A stretch of DNA of 64,000 bases from Candidatus Woesearchaeota archaeon. GTDB lineage: Archaea > Nanobdellota > Nanobdellia > SCGC-AAA011-G17 > PNOQ01. A program made the position numbers and the translations under genes. Under the pieces are notes generated by a model. That model was not told where the DNA came from. It did not search any database and saw only the letters and a list, made by a program, of their open reading frames with translations. The stretch lies in assembly GCA_043812195.1 (NCBI GenBank), contig JBDRML010000016.1:32001-96000 (forward strand), written 5' to 3'. Positions 1 through 64,000 of this stretch are shown here, one piece after another (within the stretch, counting starts at the first letter, position 1; the number at the start of each line of letters is the position of its first letter).

Positions 1-1
1 T

Positions 2-961
2 ACAGGTATTACTGGTCAAGATGGTTCTTACTTAGCAGAATTATTATTAAATAAGGAATATGAAGTTCACGGAATCGTAAGAAGAGCAGCAATAGAAGAT
101 TCCAATCATAGATTAAGTAGAATTAAACATATAGAAGACAGCATAGAACTACATCCGGGATCTCTCGAAGCATATCCTACCATATTCAATATTTTTCAAG
201 AAGTCAAACCAGATGAATGTTATCATCTGGCATCACAGAGTTTTGTTTTTGAATCATTTAAAGATCCATTCACAACATTCAATACAAACATTTATGGAAC
301 ACTTCATGTTTTAGAAGCATTAAAAAGAGTAACACCAAATTGTAGATTCTATTTTGCAGGCACATCTGAAATGTTCGGAAATATAAAAGAATCACCACAA
401 AATGAAAAAACCCCTTTCCACCCAAGATCTCCATATGGAATATCTAAAAACACTGGATTTGATTTAACTAGAAATTATAGGGAAGGTCACAATATATTTG
501 GAGCTTCTGGAATATTATTCAACCATGAATCGCCGAGAAGAGGCCTAGAATTTGTTACAAGAAAAATAACAGATGGAGTTGCAAAAATAAAACATGGTTT
601 AGAAAGTGAATTAAGATTAGGAAACTTAGACGCTAAAAGAGATTGGGGGTTTGCTAAAGACTATGTAGAAGCCATGTGGATGATGTTACAAGCTGAAGAA
701 CCATCAGATTATGTGGTTTCCTCAGGAAGATCGCACTCCATAAGAGATTTCTTAGATATCGCATTCAACCATGTTGGTTTAGAATTTAGGGATTATGTCA
801 AAGTTGATCCAAAATTCTTAAGACCAGCAGAGGTACACACACTACAAGGAGATTCATCAAAAATAAAAACAGAACTTGGATGGGAACCCAAAACAGAATT
901 TGGGGATCTAATAAAAATGATGGTAGATCATGATATGGAAAGAGTCAAAAAAGAATTGTAA
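2..961 (+). CDS. gmd: GDP-mannose 4,6-dehydratase (5' truncated by window edge)
   Basis: Frame opens at position 2 with TGITGQDGSYLAE; later PRSPYG, NHESPRRG and GNLDAKRDWG motifs. Confidence 0.95.
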   Translation, partial: TGITGQDGSYLAELLLNKEYEVHGIVRRAAIEDSNHRLSRIKHIEDSIELHPGSLEAYPTIFNIFQEVKPDECYHLASQSFVFESFKDPFTTFNTNIYGTLHVLEALKRVTPNCRFYFAGTSEMFGNIKESPQNEKTPFHPRSPYGISKNTGFDLTRNYREGHNIFGASGILFNHESPRRGLEFVTRKITDGVAKIKHGLESELRLGNLDAKRDWGFAKDYVEAMWMMLQAEEPSDYVVSSGRSHSIRDFLDIAFNHVGLEFRDYVKVDPKFLRPAEVHTLQGDSSKIKTELGWEPKTEFGDLIKMMVDHDMERVKKEL

Positions 962-962
962 A

Positions 963-2117
963 ATGAATATTTGTTTGATAAACCCTTCTTTCTTTCCAGT
1001 TAGAGGGGGAGGAGAACAATTAACATATGACGTTGCAAAGGAATTATCAAATTCAAACAAAGTAGTAATCGCAACAGAACAGTTACCAAACACAAAACCT
1101 ATAGAAATAATAAACAACATAAAGGTATACAGAGCAAAAACTTCAAAAATTCCATTCTTAAGATTATTTTTAAATCAAATATATTTCTACAAAATGTTGC
1201 TAAAAATAATCGATAAAGAAAAAATAAATTTGCTTCATATGTTTCACCTTTTCAATTTGGGAGGTGCGGCAGTTTTAGCCAAAAGAAAGAAAAAATTAAA
1301 ACTAATAACTAGTCTAATTGGATGGGACACATATGATCCAATAAAACCTGTTCCAAAATACGCATTTCCATACATGGCATGGGTAATGAACAACTCAGAC
1401 ACTGTATTAACTAGCTCTAAACACTTATTAAAATCTGCAAGAAAACAAGGTGCAAGAAAACAAATTCCAATAATCTCACATGGAACAAATTTGCATAGAA
1501 TAAAGCAAAAAACAATAGATATAAAAAAAAAATATAACATAAAAAAAGATGAAAAAATTGTTTTCTCTCTTCAAAGACTTCACAAAAGAAAAGGTTTAGA
1601 ATATTTAATTCTTGCAGCCAAAAAAGTTCTGGCAAACAAACCAAATATAAAATTCATAATCGGAGGAAAGGGTCCTGAACTAAATAATTTAAAAGTACTT
1701 GCCAAAAGACTAAGACTAGAAAAAAATATTATATTCGCTGGATTCATACCAGACGAAGAATTAAACAATTACTATCAAACTGCAGATCTCTTCTCATTGC
1801 CAAGTCTTTACGAAGGGTTTGGAATAGTTTATGTGGATGCTCTAATCAATGGATTACCAATAGCAACAACAAAATGTGGCGGTTCAGAAGAAATGGTAAA
1901 CAAATCAAATGGAATTTTAGTAAAACCAAAAAGTAGCGAACAATTAGCCAATGCAATCTTAGAAGTATTAAACAAAACATGGAATAAAAAAGAAATCAAG
2001 AAAAATGCTGAAAAATATAAATGGGAAAATATAATAAAAAAATACGAAGAAATTTATGAAAAACTATCTTTTTCTGTATCTAATAACCCAAAACAACACA
2101 TTCTTAATCCAAGCTAA
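963..2117 (+). CDS. Glycosyltransferase family 4 (GT-B)
   Basis: GGGE N-terminal motif, KGLEYLI, and EGFGIVYVDAL; ATG at 963 directly follows the gmd stop. Confidence 0.9.
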   Translation: MNICLINPSFFPVRGGGEQLTYDVAKELSNSNKVVIATEQLPNTKPIEIINNIKVYRAKTSKIPFLRLFLNQIYFYKMLLKIIDKEKINLLHMFHLFNLGGAAVLAKRKKKLKLITSLIGWDTYDPIKPVPKYAFPYMAWVMNNSDTVLTSSKHLLKSARKQGARKQIPIISHGTNLHRIKQKTIDIKKKYNIKKDEKIVFSLQRLHKRKGLEYLILAAKKVLANKPNIKFIIGGKGPELNNLKVLAKRLRLEKNIIFAGFIPDEELNNYYQTADLFSLPSLYEGFGIVYVDALINGLPIATTKCGGSEEMVNKSNGILVKPKSSEQLANAILEVLNKTWNKKEIKKNAEKYKWENIIKKYEEIYEKLSFSVSNNPKQHILNPS

Positions 2118-2711
2118 ATTAAACAAAACTGCAAACAACAACAACAAAACCACTAATTGATTAAAAATAATCAAAACAGATATAACTAAATTCTGTATTG
2201 CAACATCTACTTCAATTGGTTTCTGATCTTTTGGTTTTGAATCTTCAACATTAAATTTAACTTTAGTAAATAATGCACTATGTCTCCAAAACAAGGTGCT
2301 TATAATAGCCAAAATAGATAAAACCATAACAAAAAGAGAGGGTTCATTAATATAAATCACAACAGAAATTGCTATAAGAATTATCAATTCCCTTATTCTA
2401 TCTAATATTCCATCAAGCCATGCTCCAAATTGAGAAGCTTTTCCTTTAAGTCTAGCAAGTTCTCCATCAACCAAATCAAAAACCCAAGAAAACCAATAAA
2501 CTATTCCTGCAAATACATAATTCCCATTTAATAAGAGAAAAGCAGAAAAGACACCAATTAAAAAACTGAGAACCGTCACAAAATTTGGAGAAATAAATCT
2601 AAGCTTATAAAAAAGCACAGTAAAGGGATATGAAAACAACCTACTAAACTCGAACAAATAAGATTCCTTAAAAGATTTTCTTCTCCTTCTCCATAAAGAT
2701 TGCATTCTCAA
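2064..2711 (-). CDS. CDP-alcohol phosphatidyltransferase family protein
   Basis: Complete signature DLVDGELAR...GAWLDGILD, SPNxVT motif, multiple TM segments. Confidence 0.9.
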   Translation of the reverse strand: MRMQSLWRRRRKSFKESYLFEFSRLFSYPFTVLFYKLRFISPNFVTVLSFLIGVFSAFLLLNGNYVFAGIVYWFSWVFDLVDGELARLKGKASQFGAWLDGILDRIRELIILIAISVVIYINEPSLFVMVLSILAIISTLFWRHSALFTKVKFNVEDSKPKDQKPIEVDVAIQNLVISVLIIFNQLVVLLLLFAVLFNLAWIKNVLFWVIRYRKR

Positions 2712-2801
2712 AAACTACAAAACCTCGTATATAAAGTTTATTAAAATTAATTTAGAATCCACAAAGCTTAAGAATAGTATAACATTCCAAATCATGTTTA
2801 A

Positions 2802-3563
2802 ATGAATTTAAAAGAGAGATACAATAAAATAAAAGAGCACTCATTCAGCAGAGCCAGAAAATACAAAGGATTTGACAAAATCTACGATACATTTATGAGA
2901 GTTATAACATTTATACCAGTATTCATTTTATCCTTTTTTCCTATAACAGGTAACGCTGTATCAATATTAGCCATTTTAGGTAATTTTCTAGCATTCTATT
3001 TATTTATAACTCAACAATTTATTTTAGGTATAATAATCATTTTTGCTACTGAAGTATTAGATTACATGGATGGAACTGTAGCAAGGATAAGAAATGAAAA
3101 AAATCCAATAATGGGTAGCTTTTTAGGAAGGTTATATCATGTAGTTAGTTTTGGGATAATTTTTATCGGTATTTGTATAGGAATTGGTATTTGGGAGATG
3201 GGTATAGTATTAGGGATTAGTTATTATATCAGAGTATATATGATAGAATTAAGAAATAGTCTATTAAACATAGTCCACAAAGATATTCAAAAACCAGAAG
3301 AAACAAAAAAACAAAACAAATTATATAAATTTATCAAAAATCTTATAGTATTTCCAATAAGTGATGGAAAGGTTATTATTCTAATAATTTTAATTAGCAT
3401 AATATTGGGCATTTTAAAAGAAGTTATGATATTTTATGCAATTCATTCAGTAATTTTAGCTTTAGCAGTATTTGTAATAACATATAGACAATTAATAGCA
3501 AAAAAGAAGGAACCTACAGAAAATAGTAACATAAACATTAAAAAAGAAGAAGAGGTAAATTAA
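2802..3563 (+). CDS. CDP-alcohol phosphatidyltransferase family protein (variant motif)
   Basis: DYMDGTVAR motif with degenerate distal aspartates (GSFLGRLYH); TM-rich. Confidence 0.8.
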   Translation: MNLKERYNKIKEHSFSRARKYKGFDKIYDTFMRVITFIPVFILSFFPITGNAVSILAILGNFLAFYLFITQQFILGIIIIFATEVLDYMDGTVARIRNEKNPIMGSFLGRLYHVVSFGIIFIGICIGIGIWEMGIVLGISYYIRVYMIELRNSLLNIVHKDIQKPEETKKQNKLYKFIKNLIVFPISDGKVIILIILISIILGILKEVMIFYAIHSVILALAVFVITYRQLIAKKKEPTENSNINIKKEEEVN

Positions 3564-3598
3564 AAAATCGTTTCAAAAAACAAAGGAGGAAATAAAAA

Positions 3599-4033
3599 AT
3601 GAAAATAGTTTATTCATATTATGTATTAGATTTGGTACATAAAGGACACATTCTTCAAATGAGAAATTCTAAAAACTTTGCAGGTGAAGATGGAAAACTA
3701 GTTGTTGGGATTTTAACAGATGAAGCCGCAATGGAAAAAAAACCAAAACCAATTATGCCATTTGACGAGAGGGTAATTCTCGCTAAAGCCATAAAATATG
3801 CAGATGTAGTTATTCCGCAAGAAACTTATTCTCCAATAGATAATATAAGAAGAATAAAACCAGATATTTTAATGGAATCAGTAAGCCACAATGAAAAAGA
3901 TATAAAAGAAGCGATTGAAGTAATGAAAGAATGGGGTGGTAAAGTCATAATAACTCCAAATTACCCACAACAATCTTCAACAAATTTAAAAAAAGAATTA
4001 AGAAGAACTAACGCTAAAAGGGAGGAAATATAA
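3599..4033 (+). CDS. Cytidylyltransferase (HxGH family), resembling the PEP-mutase-associated domain
   Basis: DLVHKGH, GILTDE, VIPQET, KPD, EWGGK and SST motifs. Confidence 0.85.
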   Translation: MKIVYSYYVLDLVHKGHILQMRNSKNFAGEDGKLVVGILTDEAAMEKKPKPIMPFDERVILAKAIKYADVVIPQETYSPIDNIRRIKPDILMESVSHNEKDIKEAIEVMKEWGGKVIITPNYPQQSSTNLKKELRRTNAKREEI

Positions 4034-4968
4034 TGAAAAAAACAAATTTGGCAATCGGAGCGTTAGTAATACTCTTAGGAATAGTATTAATTTTTCCAAT
4101 TATATCTGGAGAAGAAAAATTACAGGAAGAGATAACAGGAGACATTGTTAAAAATACAAATGAAATAAAAGTCTTAAAGATGGGTTTAATCCCTGCAGAT
4201 GACGCAGCAGAAATGCTAAGAAATTATGAACCTATTAAAGAATACCTATCTGAAAAATTAGGAATTCCAGTAGAAATTCAAGTAACTTCAGATTATACTG
4301 CTGCAATTGAAGCAATGAGAGCAAAACATATTGATATGGCATGGTTTGGACCATTCTCATACATAATAGCAGCCAATGTTGCAGACGCAGAAGCAATAGT
4401 TAATGGAGTTAAAGAAGATGGAAAATCTACCTACAAATCAATAATAGTAGTTAATGCAAATAGTGGAATAAAAACATTAGAAGATTTAAAAGGCAAAAGT
4501 TTCGCTTTTGTAGATCCAGCATCAACGTCAGGAAATTTAATACCTAGAAAGATGTTAATTGAAAATGGAATAGATCCAGACAACGATTTTAGCACTCAAT
4601 ATTATGCTGGCACACACAATGCAGTACAATATGCAATAGCAAACGGAAAAGTAGATGCAGGAGCAGATAGTGATAATTCATATTACAGAATGTTAGAAGC
4701 TGGAGAAATAGATTCTGAAGTTAATATAATCATTTACGAATCTGAACCAATTCCGGGATCTCCAATAGCAGTTAGGGGAGGCTTACCTAAAGATTTCAAA
4801 AAAGCCATCCAAGATGCTTTAATAGCAATGGAAGAACAGACAATCCATAAAGTAGATGGTTGGGGTGGAATTATAAGGTATCAAGCAGTCACAGATAGTG
4901 ATTACGACATTATTAGAGATACTGCAAAAATATTAGGAATGGATGTAACAAACCCAGACGCTACTTAA
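4033..4968 (+). CDS. phnD: Phosphonate/phosphite/phosphate ABC transporter substrate-binding protein
   Basis: N-terminal anchor; DYTAAIEAM, GPFSY, DPASTSG and AGTH motifs. Confidence 0.9.
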   Translation: MKKTNLAIGALVILLGIVLIFPIISGEEKLQEEITGDIVKNTNEIKVLKMGLIPADDAAEMLRNYEPIKEYLSEKLGIPVEIQVTSDYTAAIEAMRAKHIDMAWFGPFSYIIAANVADAEAIVNGVKEDGKSTYKSIIVVNANSGIKTLEDLKGKSFAFVDPASTSGNLIPRKMLIENGIDPDNDFSTQYYAGTHNAVQYAIANGKVDAGADSDNSYYRMLEAGEIDSEVNIIIYESEPIPGSPIAVRGGLPKDFKKAIQDALIAMEEQTIHKVDGWGGIIRYQAVTDSDYDIIRDTAKILGMDVTNPDAT

Positions 4969-5021
4969 ATAAATTATTTTTTATTTTTTTATAATTCTAA
5001 AATAAGAAAAATAAAATAAAA

Positions 5022-5768
5022 ATGATAAAAATAGAAAACCTAACCCATACTTACAAAAATAGAAATGAAGAAGCAATTAAATGTATTAATTTGCACATCA
5101 AAAAAGGAGAAAGTATAGTTATAATAGGATCAAGTGGATCTGGAAAATCAACATTACTAAGATGTATCAATAAATTAATAGAACCTAATTCTGGAAAAAT
5201 ATTAATAGAAGATGAAGATATTATAAATTGTTCAGCTAAAAAAGCAGAAAAAATACGTGGAAAAATTGCAATGATTTTCCAGAATTTCAACCTTATAGAA
5301 AGAGAGAGTGTTCTTAAAAACGTTTTAAATGGAAGATTAAAATATAATAGCACAATCAAAACTTTATTCGGAAAGTTTTCTAAAGAAGATTATAATATTG
5401 TAAAAGAAAACATCAAAATAGTTGGATTGGAAGGATACGAAGAAGAAAGAATCAATAATTTAAGTGGCGGACAAAAACAAAGAGTCGCTATAGCAAGAGC
5501 ATTGTCACAAAAACCAGATATCATTCTAGCTGATGAACCAGTATCAAACTTAGATCCAATGCTAATGACAGAAATAATGGATTTACTTAAAAGTATTTGT
5601 GATAAAAAAAATATAACACTTATAACAAGTTTGCATTTTCTTGAATTTGCAAAAAGATATGGTACAAGAATAATAGGAATGCGAAACGGGCAGATTGTTT
5701 TTAATGGGACCCCAGAAGAACTTACAGAAAGAGACATAGTAGAAATATACCAAAAAACTCAAAACTAA
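5022..5768 (+). CDS. phnC: Phosphonate ABC transporter ATP-binding protein
   Basis: Walker A GSSGSGKST, LSGGQKQRVAIARAL, LADEPVSNLDP and NVLNGRL. Confidence 0.92.
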   Translation: MIKIENLTHTYKNRNEEAIKCINLHIKKGESIVIIGSSGSGKSTLLRCINKLIEPNSGKILIEDEDIINCSAKKAEKIRGKIAMIFQNFNLIERESVLKNVLNGRLKYNSTIKTLFGKFSKEDYNIVKENIKIVGLEGYEEERINNLSGGQKQRVAIARALSQKPDIILADEPVSNLDPMLMTEIMDLLKSICDKKNITLITSLHFLEFAKRYGTRIIGMRNGQIVFNGTPEELTERDIVEIYQKTQN

Positions 5769-5769
5769 C

Positions 5770-6570
5770 TTGCCAAAAATGACTAAACTAAAACTCCCAA
5801 AAAATAAGTATAAAGGAATTATTATAGGTATATTAATAGTCATAATCTATTACTGGGCCATTACTGGAACTGAAACAAGCCCTATTAATTTTGTCAAAGG
5901 TCTTCCAAATATGGCAGATTTCATCAGTAGAATGTTCCCACCAGACATAACTAACTTAGAAAGATTTCTATTAAAAGCTGTAGAAACTCTACAAATGGCT
6001 ATAGTAGGATCAACATTAGGAGCATTAATAGCACTACCATTATCATTTTTGGCTGCAAGAAATATAATGCACAATAAATTAATATATCATACAACAAGAA
6101 CTATATTTGATGCTTTAAGAGGAATTAACGAAATAGTATGGGGTCTAATTTTTGTTTCAATGGTAGGACTAGGACCATTTCCAGGAGTATTAGCATTAAC
6201 AGCGCACGTTACAGGTGCGTTAGGAAGATATTTTTCAGAAGCAATAGAAACAGTAGATCCAGAATCAATAAGAGCTATTGTCTCAACAGGAGCAAGCAAA
6301 ATTCAAGTAATAGCTAGAGGAATTTTCCCACAAGTTAAACCACTATTTGCCAATTATTCCTTGTACTATTTAGAAAATAATTTCAGAGCTGCAACAGTCT
6401 TAGGATTGGTAGGAGCAGGAGGAATAGGTATGGAGCTCATCACAAGTATGAGACTATTCAAAAACCAAGAAGTTCTAACTATTCTAATAATAATGGTATT
6501 AATGGTTATAATGATAGATCGATTAAGTGCATTCGTTAGAAAAAAGATAATTAAAATTGAAAATGTTTAA
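5770..6570 (+). CDS. phnE: Phosphonate ABC transporter permease
   Basis: ETLQMAIVG, GLGPFPGVLAL and NFRAATVLGLVGAGGIG; start is TTG 5770 or ATG 5779. Confidence 0.92.
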   Translation: MPKMTKLKLPKNKYKGIIIGILIVIIYYWAITGTETSPINFVKGLPNMADFISRMFPPDITNLERFLLKAVETLQMAIVGSTLGALIALPLSFLAARNIMHNKLIYHTTRTIFDALRGINEIVWGLIFVSMVGLGPFPGVLALTAHVTGALGRYFSEAIETVDPESIRAIVSTGASKIQVIARGIFPQVKPLFANYSLYYLENNFRAATVLGLVGAGGIGMELITSMRLFKNQEVLTILIIMVLMVIMIDRLSAFVRKKIIKIENV

Positions 6571-6588
6571 CAAAAATTAAATAAGACT

Positions 6589-6816
6589 TTATTGCATAAT
6601 TGCTTCTTCACTCAATTTACCTTCTTTTAAAGCTTGTACCCTTTCACAAACCTCAAAAATTCTTGACAATCCAATATTCATTGCTTTAACCAAAGTAGGA
6701 TTAAATTTAGAAAGAACAGAATCTTCATAATACCTTGATTTAATATCAGCTATTCTTTATCTAAAAAACATTCTCGCACCATTTACATTACATGCATAGC
6801 CCACTTATAATCTCAT
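6589..6816 (-). pseudogene. Possible degraded ORF remnant
   Basis: ATG abuts the upstream stop; reading has two internal TAA then a protein-like run of about 55 aa (RIADIKSRYYED...EEAIMQ*). Confidence 0.3.
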
Positions 6817-7478
6817 TATGCATCAATCTTTGATACAGCCTTATAACTATTCTTAAATGAATAAATAACCATTAAACTTGTTATCAACAAATAACCTAAA
6901 TTTAATACCATCATTAAACCAAGTATTTTACCAATAATTATCATAGGCAAATAACCTTCAAAACTTAAAGCAATTCTTATTACTTCGTTCTGTTTTCCAC
7001 CGACTTTCTTACTTTTTTTGTTTGTAGTTTTTAGTAGATTATCTTTGTATCTAAAAGAAATCTGACTAAGCAAATAAAATATTGCAGATGTTACACCAAC
7101 CACTAAATAACCACTTCCAATTCCAACACCTATTAAAAGCGTTATTAAAGATACAATATGAAACATGTGGTCTAAATATGCATATGTCTTATTGTTTAAG
7201 TTATTTGTTGAGTGTGCTATTGCACCATCTACGCAATCTAAAATATGGCCCAAAATTAAGAACAACATTCCAATCCAAAACTCATTAGATAAAAAGAAAA
7301 TTATTGCAGGTATTCTACTTAAGATTGCTAACCAAGTGATTGTATCTGGCTTTATCTTTAACCATTTAAATGAATAATAGAATGGAATTGAAAGTATTAT
7401 TAAACAACAATATACTATCTTCCATATTAAAGGATTATTCTTAAACTTCCTTTTTATGGTTACTTCGTATAGTTCCAA
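6816..7478 (-). CDS. CDP-alcohol phosphatidyltransferase family protein
   Basis: KPDTIT and DCVDGAIAH...YLDHMFH motifs; TM-rich. Confidence 0.8.
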   Translation of the reverse strand: MELYEVTIKRKFKNNPLIWKIVYCCLIILSIPFYYSFKWLKIKPDTITWLAILSRIPAIIFFLSNEFWIGMLFLILGHILDCVDGAIAHSTNNLNNKTYAYLDHMFHIVSLITLLIGVGIGSGYLVVGVTSAIFYLLSQISFRYKDNLLKTTNKKSKKVGGKQNEVIRIALSFEGYLPMIIIGKILGLMMVLNLGYLLITSLMVIYSFKNSYKAVSKIDA

Positions 7479-9384
7479 GTATCACATCTCCTGATTTTTT
7501 TGAAGAATCAAATAAATTTTCCCTTATGGATAAATTCCTCTTCTTTATGCTTTCTAATATTCTTAAAAAATGTTCAATACTAACATTTCTAATATCAACT
7601 TCTAATAACTCGTGTTTCCCCAAACATTTTTCTGAAAATCCTTCCGTATCTTTATATTTTATTATTATTATTGGTCTATCTACGTATATTGCTTCTAACA
7701 CTATTGATGAAAAAAATGTTATTACTAAATCATATTTTTTTAGAAAATCATATTTATCACCCACATTTTTATCTTCATAAACTTTATTAGAAATTTTATT
7801 ATAGATTTCTTTATTTTCTTCAGATGGATGCATCTTTATATCTAACTCAAAATCTCCCTTCAATTTTTCACTTAATTCTTTTATATAACTCTCATACTCT
7901 TTGATTGTTGATGTTCCTTCTTCCACAAAAGCATTTGTGCATAACAAAACTTTCTTCTTTGGTTTCTTTACAAAACTATATCCCACCAAATGTAAGTTTT
8001 CTTTCTTCGCCCCATTCTTTAATAACATATCTTTTAATAAATGATTATAACACAATACATGGCAATTATCTGGGTATGTATATTCTACATCGGGAATAAG
8101 GAAACCATGTGTCAATCTAAAACAAGGTATATTCATAGACTTACCCGCAATAATCATACACTTTTCAACAAGGTTTCCAAATCCATCTAACAAAACACAT
8201 TTACAATCGTACTTTTTTATTATATCCAAACAAATTTTATAATAAATGTTTATTAATCGTATTACTTCTTTTGAATATATAAAATCTTCTGGAGGAATCT
8301 TTGTTTTTTTATATTTAATATTATTCGATTGAAAAATAGAGTCAAAATAATTGTATATCATATCCTCCCTATACCTAATTCTTTTACTTGATAACTTATC
8401 GAAATAGATTACTTTTTGTGCATGTCCCAAACTTTTTATGTAATTATAAATATCGCCAACTCTTTCTAGTTCATCACCTTTCTTTCTTATTAATGGCAGT
8501 AAGTATAGTATATCATACTTATTATTATCTTTTATTTTTTTAGACGCAATCAGCTTTGTTATTTGAGAGATATACATTGCTTTTCTATATATATTTCTTT
8601 TTTCACCGTATACCCATTTTGGCATTTCACCAACTAATATTTTCTGTTTAAAAAACAATCCAATGTTATAATCGCCGATTTTATAATTCTCATCTATACT
8701 AAAATTGCCAGATTTTTTATTGATAGATGAACCTTGCATAAGATCTTGCCCCTCCATTATTTTTACTCTTTTTTCTTTTTTCTTTTCAATAATTAAATTC
8801 ATCCATTTTTTTTGGTATTTTATGTTATAATCTTCATAAAATTCAATTACATCAAACCCATTTTCATTAAACATCTCAATAAACTCATCTTTAACAAATC
8901 GCCTTCTAAATCTTTTAGTTACATTTTTATAATCTTCTTTAATAAAATACCCTTCTTCTGATTTTTCATTTATAGTGGTACAAACAAAAATACATCCATT
9001 CGGCATTAATAATGATTTTAATTTGTTTAATATTATTTTTGTTTCATCTTTTGGAAATAAGTGTATAAAAGCATCTAAAATTATTCCATCATATTTTCTA
9101 TCAAATTCCTTTTTTAAGAAATCTATAACTTCTAATTTTGCTTCTGGAACATTCTTTTTAGCAAATTTAATCATCTCTTTTGAACAATCAATACCATAGG
9201 TTTTAAATCCAAAATTATTTAAAATATGTAAATCAAGACCAACGCCGCAACCAATATCTAAAACTTCTGGTTTCTTGAATCTTTTTGCTAATATTTTTTT
9301 AAAGGGTAATAATACTTTTGTTTGATACAAAATATTATTTTTATTTCTTTCATTATATTCTTTAGCAACAGAATCATAGTTCAT
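7441..9384 (-). CDS. Class I SAM methyltransferase fused to a GT-B-like capsule/glycan biosynthesis domain
   Basis: N-terminal VLDIGCGVG and GIDCSKEMI; C-terminal THG, IKMHPSE and SSIVLEA motifs. Confidence 0.7.
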   Translation of the reverse strand: MNYDSVAKEYNERNKNNILYQTKVLLPFKKILAKRFKKPEVLDIGCGVGLDLHILNNFGFKTYGIDCSKEMIKFAKKNVPEAKLEVIDFLKKEFDRKYDGIILDAFIHLFPKDETKIILNKLKSLLMPNGCIFVCTTINEKSEEGYFIKEDYKNVTKRFRRRFVKDEFIEMFNENGFDVIEFYEDYNIKYQKKWMNLIIEKKKEKRVKIMEGQDLMQGSSINKKSGNFSIDENYKIGDYNIGLFFKQKILVGEMPKWVYGEKRNIYRKAMYISQITKLIASKKIKDNNKYDILYLLPLIRKKGDELERVGDIYNYIKSLGHAQKVIYFDKLSSKRIRYREDMIYNYFDSIFQSNNIKYKKTKIPPEDFIYSKEVIRLINIYYKICLDIIKKYDCKCVLLDGFGNLVEKCMIIAGKSMNIPCFRLTHGFLIPDVEYTYPDNCHVLCYNHLLKDMLLKNGAKKENLHLVGYSFVKKPKKKVLLCTNAFVEEGTSTIKEYESYIKELSEKLKGDFELDIKMHPSEENKEIYNKISNKVYEDKNVGDKYDFLKKYDLVITFFSSIVLEAIYVDRPIIIIKYKDTEGFSEKCLGKHELLEVDIRNVSIEHFLRILESIKKRNLSIRENLFDSSKKSGDVILGTIRSNHKKEV

Positions 9385-9718
9385 TTATCTATTTCCTTCC
9401 TAATTTTTATCAATAAATATTCTTATTATTCTTTTTAGGCATACTAAAAATTCTAGCTCTTGCCTTAACATACACAAAAAGATATTTACCCCTCTTTATA
9501 AATTTTATTAAAAAAGAAACCCATAAAACTTAAAAAGACAAATATATTTTAAAATCTAAAAGAAATACTGCAAAAACACAGCATATATTAAAAAGTTAAT
9601 CTATATATTAATTATAATTACTACCTTAAAAACTACTTAGAAAGATAATAGAACCTATCAGTAAAAATAAATTCATTTTTAATAAAATTTATAAGGTATA
9701 AAAAAAACACTTAATTTA

Positions 9719-11212
9719 ATGACTGATTATTCTAAAACTTTGATAAAAGGAACAAGTGTTATTTTCATTGCAACAATAAGCACAAGTCTAATTGGTTATT
9801 TTCTAAAATTATTATTAGCAAAAAACTTAACTATAACGGAATTTGGATTAGTTTATTCAATAATAGCATTATTCGGAGTTTTTCTAATATTGCCTGGAAT
9901 AGGATCAGGCAAAGCATTAGTTAGATTTATAACAGAATACAAGACCAAAAATAAATTAAAAGAAATTAAAACAACCATACTAACAAGTTTCTTAATCAAC
10001 ATGTGTTTATCTCTAACAATAGGCCTTATATTAATTATATTTTCAGAACCAATAGCTCTAAATTATTTACATGATATAACCAAATCATCTTACATAAGAT
10101 TATATGCTATAGCATTTATTCTTACCCCTACAATAAGTATATTTAAATCTATTTTTGCAGGATTCAAAAAAAGTAAATATTATTCAATAATAGACTTATC
10201 AAAAATGTTAACAATCCTAATTTTCGCTTATATCTTCCTAAAATTAAACTTGGGTGTAACAGGGGTATTTTTAGCCTACATTTTAGTATATATTCTACCA
10301 ATAATATTCTATTTCCCATTACTAATAAAAAAAGTATTTCCAACTTTCTTAAAGGTAAAAGCAGGAATCAAATCACAAAAAGCAAAAAGATTAATAAAAT
10401 TTGGGATACCCCTCACAATAGCAAGTACAGCAGGTATGATATTTGGATACATGGACACAGTGATAATCACTTTCTTTAGATCTCTAGAAGAAGTAGCACT
10501 ATACAATGTAGGATTGCCAACTATAAGAATTGTATGGAACTTTGAAAGGGCTCTAACTGTAATACTTTTTCCAATAGCAGTAGAATTATGGCTCCAAAAA
10601 GATAAAACCAGATTCAGAAACGGAATAAAAAATCTCTACAAATACATTTTAATTATAATAATACCATTTACTATGGTCTTATTCATATTTCCTGAATTAA
10701 TCCTCAAAGTATTATTTGGCCAAGCATTTGTGGGGGCTGCTAGTGTAGTGAGAATTCTTGCAATCACATCGCTAATTATAGTTTTAGCAAGAATAAATAT
10801 AGCCATAATAACCAGCATAGGAAAACCAAGCATTATAACTAAAGTAATGGTAATAGGCGCGCTGATAAATATTATAATAAACCTAATTTTAATCCCGATA
10901 ATAGGTATAAATGGTGCTGCGATATCCACAGCAGCCGCCTTTTCATTTATATTGATTTACACACATAATAATCTAAAAAAATTAGCACAAATAAATTTCC
11001 CAGTAGGAAAAATAATCAAAATATTATTAATCAGCACAATTATAACTATTACAGCTTACATTTTAAAAGAAATTATTCAAATAAATATCTATTTAGAATC
11101 TATAATTATAATATTAATAGGAATGATAATCTACACAACTCTGATTTTTGTATTCAAAGTCTTAACTCCAAAAGAAGTTAAAAATCTGCTTAACAAGCTT
11201 AAAAATAAATAA
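9719..11212 (+). CDS. Oligosaccharide flippase (Wzx/MOP family)
   Basis: Many TM segments; EFGLVY, MDTVII and GINGAAIST motifs. Confidence 0.88.
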   Translation: MTDYSKTLIKGTSVIFIATISTSLIGYFLKLLLAKNLTITEFGLVYSIIALFGVFLILPGIGSGKALVRFITEYKTKNKLKEIKTTILTSFLINMCLSLTIGLILIIFSEPIALNYLHDITKSSYIRLYAIAFILTPTISIFKSIFAGFKKSKYYSIIDLSKMLTILIFAYIFLKLNLGVTGVFLAYILVYILPIIFYFPLLIKKVFPTFLKVKAGIKSQKAKRLIKFGIPLTIASTAGMIFGYMDTVIITFFRSLEEVALYNVGLPTIRIVWNFERALTVILFPIAVELWLQKDKTRFRNGIKNLYKYILIIIIPFTMVLFIFPELILKVLFGQAFVGAASVVRILAITSLIIVLARINIAIITSIGKPSIITKVMVIGALINIIINLILIPIIGINGAAISTAAAFSFILIYTHNNLKKLAQINFPVGKIIKILLISTIITITAYILKEIIQINIYLESIIIILIGMIIYTTLIFVFKVLTPKEVKNLLNKLKNK

Positions 11213-11238
11213 TAAATCTGACAAAACTAAAAAGATAA

Positions 11239-12012
11239 TTAATATTCAACTTTGAAAGTATTTTCTAAAGCTGTGGGCCCATGAGAAAACACACGAGTCC
11301 CTTCAGCCATTGTTTCGAGTATTATTCTATCCATAAATTCTCTTTGTGAAGGTAAGGTTCTACCAGTTTCACCTAATTTAGGTTTATAAAAATAATTACC
11401 ACCATAATAACTAGAATCACTAGAAACCTCATTACTAAATTCAACACCATACAAATGAATTGAAGATGCACCCATGACATGAGCGACTTGTAGAGCCATA
11501 CATGCACTTGTACCCCCAACATTAATCGCCTTTTGATGTCTTCTAGAAACTGGAACAGGATTCTTAGATCCAGCAATATAATGCATTAATAAATGTGGCT
11601 CAGAAGGGCTAGGTAATTGTAAAAAAAGATTATTGATATGTTCATCTCTGCTAGAAACCCATCTTAATCCTAATTCAGTAGTTTTAACTAAACTAGGTTT
11701 CTCATCCATATATTTTTCATATTCATTAATAAATTTATTCCTAATCTTTTCATCAGGATAAAATTTGGGAGAGTAAATAGCTGAATGTGGTTTAATTATA
11801 CATTGCACATCCTCATCCAAATCCAAAAACCAACTTCTAGTATGTGCAGCTTGGTCTCCAGAAAGAAAAATATCTCTTCCATGAAGTAAATAACCCGCAC
11901 CATTAACACCAATAACAATGTCTTCCCCTCTATTAAAAATCATAACAGAAGGAGCAGAACCTAAAACAGCAATTTCAGTACCATAATAAATATTTCTTAC
12001 TTTATCAAGCAT
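11239..12012 (-). CDS. DUF115/Maf-like putative nonulosonic acid transferase
   Basis: VLGSAPS, IGVNG and TSACMALQVAHVMGASSIHLYGVE pattern; located next to neuA. Confidence 0.55.
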   Translation of the reverse strand: MLDKVRNIYYGTEIAVLGSAPSVMIFNRGEDIVIGVNGAGYLLHGRDIFLSGDQAAHTRSWFLDLDEDVQCIIKPHSAIYSPKFYPDEKIRNKFINEYEKYMDEKPSLVKTTELGLRWVSSRDEHINNLFLQLPSPSEPHLLMHYIAGSKNPVPVSRRHQKAINVGGTSACMALQVAHVMGASSIHLYGVEFSNEVSSDSSYYGGNYFYKPKLGETGRTLPSQREFMDRIILETMAEGTRVFSHGPTALENTFKVEY

Positions 12013-13039
12013 TTTTTAACGTTTTAATCAGTTTTTTCTCTAATCCTAAAGCAATTTCTGTTCTATTATTGAAAAAATCATATCTTCTACTAAAATAATC
12101 TCTCTCAGCATCTGAAGACGTAGGTAAATATCCTTCACCCCACGTAACTATTAAACTATTTAACCCAACATCAGCAAGCATTAAGGGTAAGCTCTCAATC
12201 TGATCTCTAATAGAAGGATCAAATTTCCTATATTCAGAAAAACATTCTTTTAATTTATCCCAATCAACCCTATCATCAAGAGCAATATCTTTTGTTTCTT
12301 TATCAAAACAATATAAATCAGAGGTATGTATCGCATCAGTCCCTCTAAAATCCATTCTAACTAAATCATAATCAACAACAGCAACCAATTTGCCATTGTT
12401 TATCAACGCGCACCCTAAATTAAAGTCGCCATGAATCAATTGCTTAGGTTTACCTAATTTAGGTAATCTTTCTTCAACTGTACTTATCATCTCTCTAACT
12501 CTACTAACCTGAGAAAGAACATATTCATCCGTATCATTACATGCACTTCTGGGCAAATGTGGTTCTAATTCTTCAAGCAATCTTCTATGGGATTTAAAAA
12601 ATCTTGGCAAAGCTTCATATTCTTCTAAATTCTCAAATTGGCCCAATGCTAAATTAAATCTAGCTAAACCATGAAATGCTAAATTTATTTCTGATTGAAC
12701 AGATTCTCTTGGATGTCTCCCTTCAACAAATGTCATCAAGGAATAAAGGTTATTTTCAAAAGTCGTTAAGTTTTCTCCATTTATACTCTTCAAAATCTTT
12801 GGTGTAGGCACTCCACAAGCATAAACAAAATCATTTAACCTTAGTTGAAATTCTGCTATTTGGGGTGTAAAATCATAAGAATATTTCTTAACAACATACT
12901 TAGATGCATTAGAATCAGTCAAAAAAACGACTTGGTTTTTGTCTCCTTTTTCAGGAAATTCTTGATTTGGGGTAAAATCTAAATCATATGCACGTGATAA
13001 AAAATCAATCTCTTCCGGTGTAAATTTTTCCCTTAACAT
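12005..13039 (-). CDS. APH/choline kinase-like phosphotransferase
   Basis: YVVK, GVPTP, LIHGDF and VVDYD motifs. Confidence 0.8.
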   Translation of the reverse strand: MLREKFTPEEIDFLSRAYDLDFTPNQEFPEKGDKNQVVFLTDSNASKYVVKKYSYDFTPQIAEFQLRLNDFVYACGVPTPKILKSINGENLTTFENNLYSLMTFVEGRHPRESVQSEINLAFHGLARFNLALGQFENLEEYEALPRFFKSHRRLLEELEPHLPRSACNDTDEYVLSQVSRVREMISTVEERLPKLGKPKQLIHGDFNLGCALINNGKLVAVVDYDLVRMDFRGTDAIHTSDLYCFDKETKDIALDDRVDWDKLKECFSEYRKFDPSIRDQIESLPLMLADVGLNSLIVTWGEGYLPTSSDAERDYFSRRYDFFNNRTEIALGLEKKLIKTLKNA

Positions 13040-13137
13040 AAAAAAAGAATTTAACGACTACTTATAAAGTTTACTAATATTAAAAAAATTAGAAATTATT
13101 CCACAAGCTTTTTAAACAAATATCATTTCTCAAACTC

Positions 13138-13887
13138 ATGCAAAACAATAAAGTATTAGCTATAATCCCTGCAAGAGGTGGTTCTAAAGGAATTCCAAGA
13201 AAAAACATAAAACCATTTCTAGGCAAACCATTAATAACATACACAATTAAATTAGCATTATCTTGTCCAGAAATAGACAAAGTAATTGTTTCTACAGATG
13301 ACGAAGAAATAGCTCAAATTTCTAAAGAAGCTGGAGCAGAAATACCTTTCATAAGACCTGAAGAATTGGCAAGAGATGATACACCAGCCATTCCTGTATT
13401 CAGACATGTTATAAAATTCTTAGAAGAAAAAAACGAACATTATGAAAATATATTAATTCTAGAACCAACAGCACCACTAAGAACAAAAGAACACATTTTA
13501 CAAACAATAAAAACACTAAAAGAAGAAGATGTTGAAACAGTAGTAAGCGTCAGAAAATTTGATATAGATTTCACAGATGTACTTGAAAAAAATGAAAACA
13601 ATTATCTAACACCTTTTTTAGGAACTAAAACAACAATCAGAAGACAAGATACAAAAGATGTCTACATAATGGATGCAGCAATCTACGGAGTCAAAAGAGA
13701 TGCATTAATGGATGAATCATTAATCATGCTTAACCCATACAAAGGAAGAAATCCACAATTAAAAACAAAAATGGTATTATCAAATCCAAATCTATCTTGT
13801 GAGATTGATAATGAAGAAGATTGGGAATATGCTGAATTTTTATACAACAAATACAAAAAAGAAATAGAAAGAGAAAAAAATGATTAA
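13138..13887 (+). CDS. neuA: Acylneuraminate (nonulosonate) cytidylyltransferase
   Basis: IIPARGGSKGIPRKN, VSTDD, RPEELARD and EIDNEED motifs. Confidence 0.92.
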   Translation: MQNNKVLAIIPARGGSKGIPRKNIKPFLGKPLITYTIKLALSCPEIDKVIVSTDDEEIAQISKEAGAEIPFIRPEELARDDTPAIPVFRHVIKFLEEKNEHYENILILEPTAPLRTKEHILQTIKTLKEEDVETVVSVRKFDIDFTDVLEKNENNYLTPFLGTKTTIRRQDTKDVYIMDAAIYGVKRDALMDESLIMLNPYKGRNPQLKTKMVLSNPNLSCEIDNEEDWEYAEFLYNKYKKEIEREKND

Positions 13888-14593
13888 CATAATAGGTCCA
13901 TCTACTGGATGGTTATACGCAATTGGAACAAATACATTAGAAGAACAAGAAAAAATAATAAAAGAAGCAAATGCAAACGCATTTGAAATTTCATTCGAGC
14001 CAGAAGTACCAAGAATTAGATCTTTATTAAATGGAAGCTTTAATGGTTTCAAATATAGATCAATGCATCTACCTGAAATAGATCCAGCAAAACCTCTAGA
14101 AGCACAATTAGGAGCAATGAAATCAGTAATAAGCAAACATAAAATAGAAACAGGAGTAATTCATCCTTGTGATGTCTCTTCAAGAGATTACTGGAGAAGA
14201 ATGGTTACTTACACAATTCCTGTAGCAGCAGAAAATATGGACAAAAATAAACCAAGCGGATTCAAATTAGAAGAACTAAGAGAATTAAACGAAATTTATG
14301 GAGTAAATTTTGTATTAGATGTTCAACACGCATATGAACATGATCCAACTATGAATTATGCTAAAGAATTATTAAATATGATGGAACCTAATTTAAAACA
14401 CCTACATGTTAGTGGAGAAACAGAAGACAACTGTCATTCATTAGTATATAAAGCAAGAAACGCAGATACAATAACAGATTTCATAGGAACAGTATTATCA
14501 AGAAAGGAAGTTCCGATAATACTTGAAGGACAGTATTCAAATGCAGAAGAATTAAAAACAGAAATAGATTTCCTAAATGGTGAATTAAAATGA
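13880..14593 (+). CDS. Xylose isomerase/AP endonuclease-2-like TIM barrel protein
   Basis: ENM, LDVQHA, HLHVS and IILEG metal-ligand pattern. Confidence 0.6.
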   Translation: MINIIGPSTGWLYAIGTNTLEEQEKIIKEANANAFEISFEPEVPRIRSLLNGSFNGFKYRSMHLPEIDPAKPLEAQLGAMKSVISKHKIETGVIHPCDVSSRDYWRRMVTYTIPVAAENMDKNKPSGFKLEELRELNEIYGVNFVLDVQHAYEHDPTMNYAKELLNMMEPNLKHLHVSGETEDNCHSLVYKARNADTITDFIGTVLSRKEVPIILEGQYSNAEELKTEIDFLNGELK

Positions 14594-15900
14594 TAGAACC
14601 TAAAAAATTAACATTAACAAAATCTTATGATTATTGGAAAAGAGCCGTAGAAGTAATTCCAAATGGTTGCATGACCATAAGCAATGGACCAATAAGTTAC
14701 ATAACAAATGTTTCACCAATATACATTCAAAAAGGAAAGGGATGTAATGTATGGGATGTAGATGGAAATAAATTTTTAGATTTAGCTCCAGGAGGTTATT
14801 TAAAAATATTAGGCCATAACTACAAACCATTAACAAAAGCCATAATAAAACAAGTAAAAGATGATTCAATTTTCCAAATGCCACATCCGCTAGAAGTAGA
14901 AACAGCAGAAACAATAGTAAAGACAATTCCTAGTGCAGAAATGGTTAAATTTGCAAAAAACGGTGCAGATGTTTTAACTATGGGTGTAAGAGCAGCTAGA
15001 GCATACACAAACAGAGACATGATAGCTTCAGAAGGTTACCATGGAATACACGATTGGTATATCGGAACCACAGAAAGAAACAAAGGAGTTCCAGAAGCAG
15101 TCAAAAGATTAACAGCCACATTTAATTACAATGATATAGATTCACTTAAAAAAATATTCGAAAAATATCCAGACCAGATAGCATGCGTAACTTTAGAACC
15201 AGTTCAATTATCAGAGCCAAAAAATAACTTTTTACATCAAGTTAAAAAAATCACACATGAAAATGGCGCAGTATTAATGTTTGACGAGATAATAACTGGA
15301 TTCAGATTTTCACTCGCTGGAGCACAAGGTTATTTTGATATAAAACCAGATTTGTCAGCATTTGGCAAAGCAATGTCAAACGGATTCTCCTGTTCAGCTT
15401 TAGTTGGAAAATCAGATATAATGATGGAATTTGAAAAAGGTGCATTTTTCTCAACAACATACGGTGGAGAAACAACTGGACTAATAGCAGCAAAGAAAAC
15501 AATAGAAATAATGAAAGAAAAAAATGTTCACGACCATCTTTGGAAAATGGGATCCATACTAAAAAATGGAATAAATAAAATCATAAAACAAAATAATCTA
15601 CAAGACCATTATTATATTCATGGATATCCTGTTTGGACAGTAATAAAAGCAAAAGGTGATGATAAAATAGGAACAGAAAACGAAAAAACTGGCTTATTGC
15701 AACAAGAAGCAATGCAAAGAGGAATGTTAGCAGGATTATTCCATGGATTATGCTACGCACATAAAGAAAAAGATATTCAAAAAGGATTAGAGATTTACGA
15801 AGATTCTTTCAAAAAAGTTAAAAAGTACATTAATGAAGGGGATATCAAAAAACATCTAAAGGGAGAATACGGAGGAAAAGTATTCAGAAAAGTAGGTTAA
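14590..15900 (+). CDS. Class III PLP aminotransferase (GSA-aminomutase-like, glycan-cluster type)
   Basis: WDVDGN, KNGAD, GYHG, FDEIITGFR and FGKAMSNG motifs. Confidence 0.88.
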   Translation: MIEPKKLTLTKSYDYWKRAVEVIPNGCMTISNGPISYITNVSPIYIQKGKGCNVWDVDGNKFLDLAPGGYLKILGHNYKPLTKAIIKQVKDDSIFQMPHPLEVETAETIVKTIPSAEMVKFAKNGADVLTMGVRAARAYTNRDMIASEGYHGIHDWYIGTTERNKGVPEAVKRLTATFNYNDIDSLKKIFEKYPDQIACVTLEPVQLSEPKNNFLHQVKKITHENGAVLMFDEIITGFRFSLAGAQGYFDIKPDLSAFGKAMSNGFSCSALVGKSDIMMEFEKGAFFSTTYGGETTGLIAAKKTIEIMKEKNVHDHLWKMGSILKNGINKIIKQNNLQDHYYIHGYPVWTVIKAKGDDKIGTENEKTGLLQQEAMQRGMLAGLFHGLCYAHKEKDIQKGLEIYEDSFKKVKKYINEGDIKKHLKGEYGGKVFRKVG

Positions 15901-15901
15901 T

Positions 15902-16705
15902 ATGAAATCAATAAAAGAACTATCAGATTTAAATAAAAAAGTAGCTATAATAACTGGAGCAGTCGGCAATCTGGGAATAGTTCATGCAGAAGCTCTAGCA
16001 GAATTAGGTTGTAATTTAGCACTAATAGATATTTTAGAAGATAAAGCAAGAGAATTAGCTCAAGACATTTCAAATAGATTTGGAGTTAAAGCTATAGGTC
16101 TAAAAATAGATTTATTCAAAAAAGAATCAATTGAAGAAACATTTCAAAAAATACATAATGAGATGGGAAGGATAGACATTCTAATTAACAGCGCGCAATA
16201 TTCACCACCAGAAGATATAGAACCTGTAGAAACTTTTGATAAAGATGTTTGGGATAAAGTAATGGCAATAAATGTGACTGGAACTTTCTTGTGTTGTCAA
16301 CAAGCATTAAAATATATGAAAGAAGGTGGATCAATTCTAAACATGGGCTCAATAATGGGAGTGATTGCACCAGACAGAAGAATCTATGAGGGTTCAACTT
16401 ATGATGGAAAACAAATGAACAGCCCATTAGTATATTCAACTAGTAAAGCAGCCATAATTGGATTAACAAGATATTTAGCAGTAGATTTCGCAAAGAAAAA
16501 TATCAGAGTAAACTGCATATCAGCAGCAGGCTTTGAAAGCGGCCAAACAGATTTATTCAAATCAAAATATAAAGACAAAATTCCAATGGCTAGAATGGCA
16601 AACAAAGAAGAACTTAAAGGAGCTATAGCCTATTTATGTTCAGATAATTCATCTTTCGTAACAGGTCATAATTTAATTTTAGATGGCGGCATGTCTAGCT
16701 GGTAG
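15902..16705 (+). CDS. SDR oxidoreductase (PtmA-like)
   Basis: TGAVGNLG, YSTSK and IRVNC motifs. Confidence 0.85.
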   Translation: MKSIKELSDLNKKVAIITGAVGNLGIVHAEALAELGCNLALIDILEDKARELAQDISNRFGVKAIGLKIDLFKKESIEETFQKIHNEMGRIDILINSAQYSPPEDIEPVETFDKDVWDKVMAINVTGTFLCCQQALKYMKEGGSILNMGSIMGVIAPDRRIYEGSTYDGKQMNSPLVYSTSKAAIIGLTRYLAVDFAKKNIRVNCISAAGFESGQTDLFKSKYKDKIPMARMANKEELKGAIAYLCSDNSSFVTGHNLILDGGMSSW

Positions 16706-17840
16706 ATTTTTTCAGTCTATAACTTTTATCATAATCTCCAGCCGAAAAATATCCTTTATACGCAGGGAAGAATTTATCATTAAATTCAATATTATTCTCT
16801 TTACAGTAATTTCTTCTTAAATCAACAAATTTACCATAAACTTCTTGGTTAAAAATAATACCAGCACCTCTAAACATTCCTCTATCATCAGAAAACCCAT
16901 ATTTAAAATGATACAAAGAATCTCCAGGAGAATTTCCAGCACCTAAATGCAACCTTTTAACTCCTTTTTCCTTTAGATACTTAAAAGCCTCCCATAAAAT
17001 AAGATTAGCAGGAGATAACGTCCAATAATCTTTATCTGAACCAGAGAAATGATAATGTGCGTAATCATTTCTATGAATAAAAAAAGAGCCAGCTATTACT
17101 TTCCCATCATATTTAGCAATAAACAAAGAAGCATCATCACCTAAAAAATCCATTGTATTTTTATAAAACTCAAATGGAAAAAAATACTTCTTTCCAGTAT
17201 TAACAGCACGCATTCTTCCCAAATATAAATCAACAAAAGATTCAAGATCTCTCATATCTTTACTTTTATAAACTTGAATGCCACTTTTTTCAGCTTTTCT
17301 TATTTGATTTCTTGTTTTCTTCTTCATACTCATCAATATTTCATCAAGACTTTTAGTCAAATCAACATAAACCACATCTCTCTCATCAATAAGATTAACA
17401 TGATCTTTAAAATCAAGATAATTATCAGTCATTGGGTGAAATCTAACAAATCCAGAAACTATATTATTCTTTAAACAATATTTATTCAAACTGGCCATAG
17501 ATTCTTCAATAAGATCTTCTTTTTTACTTTGATTAGAACATTTTACAATTGGTCCATTGTATCCATAAACAGAAATTAAATCATAAAAATCAGAATTTTC
17601 AATGTAGGGCAAATCAATTTTTCTTTTCATAAAAGGAATTAAAACATAATCATTTTCATCCCCATAAACAAACATAAACGCCTCACCATTAAAAGCATCA
17701 TCAATGTCTTTTCCATAACTCTGCTCATAAATTTTATTGTATCCACAAGAATAATACACATCACAGCCACAAGAACCATCTATTAAAGAATTCCACTCTT
17801 TTTCATCCTTTGTAGTTAAAACTCTGTTAGTGTAAACCAT
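16695..17840 (-). CDS. FemAB-like GNAT acyl/aminoacyl transferase
   Basis: YGYNGP, RFHP, KKKTRNQIRKA and FKYGF motifs. Confidence 0.8.
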   Translation of the reverse strand: MVYTNRVLTTKDEKEWNSLIDGSCGCDVYYSCGYNKIYEQSYGKDIDDAFNGEAFMFVYGDENDYVLIPFMKRKIDLPYIENSDFYDLISVYGYNGPIVKCSNQSKKEDLIEESMASLNKYCLKNNIVSGFVRFHPMTDNYLDFKDHVNLIDERDVVYVDLTKSLDEILMSMKKKTRNQIRKAEKSGIQVYKSKDMRDLESFVDLYLGRMRAVNTGKKYFFPFEFYKNTMDFLGDDASLFIAKYDGKVIAGSFFIHRNDYAHYHFSGSDKDYWTLSPANLILWEAFKYLKEKGVKRLHLGAGNSPGDSLYHFKYGFSDDRGMFRGAGIIFNQEVYGKFVDLRRNYCKENNIEFNDKFFPAYKGYFSAGDYDKSYRLKKSTS

Positions 17841-18867
17841 TTATCACCCCAACAATTCTATACATATCTCTCAAATTATACCTTTGATCTATAGGGATAG
17901 TTAAAATATTATCTGAAACATCCCACGACTCTGAAAATTCTTCTTTACTAACATCTTTAGGCAAGATCCAATGAATAGAGGGATAAATCTTATTCTGTAT
18001 CAAAAACTTTCTAATTTTATCTCTATCTTTAACTATAATAGGACATCCTAAAGGACAAACATTCTTAGAAATCTTAGGAAATAAAACCTTAACATTTTTC
18101 ATAGTTTTTAGTTTATTAACTAAGTATAAATAATTTCTTCTTCTCTTAAAAATAATCTCTCTCAAATCTATTCTATTCAATAAAAACTTAGAAATTCCAG
18201 ACATTGCAACAGGCCTATCATAACTATCAATAGATCTATCTTCAGCTTCAACAAAAAATTTCCTATAATGTTTCTTAAGAAAAATAAAATTCTTTAACAA
18301 ACCACCAATTAACCTATTAGAAACAAAATCAGTTTTAGTATGATTAACCTTAACTCTCTTATTAAAATTGCCTAAAAGAAATGCACCATCTGGCAAAGGT
18401 AAAAACTTTCTATAACTATTAAATACATAATCTCCAACAAAAGGATAGCCAGATAAAAATGATTGAACATAATCCTCAACTAATTTAATTTCATTTTTTT
18501 CACAAATTTCTTTTATTTTATTTATTTCAGGCTGAATAAACCCAAAGTAATGAATAACTAAAACAAATTTAGGTTTTTTCTTTAAAACTTTCTTCTTTAA
18601 ATCAACAATATCAACATTCAAATTCTTATCAATTTTATAAAATCCACAATCTAACCCCCATTTCTTTAATGGATCTAAAATAGAATCACAAAAATAAGAA
18701 GGCAAAAGAATATAAGAATCTTTATTTAATCCAAGATCTTTAATAATATAATCTATACAATCCCTTCCGCTAGTTAAAAGAATAGAATTTCTTAAAATAT
18801 TATTCCTCTTACTATTAAAAAACAATTCAAATCCTATTTCAAAATCACTACCAATTTCTCTAATCAT
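17827..18867 (-). CDS. DegT/DnrJ-like PLP-dependent protein
   Basis: SGR, LLPSYFC, IHYFG, VED, SYRKF and LTIPIDQRY motifs. Confidence 0.75.
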   Translation of the reverse strand: MIREIGSDFEIGFELFFNSKRNNILRNSILLTSGRDCIDYIIKDLGLNKDSYILLPSYFCDSILDPLKKWGLDCGFYKIDKNLNVDIVDLKKKVLKKKPKFVLVIHYFGFIQPEINKIKEICEKNEIKLVEDYVQSFLSGYPFVGDYVFNSYRKFLPLPDGAFLLGNFNKRVKVNHTKTDFVSNRLIGGLLKNFIFLKKHYRKFFVEAEDRSIDSYDRPVAMSGISKFLLNRIDLREIIFKRRRNYLYLVNKLKTMKNVKVLFPKISKNVCPLGCPIIVKDRDKIRKFLIQNKIYPSIHWILPKDVSKEEFSESWDVSDNILTIPIDQRYNLRDMYRIVGVINGLH

Positions 18868-18869
18868 TT

Positions 18870-20000
18870 TTAATAGGTCATTTTTTTATTTAATAGCTTC
18901 TCACCTAATTCTATCTCTTCTAATACTTCACAAATATTTTTTTCTACATTCTCAGAATGATAAGGATTAACCATATCTTTTAACTTTTCTTTAAATTCAT
19001 TAGACAAAGCCAAAGAAATAGCTTCTCTAATCTTTTCTTCATCATGTGGAACATCAATAACATTGCCAGCTCTTTCACGTCCTTCTTCCCTAATACCTAT
19101 ATTAATACAAGGCAATTTAAACATAGGGGTTTCAACAATACCTGAACTAGAATTTCCAACCATTAAAGAAACATTTCTCAAAATCCCCATATAAACTTCC
19201 GGACTCAGATTTTTGAATACATGAAAATTAGGTAAATATTCATATCTTTTAATAGCCTCTATTATCTTATCAGAACCAGGATCATTACTTGGATAAATAA
19301 CAACAACCTGTTTATTTAAATCTCTAACAACTTTAAGGGTTAATTCCATGTATTCTCCTGCTTTCTCAAACTCAGTACTAACAGGGTGTTGCAAAACCAA
19401 TATAGTCTCCTTAGAAAAATCTACTCCAATTTTCCTTTCTAACTCTTCTTTTGAATCATATTCTTTATACAAAGGTGTTCCAGTCATAAAAACTCTCCAA
19501 GGTTCTTCACCCATTTTAATTATTCTTTCAGCGCTTTGATAAGAACCAGGTAAATGGATATGTGCAAATTTAGTTATAGAATGTCTAGTAGAATCATCAA
19601 TAGATTTAGAAACATCACCACCACAAGCATGAGCTACAGGAATATTCAAATGTGCAGCAGCAATAGCAGCAGGTAATTTCTCAAAACGATCTCCTTCTAT
19701 TAATAATATATCTGGCTTAATTTCATCTAATGCTTTAGTAATTTCAATTAAAAATTTACCAAAAAAAATCGGTGTATTTAGATTACTTTCTTGGGTATCA
19801 ACTCCTATATCAATTACCTTAGCAATCTTCAATCCAGTTTCCCTAACAAAATCCAAAGTATATCCATGTTCTCTAGATAAATGCATACCAGTAACAATTA
19901 AAGATAATTCTAAATTAGAATTTTCATCAATAGCTTTTAAGGTAGAATAGAGTAATCCAAACTCAGATCTAGATCCTGTAACACAAACAATCTTTCTCAT
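18870..20000 (-). CDS. neuC: Hydrolysing NDP-N-acetylhexosamine 2-epimerase
   Basis: TGSRSEFG, TGMHL, GDRFE and GNSSSGIVE motifs. Confidence 0.92.
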   Translation of the reverse strand: MRKIVCVTGSRSEFGLLYSTLKAIDENSNLELSLIVTGMHLSREHGYTLDFVRETGLKIAKVIDIGVDTQESNLNTPIFFGKFLIEITKALDEIKPDILLIEGDRFEKLPAAIAAAHLNIPVAHACGGDVSKSIDDSTRHSITKFAHIHLPGSYQSAERIIKMGEEPWRVFMTGTPLYKEYDSKEELERKIGVDFSKETILVLQHPVSTEFEKAGEYMELTLKVVRDLNKQVVVIYPSNDPGSDKIIEAIKRYEYLPNFHVFKNLSPEVYMGILRNVSLMVGNSSSGIVETPMFKLPCINIGIREEGRERAGNVIDVPHDEEKIREAISLALSNEFKEKLKDMVNPYHSENVEKNICEVLEEIELGEKLLNKKMTY

Positions 20001-21112
20001 TCAAAATCATCATAAGAAGCAAGCTGGTCTTTATTAACATTATGCTTCAATTTTCTACCAATAACTTCTTCATATTTATTTGCTGTAATTCCCCTAGCAT
20101 CTGCTCTTTTCATAACTAAATGAGCCTCATTCAAAACAGTCCCAGCAACCAATCCATCTCTAAAAACAACAGATTTTTGTACAACTGGTTTAATAGTAAT
20201 TTCTCTTTCACAAGGTTTTTTTTCAAAAGATCCAGCAATCAAATCAAAATATTTCGCACCAATTTTCTCTTTAAGATAATCTACTCTTTTATTAATTGGT
20301 ATCTTTTCCATCTCCTTTATTTCTTGGATCATTTCTTTCAGTTGGTCTACTGATAATGACGCTTTATGATCTGGGCCATATGCCATTCTATCATACGTAA
20401 AATGTTTTTCAATAAGCTGCGCACCTAATGCAACTGCAACTAAAGAAACATGTATTCCAATTGTATGATCAGAATACCCAAATAAAGTTCCTAATTCATC
20501 TTTCATAGTTAACATAGCATTTATGTTAGAATCTTCATAACGAGCAGGATAATCGGTAGTACAATGTAAAAATATAACATCTTTATTACCTTGGCTATAT
20601 ATTGCTTCTTGAGCAGCTTTAATCTCTTTGATATTTCCCATACCTGTAGAGACAACTAATGGTTTCCCTAAAGATGCTAAAAATTTCAAATAAGAAATAT
20701 TAGTTAATTCCCCAGAACCAACTTTAATAGCAGGAACCTTAGTTTCATTTACTAAAAACCTAGCACTCTTTTCCTCATCAGGAGTTGACATAAAAATTAT
20801 TCCTTTTTCATCACAATATTTTTTTAATCCAACAAAATCATCATAACTTAATTCTAATTTTTTAATCATATCAAACTGAGTTTCACCAGCACCCGTCTGT
20901 TCCTCTTGATAAGAAGCCTTAGCTGTATCTGGTAAACAAAGTTCTTCAGTTATCCATGTTTGAAACTTAACAGCATCAGCGCCAGCATCTTTAGCAATAT
21001 CTATTAACTGTTTAGCCTTCTCAACATCTGCATCATGGCAAACTCCAGCCTCAGCAATTATAAAAACAGGATTTCCAGGACCTATTTTTTTCCCAGTTAT
21101 GTTTAACTCCAT
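19997..21112 (-). CDS. neuB: Nonulosonic acid synthase with C-terminal SAF domain
   Basis: IIAEAGVCH, DAVKFQT, STGM, GYSDHT, IEKHFT and GPDH motifs; ATG at 21112. Confidence 0.93.
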   Translation of the reverse strand: MELNITGKKIGPGNPVFIIAEAGVCHDADVEKAKQLIDIAKDAGADAVKFQTWITEELCLPDTAKASYQEEQTGAGETQFDMIKKLELSYDDFVGLKKYCDEKGIIFMSTPDEEKSARFLVNETKVPAIKVGSGELTNISYLKFLASLGKPLVVSTGMGNIKEIKAAQEAIYSQGNKDVIFLHCTTDYPARYEDSNINAMLTMKDELGTLFGYSDHTIGIHVSLVAVALGAQLIEKHFTYDRMAYGPDHKASLSVDQLKEMIQEIKEMEKIPINKRVDYLKEKIGAKYFDLIAGSFEKKPCEREITIKPVVQKSVVFRDGLVAGTVLNEAHLVMKRADARGITANKYEEVIGRKLKHNVNKDQLASYDDFE

Positions 21113-21181
21113 TAAATATAGAAACAAATAACTCCTTATAAAAATTATGTAAAGATGTTCTAAAACTAACAAAAATAATAC

Positions 21182-21940
21182 TCAAAGAGCAATAGAATAT
21201 CCACAATCTACTAGAATATTTTGTCCAGTTATTGCACTACTTCTATCAGAAAGCAAAAATAAAACAGAGTCAGCAACTTCCTCAGGCCTAACACCTCTGT
21301 GCAAAGGAGCCCTTTCATTAAAACGATCAATCAAATCCTTCTTCTCTTTACTACTAGAACAAGCTTCTAAAACCTTACGTGTTTCAACATTTCCAGGAGA
21401 GACCGTATTAACCCTTATTCTTTTCTCTCCAAAAGTATTTGCATAAGCTCGAGTCATAGCTCCAAGACCTCCTTTAGAAATTGCATATAAAACAGTATTA
21501 GGATTTTGCATATCTGCATTAATAGAACTTATGTTAACAATAGATCCACCTTCAGACATTTTAGGATACAATAATTCTATCAAATTGAATGGTGCTCTAG
21601 TGTTCACTGAAATAACTCTATCAAAAGATTCAATAGATCTTCCACCATGAGAGTCATCCTTTCCTAAAATAGCAGCATTATTCACTAAGCCATAAATAGT
21701 ATCAAATCTATCACTATCAAAAATTTCTTTCATTCTATCAAAATCAGAAACATCGCCTTGAAAATAATCAATTTTTTGGTGAGGAACCAATAAATTACTA
21801 AGTTCTGATTTATCAAATTCCAAAGAATCTATTCCAATAACATAAGCATTTTCTTGCACCAATTCACTAGAGATTATTGCACCTATTCCACTTCCAGCAC
21901 CAGTAACTACAACCTTTTTTCCTTTTAAATTTAAATTCAT
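21182..21940 (-). CDS. SDR family oxidoreductase
   Basis: TGAGSGIG, NNAA and YAISK motifs. Confidence 0.88.
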   Translation of the reverse strand: MNLNLKGKKVVVTGAGSGIGAIISSELVQENAYVIGIDSLEFDKSELSNLLVPHQKIDYFQGDVSDFDRMKEIFDSDRFDTIYGLVNNAAILGKDDSHGGRSIESFDRVISVNTRAPFNLIELLYPKMSEGGSIVNISSINADMQNPNTVLYAISKGGLGAMTRAYANTFGEKRIRVNTVSPGNVETRKVLEACSSSKEKKDLIDRFNERAPLHRGVRPEEVADSVLFLLSDRSSAITGQNILVDCGYSIAL

Positions 21941-21941
21941 T

Positions 21942-22694
21942 TTAAAATAATCTCTCAATAACTTTATGTTCAAGCCCATTTAACCCCTCTTGAACCCTTG
22001 GTTCTTTTAAGGGAAGCATCCATAATCTACCATTATTCACATGTTCATTATTTTCATCCAACATAGGAAACTTAGCTATATATTTTAAACCTACTAACTC
22101 TTGCATTTTTTCTGCAAATTTAGTAGATGCTAAATCATCAGACTCTATAGAAGTATATGTAGTAATATGTTCAGCACCTTCTTGTTCAGAAAGCCTCACT
22201 GCAGCCAAATAAGCAAATGTTCCAAATCCTTTTCTTCTTACACTCTCCAAAAAAGCCATTTCCCAACAATGTGCTTGATTAGACCATTCTCCATGAATCT
22301 CTAATTCAGAATCTCCATTTTTATCTTTTCCAGCCTTATAATGATAACCATCTGTAGGTTTAGCATGAACCCTAACACCCACAATCTCATCATTAGAATC
22401 ATAACACATTACAACACTATTTCCTACTTTATCTTCAAACTCCCTACTCCTAATATAAAACTCGTCTCTTAAATGAACATCTCCTCTTCTAACTAAATCA
22501 ATAACACGTTTAGGCAAGGGATTCCCTTCACAATCAGTCAAATCCATTTCAGTAATTACACAATTATAAAGAGTGTCATTATAAACGTTCTTAGACAATC
22601 TCAAAAGATCATTAGCAAGCCCATCAACACTACCTTGTCTAAAAACATGACCATCTTTGGTAGGTTGGCCCAAATAATCTAAAACTTTTTTCAT
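21942..22694 (-). CDS. Putative GNAT-fold protein
   Basis: VRRKGFGT acetyl-CoA-binding-like motif. Confidence 0.5.
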   Translation of the reverse strand: MKKVLDYLGQPTKDGHVFRQGSVDGLANDLLRLSKNVYNDTLYNCVITEMDLTDCEGNPLPKRVIDLVRRGDVHLRDEFYIRSREFEDKVGNSVVMCYDSNDEIVGVRVHAKPTDGYHYKAGKDKNGDSELEIHGEWSNQAHCWEMAFLESVRRKGFGTFAYLAAVRLSEQEGAEHITTYTSIESDDLASTKFAEKMQELVGLKYIAKFPMLDENNEHVNNGRLWMLPLKEPRVQEGLNGLEHKVIERLF

Positions 22695-22815
22695 AATTTA
22701 AAGAAATTTACAACCGTTTTTAAAGCTTATGGTGGCATTTTAAAGTGTATAAAAACCGAACATATAGTCTTTAATTACACATTATTTATAAACAAAACCA
22801 CTTTTCCAAAAATGA

Positions 22816-23922
22816 ATGATACCAATTACAAAACCAACATTACCAAAATATGAAGAGGTAGAAAAAGAGCTAAGAAATATAATTGAAAGTGGCATGATTA
22901 CAAATGCCAAATATGTAAGAGAATTAGAAAAAAATGCAGCAGAATATATTCAAATCCCAGACACTGCGGCACTCTCATCATGCACATCTGGTTTAATCCT
23001 AACACAAAAACTATTAAATCTAAAAGGAGAAGTAATACTTCCAAGTTTCACATTTCATGCAACTGCACATTCATTAGTTTGGAACAATTTAAAACCTAAA
23101 TTCGTAGACATAGAAGAAAATCACTACAATATAGATCCACAAAAAGTAAATGAAGCCATAACTCCAAACACATCAGCAATTCTAGCAGTACACATGTTTG
23201 GTCATCCAGCAGATACAAAAGCACTTCAAGAAATAGCAAAAGATAACAACTTAAAATTAATTTTTGATGCTGCACACGCCTTCGGCTCTAAAATAAACAA
23301 TTTAAACATAGGTAGATTTGGAGATGCAGAGGTCTTCAGTCTATCACCAACAAAATTATTAACCGCAGGTGAAGGAGGAATAGTATCTTCCAATAATAAA
23401 GTGTTAATAAAAAAATTAAAAATAGCAAGAAATTACGGAGATGATGGAAGTTATAATTGTGAATATTCTGGATTAAATGCAAGAATGTCTGAATTAAATG
23501 GAATTTTAGGCATTAAAACATTACAACAATTAGACCAAAATATAGAAAATAGAAACAAGCTAGCAGAATTCTACAAACAAAAATTATCAAAATTAAAGAT
23601 AGGTTTTCAAAAAATAGCTCCAAATGTAAAAACTACTTACAAAGATTTCTCTTTATATATTAACCCAGAAGAAATAGGCATTAACAGAGATGAATTATGT
23701 AATCAATTGGAAAAGAAAGGGATTATATCTAAAAAATACTTTTACCCTCCAGTCCACAAACAAACAGCATTTAAAGAATTCAACAATTTAAGGTATCCAA
23801 TTACAGAAAAAGTTTCCACAAACGTTTTAAGTGTACCACTTTACTCCCACATGAAAAAAACAGAGGTAGAAAAGGTGTGTGATGCTATTTCTACTATAAT
23901 TCAAGAAAATGGAAGAAAATAA
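22816..23922 (+). CDS. DegT/DnrJ/EryC1/StrS sugar aminotransferase
   Basis: SCTSGL, FDAAHA, SLSPTK and GEGG motifs. Confidence 0.92.
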   Translation: MIPITKPTLPKYEEVEKELRNIIESGMITNAKYVRELEKNAAEYIQIPDTAALSSCTSGLILTQKLLNLKGEVILPSFTFHATAHSLVWNNLKPKFVDIEENHYNIDPQKVNEAITPNTSAILAVHMFGHPADTKALQEIAKDNNLKLIFDAAHAFGSKINNLNIGRFGDAEVFSLSPTKLLTAGEGGIVSSNNKVLIKKLKIARNYGDDGSYNCEYSGLNARMSELNGILGIKTLQQLDQNIENRNKLAEFYKQKLSKLKIGFQKIAPNVKTTYKDFSLYINPEEIGINRDELCNQLEKKGIISKKYFYPPVHKQTAFKEFNNLRYPITEKVSTNVLSVPLYSHMKKTEVEKVCDAISTIIQENGRK

Positions 23923-25330
23923 CAAGATAGACATGATACTTATACAAGAAAATGCAACTTTAAGAGATGTAATGAACAATATTGATAATTCTGGATTAGG
24001 CATATGCATAATAATAAACAATGAAAAGAAAATAAAGGGAATATTATCTGATGGAGATATAAGAAGAGCAATTCTAACAGGACACTCAATAGAAGATTCC
24101 GCATCTAAAATAATGAATAAAAATCCAACTATAGTTACAGGAAACTTCTCACTAAAAGAATTAGAAAAAACAATAAAAGAAAAAAAAATAAACGGAAAAA
24201 TACCAATAATAGATGAAGATGGGAAAATTATAGATTTAGCAATAATACCAGAACAAAAAATTAGATTCTTATCAAAACATAACGTAGCTGAAATGCCAAT
24301 GAAAAAAATACTGATCACAGGTGGTGCCGGTTATTTAGGATCAATCCTTTGTAGAAAGTTGTTAGAAAGGGGTTATGAAGTAAGAGTTTTAGACAATTTA
24401 ACATATGGAGATGATTCAATAAAAGATCTTTATGATAATCCAAATTTCGAACTAAAAATAGGAGACATTAGGCATATTGAAAACATAAGTAAAAATATAC
24501 AAGACGTAAATGCAGTTGTTCATTTAGCAGGCATAGTAGGAGATCCTGCATGTGGGTTAGATCCACAACAAACCATAGAACAAAATCTTTTAGCAACTAT
24601 GGCATTAGCACAAACTTGCAAGCATTTCCAAGTAAACAGATTTTTATTCGCATCAAGCTGTTCAGTTTACGGAGAAAATAATGATGTTCTTACAGAAGAA
24701 TCAAAATTAAATCCAATATCAGTTTATGGAAAAGATAAAATAGAAAGTGAAAAAGCTATCTTAAATTTAGCAAATGAAAACTTTTCCCCAACAATACTAA
24801 GAATGGGAACACTATATGGTCCTTCTTATAGGATGAGATTTGATTTAGTATTGAACACAATAACTACATTAGCAATAAAAGAAGGAAAATTCTGCATATT
24901 CGGTGGAAACCAATGGAGACCTATGTTACATGTAAACGATGCGGCAGATGCTTACATAAAAGTTCTTGAAGCCCCGCTAAACAAAATAGGAAGAGAAATA
25001 TTTAATATTGGTTCTGACGAAGGAAACCACAAAATCATAGATATTGGGAAAAAAGTAAAAGAAATTATTCCAGAAGCAATAATGGAAATAAATGCAGAAG
25101 AAGTAGACGAAAGAAACTATAGAGTAAGTTTCAAAAAACTAAGAGAAACTCTAAGTTTTGAACCAAAAAAAACTATAAAAGATGGAATAATTGAAATTAA
25201 AACTATGACAGAAAGAGGAGAACATATAGACTTCAGAAATCCAAAATATAATAATTATATTTTTCTTAAAAATAAAAATTTAAAAGAATATAGGAGTAAT
25301 ATAAACTTCCAAGAAAGCAGCAAACAATAG
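23909..25330 (+). CDS. CBS-domain plus NAD-dependent epimerase/dehydratase fusion
   Basis: N-terminal GILSDGDIRR CBS pair; then TGGAGYLG, SSCSVYG and YGKDK. Confidence 0.85.
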   Translation: MEENNKIDMILIQENATLRDVMNNIDNSGLGICIIINNEKKIKGILSDGDIRRAILTGHSIEDSASKIMNKNPTIVTGNFSLKELEKTIKEKKINGKIPIIDEDGKIIDLAIIPEQKIRFLSKHNVAEMPMKKILITGGAGYLGSILCRKLLERGYEVRVLDNLTYGDDSIKDLYDNPNFELKIGDIRHIENISKNIQDVNAVVHLAGIVGDPACGLDPQQTIEQNLLATMALAQTCKHFQVNRFLFASSCSVYGENNDVLTEESKLNPISVYGKDKIESEKAILNLANENFSPTILRMGTLYGPSYRMRFDLVLNTITTLAIKEGKFCIFGGNQWRPMLHVNDAADAYIKVLEAPLNKIGREIFNIGSDEGNHKIIDIGKKVKEIIPEAIMEINAEEVDERNYRVSFKKLRETLSFEPKKTIKDGIIEIKTMTERGEHIDFRNPKYNNYIFLKNKNLKEYRSNINFQESSKQ

Positions 25331-26128
25331 CATCGCCACAGCAATCAAAACTAAATCAATAGCATCTATCATTATATTCTTAAATCTGCCAGTTTCTAAA
25401 TCCTTATTTATCATAGCAACAGAAATTATTCCGCCAGCTAATCCACCAACAAAATAAGCAGCAATCTCTGGAACACCATGAATAATATATCTCAATAACC
25501 CTAAAGAAAAAGCATGGAAATAACTAACAGCTCCAACACCACCAGCAGCTGCCCACATAGCTAACTTATCTTTAATGAAACTACCCATCGCAGCAGATAT
25601 CACAGAAGCATTCCAAGTCAAAATAAATATAGCTCCAGCTCCAAAAAAGAACGCAAAGAATAATGAAAATAATAAGACTTTAAAATTATTCAAAAATATA
25701 TGTAAAAAAATAGCGCCAGAACCAACAGCATCACCAACAATTTTACTATTAATCGCGCCAATAGTTTCTAATTGACTAGAAAATAAAGATTGAACTATAG
25801 TTGTAGGCAACACAACAAACCATACTGCAAATGCCAATAAAAACCCAACAAACATAAACAATAAATAACGCAAAGTCTTTCCATGATGGCTCAATAAATC
25901 TACTTGATCTTTAGACTTAGCAGCCTCTTCCTCTTCAGATTTCATAGATTTGTACATTAAAGGAACACTAACTAAAACAGTCAACAAAACCATAATTAAA
26001 CTAGAATAAGCTCTAAATATCCATGTAGCCAAAAACACAGCCACAGTAGCATATAAAAAACCTATAAACAAAAGTTCCCAAGGTCTTTTTATTGCCCTTA
26101 TCGGCGTTGACAAAGATTCTAAAGCCAT
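25280..26128 (-). CDS. Stage II sporulation protein M (DUF95) family membrane protein
   Basis: IFLNN, LTWNASV, HGVPEI and AAFLEVYITP motifs. Confidence 0.8.
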   Translation of the reverse strand: MALESLSTPIRAIKRPWELLFIGFLYATVAVFLATWIFRAYSSLIMVLLTVLVSVPLMYKSMKSEEEEAAKSKDQVDLLSHHGKTLRYLLFMFVGFLLAFAVWFVVLPTTIVQSLFSSQLETIGAINSKIVGDAVGSGAIFLHIFLNNFKVLLFSLFFAFFFGAGAIFILTWNASVISAAMGSFIKDKLAMWAAAGGVGAVSYFHAFSLGLLRYIIHGVPEIAAYFVGGLAGGIISVAMINKDLETGRFKNIMIDAIDLVLIAVAMLLFAAFLEVYITPIFF

Positions 26129-26161
26129 AACTAAAAGTACTCTACTTTATTTATATAGCTT

Positions 26162-26533
26162 TTGGAAAACAATATAACTTTAGAGGTTTTTACATCAAAA
26201 AAACAAACAAATATTACAAATGATGGTGAAAGGGAATTCGATTTAATAGAACAATCAATTTCTGTTAAAAGTGACTTTTCTAGTTTAGAAAGTTTCAACT
26301 TAGACAATAAAAAATATTATATGCAATATGTTGGTAAAAACTTGCTTGGAGCACATTTAATTAGAATAGCAACTACAAAAAATAGAAAATATCCAGACTT
26401 AAACAAAAAAACTGCAGTTTTACAACCAAGCTTAAATGAAGGTAGTTTTGAATTAGATGGATACACAGTAGACTACAATATTAAAGAAGGTAAAAGAAGA
26501 AGCGCTAAGATATATTTGAATAAAGCTAAATAA
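26162..26533 (+). CDS. Hypothetical protein
   Basis: 123-aa ORF with TTG start filling the intergenic space. Confidence 0.5.
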   Translation: MENNITLEVFTSKKQTNITNDGEREFDLIEQSISVKSDFSSLESFNLDNKKYYMQYVGKNLLGAHLIRIATTKNRKYPDLNKKTAVLQPSLNEGSFELDGYTVDYNIKEGKRRSAKIYLNKAK

Positions 26534-26563
26534 TACAAACAACAATATTTTTCTTTTTTATTT

Positions 26564-27598
26564 TTAATTTAATAATTCTTTCTGACTAATATGTATATTC
26601 TTTTCTTCATATATCTTGTATATAACTAATAATATAGATAAAATCAAAGGACCAACTATAATTCCAACCATTCCAAATAAAGATATTCCTCCAACTATCC
26701 CTAACAAAATTATTACTGGATCTATTTTGGATCTTTTTCCTATAAAAATAGGTTTAAGGAAAGTATCTACATAAGTCAACAAAATTCCAGAATAAATTAT
26801 CAAAAGAATCCCATTTGTTACTTGGTTATTAATTAAAAGATATATAGCAGCAAATGGCCATACTAATAAAGGTCCAACAACAGGAATCATTGCAAACAAA
26901 GCTATAACAAGTGCCCATATAATTGGATTAGGAACTCCAAATAAAGAAAAACCAATCCACGCTATTACACCTTCTAAAATAGCAATTAAAAATAAGCCCT
27001 TGAACAAACCTTTAATTATGCTATTTATTTCAGAGAATAATTTATCTTTATCCTCTTTTTTCATTGGAAACAATTTCTTAATTTTTGAAATTATTTCAGT
27101 GCCTCTAATTAAAAGAAGATAAATTAGAAAAAACATTATTAAAAGACTAATTGTTCCCTTAGCCAAAAATTCTATTATTTTAGAACTTGATAGCAAGAAG
27201 AACTTTGATACTTCTTCTAAATTTTCCCTTATATGTCTCTCAAAATTTATGTTTAACCCAGTTACTTCTTTAAGAGTTTCTGAAACAGATGTCAACTCTA
27301 AATTATTAGCAGAATTAAAGGTATTTATAGCCTGATTAAATAAAGTATTTGCAAAAAAGATTAGTGGAATTATTATAAAAACAACTATAAGTACTATAAT
27401 AATAAGAGATGATAATCCTTTCTTTTTAATCTTTTTATTTATCCTTAAGTATACTGGATGTAATAATATAGTAAAGATTATTGCCCCTAAAAGAGCTGGC
27501 AACAAAGGTTCTATTACTTTATATGATAAATATATTAGTAATAATACTATTATTAGCAAAATATATCTACTATAATCTTTAAGATTTACTGAAACCAT
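26564..27598 (-). CDS. AI-2E family transporter
   Basis: IPVVGP, DTFLKP and GGISLFGMVGIIVGP motifs. Confidence 0.88.
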   Translation of the reverse strand: MVSVNLKDYSRYILLIIVLLLIYLSYKVIEPLLPALLGAIIFTILLHPVYLRINKKIKKKGLSSLIIIVLIVVFIIIPLIFFANTLFNQAINTFNSANNLELTSVSETLKEVTGLNINFERHIRENLEEVSKFFLLSSSKIIEFLAKGTISLLIMFFLIYLLLIRGTEIISKIKKLFPMKKEDKDKLFSEINSIIKGLFKGLFLIAILEGVIAWIGFSLFGVPNPIIWALVIALFAMIPVVGPLLVWPFAAIYLLINNQVTNGILLIIYSGILLTYVDTFLKPIFIGKRSKIDPVIILLGIVGGISLFGMVGIIVGPLILSILLVIYKIYEEKNIHISQKELLN

Positions 27599-27675
27599 TA
27601 ATAAAATACTCTTGTTTTAGTTTATAAATATTATCATTAGTTAGAATTATTTAAAAATAAAGAAGAAGAAAAAAA

Positions 27676-29685
27676 TTATTTTTTCTTTTTCAACACACTG
27701 AATAATATTATTGCTATTATAACTATCGCAACAATAACTATTATCCATACATAGCCTGTCGTACTTGGCACAGTAGATGTATCTCCAGCCGTAGTTGTAG
27801 TATCTGATTCATCATCACCTGACGTAGTCTGAGTTTCAACAAGACCTGTTATCCTAAAGTCGGCTTCATTATTCACATTTATTCTCAATAATTTAACCAT
27901 GGTATCGTCAATTCCGTTATCATTCAAATCAAATTGTTTTTCCTGTCCGACTGTAAATGTCGATGTAACAGGTGCAGATCTAATTGTTATTGTTGCTGTA
28001 CCAGTAACAGAATCAGCTGAATCTACAGTAATTGAATGTCCAATTCCACTTAATCTAAAGCTATGGCTTTCTCCAGCTCCTAATCCTCTTGCAGTAGTGC
28101 TTCCACCATCTTCTATATCAACTAATTCCTCTGTTTCTGTTTCATCTCCAGTATCACTAGCTCCACCACCAGTATCTGTATCACCACTACCTCCAGACGC
28201 AGCTATCGCAACTGTAATTTGTCTCGTTCCGGATGCTCCTCGTCTTCCAGATTTGTCGTAACAATAAATATACCAATCGACATTTTCACCTTCTAGGTTA
28301 CTATTATCTGTAGTAGTTATTGTGAAATTAACCACAGTATCTGTAATCGTAGTTGTATTAGAAAATAACACATTATTAAGACTTAGTGTACAATTATTCA
28401 CAATACCATTCTCACCCGTCACATCACTAACAACATATATAAAAGTCGTAGAACCATCTATATCAGAATCGCCATCTACTGGAGATAATGAAGTTATATT
28501 TGGATCCCAAGTATCAATAGCAAATGTTCTATTACTCGTCACATTAAACATTGCATTTGAATTGTTATCATAAGCTAAGCAATTCCACTTATATGTAACA
28601 TTAGTTCCATTATCAGTGCTCTGATCACTTGCATTAGTCAAATTAGTGTAACCAGTTATGTTAAATAATTCAGACCAAGTTCCATTTTCTGCTCCGCTAA
28701 CATTAATACTATAATTAAATGCCTGTGCCCCACTAGTAGCATTCCAAACCATAAAGACCATACTTGATATATTAGCTGCACGATTAACACTATTGGGTGT
28801 TGTAGGTGTCGCACTACAATTAAATCCATTAGGACTAGTATTGGTAAACCATGTATCATTGTTAACTCCCGCGTGTGTTGTAGCTATAGTCAAAGTATCA
28901 AAGATAAATGTGCTACTTACATTACTATTACTAGCATTGTCAAAACACTGCACATACCATTCTAATGTATCATCAAAAATATCCAACGATGTAATTGAAA
29001 AATTAGTCATTGATCCGTTTCTATGTGTTGATGTATTAGTTTCATTTATTGCACCATTCAAATACAAACTACAATTCTTCTCAACCCTTACAGCACCAGA
29101 TAAAGCACCTATAGAATCTGATACGTTAAATGAAAATTGGAACGCTCTACTATTAGTAGGTCCACTAAATATTGTTCTGTTCAGTGTATCGCCATGCCAA
29201 TTCATAGTAATGGCTGGAGCTACAGAATCTAAACCAAACGTACGGTTAGATGTATTATAACTATAATTACCATCTTTAAATGCAGCATAACAATTCCATG
29301 ACCAATTAAGTCCTCCATCCATCTCAGTTAAATTTGTAACAGTAAAATTTACAGTTAAAGTTCCATTAACCGCGCTCTCATTACTATAACCATAATCTGC
29401 ACTAGTTGAATTTACTAATACTTGCAAAGCAGTAGAATTTCCACTTGTATTTGTAGTATTCCAAACCAAAAGAGTTATACTAGTAACATTAGTATCTCCT
29501 GTAGCTGTTGCAGAACAATTAAAAGTCATATTATTTCCTGAAGTGGTCCAATAATTATCAGCTGGTGAATTAAAAGTAACAGGCCCTACATCACCCTTAG
29601 CCATAAAAGCCATAACAATAATAATTAAAATATATATAAAGATTCTCCCGTAATTAAAATTTTTCTTCAATAAAAACACCTCCAT
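27676..29685 (-). CDS. Secreted, C-terminally anchored surface glycoprotein
   Basis: Signal peptide, many N-x-S/T sequons, repeated WxCxA/WYVxCxD modules, Thr/Asp linker, TM helix and KKKK tail. Confidence 0.8.
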   Translation of the reverse strand: MEVFLLKKNFNYGRIFIYILIIIVMAFMAKGDVGPVTFNSPADNYWTTSGNNMTFNCSATATGDTNVTSITLLVWNTTNTSGNSTALQVLVNSTSADYGYSNESAVNGTLTVNFTVTNLTEMDGGLNWSWNCYAAFKDGNYSYNTSNRTFGLDSVAPAITMNWHGDTLNRTIFSGPTNSRAFQFSFNVSDSIGALSGAVRVEKNCSLYLNGAINETNTSTHRNGSMTNFSITSLDIFDDTLEWYVQCFDNASNSNVSSTFIFDTLTIATTHAGVNNDTWFTNTSPNGFNCSATPTTPNSVNRAANISSMVFMVWNATSGAQAFNYSINVSGAENGTWSELFNITGYTNLTNASDQSTDNGTNVTYKWNCLAYDNNSNAMFNVTSNRTFAIDTWDPNITSLSPVDGDSDIDGSTTFIYVVSDVTGENGIVNNCTLSLNNVLFSNTTTITDTVVNFTITTTDNSNLEGENVDWYIYCYDKSGRRGASGTRQITVAIAASGGSGDTDTGGGASDTGDETETEELVDIEDGGSTTARGLGAGESHSFRLSGIGHSITVDSADSVTGTATITIRSAPVTSTFTVGQEKQFDLNDNGIDDTMVKLLRINVNNEADFRITGLVETQTTSGDDESDTTTTAGDTSTVPSTTGYVWIIVIVAIVIIAIILFSVLKKKK

Positions 29686-29819
29686 ATTTTTATAGTAGTT
29701 TTTATAATAGTATTATATCCTATTTTTTAGTATCATAATCCTTATATATAAAACTTTTGATTTTTGCAGAATTTTTTTAAATACTTTATTTGTTTGGTAT
29801 AAAATATCAAATAAAAAAA

Positions 29820-29833
29820 ACGCCGCGACTGGG
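29820..29833 (-). repeat. 14-bp copy of the tRNA-Ser 3' end (att-like)
   Basis: acgccgcgactggg is identical to 30537-30550; followed on the minus strand by a T-run. Confidence 0.8.
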
Positions 29834-29923
29834 CTTGAGGAGTTTAGGTAGAAATCCGTATTGTTATTTCTACTTTATTTTTATTACTATTAATTTAAAG
29901 ATATATAAATATTTGTTAACTTC

Positions 29924-29971
29924 GTAACCATTTAGTATGCTTAGGCAAACCCTAAGCAGCTAAACGGTTAC
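29924..29971. repeat. 48-bp imperfect inverted repeat
   Basis: gtaaccatttag-ta-tgcttagg-caaac-cctaagca-g-ctaaacggttac. Confidence 0.8.
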
Positions 29972-30014
29972 CGGAAACAGAAATCTTTAAAAACAATCAT
30001 AATAACACTAAAAT

Positions 30015-30164
30015 ATGGAAACTGTAACAATACCAAAGGAAGAGTATGAATGCTTAAAAGAGAAAGCAGAATTAGATGAAGATTTATTAATTTCATTAGT
30101 CAGAGGTTTAGAAGATATAAAATCCGGCAGAATAAAACCATGGAAAAGCAAAATTAAAGATTAA
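30015..30164 (+). CDS. Small putative antitoxin (49 aa, not in ORF track)
   Basis: METVTIPKEEYECLKEKAELDEDLLISLVRGLEDIKSGRIKPW...; TATA-like TTTAAAAA upstream. Confidence 0.7.
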   Translation: METVTIPKEEYECLKEKAELDEDLLISLVRGLEDIKSGRIKPWKSKIKD

Positions 30165-30465
30165 GTTTTCTTTTGATTTCTTCTTTATAGGTGGGTATTA
30201 AACTTTTTATTTTATCGATTGCTTTTTGTTGATCCCTTTTAGTGCTTATAGCAATTAAAAAAACTACAACATGTTCTTCATAAATTAGATAGTATATTCT
30301 ATGGTTTTTAATTTTCTTCTCTCTGAAGAATTTATAACCTAAAGATCTACCAACGTAGGGATTCATTTCTAATTGTTCAATTTCGTTATCGATCATTATT
30401 TGAAGAGATTTATCTAATCTATCAAAATACTTATCATATTCATCTGTAGTGAATATATTGTACAT
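30154..30465 (-). CDS. RelE/ParE family toxin
   Basis: 103 aa; NPYVGRSL, FREKK, HRIYYLI and KRDQQ pattern. Confidence 0.75.
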   Translation of the reverse strand: MYNIFTTDEYDKYFDRLDKSLQIMIDNEIEQLEMNPYVGRSLGYKFFREKKIKNHRIYYLIYEEHVVVFLIAISTKRDQQKAIDKIKSLIPTYKEEIKRKLNL

Positions 30466-30537
30466 ATGAAATCAGTAATGGCTTATTGTTTTTAAATTAT
30501 TTGATTTCAGTGGTGGGATTTCGACCTAAACATAGGA

Positions 30538-30652
30538 CGCCGCGACTGGGATTCGAACCCAGATATCCTTTCGGAAACAGGTTTTCAAGACTTACGCTTC
30601 AAAGATATTAAATCACTTGAATCTGCGCGATACCAGATTACGCGATCGCGGC
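30538..30652 (-). tRNA. tRNA-Ser(TGA) with 31-nt intron at 29/30 (intron 30592-30622)
   Basis: Acceptor GCCGCGA/TCGCGGC, discriminator G, long variable arm, T-arm CTGGG-TTCGAAT-CCCAG; intron removal gives CAGGT-CTTGAAA-ACCTG. Confidence 0.88.
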
Positions 30653-31229
30653 ATAAACTTTGTAAAACCATGTTGCTTTCAGCCATATTTAAATTTAACT
30701 GATATGAAAAATATTTGTTTTTTTGTATAACAGCTTTAACAGGTTTATTAAATCCCAATAAACTTTCAGTTATCTTGCCTATATCCAATAATAAACCCCT
30801 ACTAGCCATATGAAATAATACTCTCCCTCTTTTATTTATCACTCTATCTGTTAATAATAATCCAAGGAAAAAATATTTTTTAACTTTCCTACATGAATTC
30901 AATATTAAATTCGGAACCCTTACAATAGATGCTTTCTTTCCTGAAGGAATATTCAATTCATTTACTAAATAATCAAACATTGATCTTGAGTATTTAAAAA
31001 ATTCATAGATAGTCTTTCTATTTGACCTAGTTCTATTTATTATCTTTCCTTTCTCACCAAATAAATCAAAGTATAAATTATAAAATAAGTCAACTAAAGA
31101 TTAGAAGTATTATAGAACATAATTGAATAAGTAAGATAACCAGATCCATTCATTACGGTTAGAAATACTACCATCTCCGATTACCATCCCCAAAAAAAGA
31201 GCTAATTTATTAATATTTATATCTTCCAC
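30585..31229 (-). pseudogene. Frameshifted two-motif LAGLIDADG endonuclease gene
   Basis: GTG start at 31229; motif 1 LALFLGMVIGDG; two frameshifts; motif 2 YFFLGLLLTD(R); 3' end runs into tRNA-Ser. Confidence 0.75.
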
Positions 31230-31300
31230 GCCATCCTATAGATTTACAGATTTATAAATTCTGAACCAACATATGATAAAATTTCGGAAAATCTTTTTAT

Positions 31301-31984
31301 TTAAAATATTCCAACTAAATGGTAAACTAACTTAGTAGAAACAGCAATTGCATCATCATAATCAATAAATTCTAAGATAATACAGTCATTATCTGTTAAA
31401 TAAATCTGATTCTCATCCCCTTTCTCAAATAATATTATGGTTCTCCCATTACCAGAATCATCACATGTTCTTACAGGAATATCTATATCTTGTGTAAACT
31501 CATTCTCTTCAGTCAACGCACTAATAGTATTTATCTTAAAAACAGCAGGCTCAACACCAGTACTTAATATTCTCTGAGCAGTCAATATAGCAATTGCCAT
31601 TTTTCCATCTGATTCAATATCAAGATCAACATCTCTAGTAATATAAATATTCTTAGTTTTAGACTTATTAAATATTAAATCATTTATAGTATCATCTAAA
31701 GGGATACCTTCTAACTCTTCAGGACCATATTCAAAGGGAACCTTATACTCCTTTCTAAATTGAGGTACATTATTAACTGTTCTATAATCAATCCAAAAAG
31801 ATACTATATGTATCGGTTTTCCAGTATGTTTATCTACACTTATATTATATTCAATCCCATCAGCCCCAAGATAGCTATACTCATAGGAAATTCTAGATAA
31901 AGTAGGCACAAAAATAACTATTAAAAGTAAAACAACTAAAACAATAATACCTATTGTTATATTTCTTCCCTGTTTTTTATCCAT
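31301..31984 (-). CDS. Membrane-anchored hypothetical protein
   Basis: N-terminal TM helix; C-terminal TC...DCII pattern similar to the neighbouring gene. Confidence 0.7.
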   Translation of the reverse strand: MDKKQGRNITIGIIVLVVLLLIVIFVPTLSRISYEYSYLGADGIEYNISVDKHTGKPIHIVSFWIDYRTVNNVPQFRKEYKVPFEYGPEELEGIPLDDTINDLIFNKSKTKNIYITRDVDLDIESDGKMAIAILTAQRILSTGVEPAVFKINTISALTEENEFTQDIDIPVRTCDDSGNGRTIILFEKGDENQIYLTDNDCIILEFIDYDDAIAVSTKLVYHLVGIF

Positions 31985-31986
31985 TT

Positions 31987-32487
31987 TTAAACAATAATCC
32001 CGAATACAACGTAAGCGAGAAAGTCTATTCCTTTATTAAGATTTCCATTAATAAAAATACAATTATCTTCCAAATAAAAATCTTCATCAGCAGACGAATC
32101 TAATACAACCACAAAATTATCCCCATCACAATCAATAATAGGTAATGTGCTGTTATCATCCAAACTACCAAATTGACTAATTATACCAGCAGAAGTAAAA
32201 ACATCTCTCAATCTGGCTCCCTGATACCCATTACTTTTATCAACAACATAAATCAAATTGCCTTTAATATCTATAGGACCCATATCTTCTACTTCACTTG
32301 GCAAATATGTAAAAGTTTGATAAGAATTAGTTCTTGAAACAAAAGTGGCCCATCCTTGATCAGTTTGTTGAAATTTATATCCGTTGTATTTTTCAGAACC
32401 ACCCCCACTATAAATAAATCCCAAAGTACTCATTACCATTATAAATATAATAAAAAGAGCTGCAAACAGATTTTTAGATTTTTTCAT
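31987..32487 (-). CDS. Membrane-anchored hypothetical protein
   Basis: N-terminal TM helix; YNGYKF, PIIDC and NCIFING. Confidence 0.7.
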   Translation of the reverse strand: MKKSKNLFAALFIIFIMVMSTLGFIYSGGGSEKYNGYKFQQTDQGWATFVSRTNSYQTFTYLPSEVEDMGPIDIKGNLIYVVDKSNGYQGARLRDVFTSAGIISQFGSLDDNSTLPIIDCDGDNFVVVLDSSADEDFYLEDNCIFINGNLNKGIDFLAYVVFGIIV

Positions 32488-32569
32488 AAATAATTAGAAT
32501 TTAATCTTAATTAAAAAGGTTTCGTAAAAAATTAAAAAGAAAAAAAGAAAGAAAAAGTGTAAAATTTAT

Positions 32570-34777
32570 TTACACTATTTGTTCTGTTCCAGTTAGGCCA
32601 CTAGCTGCTACACTACTTGCTGCTCTTGCAGTATCTGCTTTCTCCCATCCAGCTACAATCAATGCCATCTTATCGCCATCTTCCATTAACTTAATAACGG
32701 CTGTATCTGCTGCGATTCCAGAAGCACTTTCACAAGCTGGGTAAGTTAAGCTCATCCATTCTGCAGTTAAGCTATTAACACATGGTCCACCAACAAGGAT
32801 TAAATTGTTATAACCAGCTGCTCCAGATTCAGTTACAAGTACTGCTTCAACATTTGTTGCTGCTCCACCTTCATAAACTCCTACATTAGCTTTTACCTGA
32901 TCACCAGGAATTTGTAATGTAAACAAGTCGTTGTCTCCAGAAGAATCAGTTTCATCTGCCCTGATACCATATCCAGTTAACAAGTCATATTTCTTAGCTC
33001 CAACCATTACTCTTTCTACAGCAGTTGCAGTTGCACTTGGTGCCAATGTTGCTCCCCATACAACTTCAGTACTTTCAGAGTTATCTGTAGTTCCAAATCC
33101 TAGATAGTTACCAGCTGTAGCGTTTGTAGATTGTATTCTCCACCATAAGTTATCATTCACATCAGTTGCGTTATCTGGAATAATCCCTAAATACCATGCG
33201 TCATCTGCACCAATATCTCCGTATGATCCAAAAACCATATCTGTAGATTTAGTATTTCTGTAGTTCACATATCCCCATGCAGTATAATTAGCATTATTAG
33301 ATATATTTCCTGCGTGTTGCACCTTGTTATCTGAGTCTGTATAGAAGATTAAAGTTCTTCCTACATCCCTATCTGCTGTAGCAGAATTATTTCCAGCAAA
33401 AGTGGTATTAGTCCATAAAAAAATCTCGTCTGTTTTTATATCAGATGTTATCTTTGCTGTACCTGCAGCCTCTATTGCACTTTGATCAAGCACCAATCCC
33501 TCATTTTCATCAGACACTATAGAAATAACAATAGCTGCGCTTGGGAAAAGTCCTGCATTGGTAAGATCTTCTGTATTTTGACTATCTGTATAAATTTGTA
33601 CCTGCATATAGTCATCATCAGCCACATTGAAGTCTTTAACTCCTATGTAAGCATATCCCTCTGGCAATCCATAATACTCTCCAGTTCCAGCAGGGTCTTT
33701 ATTATAGTTATATGCTTCAAAGTCGTTTTCTATACAAACCTCATTAAAAGATCCAGATGCTCCAGATGTCAAAGCTCCTGCTTGCAATCCCTTAATATCC
33801 CAAACCCAATCAGGATTATTCTTATCACAATCAGGATCACCATGTGCGTCACTTGGAGAACAATATGTAGGATACTTATCTCCATCTTTATAAGTTACTC
33901 TAGCGTCTTCACCAATCACGAATGTTGCAACTGCTTCAGCTGCAGTACCAACACCAGCTATAGCAGAGTCCAAATAAACATCGATTTCTCCTTCAGAAAC
34001 TGTAGAACCTTCACTAATTGTTCTCTGGTCATTTCCAAAATCAATAATAGCACTAGTTCCATCTACAGCAACTACTTCCATTGTTATTCCATTACCAGAG
34101 TATACTTCTCCTGTGTGTCCAACCCAAGTATCACCAACTTGTGCAGTAAAAGATGAGTTGCTTGCAATAGCGTCAACTCTTAATGTCTTTCCTAAAAACA
34201 TCATATCAAATGGATTTGAAGTACTAACTATTCCACTCACATTAATATGTTCATCAAAAGTATAACAATACTTAATTGCATCTTTTCTAATCTCTAACTT
34301 AGGATCCCATTCATACTTATCATCACTACTTGTTAGACTAGTTTCCATATCAAAGTTATTAGCAGTAGCTGTTATTTGAAGTTCATGATGGTAATCATAA
34401 CTTGTTCCAGCAATACTCACTTCTGCATCATCAAAGATAGCAGAATCTGAGTCATCATAAATTGTATCCAAACCAGTACTTGTTGCAATGTTATCTTGTA
34501 ATTTAATTTCTTCTATCTGAATTAAATCCCCTAGACCTGCAGCTTCAGCTGTAGCTAAACCATCAAAATATGTTTTCAAAGTGCTTCTTGCAGCGTCATC
34601 ATTTGTTCCAGCAGCGCTACCTACAACCATTGCAGTATCTACATAAGAATCACTTACAATAAATGGCGCAGGTAAATCAGCTAAAGTTTCTCCAGCTGCG
34701 AATGCGCCCCCGAAAGCAGACAATAACATTAGTCCACCAGCACCAGCTGCTGCTACTTTTTTAATTATTCGTTTCAT
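32570..34777 (-). CDS. S-layer protein
   Basis: KKVAA signal peptide, DLPAPF...VVGSAA N-terminus, C-terminal NLILVGGPCVN...LIVAGWEKADT; strong GAGGAGGTG RBS. Confidence 0.88.
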   Translation of the reverse strand: MKRIIKKVAAAGAGGLMLLSAFGGAFAAGETLADLPAPFIVSDSYVDTAMVVGSAAGTNDDAARSTLKTYFDGLATAEAAGLGDLIQIEEIKLQDNIATSTGLDTIYDDSDSAIFDDAEVSIAGTSYDYHHELQITATANNFDMETSLTSSDDKYEWDPKLEIRKDAIKYCYTFDEHINVSGIVSTSNPFDMMFLGKTLRVDAIASNSSFTAQVGDTWVGHTGEVYSGNGITMEVVAVDGTSAIIDFGNDQRTISEGSTVSEGEIDVYLDSAIAGVGTAAEAVATFVIGEDARVTYKDGDKYPTYCSPSDAHGDPDCDKNNPDWVWDIKGLQAGALTSGASGSFNEVCIENDFEAYNYNKDPAGTGEYYGLPEGYAYIGVKDFNVADDDYMQVQIYTDSQNTEDLTNAGLFPSAAIVISIVSDENEGLVLDQSAIEAAGTAKITSDIKTDEIFLWTNTTFAGNNSATADRDVGRTLIFYTDSDNKVQHAGNISNNANYTAWGYVNYRNTKSTDMVFGSYGDIGADDAWYLGIIPDNATDVNDNLWWRIQSTNATAGNYLGFGTTDNSESTEVVWGATLAPSATATAVERVMVGAKKYDLLTGYGIRADETDSSGDNDLFTLQIPGDQVKANVGVYEGGAATNVEAVLVTESGAAGYNNLILVGGPCVNSLTAEWMSLTYPACESASGIAADTAVIKLMEDGDKMALIVAGWEKADTARAASSVAASGLTGTEQIV

Positions 34778-34931
34778 TTAATCTAAACACCTCCTCGTGT
34801 TCATTTTTTCATTGTATCAAGAACACTGTCACCTCTACAAATGTCATACTGTCGTCTTATTAATCTTAATTAAATCTAACGCATTTCGTCTATTTATAAA
34901 CATTTATACACTATAGTAAACAAAATAATGT

Positions 34932-34978
34932 CAATTCCTTATAATTTAGCAATTTCAAGCCCCAATTCCTTATAATTT
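34932..34978. repeat. Two 16-bp direct repeats
   Basis: caattccttataattt at 34932-34947 and 34963-34978. Confidence 0.7.
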
Positions 34979-35008
34979 CAATTATAGAAGATACTTCTAT
35001 AAAAAACA

Positions 35009-35036
35009 TCATTTCTCACAAATTACAACATAAAAT
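35009..35036 (-). repeat. Copy of the 3' end of pilin-like gene 37633-38043
   Basis: tcatttctcacaaattacaacataaaat encodes FYVVICEK* with synonymous changes. Confidence 0.8.
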
Positions 35037-35131
35037 ATCTTTCATCAAAAATTTGAAAAGCTTTTTATATTGATAGTAATTCCCACCCAACAATAGAAAA
35101 ACTTATAAATGTAGTCACCCATATATTAAAT

Positions 35132-36082
35132 ATGAATTTAGAAGTAAGAAATGTTGGGAAAAAGAAAAAGTATTATTTAGCTCACTCATTCAGAGAAGGA
35201 AAAAAAGTAAAGAAAATAAGAAGATATTTAGGCTCAAATCTAAATAAAATTCAACTAGAAAAACTAAAAGAAAGATCAGAAGAAATCATAAAGCAACAAA
35301 TAGAAAACTATAAGATCATAGCAGATCCATTAAAACACGAATTAACAGAAAAAGAATTAGAATTCCTAAAAAATTTAGAAACAAAAGGAAAAATAGAAAT
35401 AAAACATCTTTCCAAAGAGCAATGGACTAAATTCACAGAGCTTTTTACATATAACACAAATGCCATTGAAGGCTCTGAAGTAAATCAAAAAGAAGTTAAA
35501 GAAATTTTAGAAGAAAACAAATGGCCAAAAGAAGTAGATAGGGAAGATATTTCAGAAACATACGGGGTAGCAGAAGCAATTGAATTCATAAGAAAAACAA
35601 AAGAACATATATCCCTTTCCTTGATTAAAAAAATACACCAAATAATTTTCAAAAATTCCAAATCATTTGCAGGGAAATTTAGAACCAAAGGTATTGAAGT
35701 AGCTATTAGGGATAAATTAGGAAATATAGCCCATATAGGGGCTCCTGCCAATAGAATTAGAGGATTATTAGAAGAACTAATAGATTGGCATAATAAAAAT
35801 AAGAATAAATATCCCCCAATACTATTAGCCGCTGTTGTTCATAATCAATTTGAAAATATCCACCCTTTTCAAGATGGCAATGGGAGAGTGGGAAGGCTAT
35901 TGTTAAATAATATTTTATTAAAAAATAACCTGCCTCCAGTAAATATAAGTCTTGGAAATAGAAGAGAATATTATTCAACTCTACAATCTTATCAAAAAAA
36001 AGGAGACATAAAACCCACAATTAAATTGATTTTAAAAGAATATAAAGAATTAAAGAAAGAATTAGGTGTCTACAAAAATTAA
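35132..36082 (+). CDS. Fic family protein
   Basis: Canonical HPFQDGNGRVGR motif; TNAIEG. Confidence 0.93.
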   Translation: MNLEVRNVGKKKKYYLAHSFREGKKVKKIRRYLGSNLNKIQLEKLKERSEEIIKQQIENYKIIADPLKHELTEKELEFLKNLETKGKIEIKHLSKEQWTKFTELFTYNTNAIEGSEVNQKEVKEILEENKWPKEVDREDISETYGVAEAIEFIRKTKEHISLSLIKKIHQIIFKNSKSFAGKFRTKGIEVAIRDKLGNIAHIGAPANRIRGLLEELIDWHNKNKNKYPPILLAAVVHNQFENIHPFQDGNGRVGRLLLNNILLKNNLPPVNISLGNRREYYSTLQSYQKKGDIKPTIKLILKEYKELKKELGVYKN

Positions 36083-36108
36083 TGATGTAGTCACCCAACA
36101 TCAAAACA

Positions 36109-36141
36109 TTATTTTTTACAAATTACAACATAAAACTCAAA
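36109..36141 (-). repeat. Copy of the 3' end of pilin-like gene 37633-38043
   Basis: 33 bp with 2 mismatches; encodes FEFYVVICKK*. Confidence 0.8.
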
Positions 36142-36144
36142 TGC

Positions 36145-37413
36145 CTATAACAACCATTTCCACAAAGAAATATATTTTATCTTTTTACCATTAATTCTCT
36201 CTTCACCATCCTTATCATTGGTTATAATAACTAAATTATTGCATTTAAGCTCTATACTCGCTTTCAATAATGATTTAATCTCTCTGCTTTTCGTATTTTC
36301 ACTTTCAATATCATAGCATACCTGAATTAGTTCTTTAATCTTTAATCCTTCCTTAACAACAAAATCAACTTCATTTTGTTGATGGTCCTTCCAATAATAA
36401 ACTTCAGTATTAATTTTATCGTTTTTGAACTTTCTTCTTAATAATTCTATAACGACTATATTTTCGAATAATTTACCATTATCTTTCGACAACCTAAAAC
36501 TAACAAAATTGCAGAATCCATGATCAACAGAATAAACCTTTTTAGGAGCAATTATTTGCTGTTTCAATTTATTTGAATATCTTTCCAAAACTATTATCAA
36601 AAAAGCTTCCTTTAAATAATTAACATAGTTTTTAATCGTATGAGGATCTTTTATATTAAATATTTTAGAAAGTTTTGAATATGTAAATTCACTAGAAAAA
36701 TTGCTTATGAGATAGCTAGAAAGTTCTCTAAAAGTGCCTTTTTTTTCAATAGCATATCTTCTCAAACAATCTTTGTTTATTATATCCTCGTAAATTCTCA
36801 CAACCATATTTGAGCCAAACTTTGCAAATTCAGGAAATCCGCTGCCATGAAGATACTTATTAAACTCCCGCCTTATTTTGGCGCGATCTTCAGTTGCATA
36901 AATATTAGGCTTAAAGCTTAATGTTTCTTTAAATGAAAACGGATATAAAACAAAATCTATGTATCTGCCAGTTAAATGAGTAGCTAACTCACCGGATAAT
37001 AATTTAGAATTACTGCCGGTTATAATAACTTTCTTGCTTCTTCTAAGCCTTGTCGCAAATAATTCCCAGCCAGTTACATTTTGAATTTCATCCAAAACTA
37101 CAAGGTCTATATCACCATACATTTCATAAAATGCTTCCAATATTTTATTCAAATCAGATGTCTTGACATTAATCAGCCTTTCATCGTCAAAGTTTATATA
37201 AGCAAAATTTTGTTTTAATTCTTTTGATAAAATCAGAGAAAAAATAGACTTTCCGCTTCTTCTAACACCAAGTATAGCAAGTATATTAGGATACTTAAGA
37301 TATTTTTTCTCGTAGTCTATGAGCTCTCTTTCTACTATTTTCTCTTCACTAAATTTCTTTTCCAGCTCTCTCCTTTGGTCTTCTATTATCCTTTTTAGTA
37401 TCTCTAATTGCAT
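36145..37413 (-). CDS. AAA+ ATPase with DUF4143-like C-terminus
   Basis: GVRRSGKS, LDEIQ, ITGSNS, GSGFPE, FENIV and EVDFV motifs. Confidence 0.9.
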   Translation of the reverse strand: MQLEILKRIIEDQRRELEKKFSEEKIVERELIDYEKKYLKYPNILAILGVRRSGKSIFSLILSKELKQNFAYINFDDERLINVKTSDLNKILEAFYEMYGDIDLVVLDEIQNVTGWELFATRLRRSKKVIITGSNSKLLSGELATHLTGRYIDFVLYPFSFKETLSFKPNIYATEDRAKIRREFNKYLHGSGFPEFAKFGSNMVVRIYEDIINKDCLRRYAIEKKGTFRELSSYLISNFSSEFTYSKLSKIFNIKDPHTIKNYVNYLKEAFLIIVLERYSNKLKQQIIAPKKVYSVDHGFCNFVSFRLSKDNGKLFENIVVIELLRRKFKNDKINTEVYYWKDHQQNEVDFVVKEGLKIKELIQVCYDIESENTKSREIKSLLKASIELKCNNLVIITNDKDGEERINGKKIKYISLWKWLL

Positions 37414-37475
37414 AGGAATCAAAACACAAACATCTTTATAAAGTTTGCGGTTACGAACTACATACTTTTAAACCT

Positions 37476-37563
37476 TTATTTTTCACAAATTACAACATAA
37501 AATTCAAATTCCCAAGATCTCCTAAAAGATTCAGAATTAATGCCTAAAAAACAATCTCCAACT
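37476..37563 (-). repeat. 88-bp copy of the 3' end of pilin-like gene (37633-37720)
   Basis: 5 mismatches in 88 bp, clustered in 4 codons (RRSGE vs RRSWE). Confidence 0.9.
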
Positions 37564-37632
37564 ACGCTCAAACTATGCCATTATTCACAAAAAGTTTAGT
37601 ATTCTTAAATAAAAAGTGAATAATAGAAACAT

Positions 37633-38043
37633 TTATTTTTCACAAATTACAACATAAAATTCAAACTCTCCAGACCTTCTAAAAGATTCAGAATTAATGC
37701 CTAAAAAACAATCTCCAACTCTAATTTCTTCACCACTACTGCATTCCATTACAAATCCAGAATCCTCATCAACAAAATTCATATTCCCAGATACAAAATT
37801 TCTCAATGTATTACAATCAACTTCTTCACCCAAACAACAACTAGTTGCTAAATCTCCAAAATTAGTTCCGCTAACATCAGCTTTAGCCAAAGCATTAGCA
37901 AAATTATACGCTTTATTATTCAAATAAACATTCCTATCATCTCCTCCACTCCTAGAAAACAATAAAGCAAACAACCCAATAAACACAACTAACAAAACAA
38001 TAATAACCAATCCAAATGTTTCTATTTGTCCTTTTTTAAACAT
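37633..38043 (-). CDS. Pilin-like protein with class III signal peptide
   Basis: MFKKG/QIETFG followed by a hydrophobic helix. Confidence 0.7.
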   Translation of the reverse strand: MFKKGQIETFGLVIIVLLVVFIGLFALLFSRSGGDDRNVYLNNKAYNFANALAKADVSGTNFGDLATSCCLGEEVDCNTLRNFVSGNMNFVDEDSGFVMECSSGEEIRVGDCFLGINSESFRRSGEFEFYVVICEK

Positions 38044-38488
38044 ACCTCTCTACCTCCAGAACACCAACATAATACTTCTCATCCCATGCATTATACACAC
38101 TAACAGGACTAGTTATTTTTCTTATTCCAGTATAACTTGATAATTTATTATCATACAAAACTAAAGTATCAGCAGAAACTTTCAATGTAATTTTCTTATA
38201 ACCGAACAAATTCTTATAATATTCATTATCACTCACATCAGCAAAAGCTCTTGCCTTATAAAAATCAATACTTCCTTTTTGATCTCCTCTAACAGAATAA
38301 CTCAATTCAGGCATACTAGGAACAAAACTAATCATATCTTCAAATTTATCTTCTTGATACTTCTCATTTAGATTCTCAATAGATCTAATTTGAAATTGAT
38401 AAAACAAAACAAAACCAATCAATAAAATAACCACAACTATAAATATAACAAATCCTGTTTCCTGTATTTGTAATTGTCCTTTTTTCAT
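38036..38488 (-). CDS. Pilin-like protein with class III signal peptide
   Basis: MKKG/QLQIQET followed by a hydrophobic helix. Confidence 0.7.
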   Translation of the reverse strand: MKKGQLQIQETGFVIFIVVVILLIGFVLFYQFQIRSIENLNEKYQEDKFEDMISFVPSMPELSYSVRGDQKGSIDFYKARAFADVSDNEYYKNLFGYKKITLKVSADTLVLYDNKLSSYTGIRKITSPVSVYNAWDEKYYVGVLEVERYV

Positions 38489-39309
38489 TAATAAATTACC
38501 TCACAACCATGATTATCCAAAGCCTCATTCAAACTAATAATTGAATTAATATTATCATCTCTTAAAGCACCTATAATTTGTCCATATTCAGCACATTTAC
38601 TTCCAAAATATTGTGCCTTCTTGATATAAAGTTCTTTCAAACTATTCTTCCTTTCTTCTAAATAATTCTTACTACATTCAAAAACATCCGGACTTGAAAA
38701 CATCGCACCATAAACAAAAACATTATCTCCATTATAATTAAAATATTTATCTTCATTAACATACCAAATCTGATTTCCATTAAAAGCTATAACTTTTTTA
38801 TTAGGATTAGGTTCAGCACCTCCAAAATAAACCAAAACATCAGCATTCCCTTCACTAGTTATTTTCAATTCATTAGGTATCTCATCCATAAATTCTTCAT
38901 TAACACCAGAAAAATAAAATTTCAAATCAGAATTCCATAAATAAACCACAGTATCAATCAAATAAGGTTTTTCATAATTCTGACTCCACATACTAAAAGG
39001 ACCTTCGCTTTTATCTTCAACAAAGATTACACTACTAGATTCAATAGACTGATCTTCATTAATATACATCCTCTCACAATTATATTCTAAAACAAAATCT
39101 GAAAAATCTTCTCCAAAAACTTTATACTGAGAAATTCCTTTAGCACCCAAAATAGAACTATCCAAAGCCCTTACAATCTTACCATTTTCTTTACTCTGCT
39201 CTAAATCAATATATCTTACACTAAAGAATGCAAAAAATATTAAAAACAACGCACCAGCAATAATAACAAAAATCCAATTAAACTGAATGCCCTGACCTCT
39301 TTTTTCCAT
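38488..39309 (-). CDS. Pilin-like protein with class III signal peptide
   Basis: MEKRG/QGIQFNWIF followed by a hydrophobic helix. Confidence 0.7.
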   Translation of the reverse strand: MEKRGQGIQFNWIFVIIAGALFLIFFAFFSVRYIDLEQSKENGKIVRALDSSILGAKGISQYKVFGEDFSDFVLEYNCERMYINEDQSIESSSVIFVEDKSEGPFSMWSQNYEKPYLIDTVVYLWNSDLKFYFSGVNEEFMDEIPNELKITSEGNADVLVYFGGAEPNPNKKVIAFNGNQIWYVNEDKYFNYNGDNVFVYGAMFSSPDVFECSKNYLEERKNSLKELYIKKAQYFGSKCAEYGQIIGALRDDNINSIISLNEALDNHGCEVIY

Positions 39310-39414
39310 AACCTAAATTCAGAATTATTATTTAAATAGATTGTGTTAAGGTAAAAACCCAAAGGTTTATATATATTAACGTATTTATGTTTTTTAACGT
39401 AAGGAGGTTTAAAA

Positions 39415-39657
39415 ATGGTGAGCATCACATTATCTGTCCCAGAAGAAATTAAAAAAAGCATGGAAACATTTTCAGAAATAAACTGGTCTGGATTTGTCAG
39501 AAAATCCATCATAGAAAAAACACAAGAACTAACAAAAAAAGAAGAGTTATTAAAAGAATTAGAAAAAGAAAAAGATATAATAGATTGGTCTGTAAAACTT
39601 CAAAGAGTATCAAGGAAAGGAAGATTCCAAGATTTAAAAAAGAAGGGATTAATATGA
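39415..39657 (+). CDS. Ribbon-helix-helix antitoxin
   Basis: MVSITLSVPEE...EINWS; GGAGG RBS; ATGA overlap with the PIN gene. Confidence 0.75.
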   Translation: MVSITLSVPEEIKKSMETFSEINWSGFVRKSIIEKTQELTKKEELLKELEKEKDIIDWSVKLQRVSRKGRFQDLKKKGLI

Positions 39658-40082
39658 AATTGGTAACTGATACAAACATATTATTCACTTTTTTCTGGAA
39701 AAACTCCTATACAAGAAAATTATTCATAAATCAAGATTTAGAATTAATATCTCCAGAATTCGCTTTAGAAGAAATAAAAAAATATTCCGAAGAAATAATT
39801 AGAAGAGCAAAAATATCAAAAAAAGAATTTCAGGATATCAGAAAAGAACTCGCTCTTATGGTTGAATTTATACCTTTAAAAGAATATTCAGAATATTTAA
39901 AAAAAGCATCAGAAATTTCTTATGATAAAGATGATGTTGATTTTATTGCTTTAGCTTTAAAACTAAAATCCCCCATATGGTCTAATGATAAAGAATTTAA
40001 GAAACAAAATAAAATTAAAGTTTACTCTACTCTAGAAGTTTTAAAAGAATTAAACTATGGATCAATTAATAATGAAAAGTAA
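39654..40082 (+). CDS. PIN-domain toxin
   Basis: LVTDTNIL, DKDDVDFIALA and WSND motifs. Confidence 0.85.
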   Translation: MKLVTDTNILFTFFWKNSYTRKLFINQDLELISPEFALEEIKKYSEEIIRRAKISKKEFQDIRKELALMVEFIPLKEYSEYLKKASEISYDKDDVDFIALALKLKSPIWSNDKEFKKQNKIKVYSTLEVLKELNYGSINNEK

Positions 40083-40209
40083 AAAAATGCCAGAAAATCC
40101 TTTAAAAGATTGTTTAGGAATTCTAAAAAAAGATAAAGAATGGGAAGAATTAGAAAAAAATCTAAAAATAGATTGGAAAAATTTTAACGAAAAATTAAAA
40201 AGGACTTAA
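40072..40209 (+). CDS. Small ORF resembling an antitoxin C-terminal fragment (45 aa)
   Basis: MKSKKMPENPLKDCLGILKKDKEWEE...; overlaps the PIN gene end. Confidence 0.4.
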   Translation: MKSKKMPENPLKDCLGILKKDKEWEELEKNLKIDWKNFNEKLKRT

Positions 40210-40213
40210 AGGA

Positions 40214-40705
40214 TTAAATATGTTCCGCTAATACTAATTCTCCTTTATTAGTAAATCTAATGTCAATTTTATTATCAATTAAGTTATCACATAATGGATT
40301 CAAACCTTCAATATAAATTCTTTCGAATTCTTTAGATCTTAATTTCTCATCAGCAAAAAACACATTTTCATCTTGAAAACCAGAATAAGACAAATTAATA
40401 AATTCTCTCAAATTAAAATTATTAACCAAACTTAAATCAATTTCACTATTTCTATCAATAATACAAATTTCAGAAATACTATTTGGAATATTAATATTTT
40501 CTAAAGACATTATACTTCCAAAACTATCATGATAAACCTTACTTTCAACTTCCTCTATATCACTAACAAATCTTTGATACTCAACTTCCTGTCCAGTATT
40601 TATAACATTAATAATAGCTTTCACTCCAAAAAATAAAATAATAGCAGCAACTATCAAAAGAAAAATATACACAAAAGGTTGCCCCATTAATTGTCCTTTT
40701 CTCAT
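40214..40705 (-). CDS. Pilin-like protein with class III signal peptide
   Basis: MRKG/QLMGQPF followed by a hydrophobic helix. Confidence 0.7.
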   Translation of the reverse strand: MRKGQLMGQPFVYIFLLIVAAIILFFGVKAIINVINTGQEVEYQRFVSDIEEVESKVYHDSFGSIMSLENINIPNSISEICIIDRNSEIDLSLVNNFNLREFINLSYSGFQDENVFFADEKLRSKEFERIYIEGLNPLCDNLIDNKIDIRFTNKGELVLAEHI

Positions 40706-43700
40706 CTTGGATAAACTGTAAATGGATTAGTATTCTTATTGTCCCATTTATCTAAACACTTAATATAATAAACATCTTCACCTAAAGAAGCATAGTGTTC
40801 TTTCTCGTTTCTAGCAGAAATCATAGTAAAGACTGTATCTTCATTTTCATCCTGCACATCAAAGTTATCTTTCTCACTACTATATTTACATACACTTTCT
40901 TCATTCATCAAAACATGTAATTGCTGACTTGTTGTCCAAACTCTTAATAAAATAGGAGCATCTAAGTCCTTGAATATAACTATAGTTCTTTCTTCCTGCA
41001 CCACATTACCAGCAAAATCAGTACACTCATATAAAACAGGATAATGCAGACCTTCAGGAGTTCCTTCAATATCTTCATGTAAAGTCTTATGTGTTCTTGA
41101 AAACAAAGTAGTTACATTATACCAATTATCTCCTATCTGATATTTACATATAGCATCATTTCCTGTTTCAATCTCAATTTCAAATTTATCATCATATGTT
41201 TCAAATGTTGCATTAGGCTCAATAATATCCATTTCAAATGTTGGCCAAATCATTGCAGTCCATAAGTAAGGATCTTCCATAACATTAGATTCCTCCCCAA
41301 TATCAGGTACATCTCCACATTTAATCCATAATGGACAGAAAGTACTATTAAATGGTTTTGTAATTCCATTACCTTCAGGTATATTAATTTCTTCACACCA
41401 GCCAGCTTCTCCTAAATTAAACTCAGTTTGGAATTTCTGGCAAGTTTCATCAGTCTGACTACATGGAGTATTTCCTTTACCACCAAAGCTTGTCATATCT
41501 CCATAATTCAAAGTATCATTATCCTTAGAATATTTACAATCTTGAACATTATTCTTATCATAAGCATACAATATAAATGGAATATTTGTAGTTCCTTCAG
41601 GTACATTAATATTCACAGGATTAATATAATCAATAATTGGAGGCAATTCATCAGGAGCCTCTTTAAAACTAAAACTCACATAATCTTTATCTTCTTTATT
41701 AGTATTTCCAGCTATATCTTGGCATTTAATATAAATATAAGTTTTGTCTCTAACTTTATCTTCAGCTCTAAATGTAATATTCACTCCATGATCAGCAGAT
41801 GCACCCCATGGGAATGAAGTCATATCATCATATTCAGTACTTCTAGCAAAACTATATTTACAATGTCCTATTTCACTAGTATTTATTTTTAGAAGAGTAT
41901 AAGAAGTTTCCCATTCAATTTTATCACTAATTTCTAATTTTCTTCCTTCACCCTTAAATTCTTGTATTGTTAAATTATCTTCACCCTTAAATTCAATCTC
42001 TATAGATTCTAAATAAGGGGAACTATGATCATCAGGCTCAGAAGGCAAACACAATCCTCCAACAACCCCATTTTCTTCAAAAGGAACATAACTACACCAA
42101 TCACTCTCAGCTCCTAAAATCTTACATCTCTTTTCAGTGCAATCCCATTGTCCTTCTAATCCACACTCAGCACAATGAATATTATCAGTATATGGTTTCT
42201 CCGGAATACATTCTCCTGTTTTAAATGAGGTTGTTACAGTATAAATTGAAGCTATATATGATGCTATAATCAAAATCTTACTAACAGCCTGAGAAGAAAT
42301 TTTACCAAATAAACCACCACTAGAAACTTCACCACCTTCAAGAGTATAAGCAACCCCTTCAACACTTTGTGTCACTTGTAAATTAAATTTTACTAATGGA
42401 GAAATCATATTAGGAGCAATCTTAGAAAATACAATAGTTAAAACATTAGCAGCAGCAGAATAATAGAATGAATTAGGAAATTTTCTATCAGAATCAATAC
42501 CACTAGCCTCAAATATTTCATTTTTTTCTTCTTCGCTCAAAATCTTATCTAAATGGTTAGCCCAAGATAAGATATAAGATAATCTCAATTTATCATTATA
42601 ATATAAATCTCCAGCATCTTTCGGAGTATCGTGTGTACCTGTAGCAGCAGTATAACCATAAACAATAGATAAAACACCCCAATATATTACCGCACCAAGC
42701 GACATAAATCCACCAACAACACCAGACGCACATGCAGCCCACCCTGGGAACCCAACACCAGGAAGTGCAGCAACAACACCACAAACTGCAATCATAGATC
42801 CCATTGTACCTACAGCAATTGCTCCAGTAGTTGCAAGCCCTGCTGTTGAAAAACCATCAGCTTCGAACTGGCAATCTCCTAAAGCATTACACTCAAAATC
42901 AGTACAAACATTTACAGAACCATCGCCACCTTTTCCACACTGGCTACATCTATTTCCTGAATCACCATATCCTTCAGCTCCTTCACCAGGAGGATACAAA
43001 GCATTACAACTTCCAATTGGTGCCCAAACATCCCTATCATAACCTTCCTCTTGCATTAAAGGTCCACCACCACAATTACCAAAATCAGAACATTTATCTT
43101 GATTATTAAACCACCCATTATCATCAGTACATTGTTTGCCAACAACATTAGCTAAAAATTGTCCAACACCTGGCGCATAATTAAAAAAATCAATCACAGA
43201 ACGCCCATCTCCACAATCCTTATGACATTTTTCCCAGGCATTATCAACCAAATCAGCCTCTACCCTTGTTAAATTTCCAATCTTAGTTACAGATTCTTCA
43301 CATCTCATTCCCCTATTTTTATCATCATAATCAGGTTCTATTTCTCTATTCTGGCATGTTAACACATAATTATGCAATCCAGTACTTTTTCTATCATTCA
43401 AAAAATGTCCAGAAAGAACATTCATACAAATAGACTCTCCACTTTTAAAAGTATTTGGCCATGTATTAGGAGAATCTTCAACACAATCAGTACTTAAACA
43501 AACCGCATCTTCACCACCAACCACATTATCAGGGTCATCACACATTCCACCAGGCCTGCATTCATCAAATATTTCTTCTCTATTTCCATCAGAATCATAA
43601 TAATAAACATCCCACTTATCATCATCAGTAGTTCCATCGCCGCAGCTTTTAAACTTATGACCTTCTCTATAACTAGGACACCCAACAACTTCAGAACATA

Positions 43701-44313
43701 AAGTACTTTCAAAGAAATTAGCCCTTTCAAATCCAGGAGCATCTTTAAATCTATCTAAAGGACCATATTCACAAACTCCACCACCCGCACTCTTATAACA
43801 TCCAGTTACAGAACCAGAACATTCTAAATTACAATCTTGTCTATTTGTAATTCCACCAATAAATTGTTCGCCACCTAAATCAGTTCTACAAACTTTTTCT
43901 TCTTGAACACTACAAGAACCAAATTGTATGCAACATCCAGATTGACAAGCACTAACAGATTCCTTAGAAGCACCTAAATGAAAAGTGCCGCCATCTGTTT
44001 TACATCTAACTTCTTCAACATTATCTAAACAACCACCAACATCAGAAGGGACACATGCACCTTTTTGACACTCATTTATTTCTCCTTTAGTCTGAAAATT
44101 CCATTCATGCCCTCCTGCACATCCACCATAAGCATCCCAACCTTGTCCATTAGAAACTTCAACACAATAATCTCCATTATTAGTTAAACCGCAAGTATCA
44201 ACATTAGCAGCTGAAACTTCTTCAGTATTTAAAACCAAAGCAAAATTAATAACAGCTACAATCATTATAACTGAGAAAAATACAGCAATTGATTTTCTAA
44301 TAGCATATTTCAT
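40702..44313 (-). CDS. Large secreted Cys-rich protein with internal hydrophobic segments
   Basis: Signal peptide, dozens of Cys, a Gly/Ala-rich hydrophobic core, C-terminal CKYS/CxDxAGN repeats; ATGA overlaps on both sides. Confidence 0.8.
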   Translation of the reverse strand: MKYAIRKSIAVFFSVIMIVAVINFALVLNTEEVSAANVDTCGLTNNGDYCVEVSNGQGWDAYGGCAGGHEWNFQTKGEINECQKGACVPSDVGGCLDNVEEVRCKTDGGTFHLGASKESVSACQSGCCIQFGSCSVQEEKVCRTDLGGEQFIGGITNRQDCNLECSGSVTGCYKSAGGGVCEYGPLDRFKDAPGFERANFFESTLCSEVVGCPSYREGHKFKSCGDGTTDDDKWDVYYYDSDGNREEIFDECRPGGMCDDPDNVVGGEDAVCLSTDCVEDSPNTWPNTFKSGESICMNVLSGHFLNDRKSTGLHNYVLTCQNREIEPDYDDKNRGMRCEESVTKIGNLTRVEADLVDNAWEKCHKDCGDGRSVIDFFNYAPGVGQFLANVVGKQCTDDNGWFNNQDKCSDFGNCGGGPLMQEEGYDRDVWAPIGSCNALYPPGEGAEGYGDSGNRCSQCGKGGDGSVNVCTDFECNALGDCQFEADGFSTAGLATTGAIAVGTMGSMIAVCGVVAALPGVGFPGWAACASGVVGGFMSLGAVIYWGVLSIVYGYTAATGTHDTPKDAGDLYYNDKLRLSYILSWANHLDKILSEEEKNEIFEASGIDSDRKFPNSFYYSAAANVLTIVFSKIAPNMISPLVKFNLQVTQSVEGVAYTLEGGEVSSGGLFGKISSQAVSKILIIASYIASIYTVTTSFKTGECIPEKPYTDNIHCAECGLEGQWDCTEKRCKILGAESDWCSYVPFEENGVVGGLCLPSEPDDHSSPYLESIEIEFKGEDNLTIQEFKGEGRKLEISDKIEWETSYTLLKINTSEIGHCKYSFARSTEYDDMTSFPWGASADHGVNITFRAEDKVRDKTYIYIKCQDIAGNTNKEDKDYVSFSFKEAPDELPPIIDYINPVNINVPEGTTNIPFILYAYDKNNVQDCKYSKDNDTLNYGDMTSFGGKGNTPCSQTDETCQKFQTEFNLGEAGWCEEINIPEGNGITKPFNSTFCPLWIKCGDVPDIGEESNVMEDPYLWTAMIWPTFEMDIIEPNATFETYDDKFEIEIETGNDAICKYQIGDNWYNVTTLFSRTHKTLHEDIEGTPEGLHYPVLYECTDFAGNVVQEERTIVIFKDLDAPILLRVWTTSQQLHVLMNEESVCKYSSEKDNFDVQDENEDTVFTMISARNEKEHYASLGEDVYYIKCLDKWDNKNTNPFTVYPR

Positions 44314-45146
44314 TCTTCAATTATAAAGTGAAATCTTAAAGCTTCACCATCCTCCTCATCTTCATATCCTTCTAAATACCACGGCTTAAATCCTTCATCA
44401 TTAGGACCATTTGCAATTGAAGCAGCTAAAATATCTCCCCCTTGCTCATGATCCCACACATAATCATCAATTTCAAATCCTTCTCCACCACATTCTCCAT
44501 TCACAACATCAATAGCAATCATATAAATGTCAAACAAATTAGAATCCAAATCAATAGATAAATCTCTAAAATCAGTGCTATAACCAGATTTACTTATTTT
44601 AACTGGAAAACTAACATCCTGTCTTATTTTTTTAGGTAAAATATCAGGAGCATCTAAATTCAATTTTAAAAATTCATAATCTAAATCCAAACCTTCTCTT
44701 TCAAATTCTACAAAAGAACTACCAATACAATTCTCCAAATCTTCTCTCTGCTCAGCACTATTCATAAATAACTTTATCTGTTTAGCAACATTAAAAAGCA
44801 AAGGCAATGTATTTGCATCACCTTTACAAGCATAACCAATACTTATATTTTCAAAACATTCTTCAGAATTTAAATCATAATCAACACACACATTTTCATA
44901 ATAAACAGGATTGTAAAATCCACCTTGCCAAGAAACTAATCTAACACCTTCCATCAGCTTAGAACTCACACAATTTCTAACAACATTCTTAATAGGTTCA
45001 ACTCTAGCAGAAACAAATCTCTCAGCTTCTTCATCATCTAAATCTCCTTTAAATATAGTATCTCTAAAAAAGAATAAAAGCCCAACTATAATTAAAACAA
45101 CAATACCCAGAATAATAAAAATTGTTACTTGACCTCTTTTATTCAT
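44310..45146 (-). CDS. Pilin-like protein with class III signal peptide
   Basis: MNKRG/QVTIFIILG followed by a hydrophobic helix. Confidence 0.72.
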   Translation of the reverse strand: MNKRGQVTIFIILGIVVLIIVGLLFFFRDTIFKGDLDDEEAERFVSARVEPIKNVVRNCVSSKLMEGVRLVSWQGGFYNPVYYENVCVDYDLNSEECFENISIGYACKGDANTLPLLFNVAKQIKLFMNSAEQREDLENCIGSSFVEFEREGLDLDYEFLKLNLDAPDILPKKIRQDVSFPVKISKSGYSTDFRDLSIDLDSNLFDIYMIAIDVVNGECGGEGFEIDDYVWDHEQGGDILAASIANGPNDEGFKPWYLEGYEDEEDGEALRFHFIIEE

Positions 45147-45359
45147 TATTAACTTAAAAACAAGATAGAAACTTATAAACTTTTCCTTTTATTAGTTTAC
45201 GACATAAATAAAATATAAAAACTATTAAAGATTTTTCCATTATTTAACACCTTAAGCTATTTCTAAGATATATTAATATAACTTACTTTTGTCCAGTAAC
45301 TATATCAATCTTGAAACTATTAATAATTAGAAAAAACAAGATTTATAATATTTAATTAT

Positions 45360-45701
45360 TCACCTACCTTCTGCCCCTATCACAATTTTATTTCCAATTT
45401 TTGTTATAGATATTTCAGTATGCTCATCCAATTTAAGTTGTTTTTCTAAGTCACTGGGTATTCTAAATGTTAAACCACCCCCGCTTTTTGACAGATGTCT
45501 ATAAAGCTTTAACGGCTCAGGCCAAACACCTAATTTTCTTGCTACTTCAATTGTTTTTTGTGTTTCTTCTTCAAAAGGGAACTCTTCATTACAATTAATA
45601 CATCTCTCCCCCTTAACTATAAACACATAACCTTCAATTTCTAATACTATATCCTCTACTTTTATTAAATTTCCTTTCTCACATGTTAGACATTTTCTCA
45701 T
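45360..45701 (-). CDS. Zn-finger (MqsA/YgiT-like) plus AbrB-like putative antitoxin
   Basis: CLTC...CINC and KSGGGLTFRIPSD motifs. Confidence 0.7.
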   Translation of the reverse strand: MRKCLTCEKGNLIKVEDIVLEIEGYVFIVKGERCINCNEEFPFEEETQKTIEVARKLGVWPEPLKLYRHLSKSGGGLTFRIPSDLEKQLKLDEHTEISITKIGNKIVIGAEGR

Positions 45702-45940
45702 TTTCCTTCAGCTCCAGTTATTATGAAAATTTCTTTATAATCCTCATCCTTTATAAATATTAATTTCCTACTTTTTCTTTTTGTCCTCATATATGCCTCA
45801 TATTTATTTTTGCCAACTTTGTCAATCTTATACGCATTCTCCAATGCATTTTTTAGTGAATAAATATCATAATCCCACTTTCTCATCCATGTTAAAATAA
45901 AATGCTTGCTTGGTCTAATTTTGTAGTTACTTATGTCCAT
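45698..45940 (-). CDS. Putative small RNase toxin (RelE/BrnT-like)
   Basis: 80-aa basic ORF with SKHF and IFIITG; ATGA-coupled to the downstream antitoxin. Confidence 0.55.
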   Translation of the reverse strand: MDISNYKIRPSKHFILTWMRKWDYDIYSLKNALENAYKIDKVGKNKYEAYMRTKRKSRKLIFIKDEDYKEIFIITGAEGK

Positions 45941-46046
45941 ACTTTTTCACTACTTTTTGTGGTATTTTTGATATATATAAATCTTTCTTTTTTAGTAGCT
46001 AAACGGTTACTTTTTTAGAACCCTCATTTCACTTGTCTATCAACTA

Positions 46047-46796
46047 CTATTTGTTCTCAACTCTCGGAGCCAAGATAGTCATCAAATGTAATTTATCAGT
46101 AACTCTGTACTCAACTTGTAATGGATAGTCATCAGAAAACTTTATAGAAACATTATCAGCCAATCTAGCACCTTTTACAATTTTTTTCAAATACTCTGCA
46201 GAATATTTTGCTTTTGTAATTTTATCATTATCAAACTTAAACTTATTTTCCTCACTTCTTCTAACTTCAAATCTTGCATCACTAACATTTCCACTAGATT
46301 CTAAAACAAAAATATCACCATCTGCAACTAAAGAAATAGAATCCGCAACAATTCCCATATCATCTACAGCATCACTAAAGAAATGTGCAGCTATTTCAAC
46401 ACTAGCAGCAAAATTCAAATCTGGAACATTCTGGGCTTTATCCTGTAAATCAATTAAACCTATATTAAAACTTCTATTAATCTCTCCTTTCAAATCAACT
46501 TTTAATTTATTCTTGCCTTCATCTAATTCCATTATAATACTATCAGAAGGTTTAGCTCTGCCTAAAATCTGTCTAAACAAATCTAAATTAATAGCAAAAC
46601 TTTCTTCATCCTTAACATCATACTCGACAAAAGCGCTACTTAACAAATTAAAAACAACCATGGCAACATTAGCAGGATCCATAGCAACTATCTCTAATTT
46701 ATTAGAATCCAATTTAATCCGAACATCATTAACAAGTTCAGAAATGATATTTATACCTTCTTTCAAAAGTCGTGGTTCAGCTAATACTAATTTCAT
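46047..46796 (-). CDS. pcn: PCNA sliding clamp
   Basis: AMDPANVAMV, KYSAEYL, DYPL and ILAPRV motifs. Confidence 0.95.
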   Translation of the reverse strand: MKLVLAEPRLLKEGINIISELVNDVRIKLDSNKLEIVAMDPANVAMVVFNLLSSAFVEYDVKDEESFAINLDLFRQILGRAKPSDSIIMELDEGKNKLKVDLKGEINRSFNIGLIDLQDKAQNVPDLNFAASVEIAAHFFSDAVDDMGIVADSISLVADGDIFVLESSGNVSDARFEVRRSEENKFKFDNDKITKAKYSAEYLKKIVKGARLADNVSIKFSDDYPLQVEYRVTDKLHLMTILAPRVENK

Positions 46797-46842
46797 CAAA
46801 AAAAGAGATGGGTATCTCATTTAAATCTATTTCGATTCTGTA

Positions 46843-47169
46843 CTAATACACTCGCCATCTATATCCGCATTTAGTACACTCATAAAATTGGGTTTCAGAC
46901 TCATCACTTGACCTTGTTTGTAATGTCCAGTAATATGCTTGTTTATTTCCACATTTCTTACAATCTTCTTTAACTTTTGGTAAAGTCTCTACTTTTTTAT
47001 CACTAACCTCAATTTCTTGACTTTTAGTTAAAGCAACTTTTTCTTTTAAAATTATATTCTCGCTCTTTCCTCTAGGAGAATAATTACAACTAGGACATTT
47101 CATTTTTTTCTTATCACTATCAAGAATCATTATGGTCCCACACTTTTGACAAAATAGATTCGCCATCAT
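46843..47169 (-). CDS. tfs: Transcription factor S
   Basis: Two Zn ribbons; QTRSSDE acidic hairpin intact. Confidence 0.92.
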   Translation of the reverse strand: MMANLFCQKCGTIMILDSDKKKMKCPSCNYSPRGKSENIILKEKVALTKSQEIEVSDKKVETLPKVKEDCKKCGNKQAYYWTLQTRSSDESETQFYECTKCGYRWRVY

Positions 47170-47170
47170 T

Positions 47171-47740
47171 TTATATCAACTCCGAAAACGCAATTTTTAA
47201 CCAGCCAAGATAAGGCACCTTAAAAACGGCCCTCCCAACAACTCTATCTTCTGTAATATCTAATTCATTTAATCCTTGGCCACTATCCACATTATTATCT
47301 CCTTTTGTCTGGAAATGATACTCTCCATCTACATCCCAAACCTTTACAACCCTATGTATGATTGGATTGTCTAAATTTGATTGAAATACTAGTATATCCC
47401 CTATATTTATATTTTGTGGAGATTCACCAACTAGTATCATAATATCTCCTTTATTAAATCCATTCTTAAATTCAAAGTTTTCAAAGTCTTCTATTTTTAT
47501 ATTATTACTCTCGTACCATTCTTTATTATCTTCCCACCAAGCAAAAAAATCATTATTATCATGCTCCATACTCCCAGAAACAACAGCCACAATAGGAAAC
47601 CCAGTTCCCAATAGTAAACCTAATCCAGGATATATTAAAAATTTAACAATTATAAATGCTAATACAAAAGATACTAACCAACTCCAAACTGAATCACTTT
47701 TCCATAAAAAATTCCAAGTCTTTTTTAAAGTACTAACCAT
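47171..47740 (-). CDS. Signal peptidase I (archaeal Sec11 type)
   Basis: VVSGSM, IIHRV and TKGDNN motifs. Confidence 0.92.
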   Translation of the reverse strand: MVSTLKKTWNFLWKSDSVWSWLVSFVLAFIIVKFLIYPGLGLLLGTGFPIVAVVSGSMEHDNNDFFAWWEDNKEWYESNNIKIEDFENFEFKNGFNKGDIMILVGESPQNINIGDILVFQSNLDNPIIHRVVKVWDVDGEYHFQTKGDNNVDSGQGLNELDITEDRVVGRAVFKVPYLGWLKIAFSELI

Positions 47741-47767
47741 AAGAATATATGACAAAAATAACCCTTT

Positions 47768-48040
47768 TTAAATCTTTTGAATTTTCTGAAGAATTTCGTT
47801 GTTTTTTTTCTTAAGTCTATCAACAGCATCAAATAAAGCTTTTCTAGCTTCTTTCTTGCCAGAAGTCTCTACAGTCAAAACAGGATTACTAACTAATGGA
47901 TGTTCTATATTATAACCAGAAATAGTTACATCAGCCTCATTCCACAACTCTTGTCTCAAAGCATCAGCTAAAGTATGATCTTCTCCAATTATCTCAACAT
48001 TAATTAATTTCTTATCCTCTTCTAAAACTTTAACTTCCAT
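47768..48040 (-). CDS. rpoL: RNA polymerase subunit L (Rpo11)
   Basis: GEDHTLADAL and GYNIEHPL motifs. Confidence 0.93.
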   Translation of the reverse strand: MEVKVLEEDKKLINVEIIGEDHTLADALRQELWNEADVTISGYNIEHPLVSNPVLTVETSGKKEARKALFDAVDRLKKKNNEILQKIQKI

Positions 48041-48086
48041 TTTATAAATGGAAAAAATATAGTCTTTTAAACCTTTCGTTTTTCAA

Positions 48087-48452
48087 TTATTTAACAAATT
48101 CAACATTATCAAGATTTTCAAACTCTTTATCTCCTGTAACAAACTTCCATTTCCTATTTATTGATATAGCATATCCCAAACAATCTATATAACTAAATTT
48201 TTTTGGTTTAAATTTAGATTTTAATTTTGAAGCAAGTTTTATATCTTCTATGTCAAATGATATTAAAAGTTCTTTAAATTTTTCAGTTATTTCATCCGCT
48301 TTTCCCTCTCCAAAAGATTTAAGAATAGCATTATGTAACTCTAAAAGATTAAGTAATGATGTAAAATTTATAGTGTCCTTAAACTTTTCATAATTATTAT
48401 TTTCCTTAACAATTTCAATTAATGCATAAGTGTCTAAGAGATATTCTTCCAT
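48087..48452 (-). CDS. vapC: VapC PIN-domain toxin
   Basis: LLDTYALIE, SYIDCLGY and TGDKEF motifs. Confidence 0.85.
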   Translation of the reverse strand: MEEYLLDTYALIEIVKENNNYEKFKDTINFTSLLNLLELHNAILKSFGEGKADEITEKFKELLISFDIEDIKLASKLKSKFKPKKFSYIDCLGYAISINRKWKFVTGDKEFENLDNVEFVK

Positions 48453-48688
48453 TTCCTTTTTTCAGCTTCATACTCCTCTTTTCTAATCTCATCCTTAAAT
48501 TTCTGTGTATCTATTTTCCAATTCTTTAAAGTCCCAAAAGTCTCTCTTAAAACATTCCTGCCTTCTCTTTTAACCAAAACTGTAACTTCATCTCCTTCTT
48601 TTATATTCTCATCTTTAACTTCACCAATAGGTATAATTACACCAAACGAATTTCCCCATTTCCTTAATTTAGATTTGATTTCTATCAT
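48434..48688 (-). CDS. AbrB/MazE-type antitoxin
   Basis: RKWGNSFGVIIP...IKEGDEV. Confidence 0.85.
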   Translation of the reverse strand: MIEIKSKLRKWGNSFGVIIPIGEVKDENIKEGDEVTVLVKREGRNVLRETFGTLKNWKIDTQKFKDEIRKEEYEAEKRKWKNIS

Positions 48689-48733
48689 GTATAAACAGTA
48701 TAATTATTTATATAAAAACCTTTCGTTTTTCAA

Positions 48734-49198
48734 TTATTCTACTTTTTTGAGTATATCACCAATAGTCACAGCCTTATCCCCAAAATTCACAGATTTTTCT
48801 TTTTTAGACATACTTTGCTCAACACTCTCAACCAAATCTATTGCTAAAAACACAGAAATTTTTTTAGCTAATTTAAAACTAGGTTTTAATCTTCCAGTCT
48901 CTAACTGATGTATCACAGATTCTTTCTCAGCAATAGCTTTAGCCAAATCTTCTTGTTTCATTCCTCTTCTCTCTCTAGCTCTTTTAATTCTATCTGGAAA
49001 ATCCTCTTTAATAATATCCACATATTGAAAAGTAGCTTCTTCCTCTCGTCTCCTCTCTAATTGTTTTTCAACAACAGGTTGATTAACCGCAATTACATTG
49101 CCATGTTTAGAACAATCAAGACAAATTCTCATCATCGCACCTTCAACAATAGCATCAACTAATTCACCACCTTTTCCACACATTTCGCAACCAACCAT
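48734..49198 (-). CDS. mbf1: Multiprotein bridging factor aMBF1
   Basis: CEMCG...CLDC Zn ribbon, HTH domain and TIGD tail. Confidence 0.9.
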   Translation of the reverse strand: MVGCEMCGKGGELVDAIVEGAMMRICLDCSKHGNVIAVNQPVVEKQLERRREEEATFQYVDIIKEDFPDRIKRARERRGMKQEDLAKAIAEKESVIHQLETGRLKPSFKLAKKISVFLAIDLVESVEQSMSKKEKSVNFGDKAVTIGDILKKVE

Positions 49199-49235
49199 AC
49201 AAAAGGTAATCTACTTAAAATTAAAAAGATTGTGG

Positions 49236-49892
49236 TTATAAAAAACTCTCAATATCTTCAAAACTATGCAATCCATGCAAAACAACAGATTCATCAATCA
49301 TCACAGCAGGTGTTTCTTTAACATTATAAGTGCTAACAAATATATCAATCACACTAACATCCAAATCAATAGGTAATGGAATCAACATTATATCTCTACC
49401 ATATTTTTCTTTTAAATCTCCTAAAATACCAGATTGAACTTTCTGTTCCTGTTTTTCAAAATCAGAATTAGGATCATCCTTATAAAAATAAACAACATTA
49501 TGATAATCAGCATTACACCTCTCTTTCAATAAAATAGCATTCATAAAAAACTCAGTCTTCAACAAAGCATACTTTCTTTTTTCTTTAAGCAATTTTTCAT
49601 CAAATTTATTAGCTTGCTCATTCAACTCTATCTGTCTTCCTCTAGCATAAATAGCATCTGAAAACTCTAAATTTTCTTCAATTGCATATTCACAAAAATC
49701 TCTTCCCAATAACTGATAAAAATCAGTCCTTAATTTAGAATCTTGCCATCTCAACTCCAAATCCTCATAACCATCTTGAATACCCTCGGTTCTAATGCTT
49801 TCTATATAAACACCCAATAAAAGCCCAACTATAAAAATAACCAAAGTAGCTATTGCAGCTTTCCAAAATACACTCTTTTGATTCTCTACCAT
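49236..49892 (-). CDS. Membrane-anchored hypothetical protein with thioredoxin-like C-terminus
   Basis: N-terminal TM helix; VVYFY and YNVKETPAVMID; coupled to the GT2 gene. Confidence 0.65.
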   Translation of the reverse strand: MVENQKSVFWKAAIATLVIFIVGLLLGVYIESIRTEGIQDGYEDLELRWQDSKLRTDFYQLLGRDFCEYAIEENLEFSDAIYARGRQIELNEQANKFDEKLLKEKRKYALLKTEFFMNAILLKERCNADYHNVVYFYKDDPNSDFEKQEQKVQSGILGDLKEKYGRDIMLIPLPIDLDVSVIDIFVSTYNVKETPAVMIDESVVLHGLHSFEDIESFL

Positions 49893-51106
49893 TCACTATA
49901 CCCCTTAATCCATTTAAAAAATGAAACTATCAAAATAACAGGAAACGTAGTTAAATAAAACAAAGCATATATAATAAATGAAAACCTAATTTTCACTTCA
50001 GCTTTCTTCAAAGTTCTTAAAGAAATTATAATTCCAACCAAAAAAATAAGAACTAATAAAATACCAAAAACAGTCAACACATTAGGCAAAAGATTAATTT
50101 CCGGCATCCTGGCTAATCCTTCCCCTGCTTTCACACTATAACTAGCAAGTATGACCCAATTAAAAAGTCTATGCAAAATCACACCTAAAAACACTGAAAA
50201 CCCTGCAAAAGATAAAATTATATGCGTTAAAAAGAAAGGAATCACAAATACACCAAACATTGCGTAGTTTGTCTTAAACATATACTTCCTATGCTTCCAA
50301 AAAGTCTGAAAACCTCCAACACTCCACCGTATTCTCTGTCTCCACCAAACCTTAAGTTTACTAGGAGCTAAAGTAAAAGAATGTGCAATAGATTCCATCC
50401 TTATCTTATATTTATATCTTAACAAATTCCACGCTATTTCAATGTCTTCAGTCATAACATTTTTATCAAAACCTCCAACTTCATTCAAAGCAGATTTTCT
50501 ATACATGCTTAAAGATCCTGGAGTAACAAACACACTATCTAAAAAATCTAAAATCCTTCTTGTCCATGCAATTAAAGCATATTCCATAGCCTGCATTTTT
50601 TCCATAAGATTATTTTTATTCTTAACTAAAGCAGTTCCAGTAACAGCACCAACTCTTTCATCCTTAAAATGTCTAGACATCTTCCTAAATGCTATCGATT
50701 CAGGGTGAGAATCACTATCAATAATTCCAATTAATTCACCTTTAGCTATTTTAGTAGCTTGATTAATAGAATCTGGTTTTCCACTATTTGGCTTTGTAAA
50801 AACTTTAACTCCCCTATCTTCAAATGTCTTAGCAATTTCTTCAGTTCGGTCAGTACTGCCATCATTCACCACAATAACTTCAAATTTATCTTTAGGATAA
50901 TCACTAGCTAAAACAGATTCCAGAGTATCTGCTATTGTATCTTCTTCATTATACGCAGGGATTAAAACAGTCAGACTAGGAGTATAATCTTCAGGAGTAT
51001 CATCAAAATATTTAGACCTATTCTTAAAAAATACCATCAATGTGACTAATGAAAAGTACAGAGATGTCAAAATATAAAACAAATATACAATAGTTAAAGC
51101 GTTCAT
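49886..51106 (-). CDS. Processive GT2 glycosyltransferase (PgaC/cellulose synthase-like)
   Basis: IPAYNEE, NDGSTD, DSD, TED and RQRIRW motifs plus TM helices. Confidence 0.9.
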   Translation of the reverse strand: MNALTIVYLFYILTSLYFSLVTLMVFFKNRSKYFDDTPEDYTPSLTVLIPAYNEEDTIADTLESVLASDYPKDKFEVIVVNDGSTDRTEEIAKTFEDRGVKVFTKPNSGKPDSINQATKIAKGELIGIIDSDSHPESIAFRKMSRHFKDERVGAVTGTALVKNKNNLMEKMQAMEYALIAWTRRILDFLDSVFVTPGSLSMYRKSALNEVGGFDKNVMTEDIEIAWNLLRYKYKIRMESIAHSFTLAPSKLKVWWRQRIRWSVGGFQTFWKHRKYMFKTNYAMFGVFVIPFFLTHIILSFAGFSVFLGVILHRLFNWVILASYSVKAGEGLARMPEINLLPNVLTVFGILLVLIFLVGIIISLRTLKKAEVKIRFSFIIYALFYLTTFPVILIVSFFKWIKGYSEW

Positions 51107-51155
51107 TCTACCTCAAAAACAGAAACCCCAGAATTATTATAAAGATTGTGATTAA

Positions 51156-51680
51156 TTATAAAGTTTTCAAACCTTCTAAACTAATTTCATTTCCACCATC
51201 TAATCTCTCTTTTAATTTATCTTCAACTACATCAAAATAATCATAAAATTTAGGAGTCAACTTCAACAACCTAGTTCTTCCAAATTTCTCAGTCACTATA
51301 AAATTTTCTTCCTTCAACTTCCTAACATGATCATAAGCCTTATTTCCCCTAATTCCAATAATATCTGCCTGGATTGCTGGTTGTCTATAAGCAATAATAG
51401 CCAAAGTCTCCTGAGTAGGTTTATCTAACTCAGCATCGCTTAATAATTGTTCAGTTAAATAAATATATTCTTTCCTTAAATTTAATTTCCATCTATTATT
51501 CTCAAAAACAACCTCTAAAGCCCCTTCCTTTTTCCCATATTCCTCTTTTAATTCTCCCAAAATCTGTTTTAAGTATCCCACACTACCAATCCCTGCTAAT
51601 TTAGATATTTCATCAATAGTCAGAAATCTCCCTGTAGTAAACAATACAGCTTCAACTCTATGCTTAGGATTATCTTCCAT
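51156..51680 (-). CDS. scpB: SMC-Scp complex subunit ScpB
   Basis: VEAVLF, ETLAIIAYRQP, IRG and FYDYF motifs. Confidence 0.9.
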   Translation of the reverse strand: MEDNPKHRVEAVLFTTGRFLTIDEISKLAGIGSVGYLKQILGELKEEYGKKEGALEVVFENNRWKLNLRKEYIYLTEQLLSDAELDKPTQETLAIIAYRQPAIQADIIGIRGNKAYDHVRKLKEENFIVTEKFGRTRLLKLTPKFYDYFDVVEDKLKERLDGGNEISLEGLKTL

Positions 51681-51759
51681 AAATACATATGTGTTTTCTT
51701 AATTTATAAATCTAATGCTAAAAAGAAAGATTTAAAACAAATCCAATAAATTTAGATTT

Positions 51760-52341
51760 ATGAGAGAATTCATATATTTTTCAAGAGATGCAAGAACTTC
51801 TGGTAATTTTCAAGATTTAATGAAAGCAGGTAGAATGGATATAGCCTGCCACACAATAATAGCAGCCTTTTTCCTATCTCATAATTTAAGAGAAGACGTA
51901 AAATTGCATTTAATTTTTTACGGTCCTCCAGATCCACCAAAACATTTAGAAATTATAAGCTCAGAAAGGTTGCACGAATTCTTAAGTAAAAAAGACGTAG
52001 CAGGACTAATAAAAAGAATGTTATTCAAATATAAAAAAGGAAAGAAAACAGAACCATTTCCATCCTGTTTCATAGAAAAAAAGCCATTATTAAATTTAAT
52101 AGAAGAATTAAAAAAAGAAGGTAAAGAAATATACATTCTAGACAAAAAAGGAAATTCATTAAGAAACCAAAAACTATCAAATAAATCTGTATTTTTATTA
52201 GGAGATCACAAAGGAATACCACAAAAAGAAAAAAAGAGAATATCAAAAATCGCAGAAAAAGTTTCAATAGGTCCACAAATGTATTTTGCTAGTCACACCT
52301 TAACTATTCTACAAAATGAATTAGATATAAGAAATCTTTAA
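51760..52341 (+). CDS. trmY: tRNA pseudouridine54 N1-methyltransferase (SPOUT)
   Basis: GRMDI, FFLSH, GPPDPPK, LGDHKG, SIGP and NELD motifs. Confidence 0.85.
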   Translation: MREFIYFSRDARTSGNFQDLMKAGRMDIACHTIIAAFFLSHNLREDVKLHLIFYGPPDPPKHLEIISSERLHEFLSKKDVAGLIKRMLFKYKKGKKTEPFPSCFIEKKPLLNLIEELKKEGKEIYILDKKGNSLRNQKLSNKSVFLLGDHKGIPQKEKKRISKIAEKVSIGPQMYFASHTLTILQNELDIRNL

Positions 52342-53438
52342 ATCTTAAACCTTAAAATTGCACCCATGCCACCAATTTTTCCCAATTGTTGACCTTCAGC
52401 ACTATCAATAGAAATCATTACAACACTAGCACCTATATCTTCTGCTTTCTTCTCCAACTCTTCAACTATTTTATCATCTAAATCTTCAGACAACAATAAT
52501 ACATCAACAGCACCCATTTCTAAAGCCTTCCTAACATCTTTCTCTTTGTAAACACCTTTATTGCCACCCTTAGTAGACATAGAATTAAAAAACCTCTCCA
52601 TAATTTTCTTTTCTTCTATAATTCCTTCTTTACCCAAAACATCGTGACTCTTATCCACAAGCTCATTCAAACCAAACTCTCCAGTATAACTTAAATCCTT
52701 TACACCAATTATTTTTTCTTTAATTCTAGCATGCAAATAATCACCATCTAAAAAAGTATCTTTAGTAGGACCAGGACCTCCGACTATAATTCCTTTTAAA
52801 TCTTCCATCTCAATAAATTCTTTATTACAAGCACTTCCAACTTTCTTAAAAAAATTATGAGCAGCCTCTTCTCTTAATCTAGCATACCTGGCTTGTGATT
52901 GTCCGCCTTTAGTAGTTTTTCCAGGAACATCAGATGTAAAATTAGCAATCTTAGCAATATAATTTCCTTTCAAATATCCCAAAGTTCCTTCTCTCCTATC
53001 AACAACAAGTAAACCATAAACACCTTTATGAACCATCATATCTTTCAAAATATCAACCACAAAAGTCTGATCACATCTATAAAGACGAATATTCAAAGGA
53101 TGTGAAGGTTCAATACTAAACACTTGAATATCAATCTGGTTCTCTTTATCACTAATATTACCACCAAAAACAGCTAAACCATTTTCAGGTGTTTTCTTAA
53201 ATAATCTCAAATGTCTAATAACTTTCTCCAAAGCATCAATAACATTAGTTCTAGTTCTTTTATCTTTAATATTAGAAGCAGTTCCTTGTTCTTCCATTAA
53301 ATGATGAATAATTTTAATCAAATCATAACCAGCAGGAACATAAACACTAACTAATTCAGTATGTCTACCTCTATACTGTTCCAAATTCTCAATAAATTTC
53401 CTTAACTCTCTCTTTTGTTTTACTTCCATATCATTCAA
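52338..53438 (-). CDS. prf1: Peptide chain release factor aRF1
   Basis: GTASNIKD, YRCD, GGQSQAR and GGPG motifs. Confidence 0.95.
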   Translation of the reverse strand: MNDMEVKQKRELRKFIENLEQYRGRHTELVSVYVPAGYDLIKIIHHLMEEQGTASNIKDKRTRTNVIDALEKVIRHLRLFKKTPENGLAVFGGNISDKENQIDIQVFSIEPSHPLNIRLYRCDQTFVVDILKDMMVHKGVYGLLVVDRREGTLGYLKGNYIAKIANFTSDVPGKTTKGGQSQARYARLREEAAHNFFKKVGSACNKEFIEMEDLKGIIVGGPGPTKDTFLDGDYLHARIKEKIIGVKDLSYTGEFGLNELVDKSHDVLGKEGIIEEKKIMERFFNSMSTKGGNKGVYKEKDVRKALEMGAVDVLLLSEDLDDKIVEELEKKAEDIGASVVMISIDSAEGQQLGKIGGMGAILRFKI

Positions 53439-53471
53439 AATTCAAAGCCCCTGGAACGTATTTAAACCTTT

Positions 53472-54116
53472 CTAATGAATATTTTTAATGTGCCCAACTA
53501 ACTTTCTCTTCTTATGATAATGGGTAATCTTAACTTTAGTTAACTTTTTTCTCTTTTTCTCTAATCCAAATAAGATAAAGAATCCAACCAATGCCATCAG
53601 ACCTACAAAAATAAAAGTATAACTAAATCCAATAAATTCTGCAATTAAAGCTCCAATTAAAGCCGTTACTGCAGTTCCTATCCCTGCTAAAGTGGAATAT
53701 AAACTCCACTCAAAACTTTCATGCTTTTTATCCAAATGAGTACTCCATAATCCCAACCAAGTAGGATGAGCAAATCCTGCTCCAATACCATTCAAAATTT
53801 GAGCTAAATAAATATGCCAGATATTGGTAGAAAAAATATAAATAAACGGAACTATAGAAATCAACAAAGTTCCAAAAATCAGCCATTTTACTTTATTATC
53901 ATGTGAGTCTACATATTTAGAAAAAGGAAGTTGAATAACACTTCTAGTAAGGATAAATAAAGCACTAGCCAATCCAGCAGCAAATATTGTTCCACCAATT
54001 AAATTTTCTTTTATAAAAATAGATAATATTGGAGCTATTAACCCAAAACCAGTAATCAAAAAAATATCAGAAAGCATCAACAATCTAATTGTCTTATTAA
54101 TTTTTACTCCAAACAT
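53472..54116 (-). CDS. Half-size (about 6 TM) MFS-like membrane protein
   Basis: MFS-like helices (QLPFSKYVD, AQILNGIG); only 214 aa. Confidence 0.75.
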   Translation of the reverse strand: MFGVKINKTIRLLMLSDIFLITGFGLIAPILSIFIKENLIGGTIFAAGLASALFILTRSVIQLPFSKYVDSHDNKVKWLIFGTLLISIVPFIYIFSTNIWHIYLAQILNGIGAGFAHPTWLGLWSTHLDKKHESFEWSLYSTLAGIGTAVTALIGALIAEFIGFSYTFIFVGLMALVGFFILFGLEKKRKKLTKVKITHYHKKRKLVGHIKNIH

Positions 54117-54155
54117 AAATAGATTATTAGATTCTCCTTTTTTAAATTTAACTAA

Positions 54156-56543
54156 TTACTTCCATGATATTTTCAACTTATTCCCAAACGTTATTTGCTT
54201 TGCCCTACAAACAAATTTCAAATCTTCCAAGAAATCATTTATCTCTTTCTCATGTTTTTTATCTAAAACTAAAACAACTTCCTCTTTCAAAGATTTTTTA
54301 TGTTTAGTCTTAAACTTTCTCACTTCAGATATAACTCCAACGCAATAATCTCCAACTTCTTCTAATTTATCATCAACTTTAATCTCTTCAGGCCACTCAC
54401 TTAAATGAATACTTTTTAATTTCTCTTTCTTAACAAAATAATCTTGATAAATTTCCTCAGTTATATGTGGAACAATAGGCGCCATCATTTTCAAAATACT
54501 CAATAAAGAATTATACAATGTATACTGTCCAGATAATTTAGCATCTTCTCCTCTTTTATCAGGATTATACATTCTATCTTTAACTATTTCCAAATAATTA
54601 TCACAAAAATCTTCCCAAAAAAACATCTCAACATGTTTCATAGCATTACTAGTATCATATTTATCAAAAGATTCAGTAGCTTTCTTAATCACTTTATTTA
54701 ACTTTAATAATAACCAATTATCAAAAGCCTCTAACTTAATTTTCTTAGTCTGATAATCTTCTAATATATCAATACTAAATTTAGATGCATTCCATAATTT
54801 AGTCAAAAATCGATTACCTGCAATTAAATCATTTTCCTGATAAGATAAATCCTCTCCAACTTTAGCACCACCAACCCAATATCTAACTACATCAACACAA
54901 TATTTCTCTAACAATTCATGACTCCACACAGCATTGCCTTTACTTTTATGCATACCTTTTCCTTCAGGATCTAACACAAAAGTTCCAATCATAACGTCTT
55001 TCCATGGAATACTCTTAAAATGTAAAAATGATTTCAAAATAGTATAAAATGCCCATGTTCTAATAATATCATGAGACTGAGGTCTTAAACTCATTGGAAA
55101 ATTCTTTTTATAAAATGCCTTATTACCTAACCATTTCATAGCAACTTGAGGAGACATACTAGAAGTCATCCATGTATCCAATACATCACTATCAGCAACA
55201 TAATTAATAGACCCACATTTACATTTCTTCTTAGGTTTAATCATTGTAGGATCAACAGGTAATTCTTTTTTATCAGCAACTAAAGATTTTCCACAATCTA
55301 CACAATACCAAACAGGAATAGGAACTCCATAAAATCTTTGTCTAGAAATACACCAATCCCATGCTAAATTCTTAGTCCAATCATCATATCTAATCTTATA
55401 AAACCCAGGATACCAATTAATTTTTTCACCTTGCTTTAATAATTGATCTTTATACTTCAAAGTTTTAATAAACCATTGCTTTGAAACCAAATACTCAACA
55501 GGAGTTTCACATCTCCAGCAACAATTAACACTTTGAACAACCTTTTCTTGCTTAACCAACTTACCTTCTTTATTAAGTTTATTAATAATCTGTTCTCTTG
55601 CTCTTTGAAAAGTCAAACCCTCATACTCTCCAGCATTTTCATTCAATAAACCTTCTTCAGTAATAATAGATCTTAAAGGTAATTTATGTTCTTTCCACCA
55701 TAAAATATCAGTCGTATCTCCAAATGTACAAACCATAACAATTCCAGAGCCAAATTTCATATCCACTTTAGAATCTTTCATAATAGAAACTTTATGTCCA
55801 TAAATAGGAACAATAGCATTTTTACCAATTAATTCTTTATACCTTTTATCATCAGGATGAACAAATATTCCAACACAAGCTGCAAAAAACTCTGGCCTTG
55901 TAGTTGCGATCTCTATTTTATTTCCATCCTCTAAATCAAAAGTAACATAATTTAATTTAGTTTCTCTCTCTTTACTTTCCAATTCAGCCTGTGCTAAAGA
56001 AGTCTGATGATAAGGACACCATAAACTAGGTTCTTTATTTCTATATAAATCTCCTTTTTCAAATAATTCAACAAAAGATGTTTGTGCAACTTTCTGAGCA
56101 TCTTCTCCAATTGTAGTATATAATAAATCCCAATCATAACTATGACCCATTTTCTTAAAAAATCTCTCAGCATATTCTTCCTCTACTTTCTTAGATTCTT
56201 CTAAACATAATTTTCTGAATTCAGCTCTTGATGTATCTCCCTTAGAAACTTTAAATTTCTCTTCAACATATTTTTCAGTTGGTAAACCATTATCATCAAA
56301 TCCAGGAGCAAAATAAACATTAAAACCTTTCATTCTTTTGTACCTAGCAATAAGCTCAAATTGAGTATAATGTAAAGTATGTCCAATATGTAAATGCCCG
56401 GATGAAGCATATGGCGGCGGAACATCTATAGAATAAACAGGTTTCTTACTCTTAAAATCAAATTTGAAGATTTTACTCTTCTCCCAAAACTCCTGCCATT
56501 TATTTTCAACAGATTTAGCATCATATATTTTGGATAGACTCAT
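54156..56543 (-). CDS. valS: Valine--tRNA ligase
   Basis: IDVPPP, HIGH, WCISRQR, DTWMTSS and GMHKSKGN motifs. Confidence 0.95.
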   Translation of the reverse strand: MSLSKIYDAKSVENKWQEFWEKSKIFKFDFKSKKPVYSIDVPPPYASSGHLHIGHTLHYTQFELIARYKRMKGFNVYFAPGFDDNGLPTEKYVEEKFKVSKGDTSRAEFRKLCLEESKKVEEEYAERFFKKMGHSYDWDLLYTTIGEDAQKVAQTSFVELFEKGDLYRNKEPSLWCPYHQTSLAQAELESKERETKLNYVTFDLEDGNKIEIATTRPEFFAACVGIFVHPDDKRYKELIGKNAIVPIYGHKVSIMKDSKVDMKFGSGIVMVCTFGDTTDILWWKEHKLPLRSIITEEGLLNENAGEYEGLTFQRAREQIINKLNKEGKLVKQEKVVQSVNCCWRCETPVEYLVSKQWFIKTLKYKDQLLKQGEKINWYPGFYKIRYDDWTKNLAWDWCISRQRFYGVPIPVWYCVDCGKSLVADKKELPVDPTMIKPKKKCKCGSINYVADSDVLDTWMTSSMSPQVAMKWLGNKAFYKKNFPMSLRPQSHDIIRTWAFYTILKSFLHFKSIPWKDVMIGTFVLDPEGKGMHKSKGNAVWSHELLEKYCVDVVRYWVGGAKVGEDLSYQENDLIAGNRFLTKLWNASKFSIDILEDYQTKKIKLEAFDNWLLLKLNKVIKKATESFDKYDTSNAMKHVEMFFWEDFCDNYLEIVKDRMYNPDKRGEDAKLSGQYTLYNSLLSILKMMAPIVPHITEEIYQDYFVKKEKLKSIHLSEWPEEIKVDDKLEEVGDYCVGVISEVRKFKTKHKKSLKEEVVLVLDKKHEKEINDFLEDLKFVCRAKQITFGNKLKISWK

Positions 56544-56594
56544 TATGCTTATGGCTGATAAGTATGTTTTTTAAAGCTTTTGGAAATGAATTAT

Positions 56595-56894
56595 TCATAT
56601 ATCTTTATCTTTAAGTCTCTTATTAATATCATTTATTTTATTTATAGTGTGATCCTTAAACTCTTCTAATCTACCAATCGAACCTTTCATAGGAAAAAGT
56701 ATAGCAAGGATAAGAATTTGTAAAGTTAATAAAACACCAACAGTCCACATAACAATAGTTGCCATATCTGGGCTATGCCCTGTTAATTTTAATATTAACA
56801 TATAAATAACAAACATAGAAAGCAAAACTGCAAGAATTGTTAGAATAATTATAATAAAATTATTTATTTTGTTTTTAATCTTATTATTTACCAT
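56595..56894 (-). CDS. Small two-TM hypothetical protein
   Basis: Two hydrophobic helices separated by GHSP. Confidence 0.6.
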   Translation of the reverse strand: MVNNKIKNKINNFIIIILTILAVLLSMFVIYMLILKLTGHSPDMATIVMWTVGVLLTLQILILAILFPMKGSIGRLEEFKDHTINKINDINKRLKDKDI

Positions 56895-57047
56895 AATCCA
56901 CTCCTTAACAGATAAATTAAATACAAAACTAATAAAACAACCAGAATCCAAAATAAAAAATTTAGTTGACCTTTTTTTAACATTATTAATAAAATTAGTT
57001 ATCTTAACCTATTTAATCCTTTCGCCAAAAACCACATCAAAGAAAAC

Positions 57048-57055
57048 ATTTAAAA
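57048..57055 (+). promoter_or_regulatory. TATA box of tRNA-Phe
   Basis: gaaaaca-TTTAAAAA about 27-34 bp upstream of the tRNA. Confidence 0.6.
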
Positions 57056-57081
57056 AGGAATTACACGCTAGCCAATTTAAT

Positions 57082-57212
57082 GGGCCCATAGCTCAACCTG
57101 AAAAGACATAGTTAAGTCTAATCTTTGGTTAAGGAGAGCACCAGATTTTCAGGTGAAACTGAAGTCCCAGGTCAGATATCTGGCCATCCGGGTTCAAATC
57201 CCGGTGGGCCCA
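57082..57212 (+). tRNA. tRNA-Phe(GAA) with three introns (57101-57132, 57145-57157, 57165-57177)
   Basis: Spliced 73-nt cloverleaf: GGGCCCA/TGGGCCC, GCTC/GAGC, CCAGA-CTGAAGA-TCTGG, CCGGG-TTCAAAT-CCCGG; each intron has a perfect 4-bp BHB central helix. Confidence 0.88.
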
Positions 57213-57269
57213 CTTTTTTAAAACTTTCCAAAATATTTATAAACAACTAAAAACAAAATTAAGATATAA

Positions 57270-57818
57270 ATGAAAAACAAAAGTGGTGCAATTGAACTTT
57301 CTGTAACAACAATTATAGTTGTAGTAATTGGAATCACATTATTAACTTTAGGTTTAGTATGGGTTCAAAATATATTCAAAGACTTAGGAGAAGTTAGTGA
57401 TAATAGCTTTGCAAGAGCAAAGCAATTAATTGAAGGGATAGAAAAAATAGACAAACCATTATCAATAATCCCAAGTCCAATAGAAGTAGAACAAAATGGT
57501 GAAGAAGTAGCAATAGTAGTAATAGCTAATTTTGAACAAGAAACAAAAGTAGTAACTGTCGGCATGGTACAACCAGAAAATGATGTTCTTTGTGGGTTCT
57601 TTGATGTTCTAAGTTCAAATAGAAAATTAAAAGCAGAAGCACCAAATAATCCTTATACTTTAGGTTCAGGAGAAAGAGTAGAAATAGCAATTGCAGTCAA
57701 AGGCAATGATGCTGATTTAGGACTAACAGGCTGTAATGTTCAATTAGTTGGAGACATACAACAAACTAAAACTTTAAACGTAAGAGTAACACCAAAATCA
57801 AGTGGAATTTTCGGTTAA
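57270..57818 (+). CDS. Pilin-like protein with class III signal peptide
   Basis: MKNKSG/AIELSVTTIIVVVIG. Confidence 0.72.
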   Translation: MKNKSGAIELSVTTIIVVVIGITLLTLGLVWVQNIFKDLGEVSDNSFARAKQLIEGIEKIDKPLSIIPSPIEVEQNGEEVAIVVIANFEQETKVVTVGMVQPENDVLCGFFDVLSSNRKLKAEAPNNPYTLGSGERVEIAIAVKGNDADLGLTGCNVQLVGDIQQTKTLNVRVTPKSSGIFG

Positions 57819-57856
57819 AATCAAACTTAGTTTTGTTTACTAAGTCACAATTTATC

Positions 57857-58930
57857 TTATTTTGCTTTTTTAATTATCTTTTCTAATTCTACAATAAAAT
57901 CTTCAGTATCAACAAAATAGTTAGGATATGCTTTTTCCAAATCTTTAGGAGTGTCTGTACCTACACGAACAACATCATAATCATTTCTCCCTTTATGTCT
58001 TTTTTCTAATTCAGAATAATCTTTAATAGCTTGTTCTTCTTGTTTTTGAAGATATGTTTTAATACTTAATTTTCCCCCCAAAATATCTAATTCTAATAAA
58101 AAAAACTTTGCTTTTCCTTTCATCTTCTTTCTTACTTCTTCATTAAAAAATTTCATTGCATGTGCCCATCCTTCCATACGATGAATAACTTCCAATTCTT
58201 TTGCCTTTTGTTTAATTTGAGAATACAATTTTTCTTTATTAATAGGGGTGTTATCCACAATTGGATAATTTTCCTTTATAGCAAAAGCTGAACTTACTAA
58301 TTTAAAGAAATCCGCCCAATCTGAAATTCCCTCATTAAACTTAATCGCTTGTCTTGTAAAAAAATCCACAGTTTCAACAGCAGTAGCCCAAAGATGTTGT
58401 AGTTTTGATCTTATCTGAACTTCAACACGTAACCCATTATAATCCGTCTTTCTCTTATCACTTTTATATTCATATATAACATGAAAACTCCTATATCCAT
58501 CTTTCTTAGGAGAATCAACATAATTTTTTTTCCCAACTCTTCTATGTTTTAAATTTCCTTTTAGATAATAATTGTTGTAAATTTTTTTAGCAATTTCTAC
58601 ATTTTTAACAATAGCCCTACATCCTGCAATATCTTGCATCTGCGATAATTGCATAGTTGGATTGCGCCCTTCATACTTTCTATTTAATTTATTAACAATT
58701 GATGTAGCTCTTTTAAGTCGTTGAGCAACCAAAGCATCCTTGTCACATTTTTTAGAAACATTTTTTAAAGTCATCTGAAAGATATGTAAAGGGTAACTAT
58801 GTATGGCCCTCCAACTATTCAAAATTTCAGTAGCTTTAACCATATCTTCCTCCAAACTATTAGCATCTTTTAATATTCTTCCTGCTTTATTCAATTCATT
58901 TTTGTCATATCTTGGTTTTTTCCATGCCAT
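57857..58930 (-). CDS. RelA/SpoT synthetase-domain protein
   Basis: RLK..SI..K, MQDIAGCR, GYRSFH and EVQIRS..QH.WA motifs. Confidence 0.88.
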   Translation of the reverse strand: MAWKKPRYDKNELNKAGRILKDANSLEEDMVKATEILNSWRAIHSYPLHIFQMTLKNVSKKCDKDALVAQRLKRATSIVNKLNRKYEGRNPTMQLSQMQDIAGCRAIVKNVEIAKKIYNNYYLKGNLKHRRVGKKNYVDSPKKDGYRSFHVIYEYKSDKRKTDYNGLRVEVQIRSKLQHLWATAVETVDFFTRQAIKFNEGISDWADFFKLVSSAFAIKENYPIVDNTPINKEKLYSQIKQKAKELEVIHRMEGWAHAMKFFNEEVRKKMKGKAKFFLLELDILGGKLSIKTYLQKQEEQAIKDYSELEKRHKGRNDYDVVRVGTDTPKDLEKAYPNYFVDTEDFIVELEKIIKKAK

Positions 58931-58968
58931 ACACATCATAAGAAATTAGAACTATTTAAATATATCTA

Positions 58969-59099
58969 TTTTGCGCGGTTAGTATTTTTAGAAGAATATT
59001 TTTATGCACTTTCTATTTATATACGACAAAAGATAATATTAAATTATAATACTTAGTTTTGCGCAGTTTAATCTTTAATAAATGTAGATTTTGCGCAGT
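58969..59099. repeat. Three dispersed ttttgcgc(a/g)gt motifs
   Basis: Copies near 58969, 59057 and 59089 in AT-rich intergenic DNA. Confidence 0.6.
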
Positions 59100-59233
59100 A
59101 ATTGATTGAATCCAACAATTAGAAGAAAAAGCGATCTAGAAATAATTAAATTAGAATTTTAAATGCAAACCACCAGTCAAACATAGCAAACAAACCAAAA
59201 GCTTTTTAAAACCAATATTTCTGCCAATACTCT

Positions 59234-59638
59234 ATGAAAGCTTACGATATTAAAACAGACGAAGTAATTAAAAGAACAGCTGAAAAGCTAAAGAAAATAG
59301 AAGAAATAAAAGCACCAGAATGGTCTAAATTTGTAAAAACTAGTCCGGCAAGAGAAAGGCCTCCAGTAGAATTAGATTGGTGGTATGCAAGAACAGCATC
59401 AATTCTAAGAAAAATCCAATTATTAGGCCCAATAGGGACAAGTAAATTAAGTAAAAAATATGGTGGAAAAAAGAATAGAGGCCACAAACCAGAAAAATTC
59501 TTTAGAGGTTCAACTAAAATAATCAGAACAATATTACAACAATTAGAAAAAGCAGGTTTAACAGAACAAGCTCAAAAAGGAGCGCATAAAGGAAGAATAG
59601 CAACCAAAAAAGGATTATCATTATTAAACACAAAATAA
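59234..59638 (+). CDS. rps19e: Ribosomal protein S19e
   Basis: PEWSKFVKT, DWWYAR.ASILRK and IIRTILQQLE motifs. Confidence 0.95.
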   Translation: MKAYDIKTDEVIKRTAEKLKKIEEIKAPEWSKFVKTSPARERPPVELDWWYARTASILRKIQLLGPIGTSKLSKKYGGKKNRGHKPEKFFRGSTKIIRTILQQLEKAGLTEQAQKGAHKGRIATKKGLSLLNTK

Positions 59639-59639
59639 A

Positions 59640-59813
59640 ATGGCCAGAAACATATCTACAGGTAAAAAAACCAGATTAGCAAAAAAAGGTAAACAAACTA
59701 GATGGGCACCTTTTTGGGTAGTTCCAAAAGCAGCAGGAGTTGGGAAAAAAATTCATCCATCAAGATTCACAGCAAAAAAAAGAAGCTGGAGAAGAACTAA
59801 AACTAAAGCATAA
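59640..59813 (+). CDS. rpl39e: Ribosomal protein L39e (57 aa, not in ORF track)
   Basis: MARNISTGKKTRLAK...QTRWAPFWV...RSWRRTK, located between S19e and L31e. Confidence 0.88.
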   Translation: MARNISTGKKTRLAKKGKQTRWAPFWVVPKAAGVGKKIHPSRFTAKKRSWRRTKTKA

Positions 59814-59815
59814 AA

Positions 59816-60310
59816 ATGGTAATAGAAAGAATATACACAATTAATTTAAGAAGAGAATTCCAAAAAGCTCCAAAATATAAATACACGAGCAAAGCAATTA
59901 GAGCTTTAAAAGAATTTCTAAAAAAACATATGAAATCAGATAATGTAACTATAGGAAAATACCTTAATCAAGAAATCTGGAAAAATGGGCCTAAAAATCC
60001 TCCAGCAAAAGTTAATATTAAAGTAACAAAAGATGAAGATAAAATCTATGCAGAATTAGTTGGTGCACCAGAAGAAATAAAAATAGAACCTAAAGCTAAA
60101 AAAGTCAAACCAGGTAATTTAAAAGAAAAATTAGAACAAGCTATAAAAGCAAAACCAAAAGAAGAAATTAAAGAACCTATAAAAAAAGATGAAGTTCCTA
60201 AGGCAGAAGAACTAGCTAAAAAGAAAGAAGAAACAAAAAAGAAAGTAACTAAAAAACCAGAAAAAGTTCCAACTGCAGCAGAATTAAAAGCAAAAAAGAA
60301 ATCTAAATAG
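59816..60310 (+). CDS. rpl31e: Ribosomal protein L31e with Lys/Glu-rich C-terminal extension
   Basis: ERIYTINLR, KAIRALKEFLKKHMK, LNQEIW and PP motifs. Confidence 0.93.
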   Translation: MVIERIYTINLRREFQKAPKYKYTSKAIRALKEFLKKHMKSDNVTIGKYLNQEIWKNGPKNPPAKVNIKVTKDEDKIYAELVGAPEEIKIEPKAKKVKPGNLKEKLEQAIKAKPKEEIKEPIKKDEVPKAEELAKKKEETKKKVTKKPEKVPTAAELKAKKKSK

Positions 60311-60493
60311 ATATTTTTTAAGATTTATCAATATTCCAAAATAAGAGGTTGGAGGAAAAAATGTCAAACAAAAGTTTAGATTTGGTAAAAATATTAGTAA
60401 AAGAGTCATTTGGAAAAAGCCTGGAAACCAATGAATAATTCAGAAAAACTTAAATTTTACAAAGACATGATAAAAATATTTGAGGAGGTAAAC

Positions 60494-61449
60494 ATGGAAG
60501 AAAAATTCCCATACGAAAAAATAAAAAGAAAAACATTGATAAAAAGAAAGGCAATTACAAACCCCAAATTTAAAGAAAATAGAAATCCAATTGAATATGG
60601 AATTGTAAACATAAACAAATTCAGTGGTCCTACGAGCCACAATACTACAGACTACATGAAAAAAATATTGCACATTAAAAAAGCTGGTCATTCCGGGACC
60701 TTAGTGCTATAAAACAAGGAAATCCTGGTGTAACTGGCACTTTAGTAATAGCAATAAATGATGCAACAAGAGTAGTTCAAACCCTATTAAAAGGTGGAAA
60801 AGAATATATTTGCTTAATGCATATCCATAAACCAGTAGAAGAAAAAACAATAAGAGAAGTTATGGATAAATTCATAGGAAGCTTAACACAAAAGCCACCA
60901 GTAAGATCAGCAGTTAAAAGGGTAGAAAGACAAAGAGATATTTATTATTTAAATATTTTAGAAATAGATAAACAAGATGTTCTTTTCAAAGTTGGATGTC
61001 AAGCAGGAACTTACATCAGAAAACTATGTGACCAAATTGGAAGGAAATTGGGAACAGGTGCAAACATGACTCAATTAGTAAGAACAAGAGTAGGGCCTTT
61101 TAATTATAAAGACTCAAAAACACTTCACGAAATAAAAGATGCATTTGAAGAAAAAAAATTAGATAAAATTATTCTCCCAGTAGAATCAGCAATTCAACAC
61201 TTACCAAAGATTTGGATAACAGACACAACAGTAGATCCTGTTTGTCATGGTTCAGATTTAGCAATTCCAGGAATTTCAAAACTAGAATCAAACATAAATG
61301 AAGATGACACAGTTGCAATCCTAACATTAAAAGATGAATTAGTCTGTTTAGGCATAGCAAAACTAACAGACAAAAAAATAATGGAAAATGAAAAAGGAAT
61401 TGCAGTAAAAACAAAAAAAGTTTTCATGATAAGAGGAACTTACAAATAA
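60494..61449 (+). CDS. cbf5: Pseudouridine synthase Cbf5, join(60494..60704,60722..61449), 312 aa after splicing
   Basis: GAGGAGGT RBS; NKFSGPTSH; GHSGTL-D-PGVTG restored by removing 17 nt; KEYIC, GTYIRKLC; PUA domain. Confidence 0.9.
60705..60721 (+). other. Predicted 17-nt BHB-type mRNA intron
   Basis: CCGGGA-CCTT-AG^T...AAGG-AA^A-TCCTGG; contains the in-frame TAA stop. Confidence 0.85.
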
Positions 61450-61551
61450 ATTAATAAAATTCAACTTCTCCGTGGTTACACAATGTTTAAATAAGAAAAA
61501 ACTCAAAATTAAATTAACATAGTTATAAAATTCAAAAGGAGGTAAAACTTA

Positions 61552-61902
61552 ATGGCAAAAAAAGGTAGAACTCCATGGGACAAATGGTCATTTAATCTGG
61601 CATGGATATTAGCAGTCCTTTTAGCATTAGGTGGATCATTCGGATTAGCATTTACATCCGGAAGTTGGTGGCCACTAATATTGTTAATCTTAGGACTGGT
61701 AGTTGGTTTCATGCATTCATTAAAAGACGTTACACCAATGGTATTACTAGTATTAGCAGTTGCTATATTTGGAACATCAAGCCTAGCATTAATTCCATGG
61801 CTCGGAATTTTCGTTGCAACCGCAATAGCTCAGTTTATGGCATTCTTAACCCCTGCAGCATTAGTAATAGCACTAAGAAAGGTCTTTGAGATAATGAAAT
61901 AA
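61552..61902 (+). CDS. Small multi-TM membrane protein
   Basis: GGAGGT RBS, about 4 hydrophobic helices, T-rich terminator. Confidence 0.7.
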   Translation: MAKKGRTPWDKWSFNLAWILAVLLALGGSFGLAFTSGSWWPLILLILGLVVGFMHSLKDVTPMVLLVLAVAIFGTSSLALIPWLGIFVATAIAQFMAFLTPAALVIALRKVFEIMK

Positions 61903-61977
61903 ATTTCCATTTTTATTTTTTTATTTTTAATTCTAAAAAAGAAAGATTTTAATACTGATTAAGAAAGTTATCAAAGT

Positions 61978-63573
61978 ATGACTAGTAATACCCATTGGGC
62001 AACTAAAGCAGCAGAAAACATAATACATAAGTACCCTCACAAAAAGATATACACACTAGCTGCTGGAATTTCTCCAAGTGGAACAGTCCATATAGGAAAT
62101 TTTAGAGATTTGATCACAGCAGAAACAGTAGAAAGAGAATTAAAAAAGAAGGGTAAAAAAACAAGATTTATTTTCTCATGGGATGATTATGATAGATTCA
62201 GAAAGATACCAAAAAATATTCCTTCAGAATTTGAAAAATATTTAGGATTACCTTTATCAAAAATACCAAGTCCGTTCAAAGGAAAAGAAAAATCATATGC
62301 CGAGCATTTTGAAAAAGAATTAGAAAAATCTCTTACCAAACTAGGAATAAATCCAAAATTTATATACCAAACACAGATGTATGAATTAGGAAAATATAGA
62401 AAAGGAATCATAACTGCTATGAAAAAAAGAAAAATCATAGCAGAAATATTAGCAGAATTCAGAACACAGGGATTCACTAAAGAAGAAATAGAAAACTATT
62501 ATCCTTTAGAAATATATTGTGAAAAATGTAAAAAAGATACAACAAAAATTACATCTTTCGATGAAAAGAACACAATTGTAGAATATACATGCTCGTGTGG
62601 TTATCAAACCAAAGTAAATATATCAAAAAAAGATATCGGAAAACTACAATGGAAAGTAGACTGGGCAATGCGTTGGGCATACGAAGATGTCTGCTTTGAA
62701 CCAGGCGGACAAGATCATTCTTCCCCTCAAGGAAGTTACCAAGTATCAAAAAGAATTGCAAAAAAAGTATTCAACATAGAACCACCCATATACCAACCAT
62801 ATGACTTTATTGGTCTATCTGGACTATCTAGTAAAATGTCAGGATCAACTGGAATAAACATAAGCCCAGAAGAAATGTTATTAATATATGAACCAGAATT
62901 ATTACGGTGGTTATTCTTAAGAGTATTACCAATGAAAAGATTCAACTTCTGTTTCGATTCAGAAATAATAAGGCAATATGAAGAATTTGATAAAGAAATA
63001 AAAAAATATTTAGAAAAAAAACTAAGTGAAGAAAAAGAAAAAGCATTAGAATTATCACAATCAAAAACAAATTTCATTAAAAAAAATAACATTCCTTTTA
63101 GACTTATATCCAGTATAGGCCAACTAACTCAGGGAAACTTAAAAGAAATAAAAAGAATATTAAAAGACTTAAACACTAAATATAATAAAGAATCCATAAA
63201 AAGAAGATTAATACTATCTGAAAATTGGTTAACAAAATATTCTCCAGAAAATAAAATTATGCTTTTAAAAGAGGCAGACAAAAAATATTTCAAAAAATTA
63301 AGCAAAGATGAAAAAAAACAAATTGAAAATTTCTTCTTAGAAATAGAAAAAAATTGGGAACTGGAAAAATTAACCAACTTAACATATAAAATCCCAAAAA
63401 AAGAAGGATTAAGTGAAATTGAAATCAAAAAAAGACAAAGGTTGTTTTTTAAAAATGTTTACATGTTATTAATAGGAAAAGAAACTGGACCAAGATTGGC
63501 AACCTTTATGATTTCAATTGGTAAAAAGAAAATAAAAGAAATGACAAAAGAAATCATTCTGAAAAAAGAATAA
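61978..63573 (+). CDS. lysS: Lysine--tRNA ligase, class I
   Basis: GISPSGTVHIGNFR, KLQWKVDW, KMSGSTG and GPRL motifs. Confidence 0.95.
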   Translation: MTSNTHWATKAAENIIHKYPHKKIYTLAAGISPSGTVHIGNFRDLITAETVERELKKKGKKTRFIFSWDDYDRFRKIPKNIPSEFEKYLGLPLSKIPSPFKGKEKSYAEHFEKELEKSLTKLGINPKFIYQTQMYELGKYRKGIITAMKKRKIIAEILAEFRTQGFTKEEIENYYPLEIYCEKCKKDTTKITSFDEKNTIVEYTCSCGYQTKVNISKKDIGKLQWKVDWAMRWAYEDVCFEPGGQDHSSPQGSYQVSKRIAKKVFNIEPPIYQPYDFIGLSGLSSKMSGSTGINISPEEMLLIYEPELLRWLFLRVLPMKRFNFCFDSEIIRQYEEFDKEIKKYLEKKLSEEKEKALELSQSKTNFIKKNNIPFRLISSIGQLTQGNLKEIKRILKDLNTKYNKESIKRRLILSENWLTKYSPENKIMLLKEADKKYFKKLSKDEKKQIENFFLEIEKNWELEKLTNLTYKIPKKEGLSEIEIKKRQRLFFKNVYMLLIGKETGPRLATFMISIGKKKIKEMTKEIILKKE

Positions 63574-63639
63574 TAAACCTTATAAACCCCCCATTCTCTC
63601 TTAAAATACATTAAAACGCATTTAGGAGGTGCAACTAAT

Positions 63640-63801
63640 ATGTTGATTGTAAAATCAAAAATAAAGGAAAATGTTGGTGACTTAAATGTATCAAGTGACT
63701 TCGCAACTGCGCTTGATGGAACTATTAAAGACTTAATAGAAAAAGCCGCTGCAAGAGCAAAAGCCAACGGTCGAAAGACAGTGCAAGCCCGCGATCTTTA
63801 G
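63640..63801 (+). CDS. Small histone-fold protein (DUF1931-like, 53 aa, not in ORF track)
   Basis: MLIVKSKIKE...NVSSDF...AAARAKANGRKTVQARDL; GGAGGTG RBS. Confidence 0.85.
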   Translation: MLIVKSKIKENVGDLNVSSDFATALDGTIKDLIEKAAARAKANGRKTVQARDL

Positions 63802-63823
63802 ATCGTGGCTTTTTATTTCTTTT
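63786..63823 (+). terminator. Hairpin plus T-tract overlapping the histone-fold gene stop
   Basis: agcccgcgatct-tt-agatcgtggct followed by T-runs. Confidence 0.6.
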
Positions 63824-63900
63824 TTATTATATATTCTTTAATATAGATTGACAAGTACCTACATAGAGTTTATAAATAAATTTCTCCATTAAAGAGATAT

Positions 63901-64000
63901 ATGGAGATAGGTATAGATTCATCAATTGAATGCAAAATTTGTCAAAAAAACATGAAGACAATTACAAATAGCCACTTAAAAAAACATAATATAACACCTA
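63901..64000 (+). CDS. Zn-finger protein (3' truncated by window edge)
   Basis: MEIGIDSSIECKICQKNMKTITNSHLKKHNITP: CxxC...HxxxH. Confidence 0.55.
   Translation, partial: MEIGIDSSIECKICQKNMKTITNSHLKKHNITP

What the first reader, a model, noticed from the sequence alone, without database searches (positions are those of the whole stretch)
2064..7478. Possible phosphonate import-activate-transfer module in a glycan locus
Seen: a cytidylyltransferase (3599-4033) overlaps the phnD start, followed by phnC-phnE, with three CDP-alcohol phosphotransferase genes around them. No C-P lyase, phosphonatase or PEP mutase lies in the window. Known: PhnDCE import phosphonates/phosphite; from memory, this cytidylyltransferase's motifs (GILTDE, VIPQET, EWGGK, SST) resemble the domain fused to PEP mutase; CMP-phosphonate activation is used for phosphonolipids and phosphonoglycans. 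Inference: the cell scavenges a ready-made phosphonate (or polyol phosphate) and uses it intact to decorate lipids or S-layer glycan, by analogy with the lic phosphocholine pathway, rather than as a P source.
Basis: partly seen in the sequence, partly recalled or inferred. Interest (0 to 1): 0.7.

Follow-up and report, generated by a model that had tools for sequence, protein, structure and literature searches.

The report
Import-and-activate organophosphorus cassette in archaeal glycan locus
A tiny symbiotic-type archaeon carries a transporter gene set welded to an activating enzyme and transfer enzymes, a cassette shared by many uncultured microbes that most likely lets them take up a ready-made phosphorus compound (probably a phosphonate) and build it intact into their cell surface.

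Summary
At 3599-6570 a 144-aa PF01467 cytidylyltransferase (CyT) overlaps phnD by one base and is followed by phnC and phnE, which score above NCBIfam cut-offs. Three CDP-alcohol phosphotransferase paralogs flank them.

CyT is not TagD: 52.6 bits against a cut-off of 165.4. Its nearest solved relative by sequence and by fold is the Fom1 2-hydroxyethylphosphonate cytidylyltransferase domain. On a tree it forms its own clade.

The linkage recurs:
- In 54 of 79 related loci from many phyla, CyT is followed directly by an organophosphate:phosphate-antiporter-type MFS; in 5 by PhnDCE.
- Of 19 assessable metagenomic relatives of this PhnD, 14 have a CyT immediately upstream and 4 a Ppm-type nucleotidyltransferase.
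- 49 of 51 PepM-lacking genomes have a transporter beside CyT. 8 of the 10 loci without one lie in PepM-encoding genomes.

The window's genome (90% complete) lacks PepM, Ppd, PhnJ, PhnX, PtxD-type dehydrogenases, PstS, Pit and CarS. PhnD lacks the phosphite-capping tyrosine.

Verdict: a real import-activate-transfer module. The cargo is probably a C2 phosphonate, with glycerol phosphate the main rival.

The parts
2064..2711 (-). CDP-alcohol phosphotransferase paralog 1 (215 aa), the only one with the full canonical motif DxxDGxxARx8GxxxDxxxD. Likely the transferase that uses the CMP/CDP-activated product.
   Evidence: PF01066 65.2 bits. Best NCBIfam matches are archaetidylinositol-phosphate synthase (74.3 bits) and IPCT/DIPPS (71.6 bits), both far below their cut-offs. 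Motif read from the translation. It belongs to the same blastp cluster as the CDP-OH genes in 20 other CyT loci. The Woesearchaeota locus L032 has a 64%-identical copy at the same position.
2802..3563 (+). Divergent CDP-alcohol phosphotransferase paralog 2 (253 aa). The third and fourth motif aspartates are replaced by G and H.
   Evidence: PF01066 22.5 bits (cut-off 22). NF040950 41 bits, E 1.8e-10. Motif read.
3599..4033 (+). Stand-alone HxGH cytidylyltransferase-fold enzyme (CyT, 144 aa). A member of a tightly conserved subfamily that is encoded next to organophosphate importers.
   Evidence: PF01467 46.2 bits. TagD model 52.6 bits (cut-off 165.4) and RfaE-II model 66 bits (cut-off 181.5). 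PDB phmmer: 5x3d Fom1 CyTase E 2e-16, TagD 1coz 2.7e-8. AF2 model pLDDT 92.4. Foldseek top hit 5x3d, E 2.3e-13, rmsd 1.2 A. Sits in its own clade of 32 rows with SH-aLRT 97.
4033..4968 (+). PhnD-type substrate-binding protein (311 aa, N-terminal membrane anchor) with an open, uncapped ligand pocket.
   Evidence: TIGR03431 273.2 bits (cut-off 261.1). Nearest PDB chains are PtxB 5o2j (1e-51) and Te_PtxB 5jvb (1e-47). Ser243 aligns with the capping Tyr (Te_PtxB Y208, Ps_PtxB Y203) and with E. coli PhnD D205. Only one PhnD is found in the genome.
5022..5768 (+). PhnC, the ABC ATPase.
   Evidence: TIGR02315 317.7 bits (cut-off 266.1).
5770..6570 (+). PhnE, the ABC permease.
   Evidence: TIGR01097 298.5 bits (cut-off 216.7).
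6816..7478 (-). Divergent CDP-alcohol phosphotransferase paralog 3 (220 aa). The motif Arg is replaced by His and the last Asp by His.
   Evidence: PF01066 35.2 bits. Motif read. 31.7% identical to the CDP-OH gene inside the phosphonate cassette of relative G025.
7441..9384 (-). Methyltransferase fused to a TagF/polysialyltransferase-like C-terminal domain (647 aa). A possible polymerase or transferase partner; its membership of the module is inferred only.
   Evidence: Methyltransf_23 51.5 bits and Glyphos_transf 29 bits. The C-terminal part is 34% identical to the Epimerase_2/polyST-like protein of G025.
9719..11212 (+). Wzx-type flippase. It marks the locus as one for lipid-linked glycan assembly (context).
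   Evidence: Polysacc_synt 95 bits. 67.6% identical to the Wzx next to the PepM cassette in G025.
11239..13039 (-). Variable slot between Wzx and the PseF-like gene. Here it holds orf257 and an APH-family kinase. In relative G025 the same slot holds Ppd, CyT-PepM, sulfatase-family protein, AEP transaminase and more (context).

Best explanation
Genes 3599-6570 form one operon in a DPANN (Woesearchaeota-type) surface-glycan island. The proposed steps are:

1. The PhnDCE ABC importer takes up a small organophosphorus compound with a free phosphonate or phosphate head.
2. The translationally coupled cytidylyltransferase joins that compound to CMP, using CTP.
3. The flanking CDP-alcohol phosphotransferases (paralog 1 has the canonical motif) transfer the activated phosphoryl or phosphonyl group, releasing CMP. 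The acceptor would be a lipid or a lipid-linked glycan that the neighbouring Wzx flippase then exports.

I think the cargo is most likely a two-carbon phosphonate made by other organisms: 2-hydroxyethylphosphonate, or else 2-aminoethylphosphonate. The cell keeps it intact rather than mining it for phosphorus. This would be a phosphonate salvage branch of the known phosphonyl-tailoring pathway, working like the lic phosphocholine pathway.

What is shown: the gene content, the operon layout, the family assignments, the recurrent linkage, and the failure to find biosynthetic and catabolic genes. What is inferred: the direction of flow, the identity of the cargo, CTP as the nucleotide, and the acceptor.

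My odds are about 0.8 for the import-activate-transfer logic as such and about 0.5-0.55 for a phosphonate cargo.
For: COUPLING OF IMPORTER AND ENZYME
- CyT and phnD overlap by one base.
- In 54 of 79 related loci from at least a dozen phyla, the 58-70%-identical CyT is followed at a median of +21 bp by an MFS.
- That MFS belongs to the organophosphate:Pi antiporter family: PgtP, UhpC and GlpT models score 248-289 bits, all below their cut-offs.
- In 5 loci PhnDCE takes that place. Two unrelated importers at the same position argue that the importer feeds the enzyme.
- Reverse direction: 26 close metagenomic relatives of this PhnD were found. Of the 19 with at least 1 kb upstream, 14 have a PF01467 CyT directly upstream, 4 have only a PF12804/PF00483 nucleotidyltransferase there, and 1 has that enzyme only downstream.
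- In a sample of 151 genomes of the phylum, PhnD occurs in 3, the window's own included. The 78%-identical one (G147) again lies in a CyT-NTPt-PhnD...PhnC-PhnE-NTPt-CDP-OH array.

PHOSPHONATE LINK
- The nearest solved relative is the HEP-CMP-bound Fom1 CyTase.
- 13 of the 56 long proteins scanned from the top 150 representative hits are CyT-PepM fusions and 1 is a CyT-Fe-ADH fusion.
- At conserved columns the family shares 13 states with PepM-fused domains against TagD, and 6 the other way.
- Ppd or PepM lie inside 6-7 of the 79 loci. L036 reads PepM-NTPt fusion, Ppd, Fe-ADH, NTPt, NUDIX, MFS, NTPt, CyT, LicD.
- PepM-Ppd-Fe-ADH (HEP-type) clusters occur in three further CyT genomes.
- The second nucleotidyltransferase of the cassette is 33-44% identical to the domain fused to PepM in G029. 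So both enzyme types that Rice et al. 2019 found fused to Ppm (PMC6697681, passages read) flank these importers.
- An OPA-family MFS, AepP, is a proven 2AEP importer (PMC8316502, passages read).

MAKE OR TAKE
- Of 66 assessable genomes, 49 of the 51 without PepM have a transporter beside CyT.
- Of the 15 with PepM, 7 have a transporter and 8 do not (Fisher p = 4e-5; related genomes are not independent).

LOSS OF BIOSYNTHESIS HERE
- The Woesearchaeota relative G025 has the same CyT-PhnDCE cassette (PhnD 77% identical).
- In the syntenic slot between Wzx (67.6% identical) and PseF (69% identical) it carries a Ppd, CyT-PepM, sulfatase-family and AEP-transaminase cassette.
- The window has none of these, and neither does the rest of its genome.

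NOT A PHOSPHORUS-NUTRITION SYSTEM
- No PhnJ, PhnX or PtxD-type dehydrogenase was found.
- PstS is missing from 148 of the 151 genomes of the phylum sample, so lacking it is normal there and does not call for PhnDCE.
- PhnD lacks the phosphite cap.

THE TRANSFERASES NEED A NON-LIPID DONOR
- No CDP-archaeol synthase (PF01864) was found, although the genome has four CDP-OH transferases.
Against: - The tree does not place CyT inside the PepM-fused clade. TagD-like, PepM-fused and window-type clades form an unresolved three-way split (supports 88, 83, 86). It is a quick tree on 139 columns.
- In 18 of the 79 loci CyT follows TagF-like Glyphos_transf genes and an ABC ATPase, which looks like a teichoic-acid locus. 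None of the 18 genomes searched for this has a TagD equivalog, so there CyT may simply supply CDP-glycerol.
- By residue numbering, Arg219 and Ser243 of PhnD may match the Arg223/Thr247 pair that binds the hydroxyls of glycerol phosphate in GpxB (PMC12718374). I could not obtain that alignment.
- PhnD lacks the E177/D205 acid pair with which E. coli PhnD holds the amine of 2AEP. This weighs against 2AEP in particular.
- 7 genomes have both PepM and the transporter, G025 among them, so import is not strictly a replacement for synthesis.
- The 8 'PepM but no transporter' loci are all of one Smithella/Syntrophaceae type. They amount to one or two independent events.
- The genome is 90% complete, so the absences are not proven.
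- The family replaces the GDDW motif, conserved in both TagD and PepM-fused domains, with ES-SH. Its chemistry may therefore differ from both.
Confidence: 0.52

Rival explanations
1. Same import-activate-transfer logic, but the cargo is a phosphate monoester. The leading candidate is glycerol phosphate (G1P or G3P); phosphoethanolamine or phosphocholine are less likely. CyT would then be a non-orthologous TagD analogue that makes CDP-glycerol. The CDP-alcohol phosphotransferases here, and the TagF-like or LicD enzymes in other lineages, would build a teichoic-acid-like glycerophosphate decoration or polymer.
For: - 18 of the 79 loci carry Glyphos_transf (TagF/TarF-like) genes, often three in a row after an ABC ATPase and directly before CyT.
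- 0 of the 18 such genomes searched has a TagD equivalog, and 0 of 151 genomes of the phylum sample has one. CyT is therefore the only visible supplier of a CDP-alcohol.
- The MFS partner scores 248 bits on the GlpT model and 289 on the PgtP subfamily model.
- A PhnD-family binding protein, GpxB, binds G1P and G3P through Arg223 and Thr247 (PMC12718374). All six CyT-linked PhnDs conserve an Arg (R219 here) and have Ser or Ala at the cap position. The +4 offset of the phmmer match to 9lf9 maps R223 to R219 and T247 to S243.
- CDP-glycerol-using members of the CDP-alcohol phosphotransferase family are known from Archaeoglobus and Aquifex (recalled, not read here).
- Another first-stage reader of this same stretch called it a teichoic-acid-like module (e1-944947).
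Against: - CyT fails the TagD model (52.6 bits against 165.4) and lies outside the TagD clade.
- It is closer in sequence and fold to the HEP enzyme.
- Free-living bacteria make G3P themselves, so a G3P activator tied to an importer in 54 of 79 loci is hard to explain.
- This reading explains neither the physical linkage to PepM, Ppd and Fe-ADH nor the make-or-take pattern.
- The R219/R223 equivalence rests on numbering, not on an alignment.
Confidence: 0.3
2. PhnDCE is simply this cell's phosphorus-nutrition importer, for phosphate, phosphite or methylphosphonate as proposed for picocyanobacterial PhnD1. Its position beside the cytidylyltransferase has no functional meaning.
For: - The genome shows no PstS-type binding protein and no Pit/PHO4 transporter.
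- The nearest solved relatives of PhnD are phosphite and phosphate binders.
- Picocyanobacterial PhnD1 in genomes without phosphonate catabolism was interpreted as a constitutive Pi transporter (PMC10284923, abstract seen in the listing).
Against: - 148 of the 151 genomes of the phylum sample lack PstS and 148 lack PhnD. The lineage does not depend on either.
- This PhnD subfamily has a nucleotidyltransferase gene in its cassette in 19 of 19 assessable metagenomic loci.
- PhnDCE is interchangeable with an OPA-type MFS at the same position.
- The stop and start codons overlap.
- The capping Tyr needed for tight phosphite binding is Ser here.
- No PtxD-family dehydrogenase was found.
Confidence: 0.08
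3. The small enzyme acts on a sugar phosphate or a cofactor, as HldC/RfaE domain II, FAD synthase or PPAT-like enzymes do. It serves the neighbouring nonulosonic-acid or heptose glycan pathway and is unrelated to the transporter.
For: - The best NCBIfam score is to RfaE domain II (66 bits).
- HldC 5xf2 is the second structural neighbour.
- The locus is rich in sugar-nucleotide enzymes.
Against: - 66 bits is far below the cut-off of 181.5.
- The RfaE/PfkB-fused sequences split from everything else with SH-aLRT 98.
- No heptose kinase or isomerase lies nearby.
- The conserved partner across phyla is an importer, not a sugar pathway.
Confidence: 0.05

Closest known systems
Fom1 N-terminal cytidylyltransferase domain (Streptomyces wedmorensis fosfomycin pathway; PDB 5x3d), which makes CMP-2-hydroxyethylphosphonate
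   Same: Same HxGH Rossmann fold. It is the best sequence match (E 2e-16) and the best fold match (rmsd 1.2 A over 126 columns, 30% identity). It shares the GxLTD, VxPQxT, EWGG and SST motifs, and the Arg-to-Tyr/Asn change in the RTxGISTT motif.
   Different: The window enzyme stands alone and is not fused to PEP mutase. It sits in a separate clade. It replaces GDDW with ES-SH and carries an AGxD insert. It is encoded beside an importer in a genome where no PepM was found.
Phosphonyl tailoring (Pnt) pathway: Ppm-Ppd-(AEP transaminase)-PntC cytidylyltransferase-transferase (Rice et al. 2019, PMC6697681)
   Same: Nucleotidyl activation of a phosphonate, followed by transfer to cell-surface lipids or glycans. 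The same two nucleotidyltransferase families, PF01467 and PF12804, recur in the cassette.
   Different: Here the C-P bond is not made in the cell. An importer stands where Ppm and Ppd would be. The word 'transporter' and words beginning 'scaveng' do not occur in the main text of that paper.
lic phosphocholine pathway (LicB importer, LicA kinase, LicC cytidylyltransferase, LicD transferase) of Streptococcus and Haemophilus (recalled)
   Same: Same logic: take a head group from the environment, activate it with CTP, and transfer it to surface glycans. LicD-family genes sit in 14 of the 79 related loci.
   Different: No kinase step is needed, because the cargo already carries phosphorus. The importer is ABC-type or OPA-MFS, not LicB. 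The activating enzyme has a different fold (HxGH, not LicC). In the window the transferases are CDP-alcohol phosphotransferases.
TagD/TarD plus TagF wall teichoic acid module of Bacillota
   Same: A small HxGH cytidylyltransferase encoded with polymer-forming phosphotransferases and an ABC ATPase. 18 related loci look like this.
   Different: The enzyme fails the TagD equivalog model and falls outside the TagD clade. It is tied to an importer. In some genomes it is linked to PepM, Ppd and Fe-ADH.
PhnT-family binding proteins with solved ligands: PtxB and Pm_PhnD (phosphite), E. coli PhnD (2AEP), GpxB (G1P/G3P)
   Same: Same fold and the same phosphorus-head ligands (STS motif, His195, Tyr134), conserved in alignment A3. 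Highest similarity is to PtxB.
   Different: The specificity-determining cap differs. The window has Ser243 where PtxB has Tyr, E. coli PhnD has Asp and GpxB has Thr. It has Asn215 where E. coli PhnD has Glu177. An Arg (R219) is conserved only among the CyT-linked PhnDs.
AepP, an OPA-family MFS importer of 2-aminoethylphosphonate (Murphy et al. 2021, PMC8316502)
   Same: It shows that GlpT-like MFS proteins can import a phosphonate. The MFS beside CyT in 54 loci belongs to the same OPA family.
   Different: AepP is encoded with catabolic genes (phnWAY or phnWX). The MFS here is encoded with an activating enzyme. I did not compare the two sequences.

Membership tests
TagD / glycerol-3-phosphate cytidylyltransferase (NCBIfam TIGR01518) | Score at or above the curated equivalog cut-off (165.4 bits) | tested here: not met
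   52.6 bits.
TagD / glycerol-3-phosphate cytidylyltransferase (NCBIfam TIGR01518) | Groups with annotated TagD sequences on a tree | tested here: not met
   Four PGAP-annotated plasmid tagD genes form their own clade (SH-aLRT 99). The window lies in a different clade (97) (quick tree).
TagD / glycerol-3-phosphate cytidylyltransferase (NCBIfam TIGR01518) | Conserved GDDW and RTxGISTT motifs (as seen in the four TagD rows used here) | tested here: not met
   ESVSH stands in place of GDDW. Asn121 (family consensus Tyr) stands in place of the Arg. The HxGH motif is present.
Ppm-associated PF01467 phosphonate cytidylyltransferases (Fom1 CyTase type) | Closest solved structure and sequence is the Fom1 CyTase | tested here: met
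   phmmer 63.5 bits, E 2e-16. Foldseek rank 1, E 2.3e-13.
Ppm-associated PF01467 phosphonate cytidylyltransferases (Fom1 CyTase type) | Fusion to, or adjacency with, PEP mutase | tested here: not met
   Stand-alone 144-aa protein. No PepM was found in the genome. PepM or Ppd lie near family members in 6-7 of the 79 other loci.
Ppm-associated PF01467 phosphonate cytidylyltransferases (Fom1 CyTase type) | Membership of the clade that holds the PepM-fused domains | tested here: not met
   All 16 PepM-fused rows and the Fe-ADH-fused row fall in a 40-row clade (support 83) that excludes the window.
Ppm-associated PF01467 phosphonate cytidylyltransferases (Fom1 CyTase type) | CTP-dependent activation of a phosphonate | not testable with these tools
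   Needs an enzyme assay.
PhnCDE phosphonate ABC transporter (TIGR03431, TIGR02315, TIGR01097) | All three subunits score above the equivalog cut-offs | tested here: met
   273.2 against 261.1; 317.7 against 266.1; 298.5 against 216.7.
PhnCDE phosphonate ABC transporter (TIGR03431, TIGR02315, TIGR01097) | Linkage to C-P lyase or another C-P cleavage pathway | tested here: not met
   No PhnJ and no PhnX in the genome.
PhnCDE phosphonate ABC transporter (TIGR03431, TIGR02315, TIGR01097) | Asp/Glu cap that binds the amine of 2AEP (E. coli PhnD D205 and E177) | tested here: not met
   Ser243 and Asn215 at the aligned positions (residue roles from PMC5700983).
PtxB / phosphite-binding proteins | Capping tyrosine (Te_PtxB Y208, Ps_PtxB Y203) and a partner PtxD dehydrogenase | tested here: not met
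   Ser243 aligns with the Tyr. No 2-Hacid_dh_C family protein in the genome.
GpxB glycerol-1/3-phosphate-binding proteins | Arg223/Thr247 pair that binds the glycerol hydroxyls | tested here: inconclusive
   R219 and S243 match only through the +4 numbering offset of the phmmer match to 9lf9. No residue-level alignment could be obtained.
CDP-alcohol phosphatidyltransferase (PF01066) | Signature DxxDGxxARx8GxxxDxxxD | tested here: met
   Complete in paralog 1 (2064-2711). Incomplete in paralogs 2 and 3: D3 to G and D4 to H in paralog 2; R to H and D4 to H in paralog 3. Read.
CDP-alcohol phosphatidyltransferase (PF01066) | A CDP-archaeol or CDP-diacylglycerol donor is available (the classical lipid head-group role) | tested here: not met
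   No CarS-like PF01864 in the genome, while all four archaeal control genomes match over the cut-off.
lic phosphocholine pathway | LicB-type importer, LicA kinase, LicC-fold cytidylyltransferase and LicD transferase | tested here: not met
   No match to the LicD family, and none to the PF12804 or PF00483 nucleotidyltransferase families that LicC belongs to, among the window ORFs scanned. An APH-family kinase lies 5 kb away at 12005-13039. The resemblance is one of logic only.

The most novel reading that the evidence does not exclude
A widespread, undescribed phosphonate salvage pathway in uncultured bacteria and archaea. These include Cloacimonadota, Aminicenantes, Neomarinimicrobiota, Thermoplasmata, Patescibacteria and DPANN.

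- Cells that cannot make C-P bonds would import 2-hydroxyethylphosphonate (or a close relative) through a dedicated OPA-type MFS or PhnDCE.
- A dedicated cytidylyltransferase clade would convert it to the CMP conjugate.
- CDP-alcohol phosphotransferases, LicD-like enzymes or TagF-like enzymes would then attach it or even polymerise it.

Because HEP carries a free hydroxyl, TagF-like enzymes could in principle build phosphonate-linked, teichoic-acid-like chains. Such chains would resist phosphatases and phosphodiesterases.

If so, part of the environmental 'phnD' signal reports surface decoration rather than phosphorus scavenging, and ultra-small symbionts would clothe themselves in phosphonates made by the community.
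Probability: 0.35. Interest if true: 0.85.

Novelty: new variant of a known kind. Interest (0 to 1): 0.68.

Why it matters
PhnCDE genes in genomes without C-P lyase or phosphonatase are a recurring puzzle. A paper on Cloacimonadota notes exactly this, together with a 'fom1' annotation, and leaves it unexplained (PMC12590816). For picocyanobacteria the puzzle was settled by calling the system a phosphate importer (PMC10284923, abstract as shown in the listing).

The conserved cassette found here offers a third, testable answer: import in order to activate and incorporate. It could have four consequences.
- It would extend phosphonate surface tailoring to organisms that lack PEP mutase.
- It would change how phnD counts in metagenomes are read.
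- It would define a new, compact cytidylyltransferase clade with a predictable assay.
- It would show how genome-reduced DPANN and CPR cells obtain envelope building blocks. Their cassettes are 75-80% identical at the protein level across the two domains.

If the cargo turns out to be glycerol phosphate, the finding is still a new non-orthologous TagD analogue with a dedicated importer. That is of more modest interest.

Tried and rejected
- The search for related loci with the 17-sequence alignment A1 failed because no stretch was conserved enough. A 6-sequence alignment (A2) worked.
- One script was not run because the tree programs could not be copied. I sent it again.
- I tried to map the GpxB ligand residues (R223, T247) onto PhnD. 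The PDB search prints only the five best alignments, and 9lf9 was never among them, either with the window PhnD or with the L045 PhnD. Only a numbering argument remains.
- I tried to find real TagD genes among relatives as tree references. 0 of 151 genomes of the phylum sample reach the cut-off. I used four PGAP-annotated plasmid tagD genes instead.
- I asked whether the B12-binding radical SAM genes near CyT in L013, L104 and G025 are Fom3-like. NCBIfam gives only sub-threshold matches to many class-B rSAM families, among them the PhpK and Sden_1168 P-methyltransferase families. The question stays open.
- The conserved unknown neighbours u344, u351 and u141 match no Pfam or NCBIfam family.
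- PtxD-dependent phosphite use is rejected: no 2-Hacid_dh_C protein and no Tyr cap.
- A classical archaeal lipid head-group role for the CDP-OH paralogs is rejected as the sole role: no CarS was found.
- Literature searches turned up no description of a prokaryotic import-plus-CMP-activation route for phosphonates. The nearest item is a diatom paper on 2-AEP uptake into lipids (PMC9765203, abstract as shown in the search listing only). These four searches cover the held library only.
- A word search of the scan's earlier findings returned nothing.

Full report
**What is in the sequence.**
The window is contig C16:32001-96000 of a 938-kb assembly in 45 contigs, estimated 90.4% complete. It is archaeal: the window holds PCNA, eRF1, class I LysRS and an S-layer protein. 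GC content is about 30%. Earlier notes of this scan call the organism a Woesearchaeota-type DPANN archaeon. That fits: the closest named locus I found is labelled Woesearchaeota (L032).

The region 1-25,000 is a surface-glycan island. It contains GDP-mannose dehydratase, a GT4 glycosyltransferase, a Wzx flippase, a PseF-like cytidylyltransferase, NeuB, a UDP-GlcNAc 2-epimerase and DegT-type aminotransferases.

Inside the island lie the genes of the finding:
- 2064-2711(-): a CDP-alcohol phosphotransferase
- 2802-3563(+): a second CDP-alcohol phosphotransferase
- 3599-4033(+): a 144-aa PF01467 enzyme (CyT)
- 4033-4968: PhnD
- 5022-5768: PhnC
- 5770-6570: PhnE
- 6816-7478(-): a third CDP-alcohol phosphotransferase

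All three Phn proteins exceed their NCBIfam equivalog cut-offs. The CyT stop codon and the phnD start overlap as TAATG, and both genes have GGAGG ribosome-binding sites.

Only paralog 1 of the three transferases keeps the full DxxDGxxARx8GxxxDxxxD signature. Paralogs 2 and 3 have His or Gly in place of the last aspartates (read).

**What the small enzyme is.**
It is not a TagD and not an RfaE domain II. It scores 52.6 bits on the TagD model (cut-off 165.4) and 66 bits on the RfaE-II model (cut-off 181.5).

Against all PDB sequences the best hit is 5x3d, the cytidylyltransferase domain of Fom1, at E 2e-16. TagD 1coz scores 2.7e-8. An AlphaFold model built on a 17-sequence alignment has mean pLDDT 92.4. 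Its best Foldseek match is again 5x3d, the HEP-CMP-bound form: E 2.3e-13, rmsd 1.2 A, TM-score 0.89 on the target. HldC (1.9e-10), TarD (7e-9) and TagD (7.8e-8) follow.

A search of 1.84 billion representative proteins gave 3583 hits at E<=1e-3, 212 at E<=1e-10 and 16 at E<=1e-30. I scanned the 56 longest of the top 150 with Pfam:
- 13 are CyT-PEP mutase fusions
- 1 is a CyT-Fe-alcohol dehydrogenase fusion
- 3 are PfkB (HldE-like) fusions
- 1 is a radical-SAM fusion
- 1 is a LicD fusion
- 4 carry DUF2061

I then built a tree of 137 domain sequences. 274 domain hits were reduced to the 209 covering at least 80% of the profile, and then to 137 by removing rows at least 80% identical to a kept row. 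The references were four PGAP-annotated plasmid tagD genes, two rfaE2 genes and two aepX fusions. It is a quick IQ-TREE run with SH-aLRT support only, on 139 columns.

The tree shows the following:
- The RfaE/PfkB type and the genome's second PF01467 gene split from the rest (support 98).
- The remainder is an unresolved three-way split: a TagD-containing group (88), a group holding all 16 PepM-fused rows and the Fe-ADH fusion (83), and the window's group (86).
- Within the window's group there are starred inner clades of 49 rows (95) and 32 rows (97).

So the enzyme belongs to a third lineage and is not nested among the PepM-fused domains.

At well-conserved columns the family shares 13 states with the PepM-fused type against TagD, and 6 the other way. 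It has 24 states of its own. Among these are ES-SH in place of the GDDW motif that the other two types share, and an AGxD insert.

**The linkage to an importer recurs.**
A scan of one genome per species (GTDB set) found 151 relatives. The best 80 were kept as 79 loci. CyT is 58-70% identical across Cloacimonadota, Smithella/Syntrophaceae, Thermoplasmata, Patescibacteria, Woesearchaeota, Altiarchaeota, Neomarinimicrobiota, Aminicenantes, Planctomycetota, KSB1 and others.

I called ORFs in all loci, clustered them by blastp and annotated cluster representatives:
- In 54 of the 79 loci CyT is followed, at a median distance of 21 bp, by a roughly 425-aa MFS protein.
- The best NCBIfam matches of that MFS are PgtP (289 bits), UhpC (253) and GlpT (248), all below their cut-offs. 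It is therefore an unnamed member of the organophosphate:phosphate antiporter family.
- In 5 loci PhnDCE is present: L013 (Patescibacteria; PhnD 80% identical), L032 (Woesearchaeota; 77%), L045, L060 and L080 (32-35%).

Other recurrent neighbours, by number of loci:

| Neighbour | Loci |
|---|---|
| PF12804/PF00483 nucleotidyltransferase (NTPt) | 29 |
| Long CDP-alcohol phosphotransferase cluster (20 related loci plus the window) | 21 |
| Short CDP-alcohol phosphotransferase cluster | 11 |
| TagF-like Glyphos_transf | 18 |
| LicD | 14 |
| NUDIX | 7 |
| Unknown family u344 | 10 |
| Unknown family u351 | 9 |

The reverse test used PhnD as the query against metagenome contigs. It gave 216 relatives, of which 80 were kept. 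Of these, 26 are close (70-100% identical). I dropped the other 54 as weak partial matches of 31-42% identity over about 110 residues or fewer.

Of the 19 close loci with at least 1 kb upstream of phnD:
- 14 have a PF01467 CyT directly upstream, often two paralogs in tandem;
- 4 have only an NTPt there;
- 1 has NTPt genes only downstream.

In a sample of 151 genomes of the phylum, PhnD occurs in 3, the window's own included. The 78%-identical copy, in G147, lies in an array reading MTase, CyT, NTPt, PhnD, MTase, PhnC, PhnE, NTPt, CDP-OH, polysialyltransferase-like.

The cassette is therefore rare and patchy. It always comes with a nucleotidyltransferase, and it is shared between archaea and CPR bacteria at 75-80% protein identity and 69-74% DNA identity.

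**Why I favour a phosphonate cargo.**
1. The nearest characterised enzyme activates 2-hydroxyethylphosphonate (HEP).
2. Phosphonopyruvate decarboxylase (TIGR03297, 469-492 bits against a cut-off of 312.5) and PEP mutase lie in or next to several of the loci. These are the Smithella-type loci L012, L021, L051, L055 and L056, and the Thermoplasmata locus L036. L036 reads PepM-NTPt fusion, Ppd, Fe-ADH, NTPt, NUDIX, MFS, NTPt, CyT, LicD.
3. In three further CyT-bearing genomes the PepM cluster reads CyT-PepM fusion, Ppd, Fe-ADH. The best match of the Fe-ADH is the phosphonate-associated Fe-ADH model TIGR03405, at 246-271 bits against a cut-off of 423.7. This is the HEP branch. Two Aminicenantes genomes show the same ORF sizes, but I did not annotate them.
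4. The NTPt next to CyT is 33-44% identical to the nucleotidyltransferase domain fused to PepM in G029. Both enzyme families that Rice et al. found fused to Ppm (PF12804 at 33%, PF01467 at 23.6%, both at about 2.9%; PMC6697681, passages read) therefore sit beside these importers.
5. An OPA-family MFS, AepP, is an experimentally shown 2AEP importer (PMC8316502, passages read).
6. There is a make-or-take pattern, set out in the next section.
7. The Woesearchaeota relative G025 has the same CyT-PhnDCE cassette. Between its Wzx (67.6% identical to the window's) and its PseF (69% identical) it also carries Ppd, a 444-aa CyT-PepM fusion, a sulfatase-family protein and an AEP transaminase (TIGR03301, 329.5 bits against a cut-off of 360.8), among others. 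The window's equivalent slot holds only orf257 and an APH-family kinase. tblastn with the G025 proteins finds no Ppd, PepM or sulfatase anywhere in the window's genome, and the HMM searches agree.

**The make-or-take pattern.**
I searched the genomes of 74 of the 79 loci for PepM (TIGR02320). It is above the cut-off in 15, and present but truncated in one more. Among the 66 loci where a transporter could have been seen:

| Genome | Transporter beside CyT | No transporter |
|---|---|---|
| Without PepM (51) | 49 | 2 |
| With PepM (15) | 7 | 8 |

The Fisher p value is 4e-5. The 8 loci with PepM and no transporter are all Smithella-type relatives, so the number of independent events is small.

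**Why it is not a phosphorus-nutrition system.**
- The genome shows no PhnJ, PhnX or 2-Hacid_dh_C (PtxD-family) protein. An imported phosphonate or phosphite could not be mineralised by any known route.
- It also lacks PstS-type proteins and Pit. But 148 of the 151 genomes of the phylum sample lack PstS, and 148 lack PhnD. So this is the normal state of the lineage and does not point to PhnDCE as the phosphate importer.
- The closest solved relatives of PhnD are the phosphite binders Ps_PtxB and Te_PtxB. Bisson et al. show that their capping tyrosine (Y203 and Y208) is needed for tight phosphite binding and blocks larger ligands (PMC5700983, passages read). That tyrosine aligns with Ser243 here, and with Ala in the three more distant CyT-linked PhnDs.
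- The pocket is therefore likely to be larger. It also lacks the Glu177/Asp205 pair with which E. coli PhnD holds the amine of 2AEP; the window has Asn215 and Ser243 at those positions. This is why I rank HEP above 2AEP.

**The main rival.**
In 18 loci CyT follows an ABC ATPase and up to three TagF-like genes, which looks like a teichoic-acid locus. None of the 18 such genomes searched has a TagD equivalog. CyT could therefore be their CDP-glycerol supplier.

A PhnD-family protein, GpxB, binds G1P and G3P through Arg223 and Thr247 (PMC12718374, passages read). The phmmer match of the window PhnD to chain 9lf9 has a constant +4 offset at both ends. That offset puts His199, Ser168-x-Ser170 and Tyr138 of GpxB on conserved His195, Ser164-x-Ser166 and Tyr134. 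It would also put Arg223 and Thr247 on Arg219 and Ser243. Arg219 is conserved in all six CyT-linked PhnDs but not in PtxB or E. coli PhnD.

I could not obtain the alignment itself. The argument fits glycerol phosphate. It fits HEP equally well, since HEP also ends in a hydroxyl.

Two points weigh against glycerol phosphate. Free-living bacteria make G3P themselves, so a dedicated importer tied to the activating enzyme in most loci would be odd. And this reading explains neither the PepM, Ppd and Fe-ADH linkage nor the make-or-take pattern.

**The transferases.**
The genome has four PF01066 genes, three of them in this module. No CDP-archaeol synthase was found, although all four archaeal control genomes match over the cut-off. 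The classical reaction, CDP-archaeol plus a polar alcohol, therefore lacks its donor. A soluble CMP/CDP-activated donor such as the CyT product is the obvious alternative.

The acceptor is unknown. The position in a Wzx-dependent glycan island suggests a lipid-linked glycan, or a lipid taken from a host.

**Comparison with what is known, and novelty.**
The logic is that of the lic phosphocholine pathway, and the chemistry is that of the Pnt phosphonyl-tailoring pathway. The protein families are all known. Three things are new:
- a distinct, strongly conserved cytidylyltransferase clade;
- its fixed coupling to one of two unrelated organophosphorus importers across many phyla of mostly uncultured organisms;
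- its presence mostly in genomes without PEP mutase.

My literature searches found no description of such a route in prokaryotes. A paper on Cloacimonadota notes PhnCDE without degradation genes together with a 'fom1' annotation, and does not connect them (PMC12590816, one passage read). A diatom paper reports 2-AEP uptake into lipids (PMC9765203, abstract as shown in the search listing only).

That agrees with the HEP-type clusters I found independently, but I did not examine that genome.

I class the finding as a new variant of a known kind. It comes with a clear, cheap biochemical test.

Noticed in passing
window 3599-6570; L013:6983-9943; L032:5764-8688; L104:7819-12444: The CyT-PhnDCE cassette is 75-80% identical at the protein level (PhnD) and 69-74% at the DNA level between this archaeon, another DPANN class member and a Patescibacteria (CPR) bacterium. 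Its GC content matches each host. This points to cassette exchange between the two groups of ultra-small organisms across domains.
   Followed up: partly
window 11239-13039 versus L088 (G025:C7) 6460-17101: The slot between Wzx and the PseF-like gene is variable. In the relative it holds Ppd, CyT-PepM, a sulfatase-family protein, AEP transaminase, PAPS reductase, HIT, a CysN-like GTPase, a phosphodiesterase, rSAM-SPASM and a CDP-OH transferase. In the window it holds only orf257 (weak MptE-like match) and an APH-family kinase.
   Followed up: partly
window 3599-4033, residues 28-31 and 93-97: The CyT family replaces the GDDW motif, shared by the TagD and PepM-fused domains compared here, with ES-SH. 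It also carries an AGxD insert. Both features are conserved in 90-100% of 21 family rows. Their meaning for substrate or nucleotide choice is unknown.
   Followed up: no
L014, L033, L065, L080 (three CyT copies in tandem); proteins P0001, P0018, P0047, P0056, P0068: CyT genes occur as tandem paralogs and as two-domain fusions. P0001 joins a PepM-type CyT domain to a window-type CyT domain in one 297-aa protein. This suggests that two different substrates are activated in one pathway.
   Followed up: partly
L008, L012, L015, L021, L042, L051, L055, L056 (Smithella/Syntrophaceae MAGs): A conserved array reads MlaA, u265, u141, CyT, short CDP-OH transferase, SDR, methyltransferase and two KAS III-like genes, with Ppd and CyT-PepM on the opposite strand. 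It looks like an undescribed phosphonolipid gene cluster.
   Followed up: partly
whole genome G000 and the phylum sample: PstS-type phosphate-binding proteins were found in only 3 of 151 genomes of this phylum. The window's genome also lacks Pit. How these cells obtain phosphorus is not evident from known importers.
   Followed up: partly
whole genome G000 (C16 and C25:11790-12236): There are four CDP-alcohol phosphotransferase genes but no CDP-archaeol synthase (CarS) in a 90%-complete genome.
   Followed up: partly
L053:7436-8470 (u344), L084:8770-9825 (u351), L021:3526-3951 (u141): Three protein families without any Pfam or NCBIfam match are conserved next to the CyT-MFS pair, in 10, 9 and 10 loci respectively.
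   Followed up: no
L013:3145-4611, L104:1976-3400, L088:23-1174: B12-binding or class-B-like radical SAM genes lie near the cassette in three DPANN/CPR loci, and P0099 is a radical-SAM-CyT fusion. This recalls Fom3, which methylates CMP-HEP, but no specific family match was obtained.
   Followed up: partly
The genome search phylum sample: Several genomes of the phylum have PF01467 matches inside open frames of 433-483 aa, the size of CyT-PepM fusions. Two of the five sampled members of the window's own family are among them (G176, G188). I did not confirm the PepM domain in them.
   Followed up: no

Follow-up and report, generated by a model that had tools for sequence, protein, structure and literature searches.

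Archaeal tRNA genes can carry up to three introns, some of which lie so close together that one of them has to leave before the motif of the next can form, as set out in the account of tRNAscan-SE 2.0 (PMC8450103). The multi-intron tRNAs of the Thermoproteales mentioned there, for example those of Pyrobaculum calidifontis, share relaxed motifs and nested introns with the gene that we describe here. However, the present host is a mesophile-type, AT-rich DPANN archaeon, and two of the introns in question measure only 13 nt. A second difference concerns the splicing endonuclease EndA: the crenarchaeal enzyme is described as built from two types of subunit and as carrying a specific loop (PMC5829648), whereas in the genome analysed here a single EndA gene was found and no gene for a second subunit could be detected. 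In Asgard archaea, up to five insertions per tRNA gene have been reported at BHB-compatible sites, and a tRNA-Phe(GAA) of these organisms resembles ours in having three insertions, with one D-arm insertion that was missed by standard software (10.64898/2026.10.13.758758). The Asgard archaea belong to a different superphylum from the DPANN host, and the passages searched in this preprint make no mention of DPANN (10.64898/2026.10.13.758758).

Ordered removal of tRNA introns has been described in Cyanidioschyzon merolae, where tRNA-Phe(GAA) has two introns and tRNA-Ile(UAU) three (Soma et al., PMC3728597). According to the RT-PCR data of that report, the intron at 37/38 is removed later than those in the D-arm and T-arm, and the order tracks the free energy of the motifs (PMC3728597). 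Soma et al. also refer to nested archaeal introns, but the introns of C. merolae itself belong to a eukaryotic nucleus and fold independently without being nested, whereas two of the introns described below compete for the same nucleotides (PMC3728597). For the DPANN archaea, Kaneta et al. (2018) included one genome each of the Woesearchaeota and the Pacearchaeota in their tRNA predictions, reported a single-subunit EndA alongside marked disruption of tRNA genes, and pointed to incomplete tRNA sets, which imply hidden disrupted genes (PMC5829648). The text of that paper gives no gene-level description, although its Figure 7 or supplements may list multi-intron genes. At the level of titles and abstracts, a full-text literature search combining Woesearchaeota, tRNA introns and endonuclease returned no paper on these genes. 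For archaeal BHB tRNAs with ‘four introns’, the C. merolae paper was the sole result of a further search. Multi-intron tRNAs and nested or ordered BHB splicing are already published, and what follows is not a new kind of system. The new content consists of a well-supported example from the Woesearchaeota, of intron sites that recur across an order, and of a recurrent 7-nt exon that bears the anticodon.

The stretch of DNA that was analysed, hereafter the window, comprises 64,000 nucleotides (G000:C16:32001-96000) of an assembly of 938,338 bases in 45 contigs, with 29.5% GC and an estimated completeness of 90.4%. Where relatives of its EndA occur in named genome records, the label is nearly always ‘Candidatus Woesearchaeota archaeon’, and many of these records come from groundwater. 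The public runs that contain the stretch are groundwater metagenomes, and none of those listed is recorded as RNA. The locus of interest occupies window positions 57082-57212 on the plus strand and was resolved into four exons of 19, 12, 7 and 35 nt, separated by three introns of 32, 13 and 13 nt. Together with its flanking signals, the functions of which are inferred, it is composed as follows:

57049 to 57056, plus strand: TATA-like promoter box, TTTAAAAA, read from the sequence, 26-33 nt upstream of the mature 5' end
57082 to 57100, plus strand: exon 1, with the 5' strand of the acceptor stem, the 5' strand of the D-stem and the D-loop as far as G18 (placed by sequence, ARAGORN and the search described below)
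57101 to 57132, plus strand: intron 1, 32 nt, in the D-loop at 18/19, AACC-TG^A ... GGTT-AA^G, a full hBHBh' motif
57133 to 57144, plus strand: exon 2, 12 nt, G19-G30, with the remainder of the D-loop, the 3' strand of the D-stem, A26 and the first four nucleotides of the anticodon stem
57145 to 57157, plus strand: intron 2, 13 nt, in the anticodon stem at 30/31, CACC-AG^A ... GGTG-AA^A, a relaxed motif
57158 to 57164, plus strand: exon 3, 7 nt, A31-G37, bearing the anticodon GAA
57165 to 57177, plus strand: intron 3, 13 nt, at the canonical position 37/38, CTGA-AG^T ... TCAG-AT^A
57178 to 57212, plus strand: exon 4, with A38, the 3' strand of the anticodon stem, a 4-nt variable loop, the T-arm, the 3' strand of the acceptor stem and A73
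57214 to 57219, plus strand: run of six T, a likely transcription stop, one base past the discriminator

A preliminary description of the locus had given coordinates, lengths and motifs for all three introns, and these match the sequence to the base. Its product and isotype, and the 7-nt exon with the anticodon (A31-G37), were likewise confirmed: the joined exons form a 73-nt sequence, obtained both by cutting at these boundaries with a script and in the search described below, that is identical to the one given there, and ARAGORN identified it as tRNA-Phe(GAA). All positions of its acceptor (7 bp), D (4 bp), anticodon (5 bp) and T (5 bp) stems are paired. The product is a class I cloverleaf with a 7-nt anticodon loop, CTGAAGA, that has U33 and a purine at 37, with the T-loop TTCAAAT and with A as discriminator; the same anticodon loop and D-arm are present in the tRNA-Phe genes of relatives. 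In the spliced product position 20 is a G, when the extra base of the D-loop is numbered 17a, and the discriminator is A; we take G20 and A73 to be identity elements of tRNA-Phe, as in the work on the yeast and human tRNAs. The boundary of intron 2 may slide by one A (30/31 or 31/32) with an unchanged product, but the 4-bp helix is kept only at 30/31. We have little doubt that positions 57082-57212 are a tRNA-Phe(GAA) gene with the three-intron map given above.

The locus is intergenic. Two overlapping ORFs, of 80 and 41 aa, are entries of a list that was compiled purely mechanically. Its promoter-like box and T-run match those of other tRNA genes of the same genome, and a TTTAAA/TTTATA-type box was seen at a similar distance in many of 30 aligned upstream regions of tRNA genes of this genome (by eye, uncounted). 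Just downstream, at window positions 57270-57818 on the plus strand, there is an ORF of 182 aa that starts with MKNKSGAIELS followed by a hydrophobic stretch, and we presume that this N-terminus resembles an archaeal pilin-type signal peptide.

The three-intron arrangement was compared with all other ways of splicing the locus in an exhaustive search, in which up to three non-overlapping segments meeting a rule of a 4-bp helix were excised and the remainder was scored as a cloverleaf. The three-intron split into tRNA-Phe ranked first with a score of 27/27. When the 99 interior bases were shuffled with preservation of dinucleotides, while the acceptor and T-arm were held fixed, none of 300 shuffles reached a score of 27, the best being 26 in 5 shuffles. 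The preliminary description had also anticipated that standard tools may miss the gene, and this was indeed the case: ARAGORN at default settings reported no tRNA gene in the whole 64-kb window, and Rfam gave no match in the window at the gathering score. On 501 bases the Rfam tRNA model had no match at E≤10, and only sub-threshold matches to unrelated families were obtained. In a run of RF00005 over the whole genome, 26 tRNAs were listed and the tRNA-Phe locus was absent from them. In contrast, the suggestion that such tools may call the locus Glu(TTC) was not borne out, since ARAGORN with introns allowed reported Thr(GGT) with one 36-nt intron.

The latter call raises the alternative that the locus is spliced differently into another tRNA, either this Thr(GGT) or the product of a two-intron solution with a UUA anticodon, which the exhaustive search listed at 26/27. 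The UUA solution has a pyrimidine at position 37 and two G-U pairs in a central helix, and its motif quality is 15 as compared with 23 for the Phe solution, the cloverleaf score of which is also higher. The Thr(GGT) reading, in turn, has to be set against a separate Thr(GGT) gene at C38:2723-2811, and the genes of relatives that share the D-arm all resolve to GAA, with the loop CTGAAGA or CTGAAGC. Both readings were rejected because of the lower score, the poorer motifs and the GAA anticodon of the relatives, and we consider it extremely unlikely that either of them is correct.

We then consider whether the locus is the working tRNA-Phe gene of this organism. The check for another tRNA-Phe that had been proposed with the preliminary description revealed none in the 90.4%-complete assembly. 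Specifically, a scan of this assembly for a 5-bp stem closing a YTGAARN loop gave 12 hairpins, all in AT-rich non-tRNA contexts, and blastn-short with the spliced product matched only the tRNA-Phe locus and the T-arms that it shares with other tRNAs. About 30 tRNA genes were recovered with the acceptor and T-arm as anchors, and of these the locus alone has the anticodon GAA. No contig over the locus was present in two metatranscriptome runs of a study that contains the DNA, which has no bearing on expression. As the assembly is about 90% complete, a second, uninterrupted tRNA-Phe gene could lie in the missing tenth.

This leads to the rival explanation that the locus is a decaying or non-functional copy of a tRNA-Phe gene that has accumulated insertions, the working gene being situated in the unassembled tenth. 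The incompleteness of the assembly and its division into 45 contigs are in favour of such a scenario, and so are the minimal size and weak motifs of introns 2 and 3. However, all stem pairs and conserved positions are intact after excision of the introns (27/27), the promoter-like box and the terminator are in place, and a contig from a second groundwater metagenome, obtained in a different study, is identical over window positions 57035-57400. Moreover, the intron positions are shared with relatives and show compensatory changes (see below), which implies selection on splicing. Lastly, about 18 of the roughly 30 tRNA genes in the genome carry introns, so that interruption is the norm in this genome. 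We therefore regard decay as very unlikely. Altogether, these observations make it highly probable that the locus represents the sole tRNA-Phe(GAA) gene that can be detected and is probably functional, with three BHB introns that would be spliced by EndA, intron 2 before intron 3; the confidence that attaches to this order by itself is considered separately below.

Several other tRNA genes of the same genome are interrupted more than once, namely Ile(GAT) with three introns (G000:C4:24506-24636, minus strand), Ile(TAT) with three introns (G000:C45:66627-66785, minus strand) and Trp(CCA) with two introns (G000:C29:99457-99580, plus strand). A second search of the genome, in which 3 of the 4 helix pairs were allowed to suffice and a filter was applied, led to the Ile(GAT) and Thr(GGT) genes. 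In the window itself, the exhaustive search also resolved a Ser(TGA) gene at positions 30538-30652 on the minus strand (G000:C16:62538-62652), with one 31-nt intron in the anticodon stem and a score of 26/27, and this gene too was missed by ARAGORN at default settings and by Rfam at the gathering score. At G000:C29:46198-46924, ARAGORN with introns allowed proposes a tRNA interrupted by a 635-nt ‘intron’, and positions 46900-46914 match a T-arm; a tRNA gene with an intron of very great length, a split gene and an artefact are all conceivable.

The three introns of the tRNA-Phe gene have in common that the central helix (H) consists of four Watson-Crick pairs out of four, with the bulges in the register expected for EndA. 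Intron 1 has the most complete motif, with H formed by AACC/GGTT, the bulges TG^A and AA^G, a 5-bp inner helix (AAAGA/TCTTT) and a 3-bp outer helix. In intron 2, H is formed by CACC/GGTG and the 3' bulge is AA^A, while the inner helix is lacking and the outer helix has only 2 bp. Intron 3, with H formed by CTGA/TCAG and the bulges AG^T and AT^A, is also devoid of an inner helix, and its outer helix is the 5-bp anticodon stem. In both short introns the 5' bulge merges into a loop of 9 nt, as in the relaxed bulge-helix-loop form. Introns 2 and 3 are thus weak, relaxed motifs, because neither has an inner helix and the outer helix of intron 2 is limited to 2 bp.

The enzymes needed for splicing were each found as one gene. 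RtcB was detected with 480.7 bits. EndA, encoded on the minus strand at L027:1474-2019, has 181 aa and matched PF02778 and, with 93.8 bits, PF01974, which correspond to the N-terminal and catalytic domains. A tblastn search of the 90%-complete assembly with this protein gave no second match with an E value under 0.9. Its closest relatives of solved structure are the catalytic subunit of N. equitans (3iey_A, E 3e-34) and the homotetramer of M. jannaschii (1a79, E 2.5e-30), and in the alignment to the M. jannaschii enzyme, which spans 172 residues, there is no long insert. Judged from its sequence, this EndA looks like a plain single-subunit (alpha4-type) enzyme. Enzymes of this type are classically described as strict for full BHB motifs (PMC5829648, PMC6379350). 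The relaxed form of introns 2 and 3 and the apparent type of this EndA both count against our preferred explanation. The EndA locus (L027, G000:C3:206-3466) has as divergent neighbour an ORF on the other strand with a metallo-beta-lactamase (RNase Z-like) domain, the N-terminal part of which seems to sit in another frame or ORF.

Introns 2 and 3 draw on overlapping parts of the precursor: H of intron 2 uses C25-C28, and the anticodon stem, i.e. the outer helix of intron 3, needs C27-A31. Since intron 2 splits the 5' strand of the anticodon stem at 30/31, the outer helix of intron 3 is continuous only after removal of intron 2 and ligation. The preliminary description had taken this dependence as its premise for ordered splicing, and the folding models were in agreement with it. 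Folding was carried out with ViennaRNA, which ignores tertiary structure and protein binding, with each motif enforced (helix paired, bulges free) and with the result expressed as cost above the ensemble at 37 C. In the full precursor, the modelled cost was 1.5 kcal/mol for the motif of intron 1, 5.4 kcal/mol for that of intron 2 and 9.5 kcal/mol for that of intron 3. Once intron 2 was gone, the modelled cost for intron 3 dropped from 9.5 to 3.0 kcal/mol. Conversely, if intron 3 was removed first, the modelled cost for intron 2 rose from 5.4 to 16.1 kcal/mol. The first 8 nt of intron 2 (57145-57152) are complementary to C32-U39 of the spliced anticodon loop (57158-57164 plus 57178-57179), and in this intermediate they are predicted to pair with it, thereby extending the anticodon stem to a 12-bp trap. 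The motif of intron 1 stayed at 1.5-1.6 kcal/mol in every modelled state that still held this intron, and the trends in cost were unchanged at 15 C. Even after removal of intron 2, the motif of intron 3 is off the minimum-energy fold, at 3.0-5.0 kcal/mol above the ensemble.

On this basis, the following pathway may be proposed. The gene would be transcribed from the TATA-like box, the single EndA would cut each motif within its two 3-nt bulges, and RtcB would join the exons. Intron 1, as a self-contained full motif, could be removed at any time. Intron 2 would be cut and ligated first, the ligation restoring a continuous anticodon stem, and intron 3 would follow. Were intron 3 to leave first, intron 2 would pair with the anticodon loop in a dead-end hairpin of 12 bp, and cutting of both introns before ligation would presumably release the 7-nt exon. 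CCA would be added after splicing, as it is not encoded at the 3' end of the gene.

An alternative view is that the three introns are real but have no obligatory order, EndA capturing transient conformers such that introns 2 and 3 leave in either order. In a reading of the sequence, both 4-bp central helices can indeed coexist as adjacent hairpins, and some introns of C. merolae are reported to be removed in either order (PMC3728597). Relatives are of interest in this respect. We modelled local constructs of the 12 genes that have both introns, one of which (L174) has a doubtful boundary of intron 3. Motif 2 cost no more than motif 3 in 11 of the 12, and removal of intron 2 lowered the cost of motif 3 in 11 of the 12, often slightly. 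In two genes the latter cost barely shifted (L168, from 3.3 to 3.0; L179, from 1.8 to 1.9), which favours the alternative. In the gene of the window itself, however, the modelled drop for motif 3 upon removal of intron 2 is large, the intermediate that has lost intron 3 first is predicted to be caught in the 12-bp hairpin with motif 2 at its highest cost, and a double cut before ligation would free the 7-nt exon. We thus consider removal without an obligatory order rather unlikely, and lean towards removal of intron 2 before intron 3 as somewhat the better-founded expectation from these models. A further-reaching reading is that intron 2 acts as a built-in timing device, which would mask the anticodon, trap the out-of-order intermediate and in this way enforce a strict order of 2 then 3 by a plain single-subunit EndA that would lack the known specificity inserts. 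The 12-bp trap is specific to the gene of the window, with 14.7 kcal/mol in the local constructs as compared with at most 6.3 in the other 11, and we consider this model-based reading unlikely.

To place the locus among its relatives, 240 genomes of the order to which the window belongs were surveyed by pattern searches for the D-loop (18/19) and 30/31 introns. The D-loop pattern was matched in 25 genomes. In 23 of these the match was a tRNA-Phe gene with the intron exactly at 18/19, and the other two, a tRNA-Arg(TCT) (L060) and a sequence that is not a tRNA (L077), were dismissed as chance matches. Among the 23 genes, H of this intron is AACC/GGTT in 3, AGCC/GGCT in 19 and AGCC/GGCG, a case of mismatch, in 1. 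Every gene with AACC in the exon thus has GGTT in the intron, and 19 of the 20 with AGCC have GGCT, and the change in H is therefore compensatory. In the 25 rows the 5' strand of the inner helix takes 20 different forms, and this helix is paired in all 23 real rows. The same D-arm was present without the 18/19 intron in 71 of the 240 genomes. The 30/31 pattern was matched in 16 genomes, 14 times in a tRNA-Phe gene and twice by chance (L171 and L181), and H of these 14 genes is of the types CACC/GGTG, CACT/AGTG and CACT/GGTG. By an automatic rule, 12 of the 14 genes with a 30/31 intron also have the 37/38 intron; L175 was scored by this rule as lacking it, but the alignment suggests that one is present. 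Because the two introns co-occur, at least 12 of the 240 genomes share the 7-nt exon ACTGAAG. Intron 3 is uninformative with respect to compensatory change, since its H lies in the invariant anticodon loop. In the window's own family, none of the 24 other members matched the 30/31 pattern. The closest look-alike of the two mini-introns is found in another family (G199), with introns of 14 and 12 nt in a tRNA-Phe gene that has at least three introns by alignment, and a 12-nt intron resembling intron 3 is present in G199 and G070.

The preliminary description had regarded triple-intron tRNAs as rare. For this order that view is overstated, because tRNA-Phe genes with several introns are common in it. 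Counting only solutions with a full score, the following tRNA-Phe genes have three or four introns:

G081 (L062), tRNA-Phe(GAA) of 199 nt: four introns, at 18/19, 30/31, 37/38 and 46/47, with 4 bp in every central helix and a score of 24/24
G000, the genome of the window: three introns, at 18/19, 30/31 and 37/38
G088: three introns, at 30/31, 37/38 and 46/47
G054: three introns, at 27/28, 37/38 and 46/47
G123: three introns, at 18/19, 26/27 and 51/52
G134: three introns, at 18/19, 37/38 and 53/54
G170 and G172: three introns each, at 18/19, 25/26 and 37/38

Many other tRNA-Phe genes of the order have one intron or none. The four introns of G081 exceed the ‘up to three’ that is stated for archaea in the account of tRNAscan-SE 2.0 (PMC8450103). 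It should be noted that the second solver cannot handle introns at 25/26 or misplaced 3' ends. Its results at L068, L069, L082, L083, L085, L090, L092, L109 and L111 were spurious, being of low score or over-long, and were replaced by other solutions or excluded. Seven loci were left unsolved (L059, L067, L078, L088, L096, L106 and L112), and L110 is cut by the end of a contig.

Some further peculiarities were seen among the relatives. In L067, L088, L092, L096 and L168-L170, the acceptor stem of the tRNA-Phe gene is short of its first three bases, and a conserved CATTAAA precedes the gene. By eye, L168 fits an extra intron in the acceptor stem at about 3/4, with a short 5' exon about 20 nt upstream. 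A locus of 105 nt in another genome (L038, G045:C34), by eye a tRNA-Ile(GAT), has a 30/31 intron with the same ends, CACC...GGTG-AA^A, as intron 2 of the tRNA-Phe gene. This likeness in sequence could reflect the spread of an intron between different tRNAs.

Judged from gene sequences across the survey, heavily interrupted tRNA genes are common in this archaeal order. The 18/19 and 30/31 introns and the 7-nt exon recur across several of its families, with compensatory changes. As ARAGORN and Rfam miss the only tRNA-Phe gene that was found here, the number of tRNAs that seem to be ‘missing’ from DPANN genomes of this kind is partly an artefact of detection, as was already suspected by Kaneta et al. 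(2018, PMC5829648). Judged from sequence, one small EndA appears to splice many relaxed and very short introns in these genomes, which bears on the question of what determines how broad the substrate range of EndA is. If intron 2 did indeed act as a timing device, the Woesearchaeota would offer a natural test case, in which an enzyme of the ‘strict’ type acts on minimal bulge-helix-loop introns of 13 nt.

Follow-up and report, generated by a model that had tools for sequence, protein, structure and literature searches.

The window analysed here, a stretch of 64,000 nucleotides from a Candidatus Woesearchaeota archaeon, carries a gene for the RNA-modifying enzyme Cbf5, a TruB-family pseudouridine synthase, that is broken into two reading frames, and the question that it raises is whether the gene is dead or whether its message is mended by RNA splicing. 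The 17 nt at 60705–60721 are very probably an archaeal endonuclease-type (BHB) intron of the cbf5 pre-mRNA, with predicted splicing. This reading is strongly supported by comparison with relatives, and cleavage and ligation are predicted from the DNA.

All parts of the gene lie on the forward strand. Frame 1 runs from ATG 60494, which we read as the start codon, with a GGAGG-like site just upstream, to a TAA at 60710–60712; frame 2 is open from before 60721, across the break, to TAA 61447–61449. Exon 1 (60494–60704, ATG to the first base, G, of the catalytic Asp codon) corresponds to positions 15–72 of the 322 in the Cbf5 model TIGR00425 and has a weak Pfam match to DKCLD, and exon 2 (60722–61449, from the AT of the Asp codon to the terminal TAA) corresponds to positions 70–318, scores 283.6 bits against a cut-off of 238.15, and contains TruB_N, TruB_C_2 and PUA domains. 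The halves end and start in the same profile region and so abut on one Cbf5 profile, which identifies them, as judged from these matches, as belonging to a single Cbf5. A TIGR00425 profile search of the 938-kb genome returned no further cbf5 matches beyond the two halves; the genome is about 90% complete, so that an intact second copy could lie in the missing part. The 17-nt insert separates the first base of the catalytic Asp codon from the second, and when 60494–60704 and 60722–61449 are joined by script the result is a 313-codon frame with a single terminal stop, in which G 60704 and AT 60722–60723 rebuild the Asp codon and the GTL-D-PG motif is back. Only after this removal does the catalytic Asp stand in its G-T-L-D-P motif, which is uninterrupted in intronless relatives. 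The original prediction had described the two frames and the letters of the motif exactly as they are found, had held that excising 60705–60721 restores both the frame and the catalytic Asp, as the joined frame bears out, and had placed a stop for the unspliced mRNA within the intron, where the TAA lies.

The neighbours of cbf5 are genes for S19e, a 57-residue ORF, L31e, a 116-residue ORF and class I lysyl-tRNA synthetase (Pfam). The 57-residue basic ORF (59640–59813, +), upstream of cbf5, is without a Pfam match at 1e-5 and looks like ribosomal protein L39e from its position and composition; the 116-residue hydrophobic ORF downstream (61552–61902, +) is likewise without a match at 1e-5.

The fold at the break

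Inspection of 60693–60728 gives the letters CCGGGA (60693–60698), CCTT (60699–60702), AGT (60703–60705), AAGG (60716–60719), AAA (60720–60722) and TCCTGG (60723–60728). In the RNAfold minimum-energy fold of 60685–60736 (−15.0 kcal/mol, z = −2.36, with 5 of 200 shuffles as good), CCGGGA and TCCTGG form an outer helix in the exons, CCTT and AAGG form a central helix between exon and intron, and AAA is the 3′ bulge. Pairing is complete in both helices (6/6 outer, 4/4 central), and all ten pairs have ensemble probabilities of 0.94–1.0 (0.98–1.0 for the outer helix). The exon strand of the central helix comprises bases 2–3 of a Thr codon and bases 1–2 of a Leu codon, and the 3′ strand of the outer helix comprises the T of the Asp codon, the Pro codon and the GG of the Gly codon. 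The predicted cuts fall after the second nucleotide of each triplet, at 60704/60705 and 60721/60722. The inner helix is absent in the window, where the sole possible closing pair, G60706–C60715, has a probability of 0.003, so that the 5′ cut site sits in a 13-nt loop, unlike the closed 3-nt bulge of most relatives. The original prediction of a BHB thus stands for the outer helix, the central helix and the AAA bulge, all of which appear in the minimum-energy fold, but not for the AGT bulge; with no closing pair on its intron side, the motif is a relaxed helix-bulge-helix-loop and not a full BHB.

By our estimate, which assumes uniform base composition, the chance of one such fold is about 6e-4 per site and register. 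A scan of the genome for an outer helix of at least 5/6 pairs and a central helix of 4/4, flanked on either side by an open frame of 60 codons or more, gave 2708 matches, mostly ordinary gene boundaries of a compact AT-rich genome; it was too unspecific to single out further spliced genes, which the original prediction had suspected among apparent pseudogenes. Such a fold on its own is therefore no rarity, and the weight of the case comes from its position and from the relatives.

Contigs from two other groundwater metagenome studies span 60573–61500 and 60600–61500 and contain the 17 nt gap-free. They differ from the window by five substitutions (60645, 60759, 60783, 60808 and 60854), none of them within 60693–60728, and by no indels. 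No RNA run was found among the matches to the stretch. Of two metatranscriptome runs from the study behind one of these DNA matches, one gave nothing and the other a single 40-nt piece, at 59455–59494 and outside cbf5, and the two are uninformative on expression.

The junction in other archaea

Of 240 genomes of the order searched with the Cbf5 model, 214 gave a match. A junction pattern matched 38 of the 240, with no match for the reversed-pattern control, and eleven more intron-bearing genomes were recognized from split or stop-bearing matches (G168, G156, G120, G116, G125, G061, G209, G177, G233, G110 and G122). Two of the pattern matches were rejected as intronless chance matches, G058 by a sequence check and G175 by its matched string. 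At least 47 of the 214 cbf5-bearing genomes of the order thus have an insert of 13–29 nt, in every case directly after the first base of the Asp codon; this count is a lower bound, genomes with partial or missing cbf5 matches lying outside it. Roughly a fifth of the species in one DPANN order accordingly share the cbf5 intron at an identical nucleotide position. With a general pattern, 15 of 87 sampled genomes of the order matched, and one of 314 sampled from other orders of the class (G319). In one genome of the order, G086, the same junction with a 26-nt intron is seen twice, on contigs C60 and C106, at or near the contig ends, and this is probably an assembly duplicate.

Across these junctions the base pairing is maintained by compensatory change. 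Forty-six distinct junctions (45 from the order, together with G319) were anchored by reading frame, between the last base of the Leu codon and the first of the Pro codon, without use of an RNA fold and with pairs counted by our own script; the central helix is paired 4/4 in all 46, compared with a mean of 15.2 and a maximum of 25 when partners are shuffled (2000 shuffles). The helix is CCTT/AAGG (exon/intron) in 16 junctions, CTCT/AGAG in 10, CGTT/AACG in six, CACT/AGTG in five and CATT/AATG in one, the remainder being wobble variants. On the exon strand two synonymous positions vary and the intron strand follows: pair 2 is C-G in 18 junctions, T-A in 11, A-T in seven, G-C in six and a wobble in three, such that all four Watson-Crick pair types occur at one position, and pair 3 is T-A in 26 and C-G in 19. 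All 45 sequences of the order have A-N-A as their 3′ bulge. The exon codons of intron-bearing genes are, from their codon counts, adapted to the outer helix, with GGG for Gly in 40 of 46 junctions (1 of 40 genes without the intron), CCY for Pro in 44 of 46 (13 of 40) and GAT for Asp in 46 of 46 (31 of 40). The inner helix is more variable, with at least three pairs (3–5) in 21 of the 46 junctions and 0–1 pairs in 14, the window included, and the insert lengths of the relatives fall in all three classes modulo 3.

Beyond the order, species-representative genomes were scanned with a stricter pattern (GGG, a His codon and 12–27 nt), which gave at least 119 loci, at least 108 of them cbf5 junctions with the insert at the same site; the other 11 of the 119 listed were not counted, being seven bacterial chance matches and four archaeal records that fail the motif test. 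Among the matches listed, the central helix is fully paired in 105 of the 108 junctions, and by record title these are from Bathyarchaeia/-ota (66), Woesearchaeota (15), 'Thermoproteota' (5), unclassified archaea (5), Nanoarchaeota/-ia (3), Aenigmatarchaeota (3), Nitrososphaerota (2), Pelearchaeum (2), Thermoprotei (2), Caldarchaeum (2), Heimdallarchaeota (1), Methanosarcinales (1) and 'Thermoproteati' (1). In five such genomes from five differently titled groups the Cbf5 model is interrupted at about profile position 70. Among 301 sampled genomes of the class that surrounds one Bathyarchaeia genome, 93 matched the general pattern and four the reversed control, a few of the matched strings looking chance-like; taken as raw pattern matches, these figures suggest that about three in ten of the sampled genomes of this class probably carry the cbf5 Asp-codon intron. 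One codon has been struck in lineages that separated very early, for which age, transfer or repeated insertion may be the explanation, and such evolutionary causes are now testable on hundreds of independent sequences. There is also a consequence for annotation: gene callers will give cbf5 as broken or split in hundreds of genomes, and marker-gene sets are affected.

An intron of this kind has been known from Crenarchaeota, with Watanabe 2002 and Yoshinari 2006 among the references cited for it. Yokobori 2009 (PMC2738675) places it directly after the first base of the catalytic Asp codon, in agreement with the original prediction, with the cut between the second and third bulge residues and the intron confirmed by cDNA of several species; the same paper confines it to Desulfurococcales and Sulfolobales. 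Schwarz 2020 (PMC7714728) speaks of 'only one example ... in crenarchaeota', with a non-crenarchaeal lineage name beside cbf5 and intron in a footnote only, and Hayne 2023 (PMC10485636) gives the same limit. Our literature search, which covered subscription journals thinly, found no report of a cbf5 intron outside Crenarchaeota (DPANN, Bathyarchaeota, Caldiarchaeum, Korarchaeota, Aigarchaeota), and an earlier mention is possible. The kind of intron is already known and what is new is its host range, which is far wider than the two crenarchaeal orders named in the literature.

The intron in the window and the crenarchaeal introns, as the latter are described in Yokobori 2009 (PMC2738675), share the gene, the insertion point, a BHB-type fold of exon and intron, the predicted cut and a patchy presence, and cutting after the second bulge nucleotide by the rule given there yields the in-frame junction. 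They differ in that the host is a DPANN archaeon of Woesearchaeota type, and in length, the intron being 17 nt here and 13–29 nt in the order. Most relatives in the order have a regular BHB with an inner helix, whereas most crenarchaeal ones are unconventional according to the same source, and crenarchaeal splicing is cDNA-confirmed whereas that of the window intron is predicted from DNA. The BHB intron in the 5′ UTR of HVO_1309 of Haloferax volcanii (Schwarz 2020, PMC7714728; Hayne 2023, PMC10485636) also lies in an mRNA processed by the tRNA splicing endonuclease, but in an untranslated leader and not inside a codon, and the gene and lineage are unrelated. Archaeal pre-tRNA BHB introns, including those at non-canonical positions, share with the cbf5 junctions the predicted enzymes, the outer helix, the 4-bp central helix and the 3-nt bulges, although the cbf5 substrate is an mRNA; here codons constrain one strand of each exon-side helix, so that pairing is kept through synonymous sites. 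In the unconventional mRNA splicing of HAC1/XBP1 in eukaryotes, for which regulation is demonstrated, a short intron likewise keeps the active protein from being made until both an endonuclease and an RNA ligase have acted, but the endonuclease (Ire1) and the RNA motif are different, and no homology is implied.

Stop codons, splicing enzymes and other explanations

For an analysis of stop codons the junctions from the order and from the global scan were pooled, giving 134 distinct junctions among the matches listed. Fifty-three introns of this pooled set have a length divisible by three, and all 53 contain a stop in the read-through frame, compared with 13 and nine in the other two frames and with a mean of 19.6 (maximum 30) for shuffled introns (1000 shuffles); the sequences are related, so that these counts overstate independence. 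Frame-shifting introns have an intron-internal stop in the read frame in 65 of 81 cases, among the same matches. Patterns blind to stops yielded the global-scan junctions and the majority of those from the order; the eleven order genomes recognized from split or stop-bearing matches were chosen partly for stops. We infer that the stops reflect selection against a full-length enzyme with a disrupted active site made from unspliced message, and together the frame-specific stops and the adapted exon codons suggest that the unspliced state is under selection. The original prediction had proposed that splicing gates the enzyme; the stop-codon pattern lends this support and makes it plausible rather than established. 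The gate reading offers a concrete hypothesis on the question of function that Schwarz 2020 (PMC7714728) calls open.

The proposed course of events is as follows. Exon bases on both flanks would pair to give the outer helix of the transcript, and four exon bases in the Thr and Leu codons would pair with the 3′ end of the intron to give the central helix. EndA would cut each of the two triplets beside the central helix after its second nucleotide, and RtcB would join the exons and so rebuild the GAT codon of the catalytic aspartate. Unspliced message would be translated only as far as the intron TAA, giving a 72-residue fragment and no full-length enzyme.

Both predicted enzymes are encoded uninterrupted, RtcB as a 461-residue open frame (480.7 bits) and EndA, on contig C3 of the genome, as a protein of 181 residues with PF02778 and PF01974. 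EndA aligns gap-free with the homotetrameric enzyme of Methanocaldococcus jannaschii and is without the insert found after the conserved R-V-Y segment in both the Nanoarchaeum alpha subunit and the ARMAN-2 enzyme, and from this alignment it looks like the strict homotetrameric type. The genome yielded no second EndA-like sequence at E up to 10, although at about 90% completeness a second subunit could be missed. The broad-specificity splicing system that had been postulated for this genome is less well supported in view of its EndA. According to Kaneta 2018, relaxed motifs are cut only by heterotetrameric or three-unit enzymes, or by those with a specific loop, and the loop-bearing homotetramers of DPANN accompany disrupted tRNA genes; Yokobori 2009 (PMC2738675) and Hayne 2023 (PMC10485636) link cbf5 splicing to a hetero-oligomeric endonuclease, a link that a single homotetramer-like EndA does not share. 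We infer that EndA accepts the open 5′ side of the window motif, and this open side is the main mechanistic doubt. With introns allowed, ARAGORN finds 29 tRNA genes in the genome, 16 of them with introns. Two of the intron-bearing genes are in the window, Ser(TGA) at 30535–30653 (−) and Thr(GGT) at 57082–57213 (+), the latter with a 36-nt insert and an unusual additional arm of 22 nt, possibly a second intron; four tRNA introns had been claimed for the window. Default ARAGORN and Rfam (gathering threshold or E up to 0.1) find no tRNA in the 64 kb.

The most substantial of the other explanations, though an improbable one, is that a 17-nt insertion killed cbf5 and that the fold is fortuitous. 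The reduced genomes of DPANN would fit such a loss, as would the imperfect 5′ side of the motif and the uniqueness of the insert within its own family, none of whose 24 other genomes matched the junction pattern. Against it stand the interruption of the same site in 47 genomes of the order and in at least 108 verified records, with covarying helices, and the state of the gene itself, both halves of which are otherwise intact and score as Cbf5. The variant strain with five nearby substitutions keeps the 36-nt motif unchanged, and no second cbf5 was found in the genome. Its presence in two independent assemblies also means that the insert is not an assembly error, so that a sequencing or assembly artefact, for which one could cite a source that is a metagenome bin in 45 contigs, scarcely merits consideration.

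Two further possibilities would leave the RNA uncut, and we regard both as highly unlikely. Ribosomes might cross the break by programmed frameshift or bypass, since the frames differ by the equivalent of one base and frame 2 is open across the insert; such a shift would put Asn in place of the catalytic Asp and add six residues, however, and it accounts neither for relatives whose inserts fall in all three length classes, the in-frame ones always with a stop, nor for base pairing that is conserved without a slippery site. Split genes occur in DPANN, and the halves might be made as separate polypeptides that assemble, like those of Nanoarchaeum; here it is the catalytic codon itself that is split, and the first listed in-frame start of the second half, ATG 60817, lies past the active-site motif. 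A spliced BHB-type intron is the reading that we retain.

History of the intron and other insertions in cbf5

A maximum-likelihood tree was built from exon-2 proteins of 200–300 residues (75 rows, 43 of them intron-bearing), a length filter that left out intein-bearing and truncated cbf5 genes. The window groups within its own family, in a 21-row clade (SH-aLRT 97) whose 20 other members are all intronless. Intron state requires at least 14 changes on the tree, at least seven of them forced by well-supported branches, compared with a mean of 24.4 for shuffled labels; the rows are enriched for intron-bearers, and these counts are therefore not rates. The junction pattern had no match in the other 24 genomes of the family. 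Most likely, to go by this distribution, the intron was gained in the lineage of the window and is not a family heirloom; with intronless family relatives the insert is young here, and selection has had less time to test it.

The best match to the 44 nt beside the junction, 37 of 44, is in G067, which belongs to another family and has a similar intron, whereas the mean for the window's own family is 31.3 and the remainder of the gene is closest to its own family. The difference between 37 and 31.3 is small, and gives a weak hint that the junction region may have come from another family by patch transfer. We tentatively put forward, as a composite that is itself more doubtful than probable, that the cbf5 Asp-codon intron is recurrently gained and possibly patch-transferred among DPANN, TACK and Asgard archaea and kept as a gate, such that EndA/RtcB capacity sets the Cbf5 level, and that in this genome it would be a recent arrival from a different family in the order, accompanied by some 40 nt of adjoining exon sequence. 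Were this true, Cbf5 and guide-RNA-dependent rRNA pseudouridylation would be made only in proportion to EndA/RtcB capacity.

Other intervening sequences are also found in cbf5 of this order. Six genomes (G006, G012, G055, G079, G121 and G152) have inteins there (e.g. L084:1-1500), as in-frame inserts of about 1.5 kb at about profile position 170 within ORFs of 820–875 residues; the one insert of the six checked by Pfam, that of G121, contains Intein_splicing and LAGLIDADG_3. Inteins and RNA introns are thus hosted by the same gene, but the inteins are removed at the protein level, are about 500 residues long, and lie at position 170 or so and not at the Asp codon. Among 115 ORFs of at least 90 residues flanking the intron-bearing loci of the order, Pfam identifies no free-standing homing endonuclease, G061 apart. 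In that genome (L089:2354-3856, −) cbf5 has a 21-nt Asp-site intron and a second interruption near profile positions 24–47, where a 501-residue frame contains LAGLIDADG_3 and an HTH domain followed by the DKCLD start of Cbf5. The cbf5 of G039 (L035) is broken in the same N-terminal region and is without the Asp-site intron, and breaks in the cbf5 matches of G050 (L090, L096) and G217 (L102, L108) fall elsewhere on the profile, at 109/110 and about 242–251.
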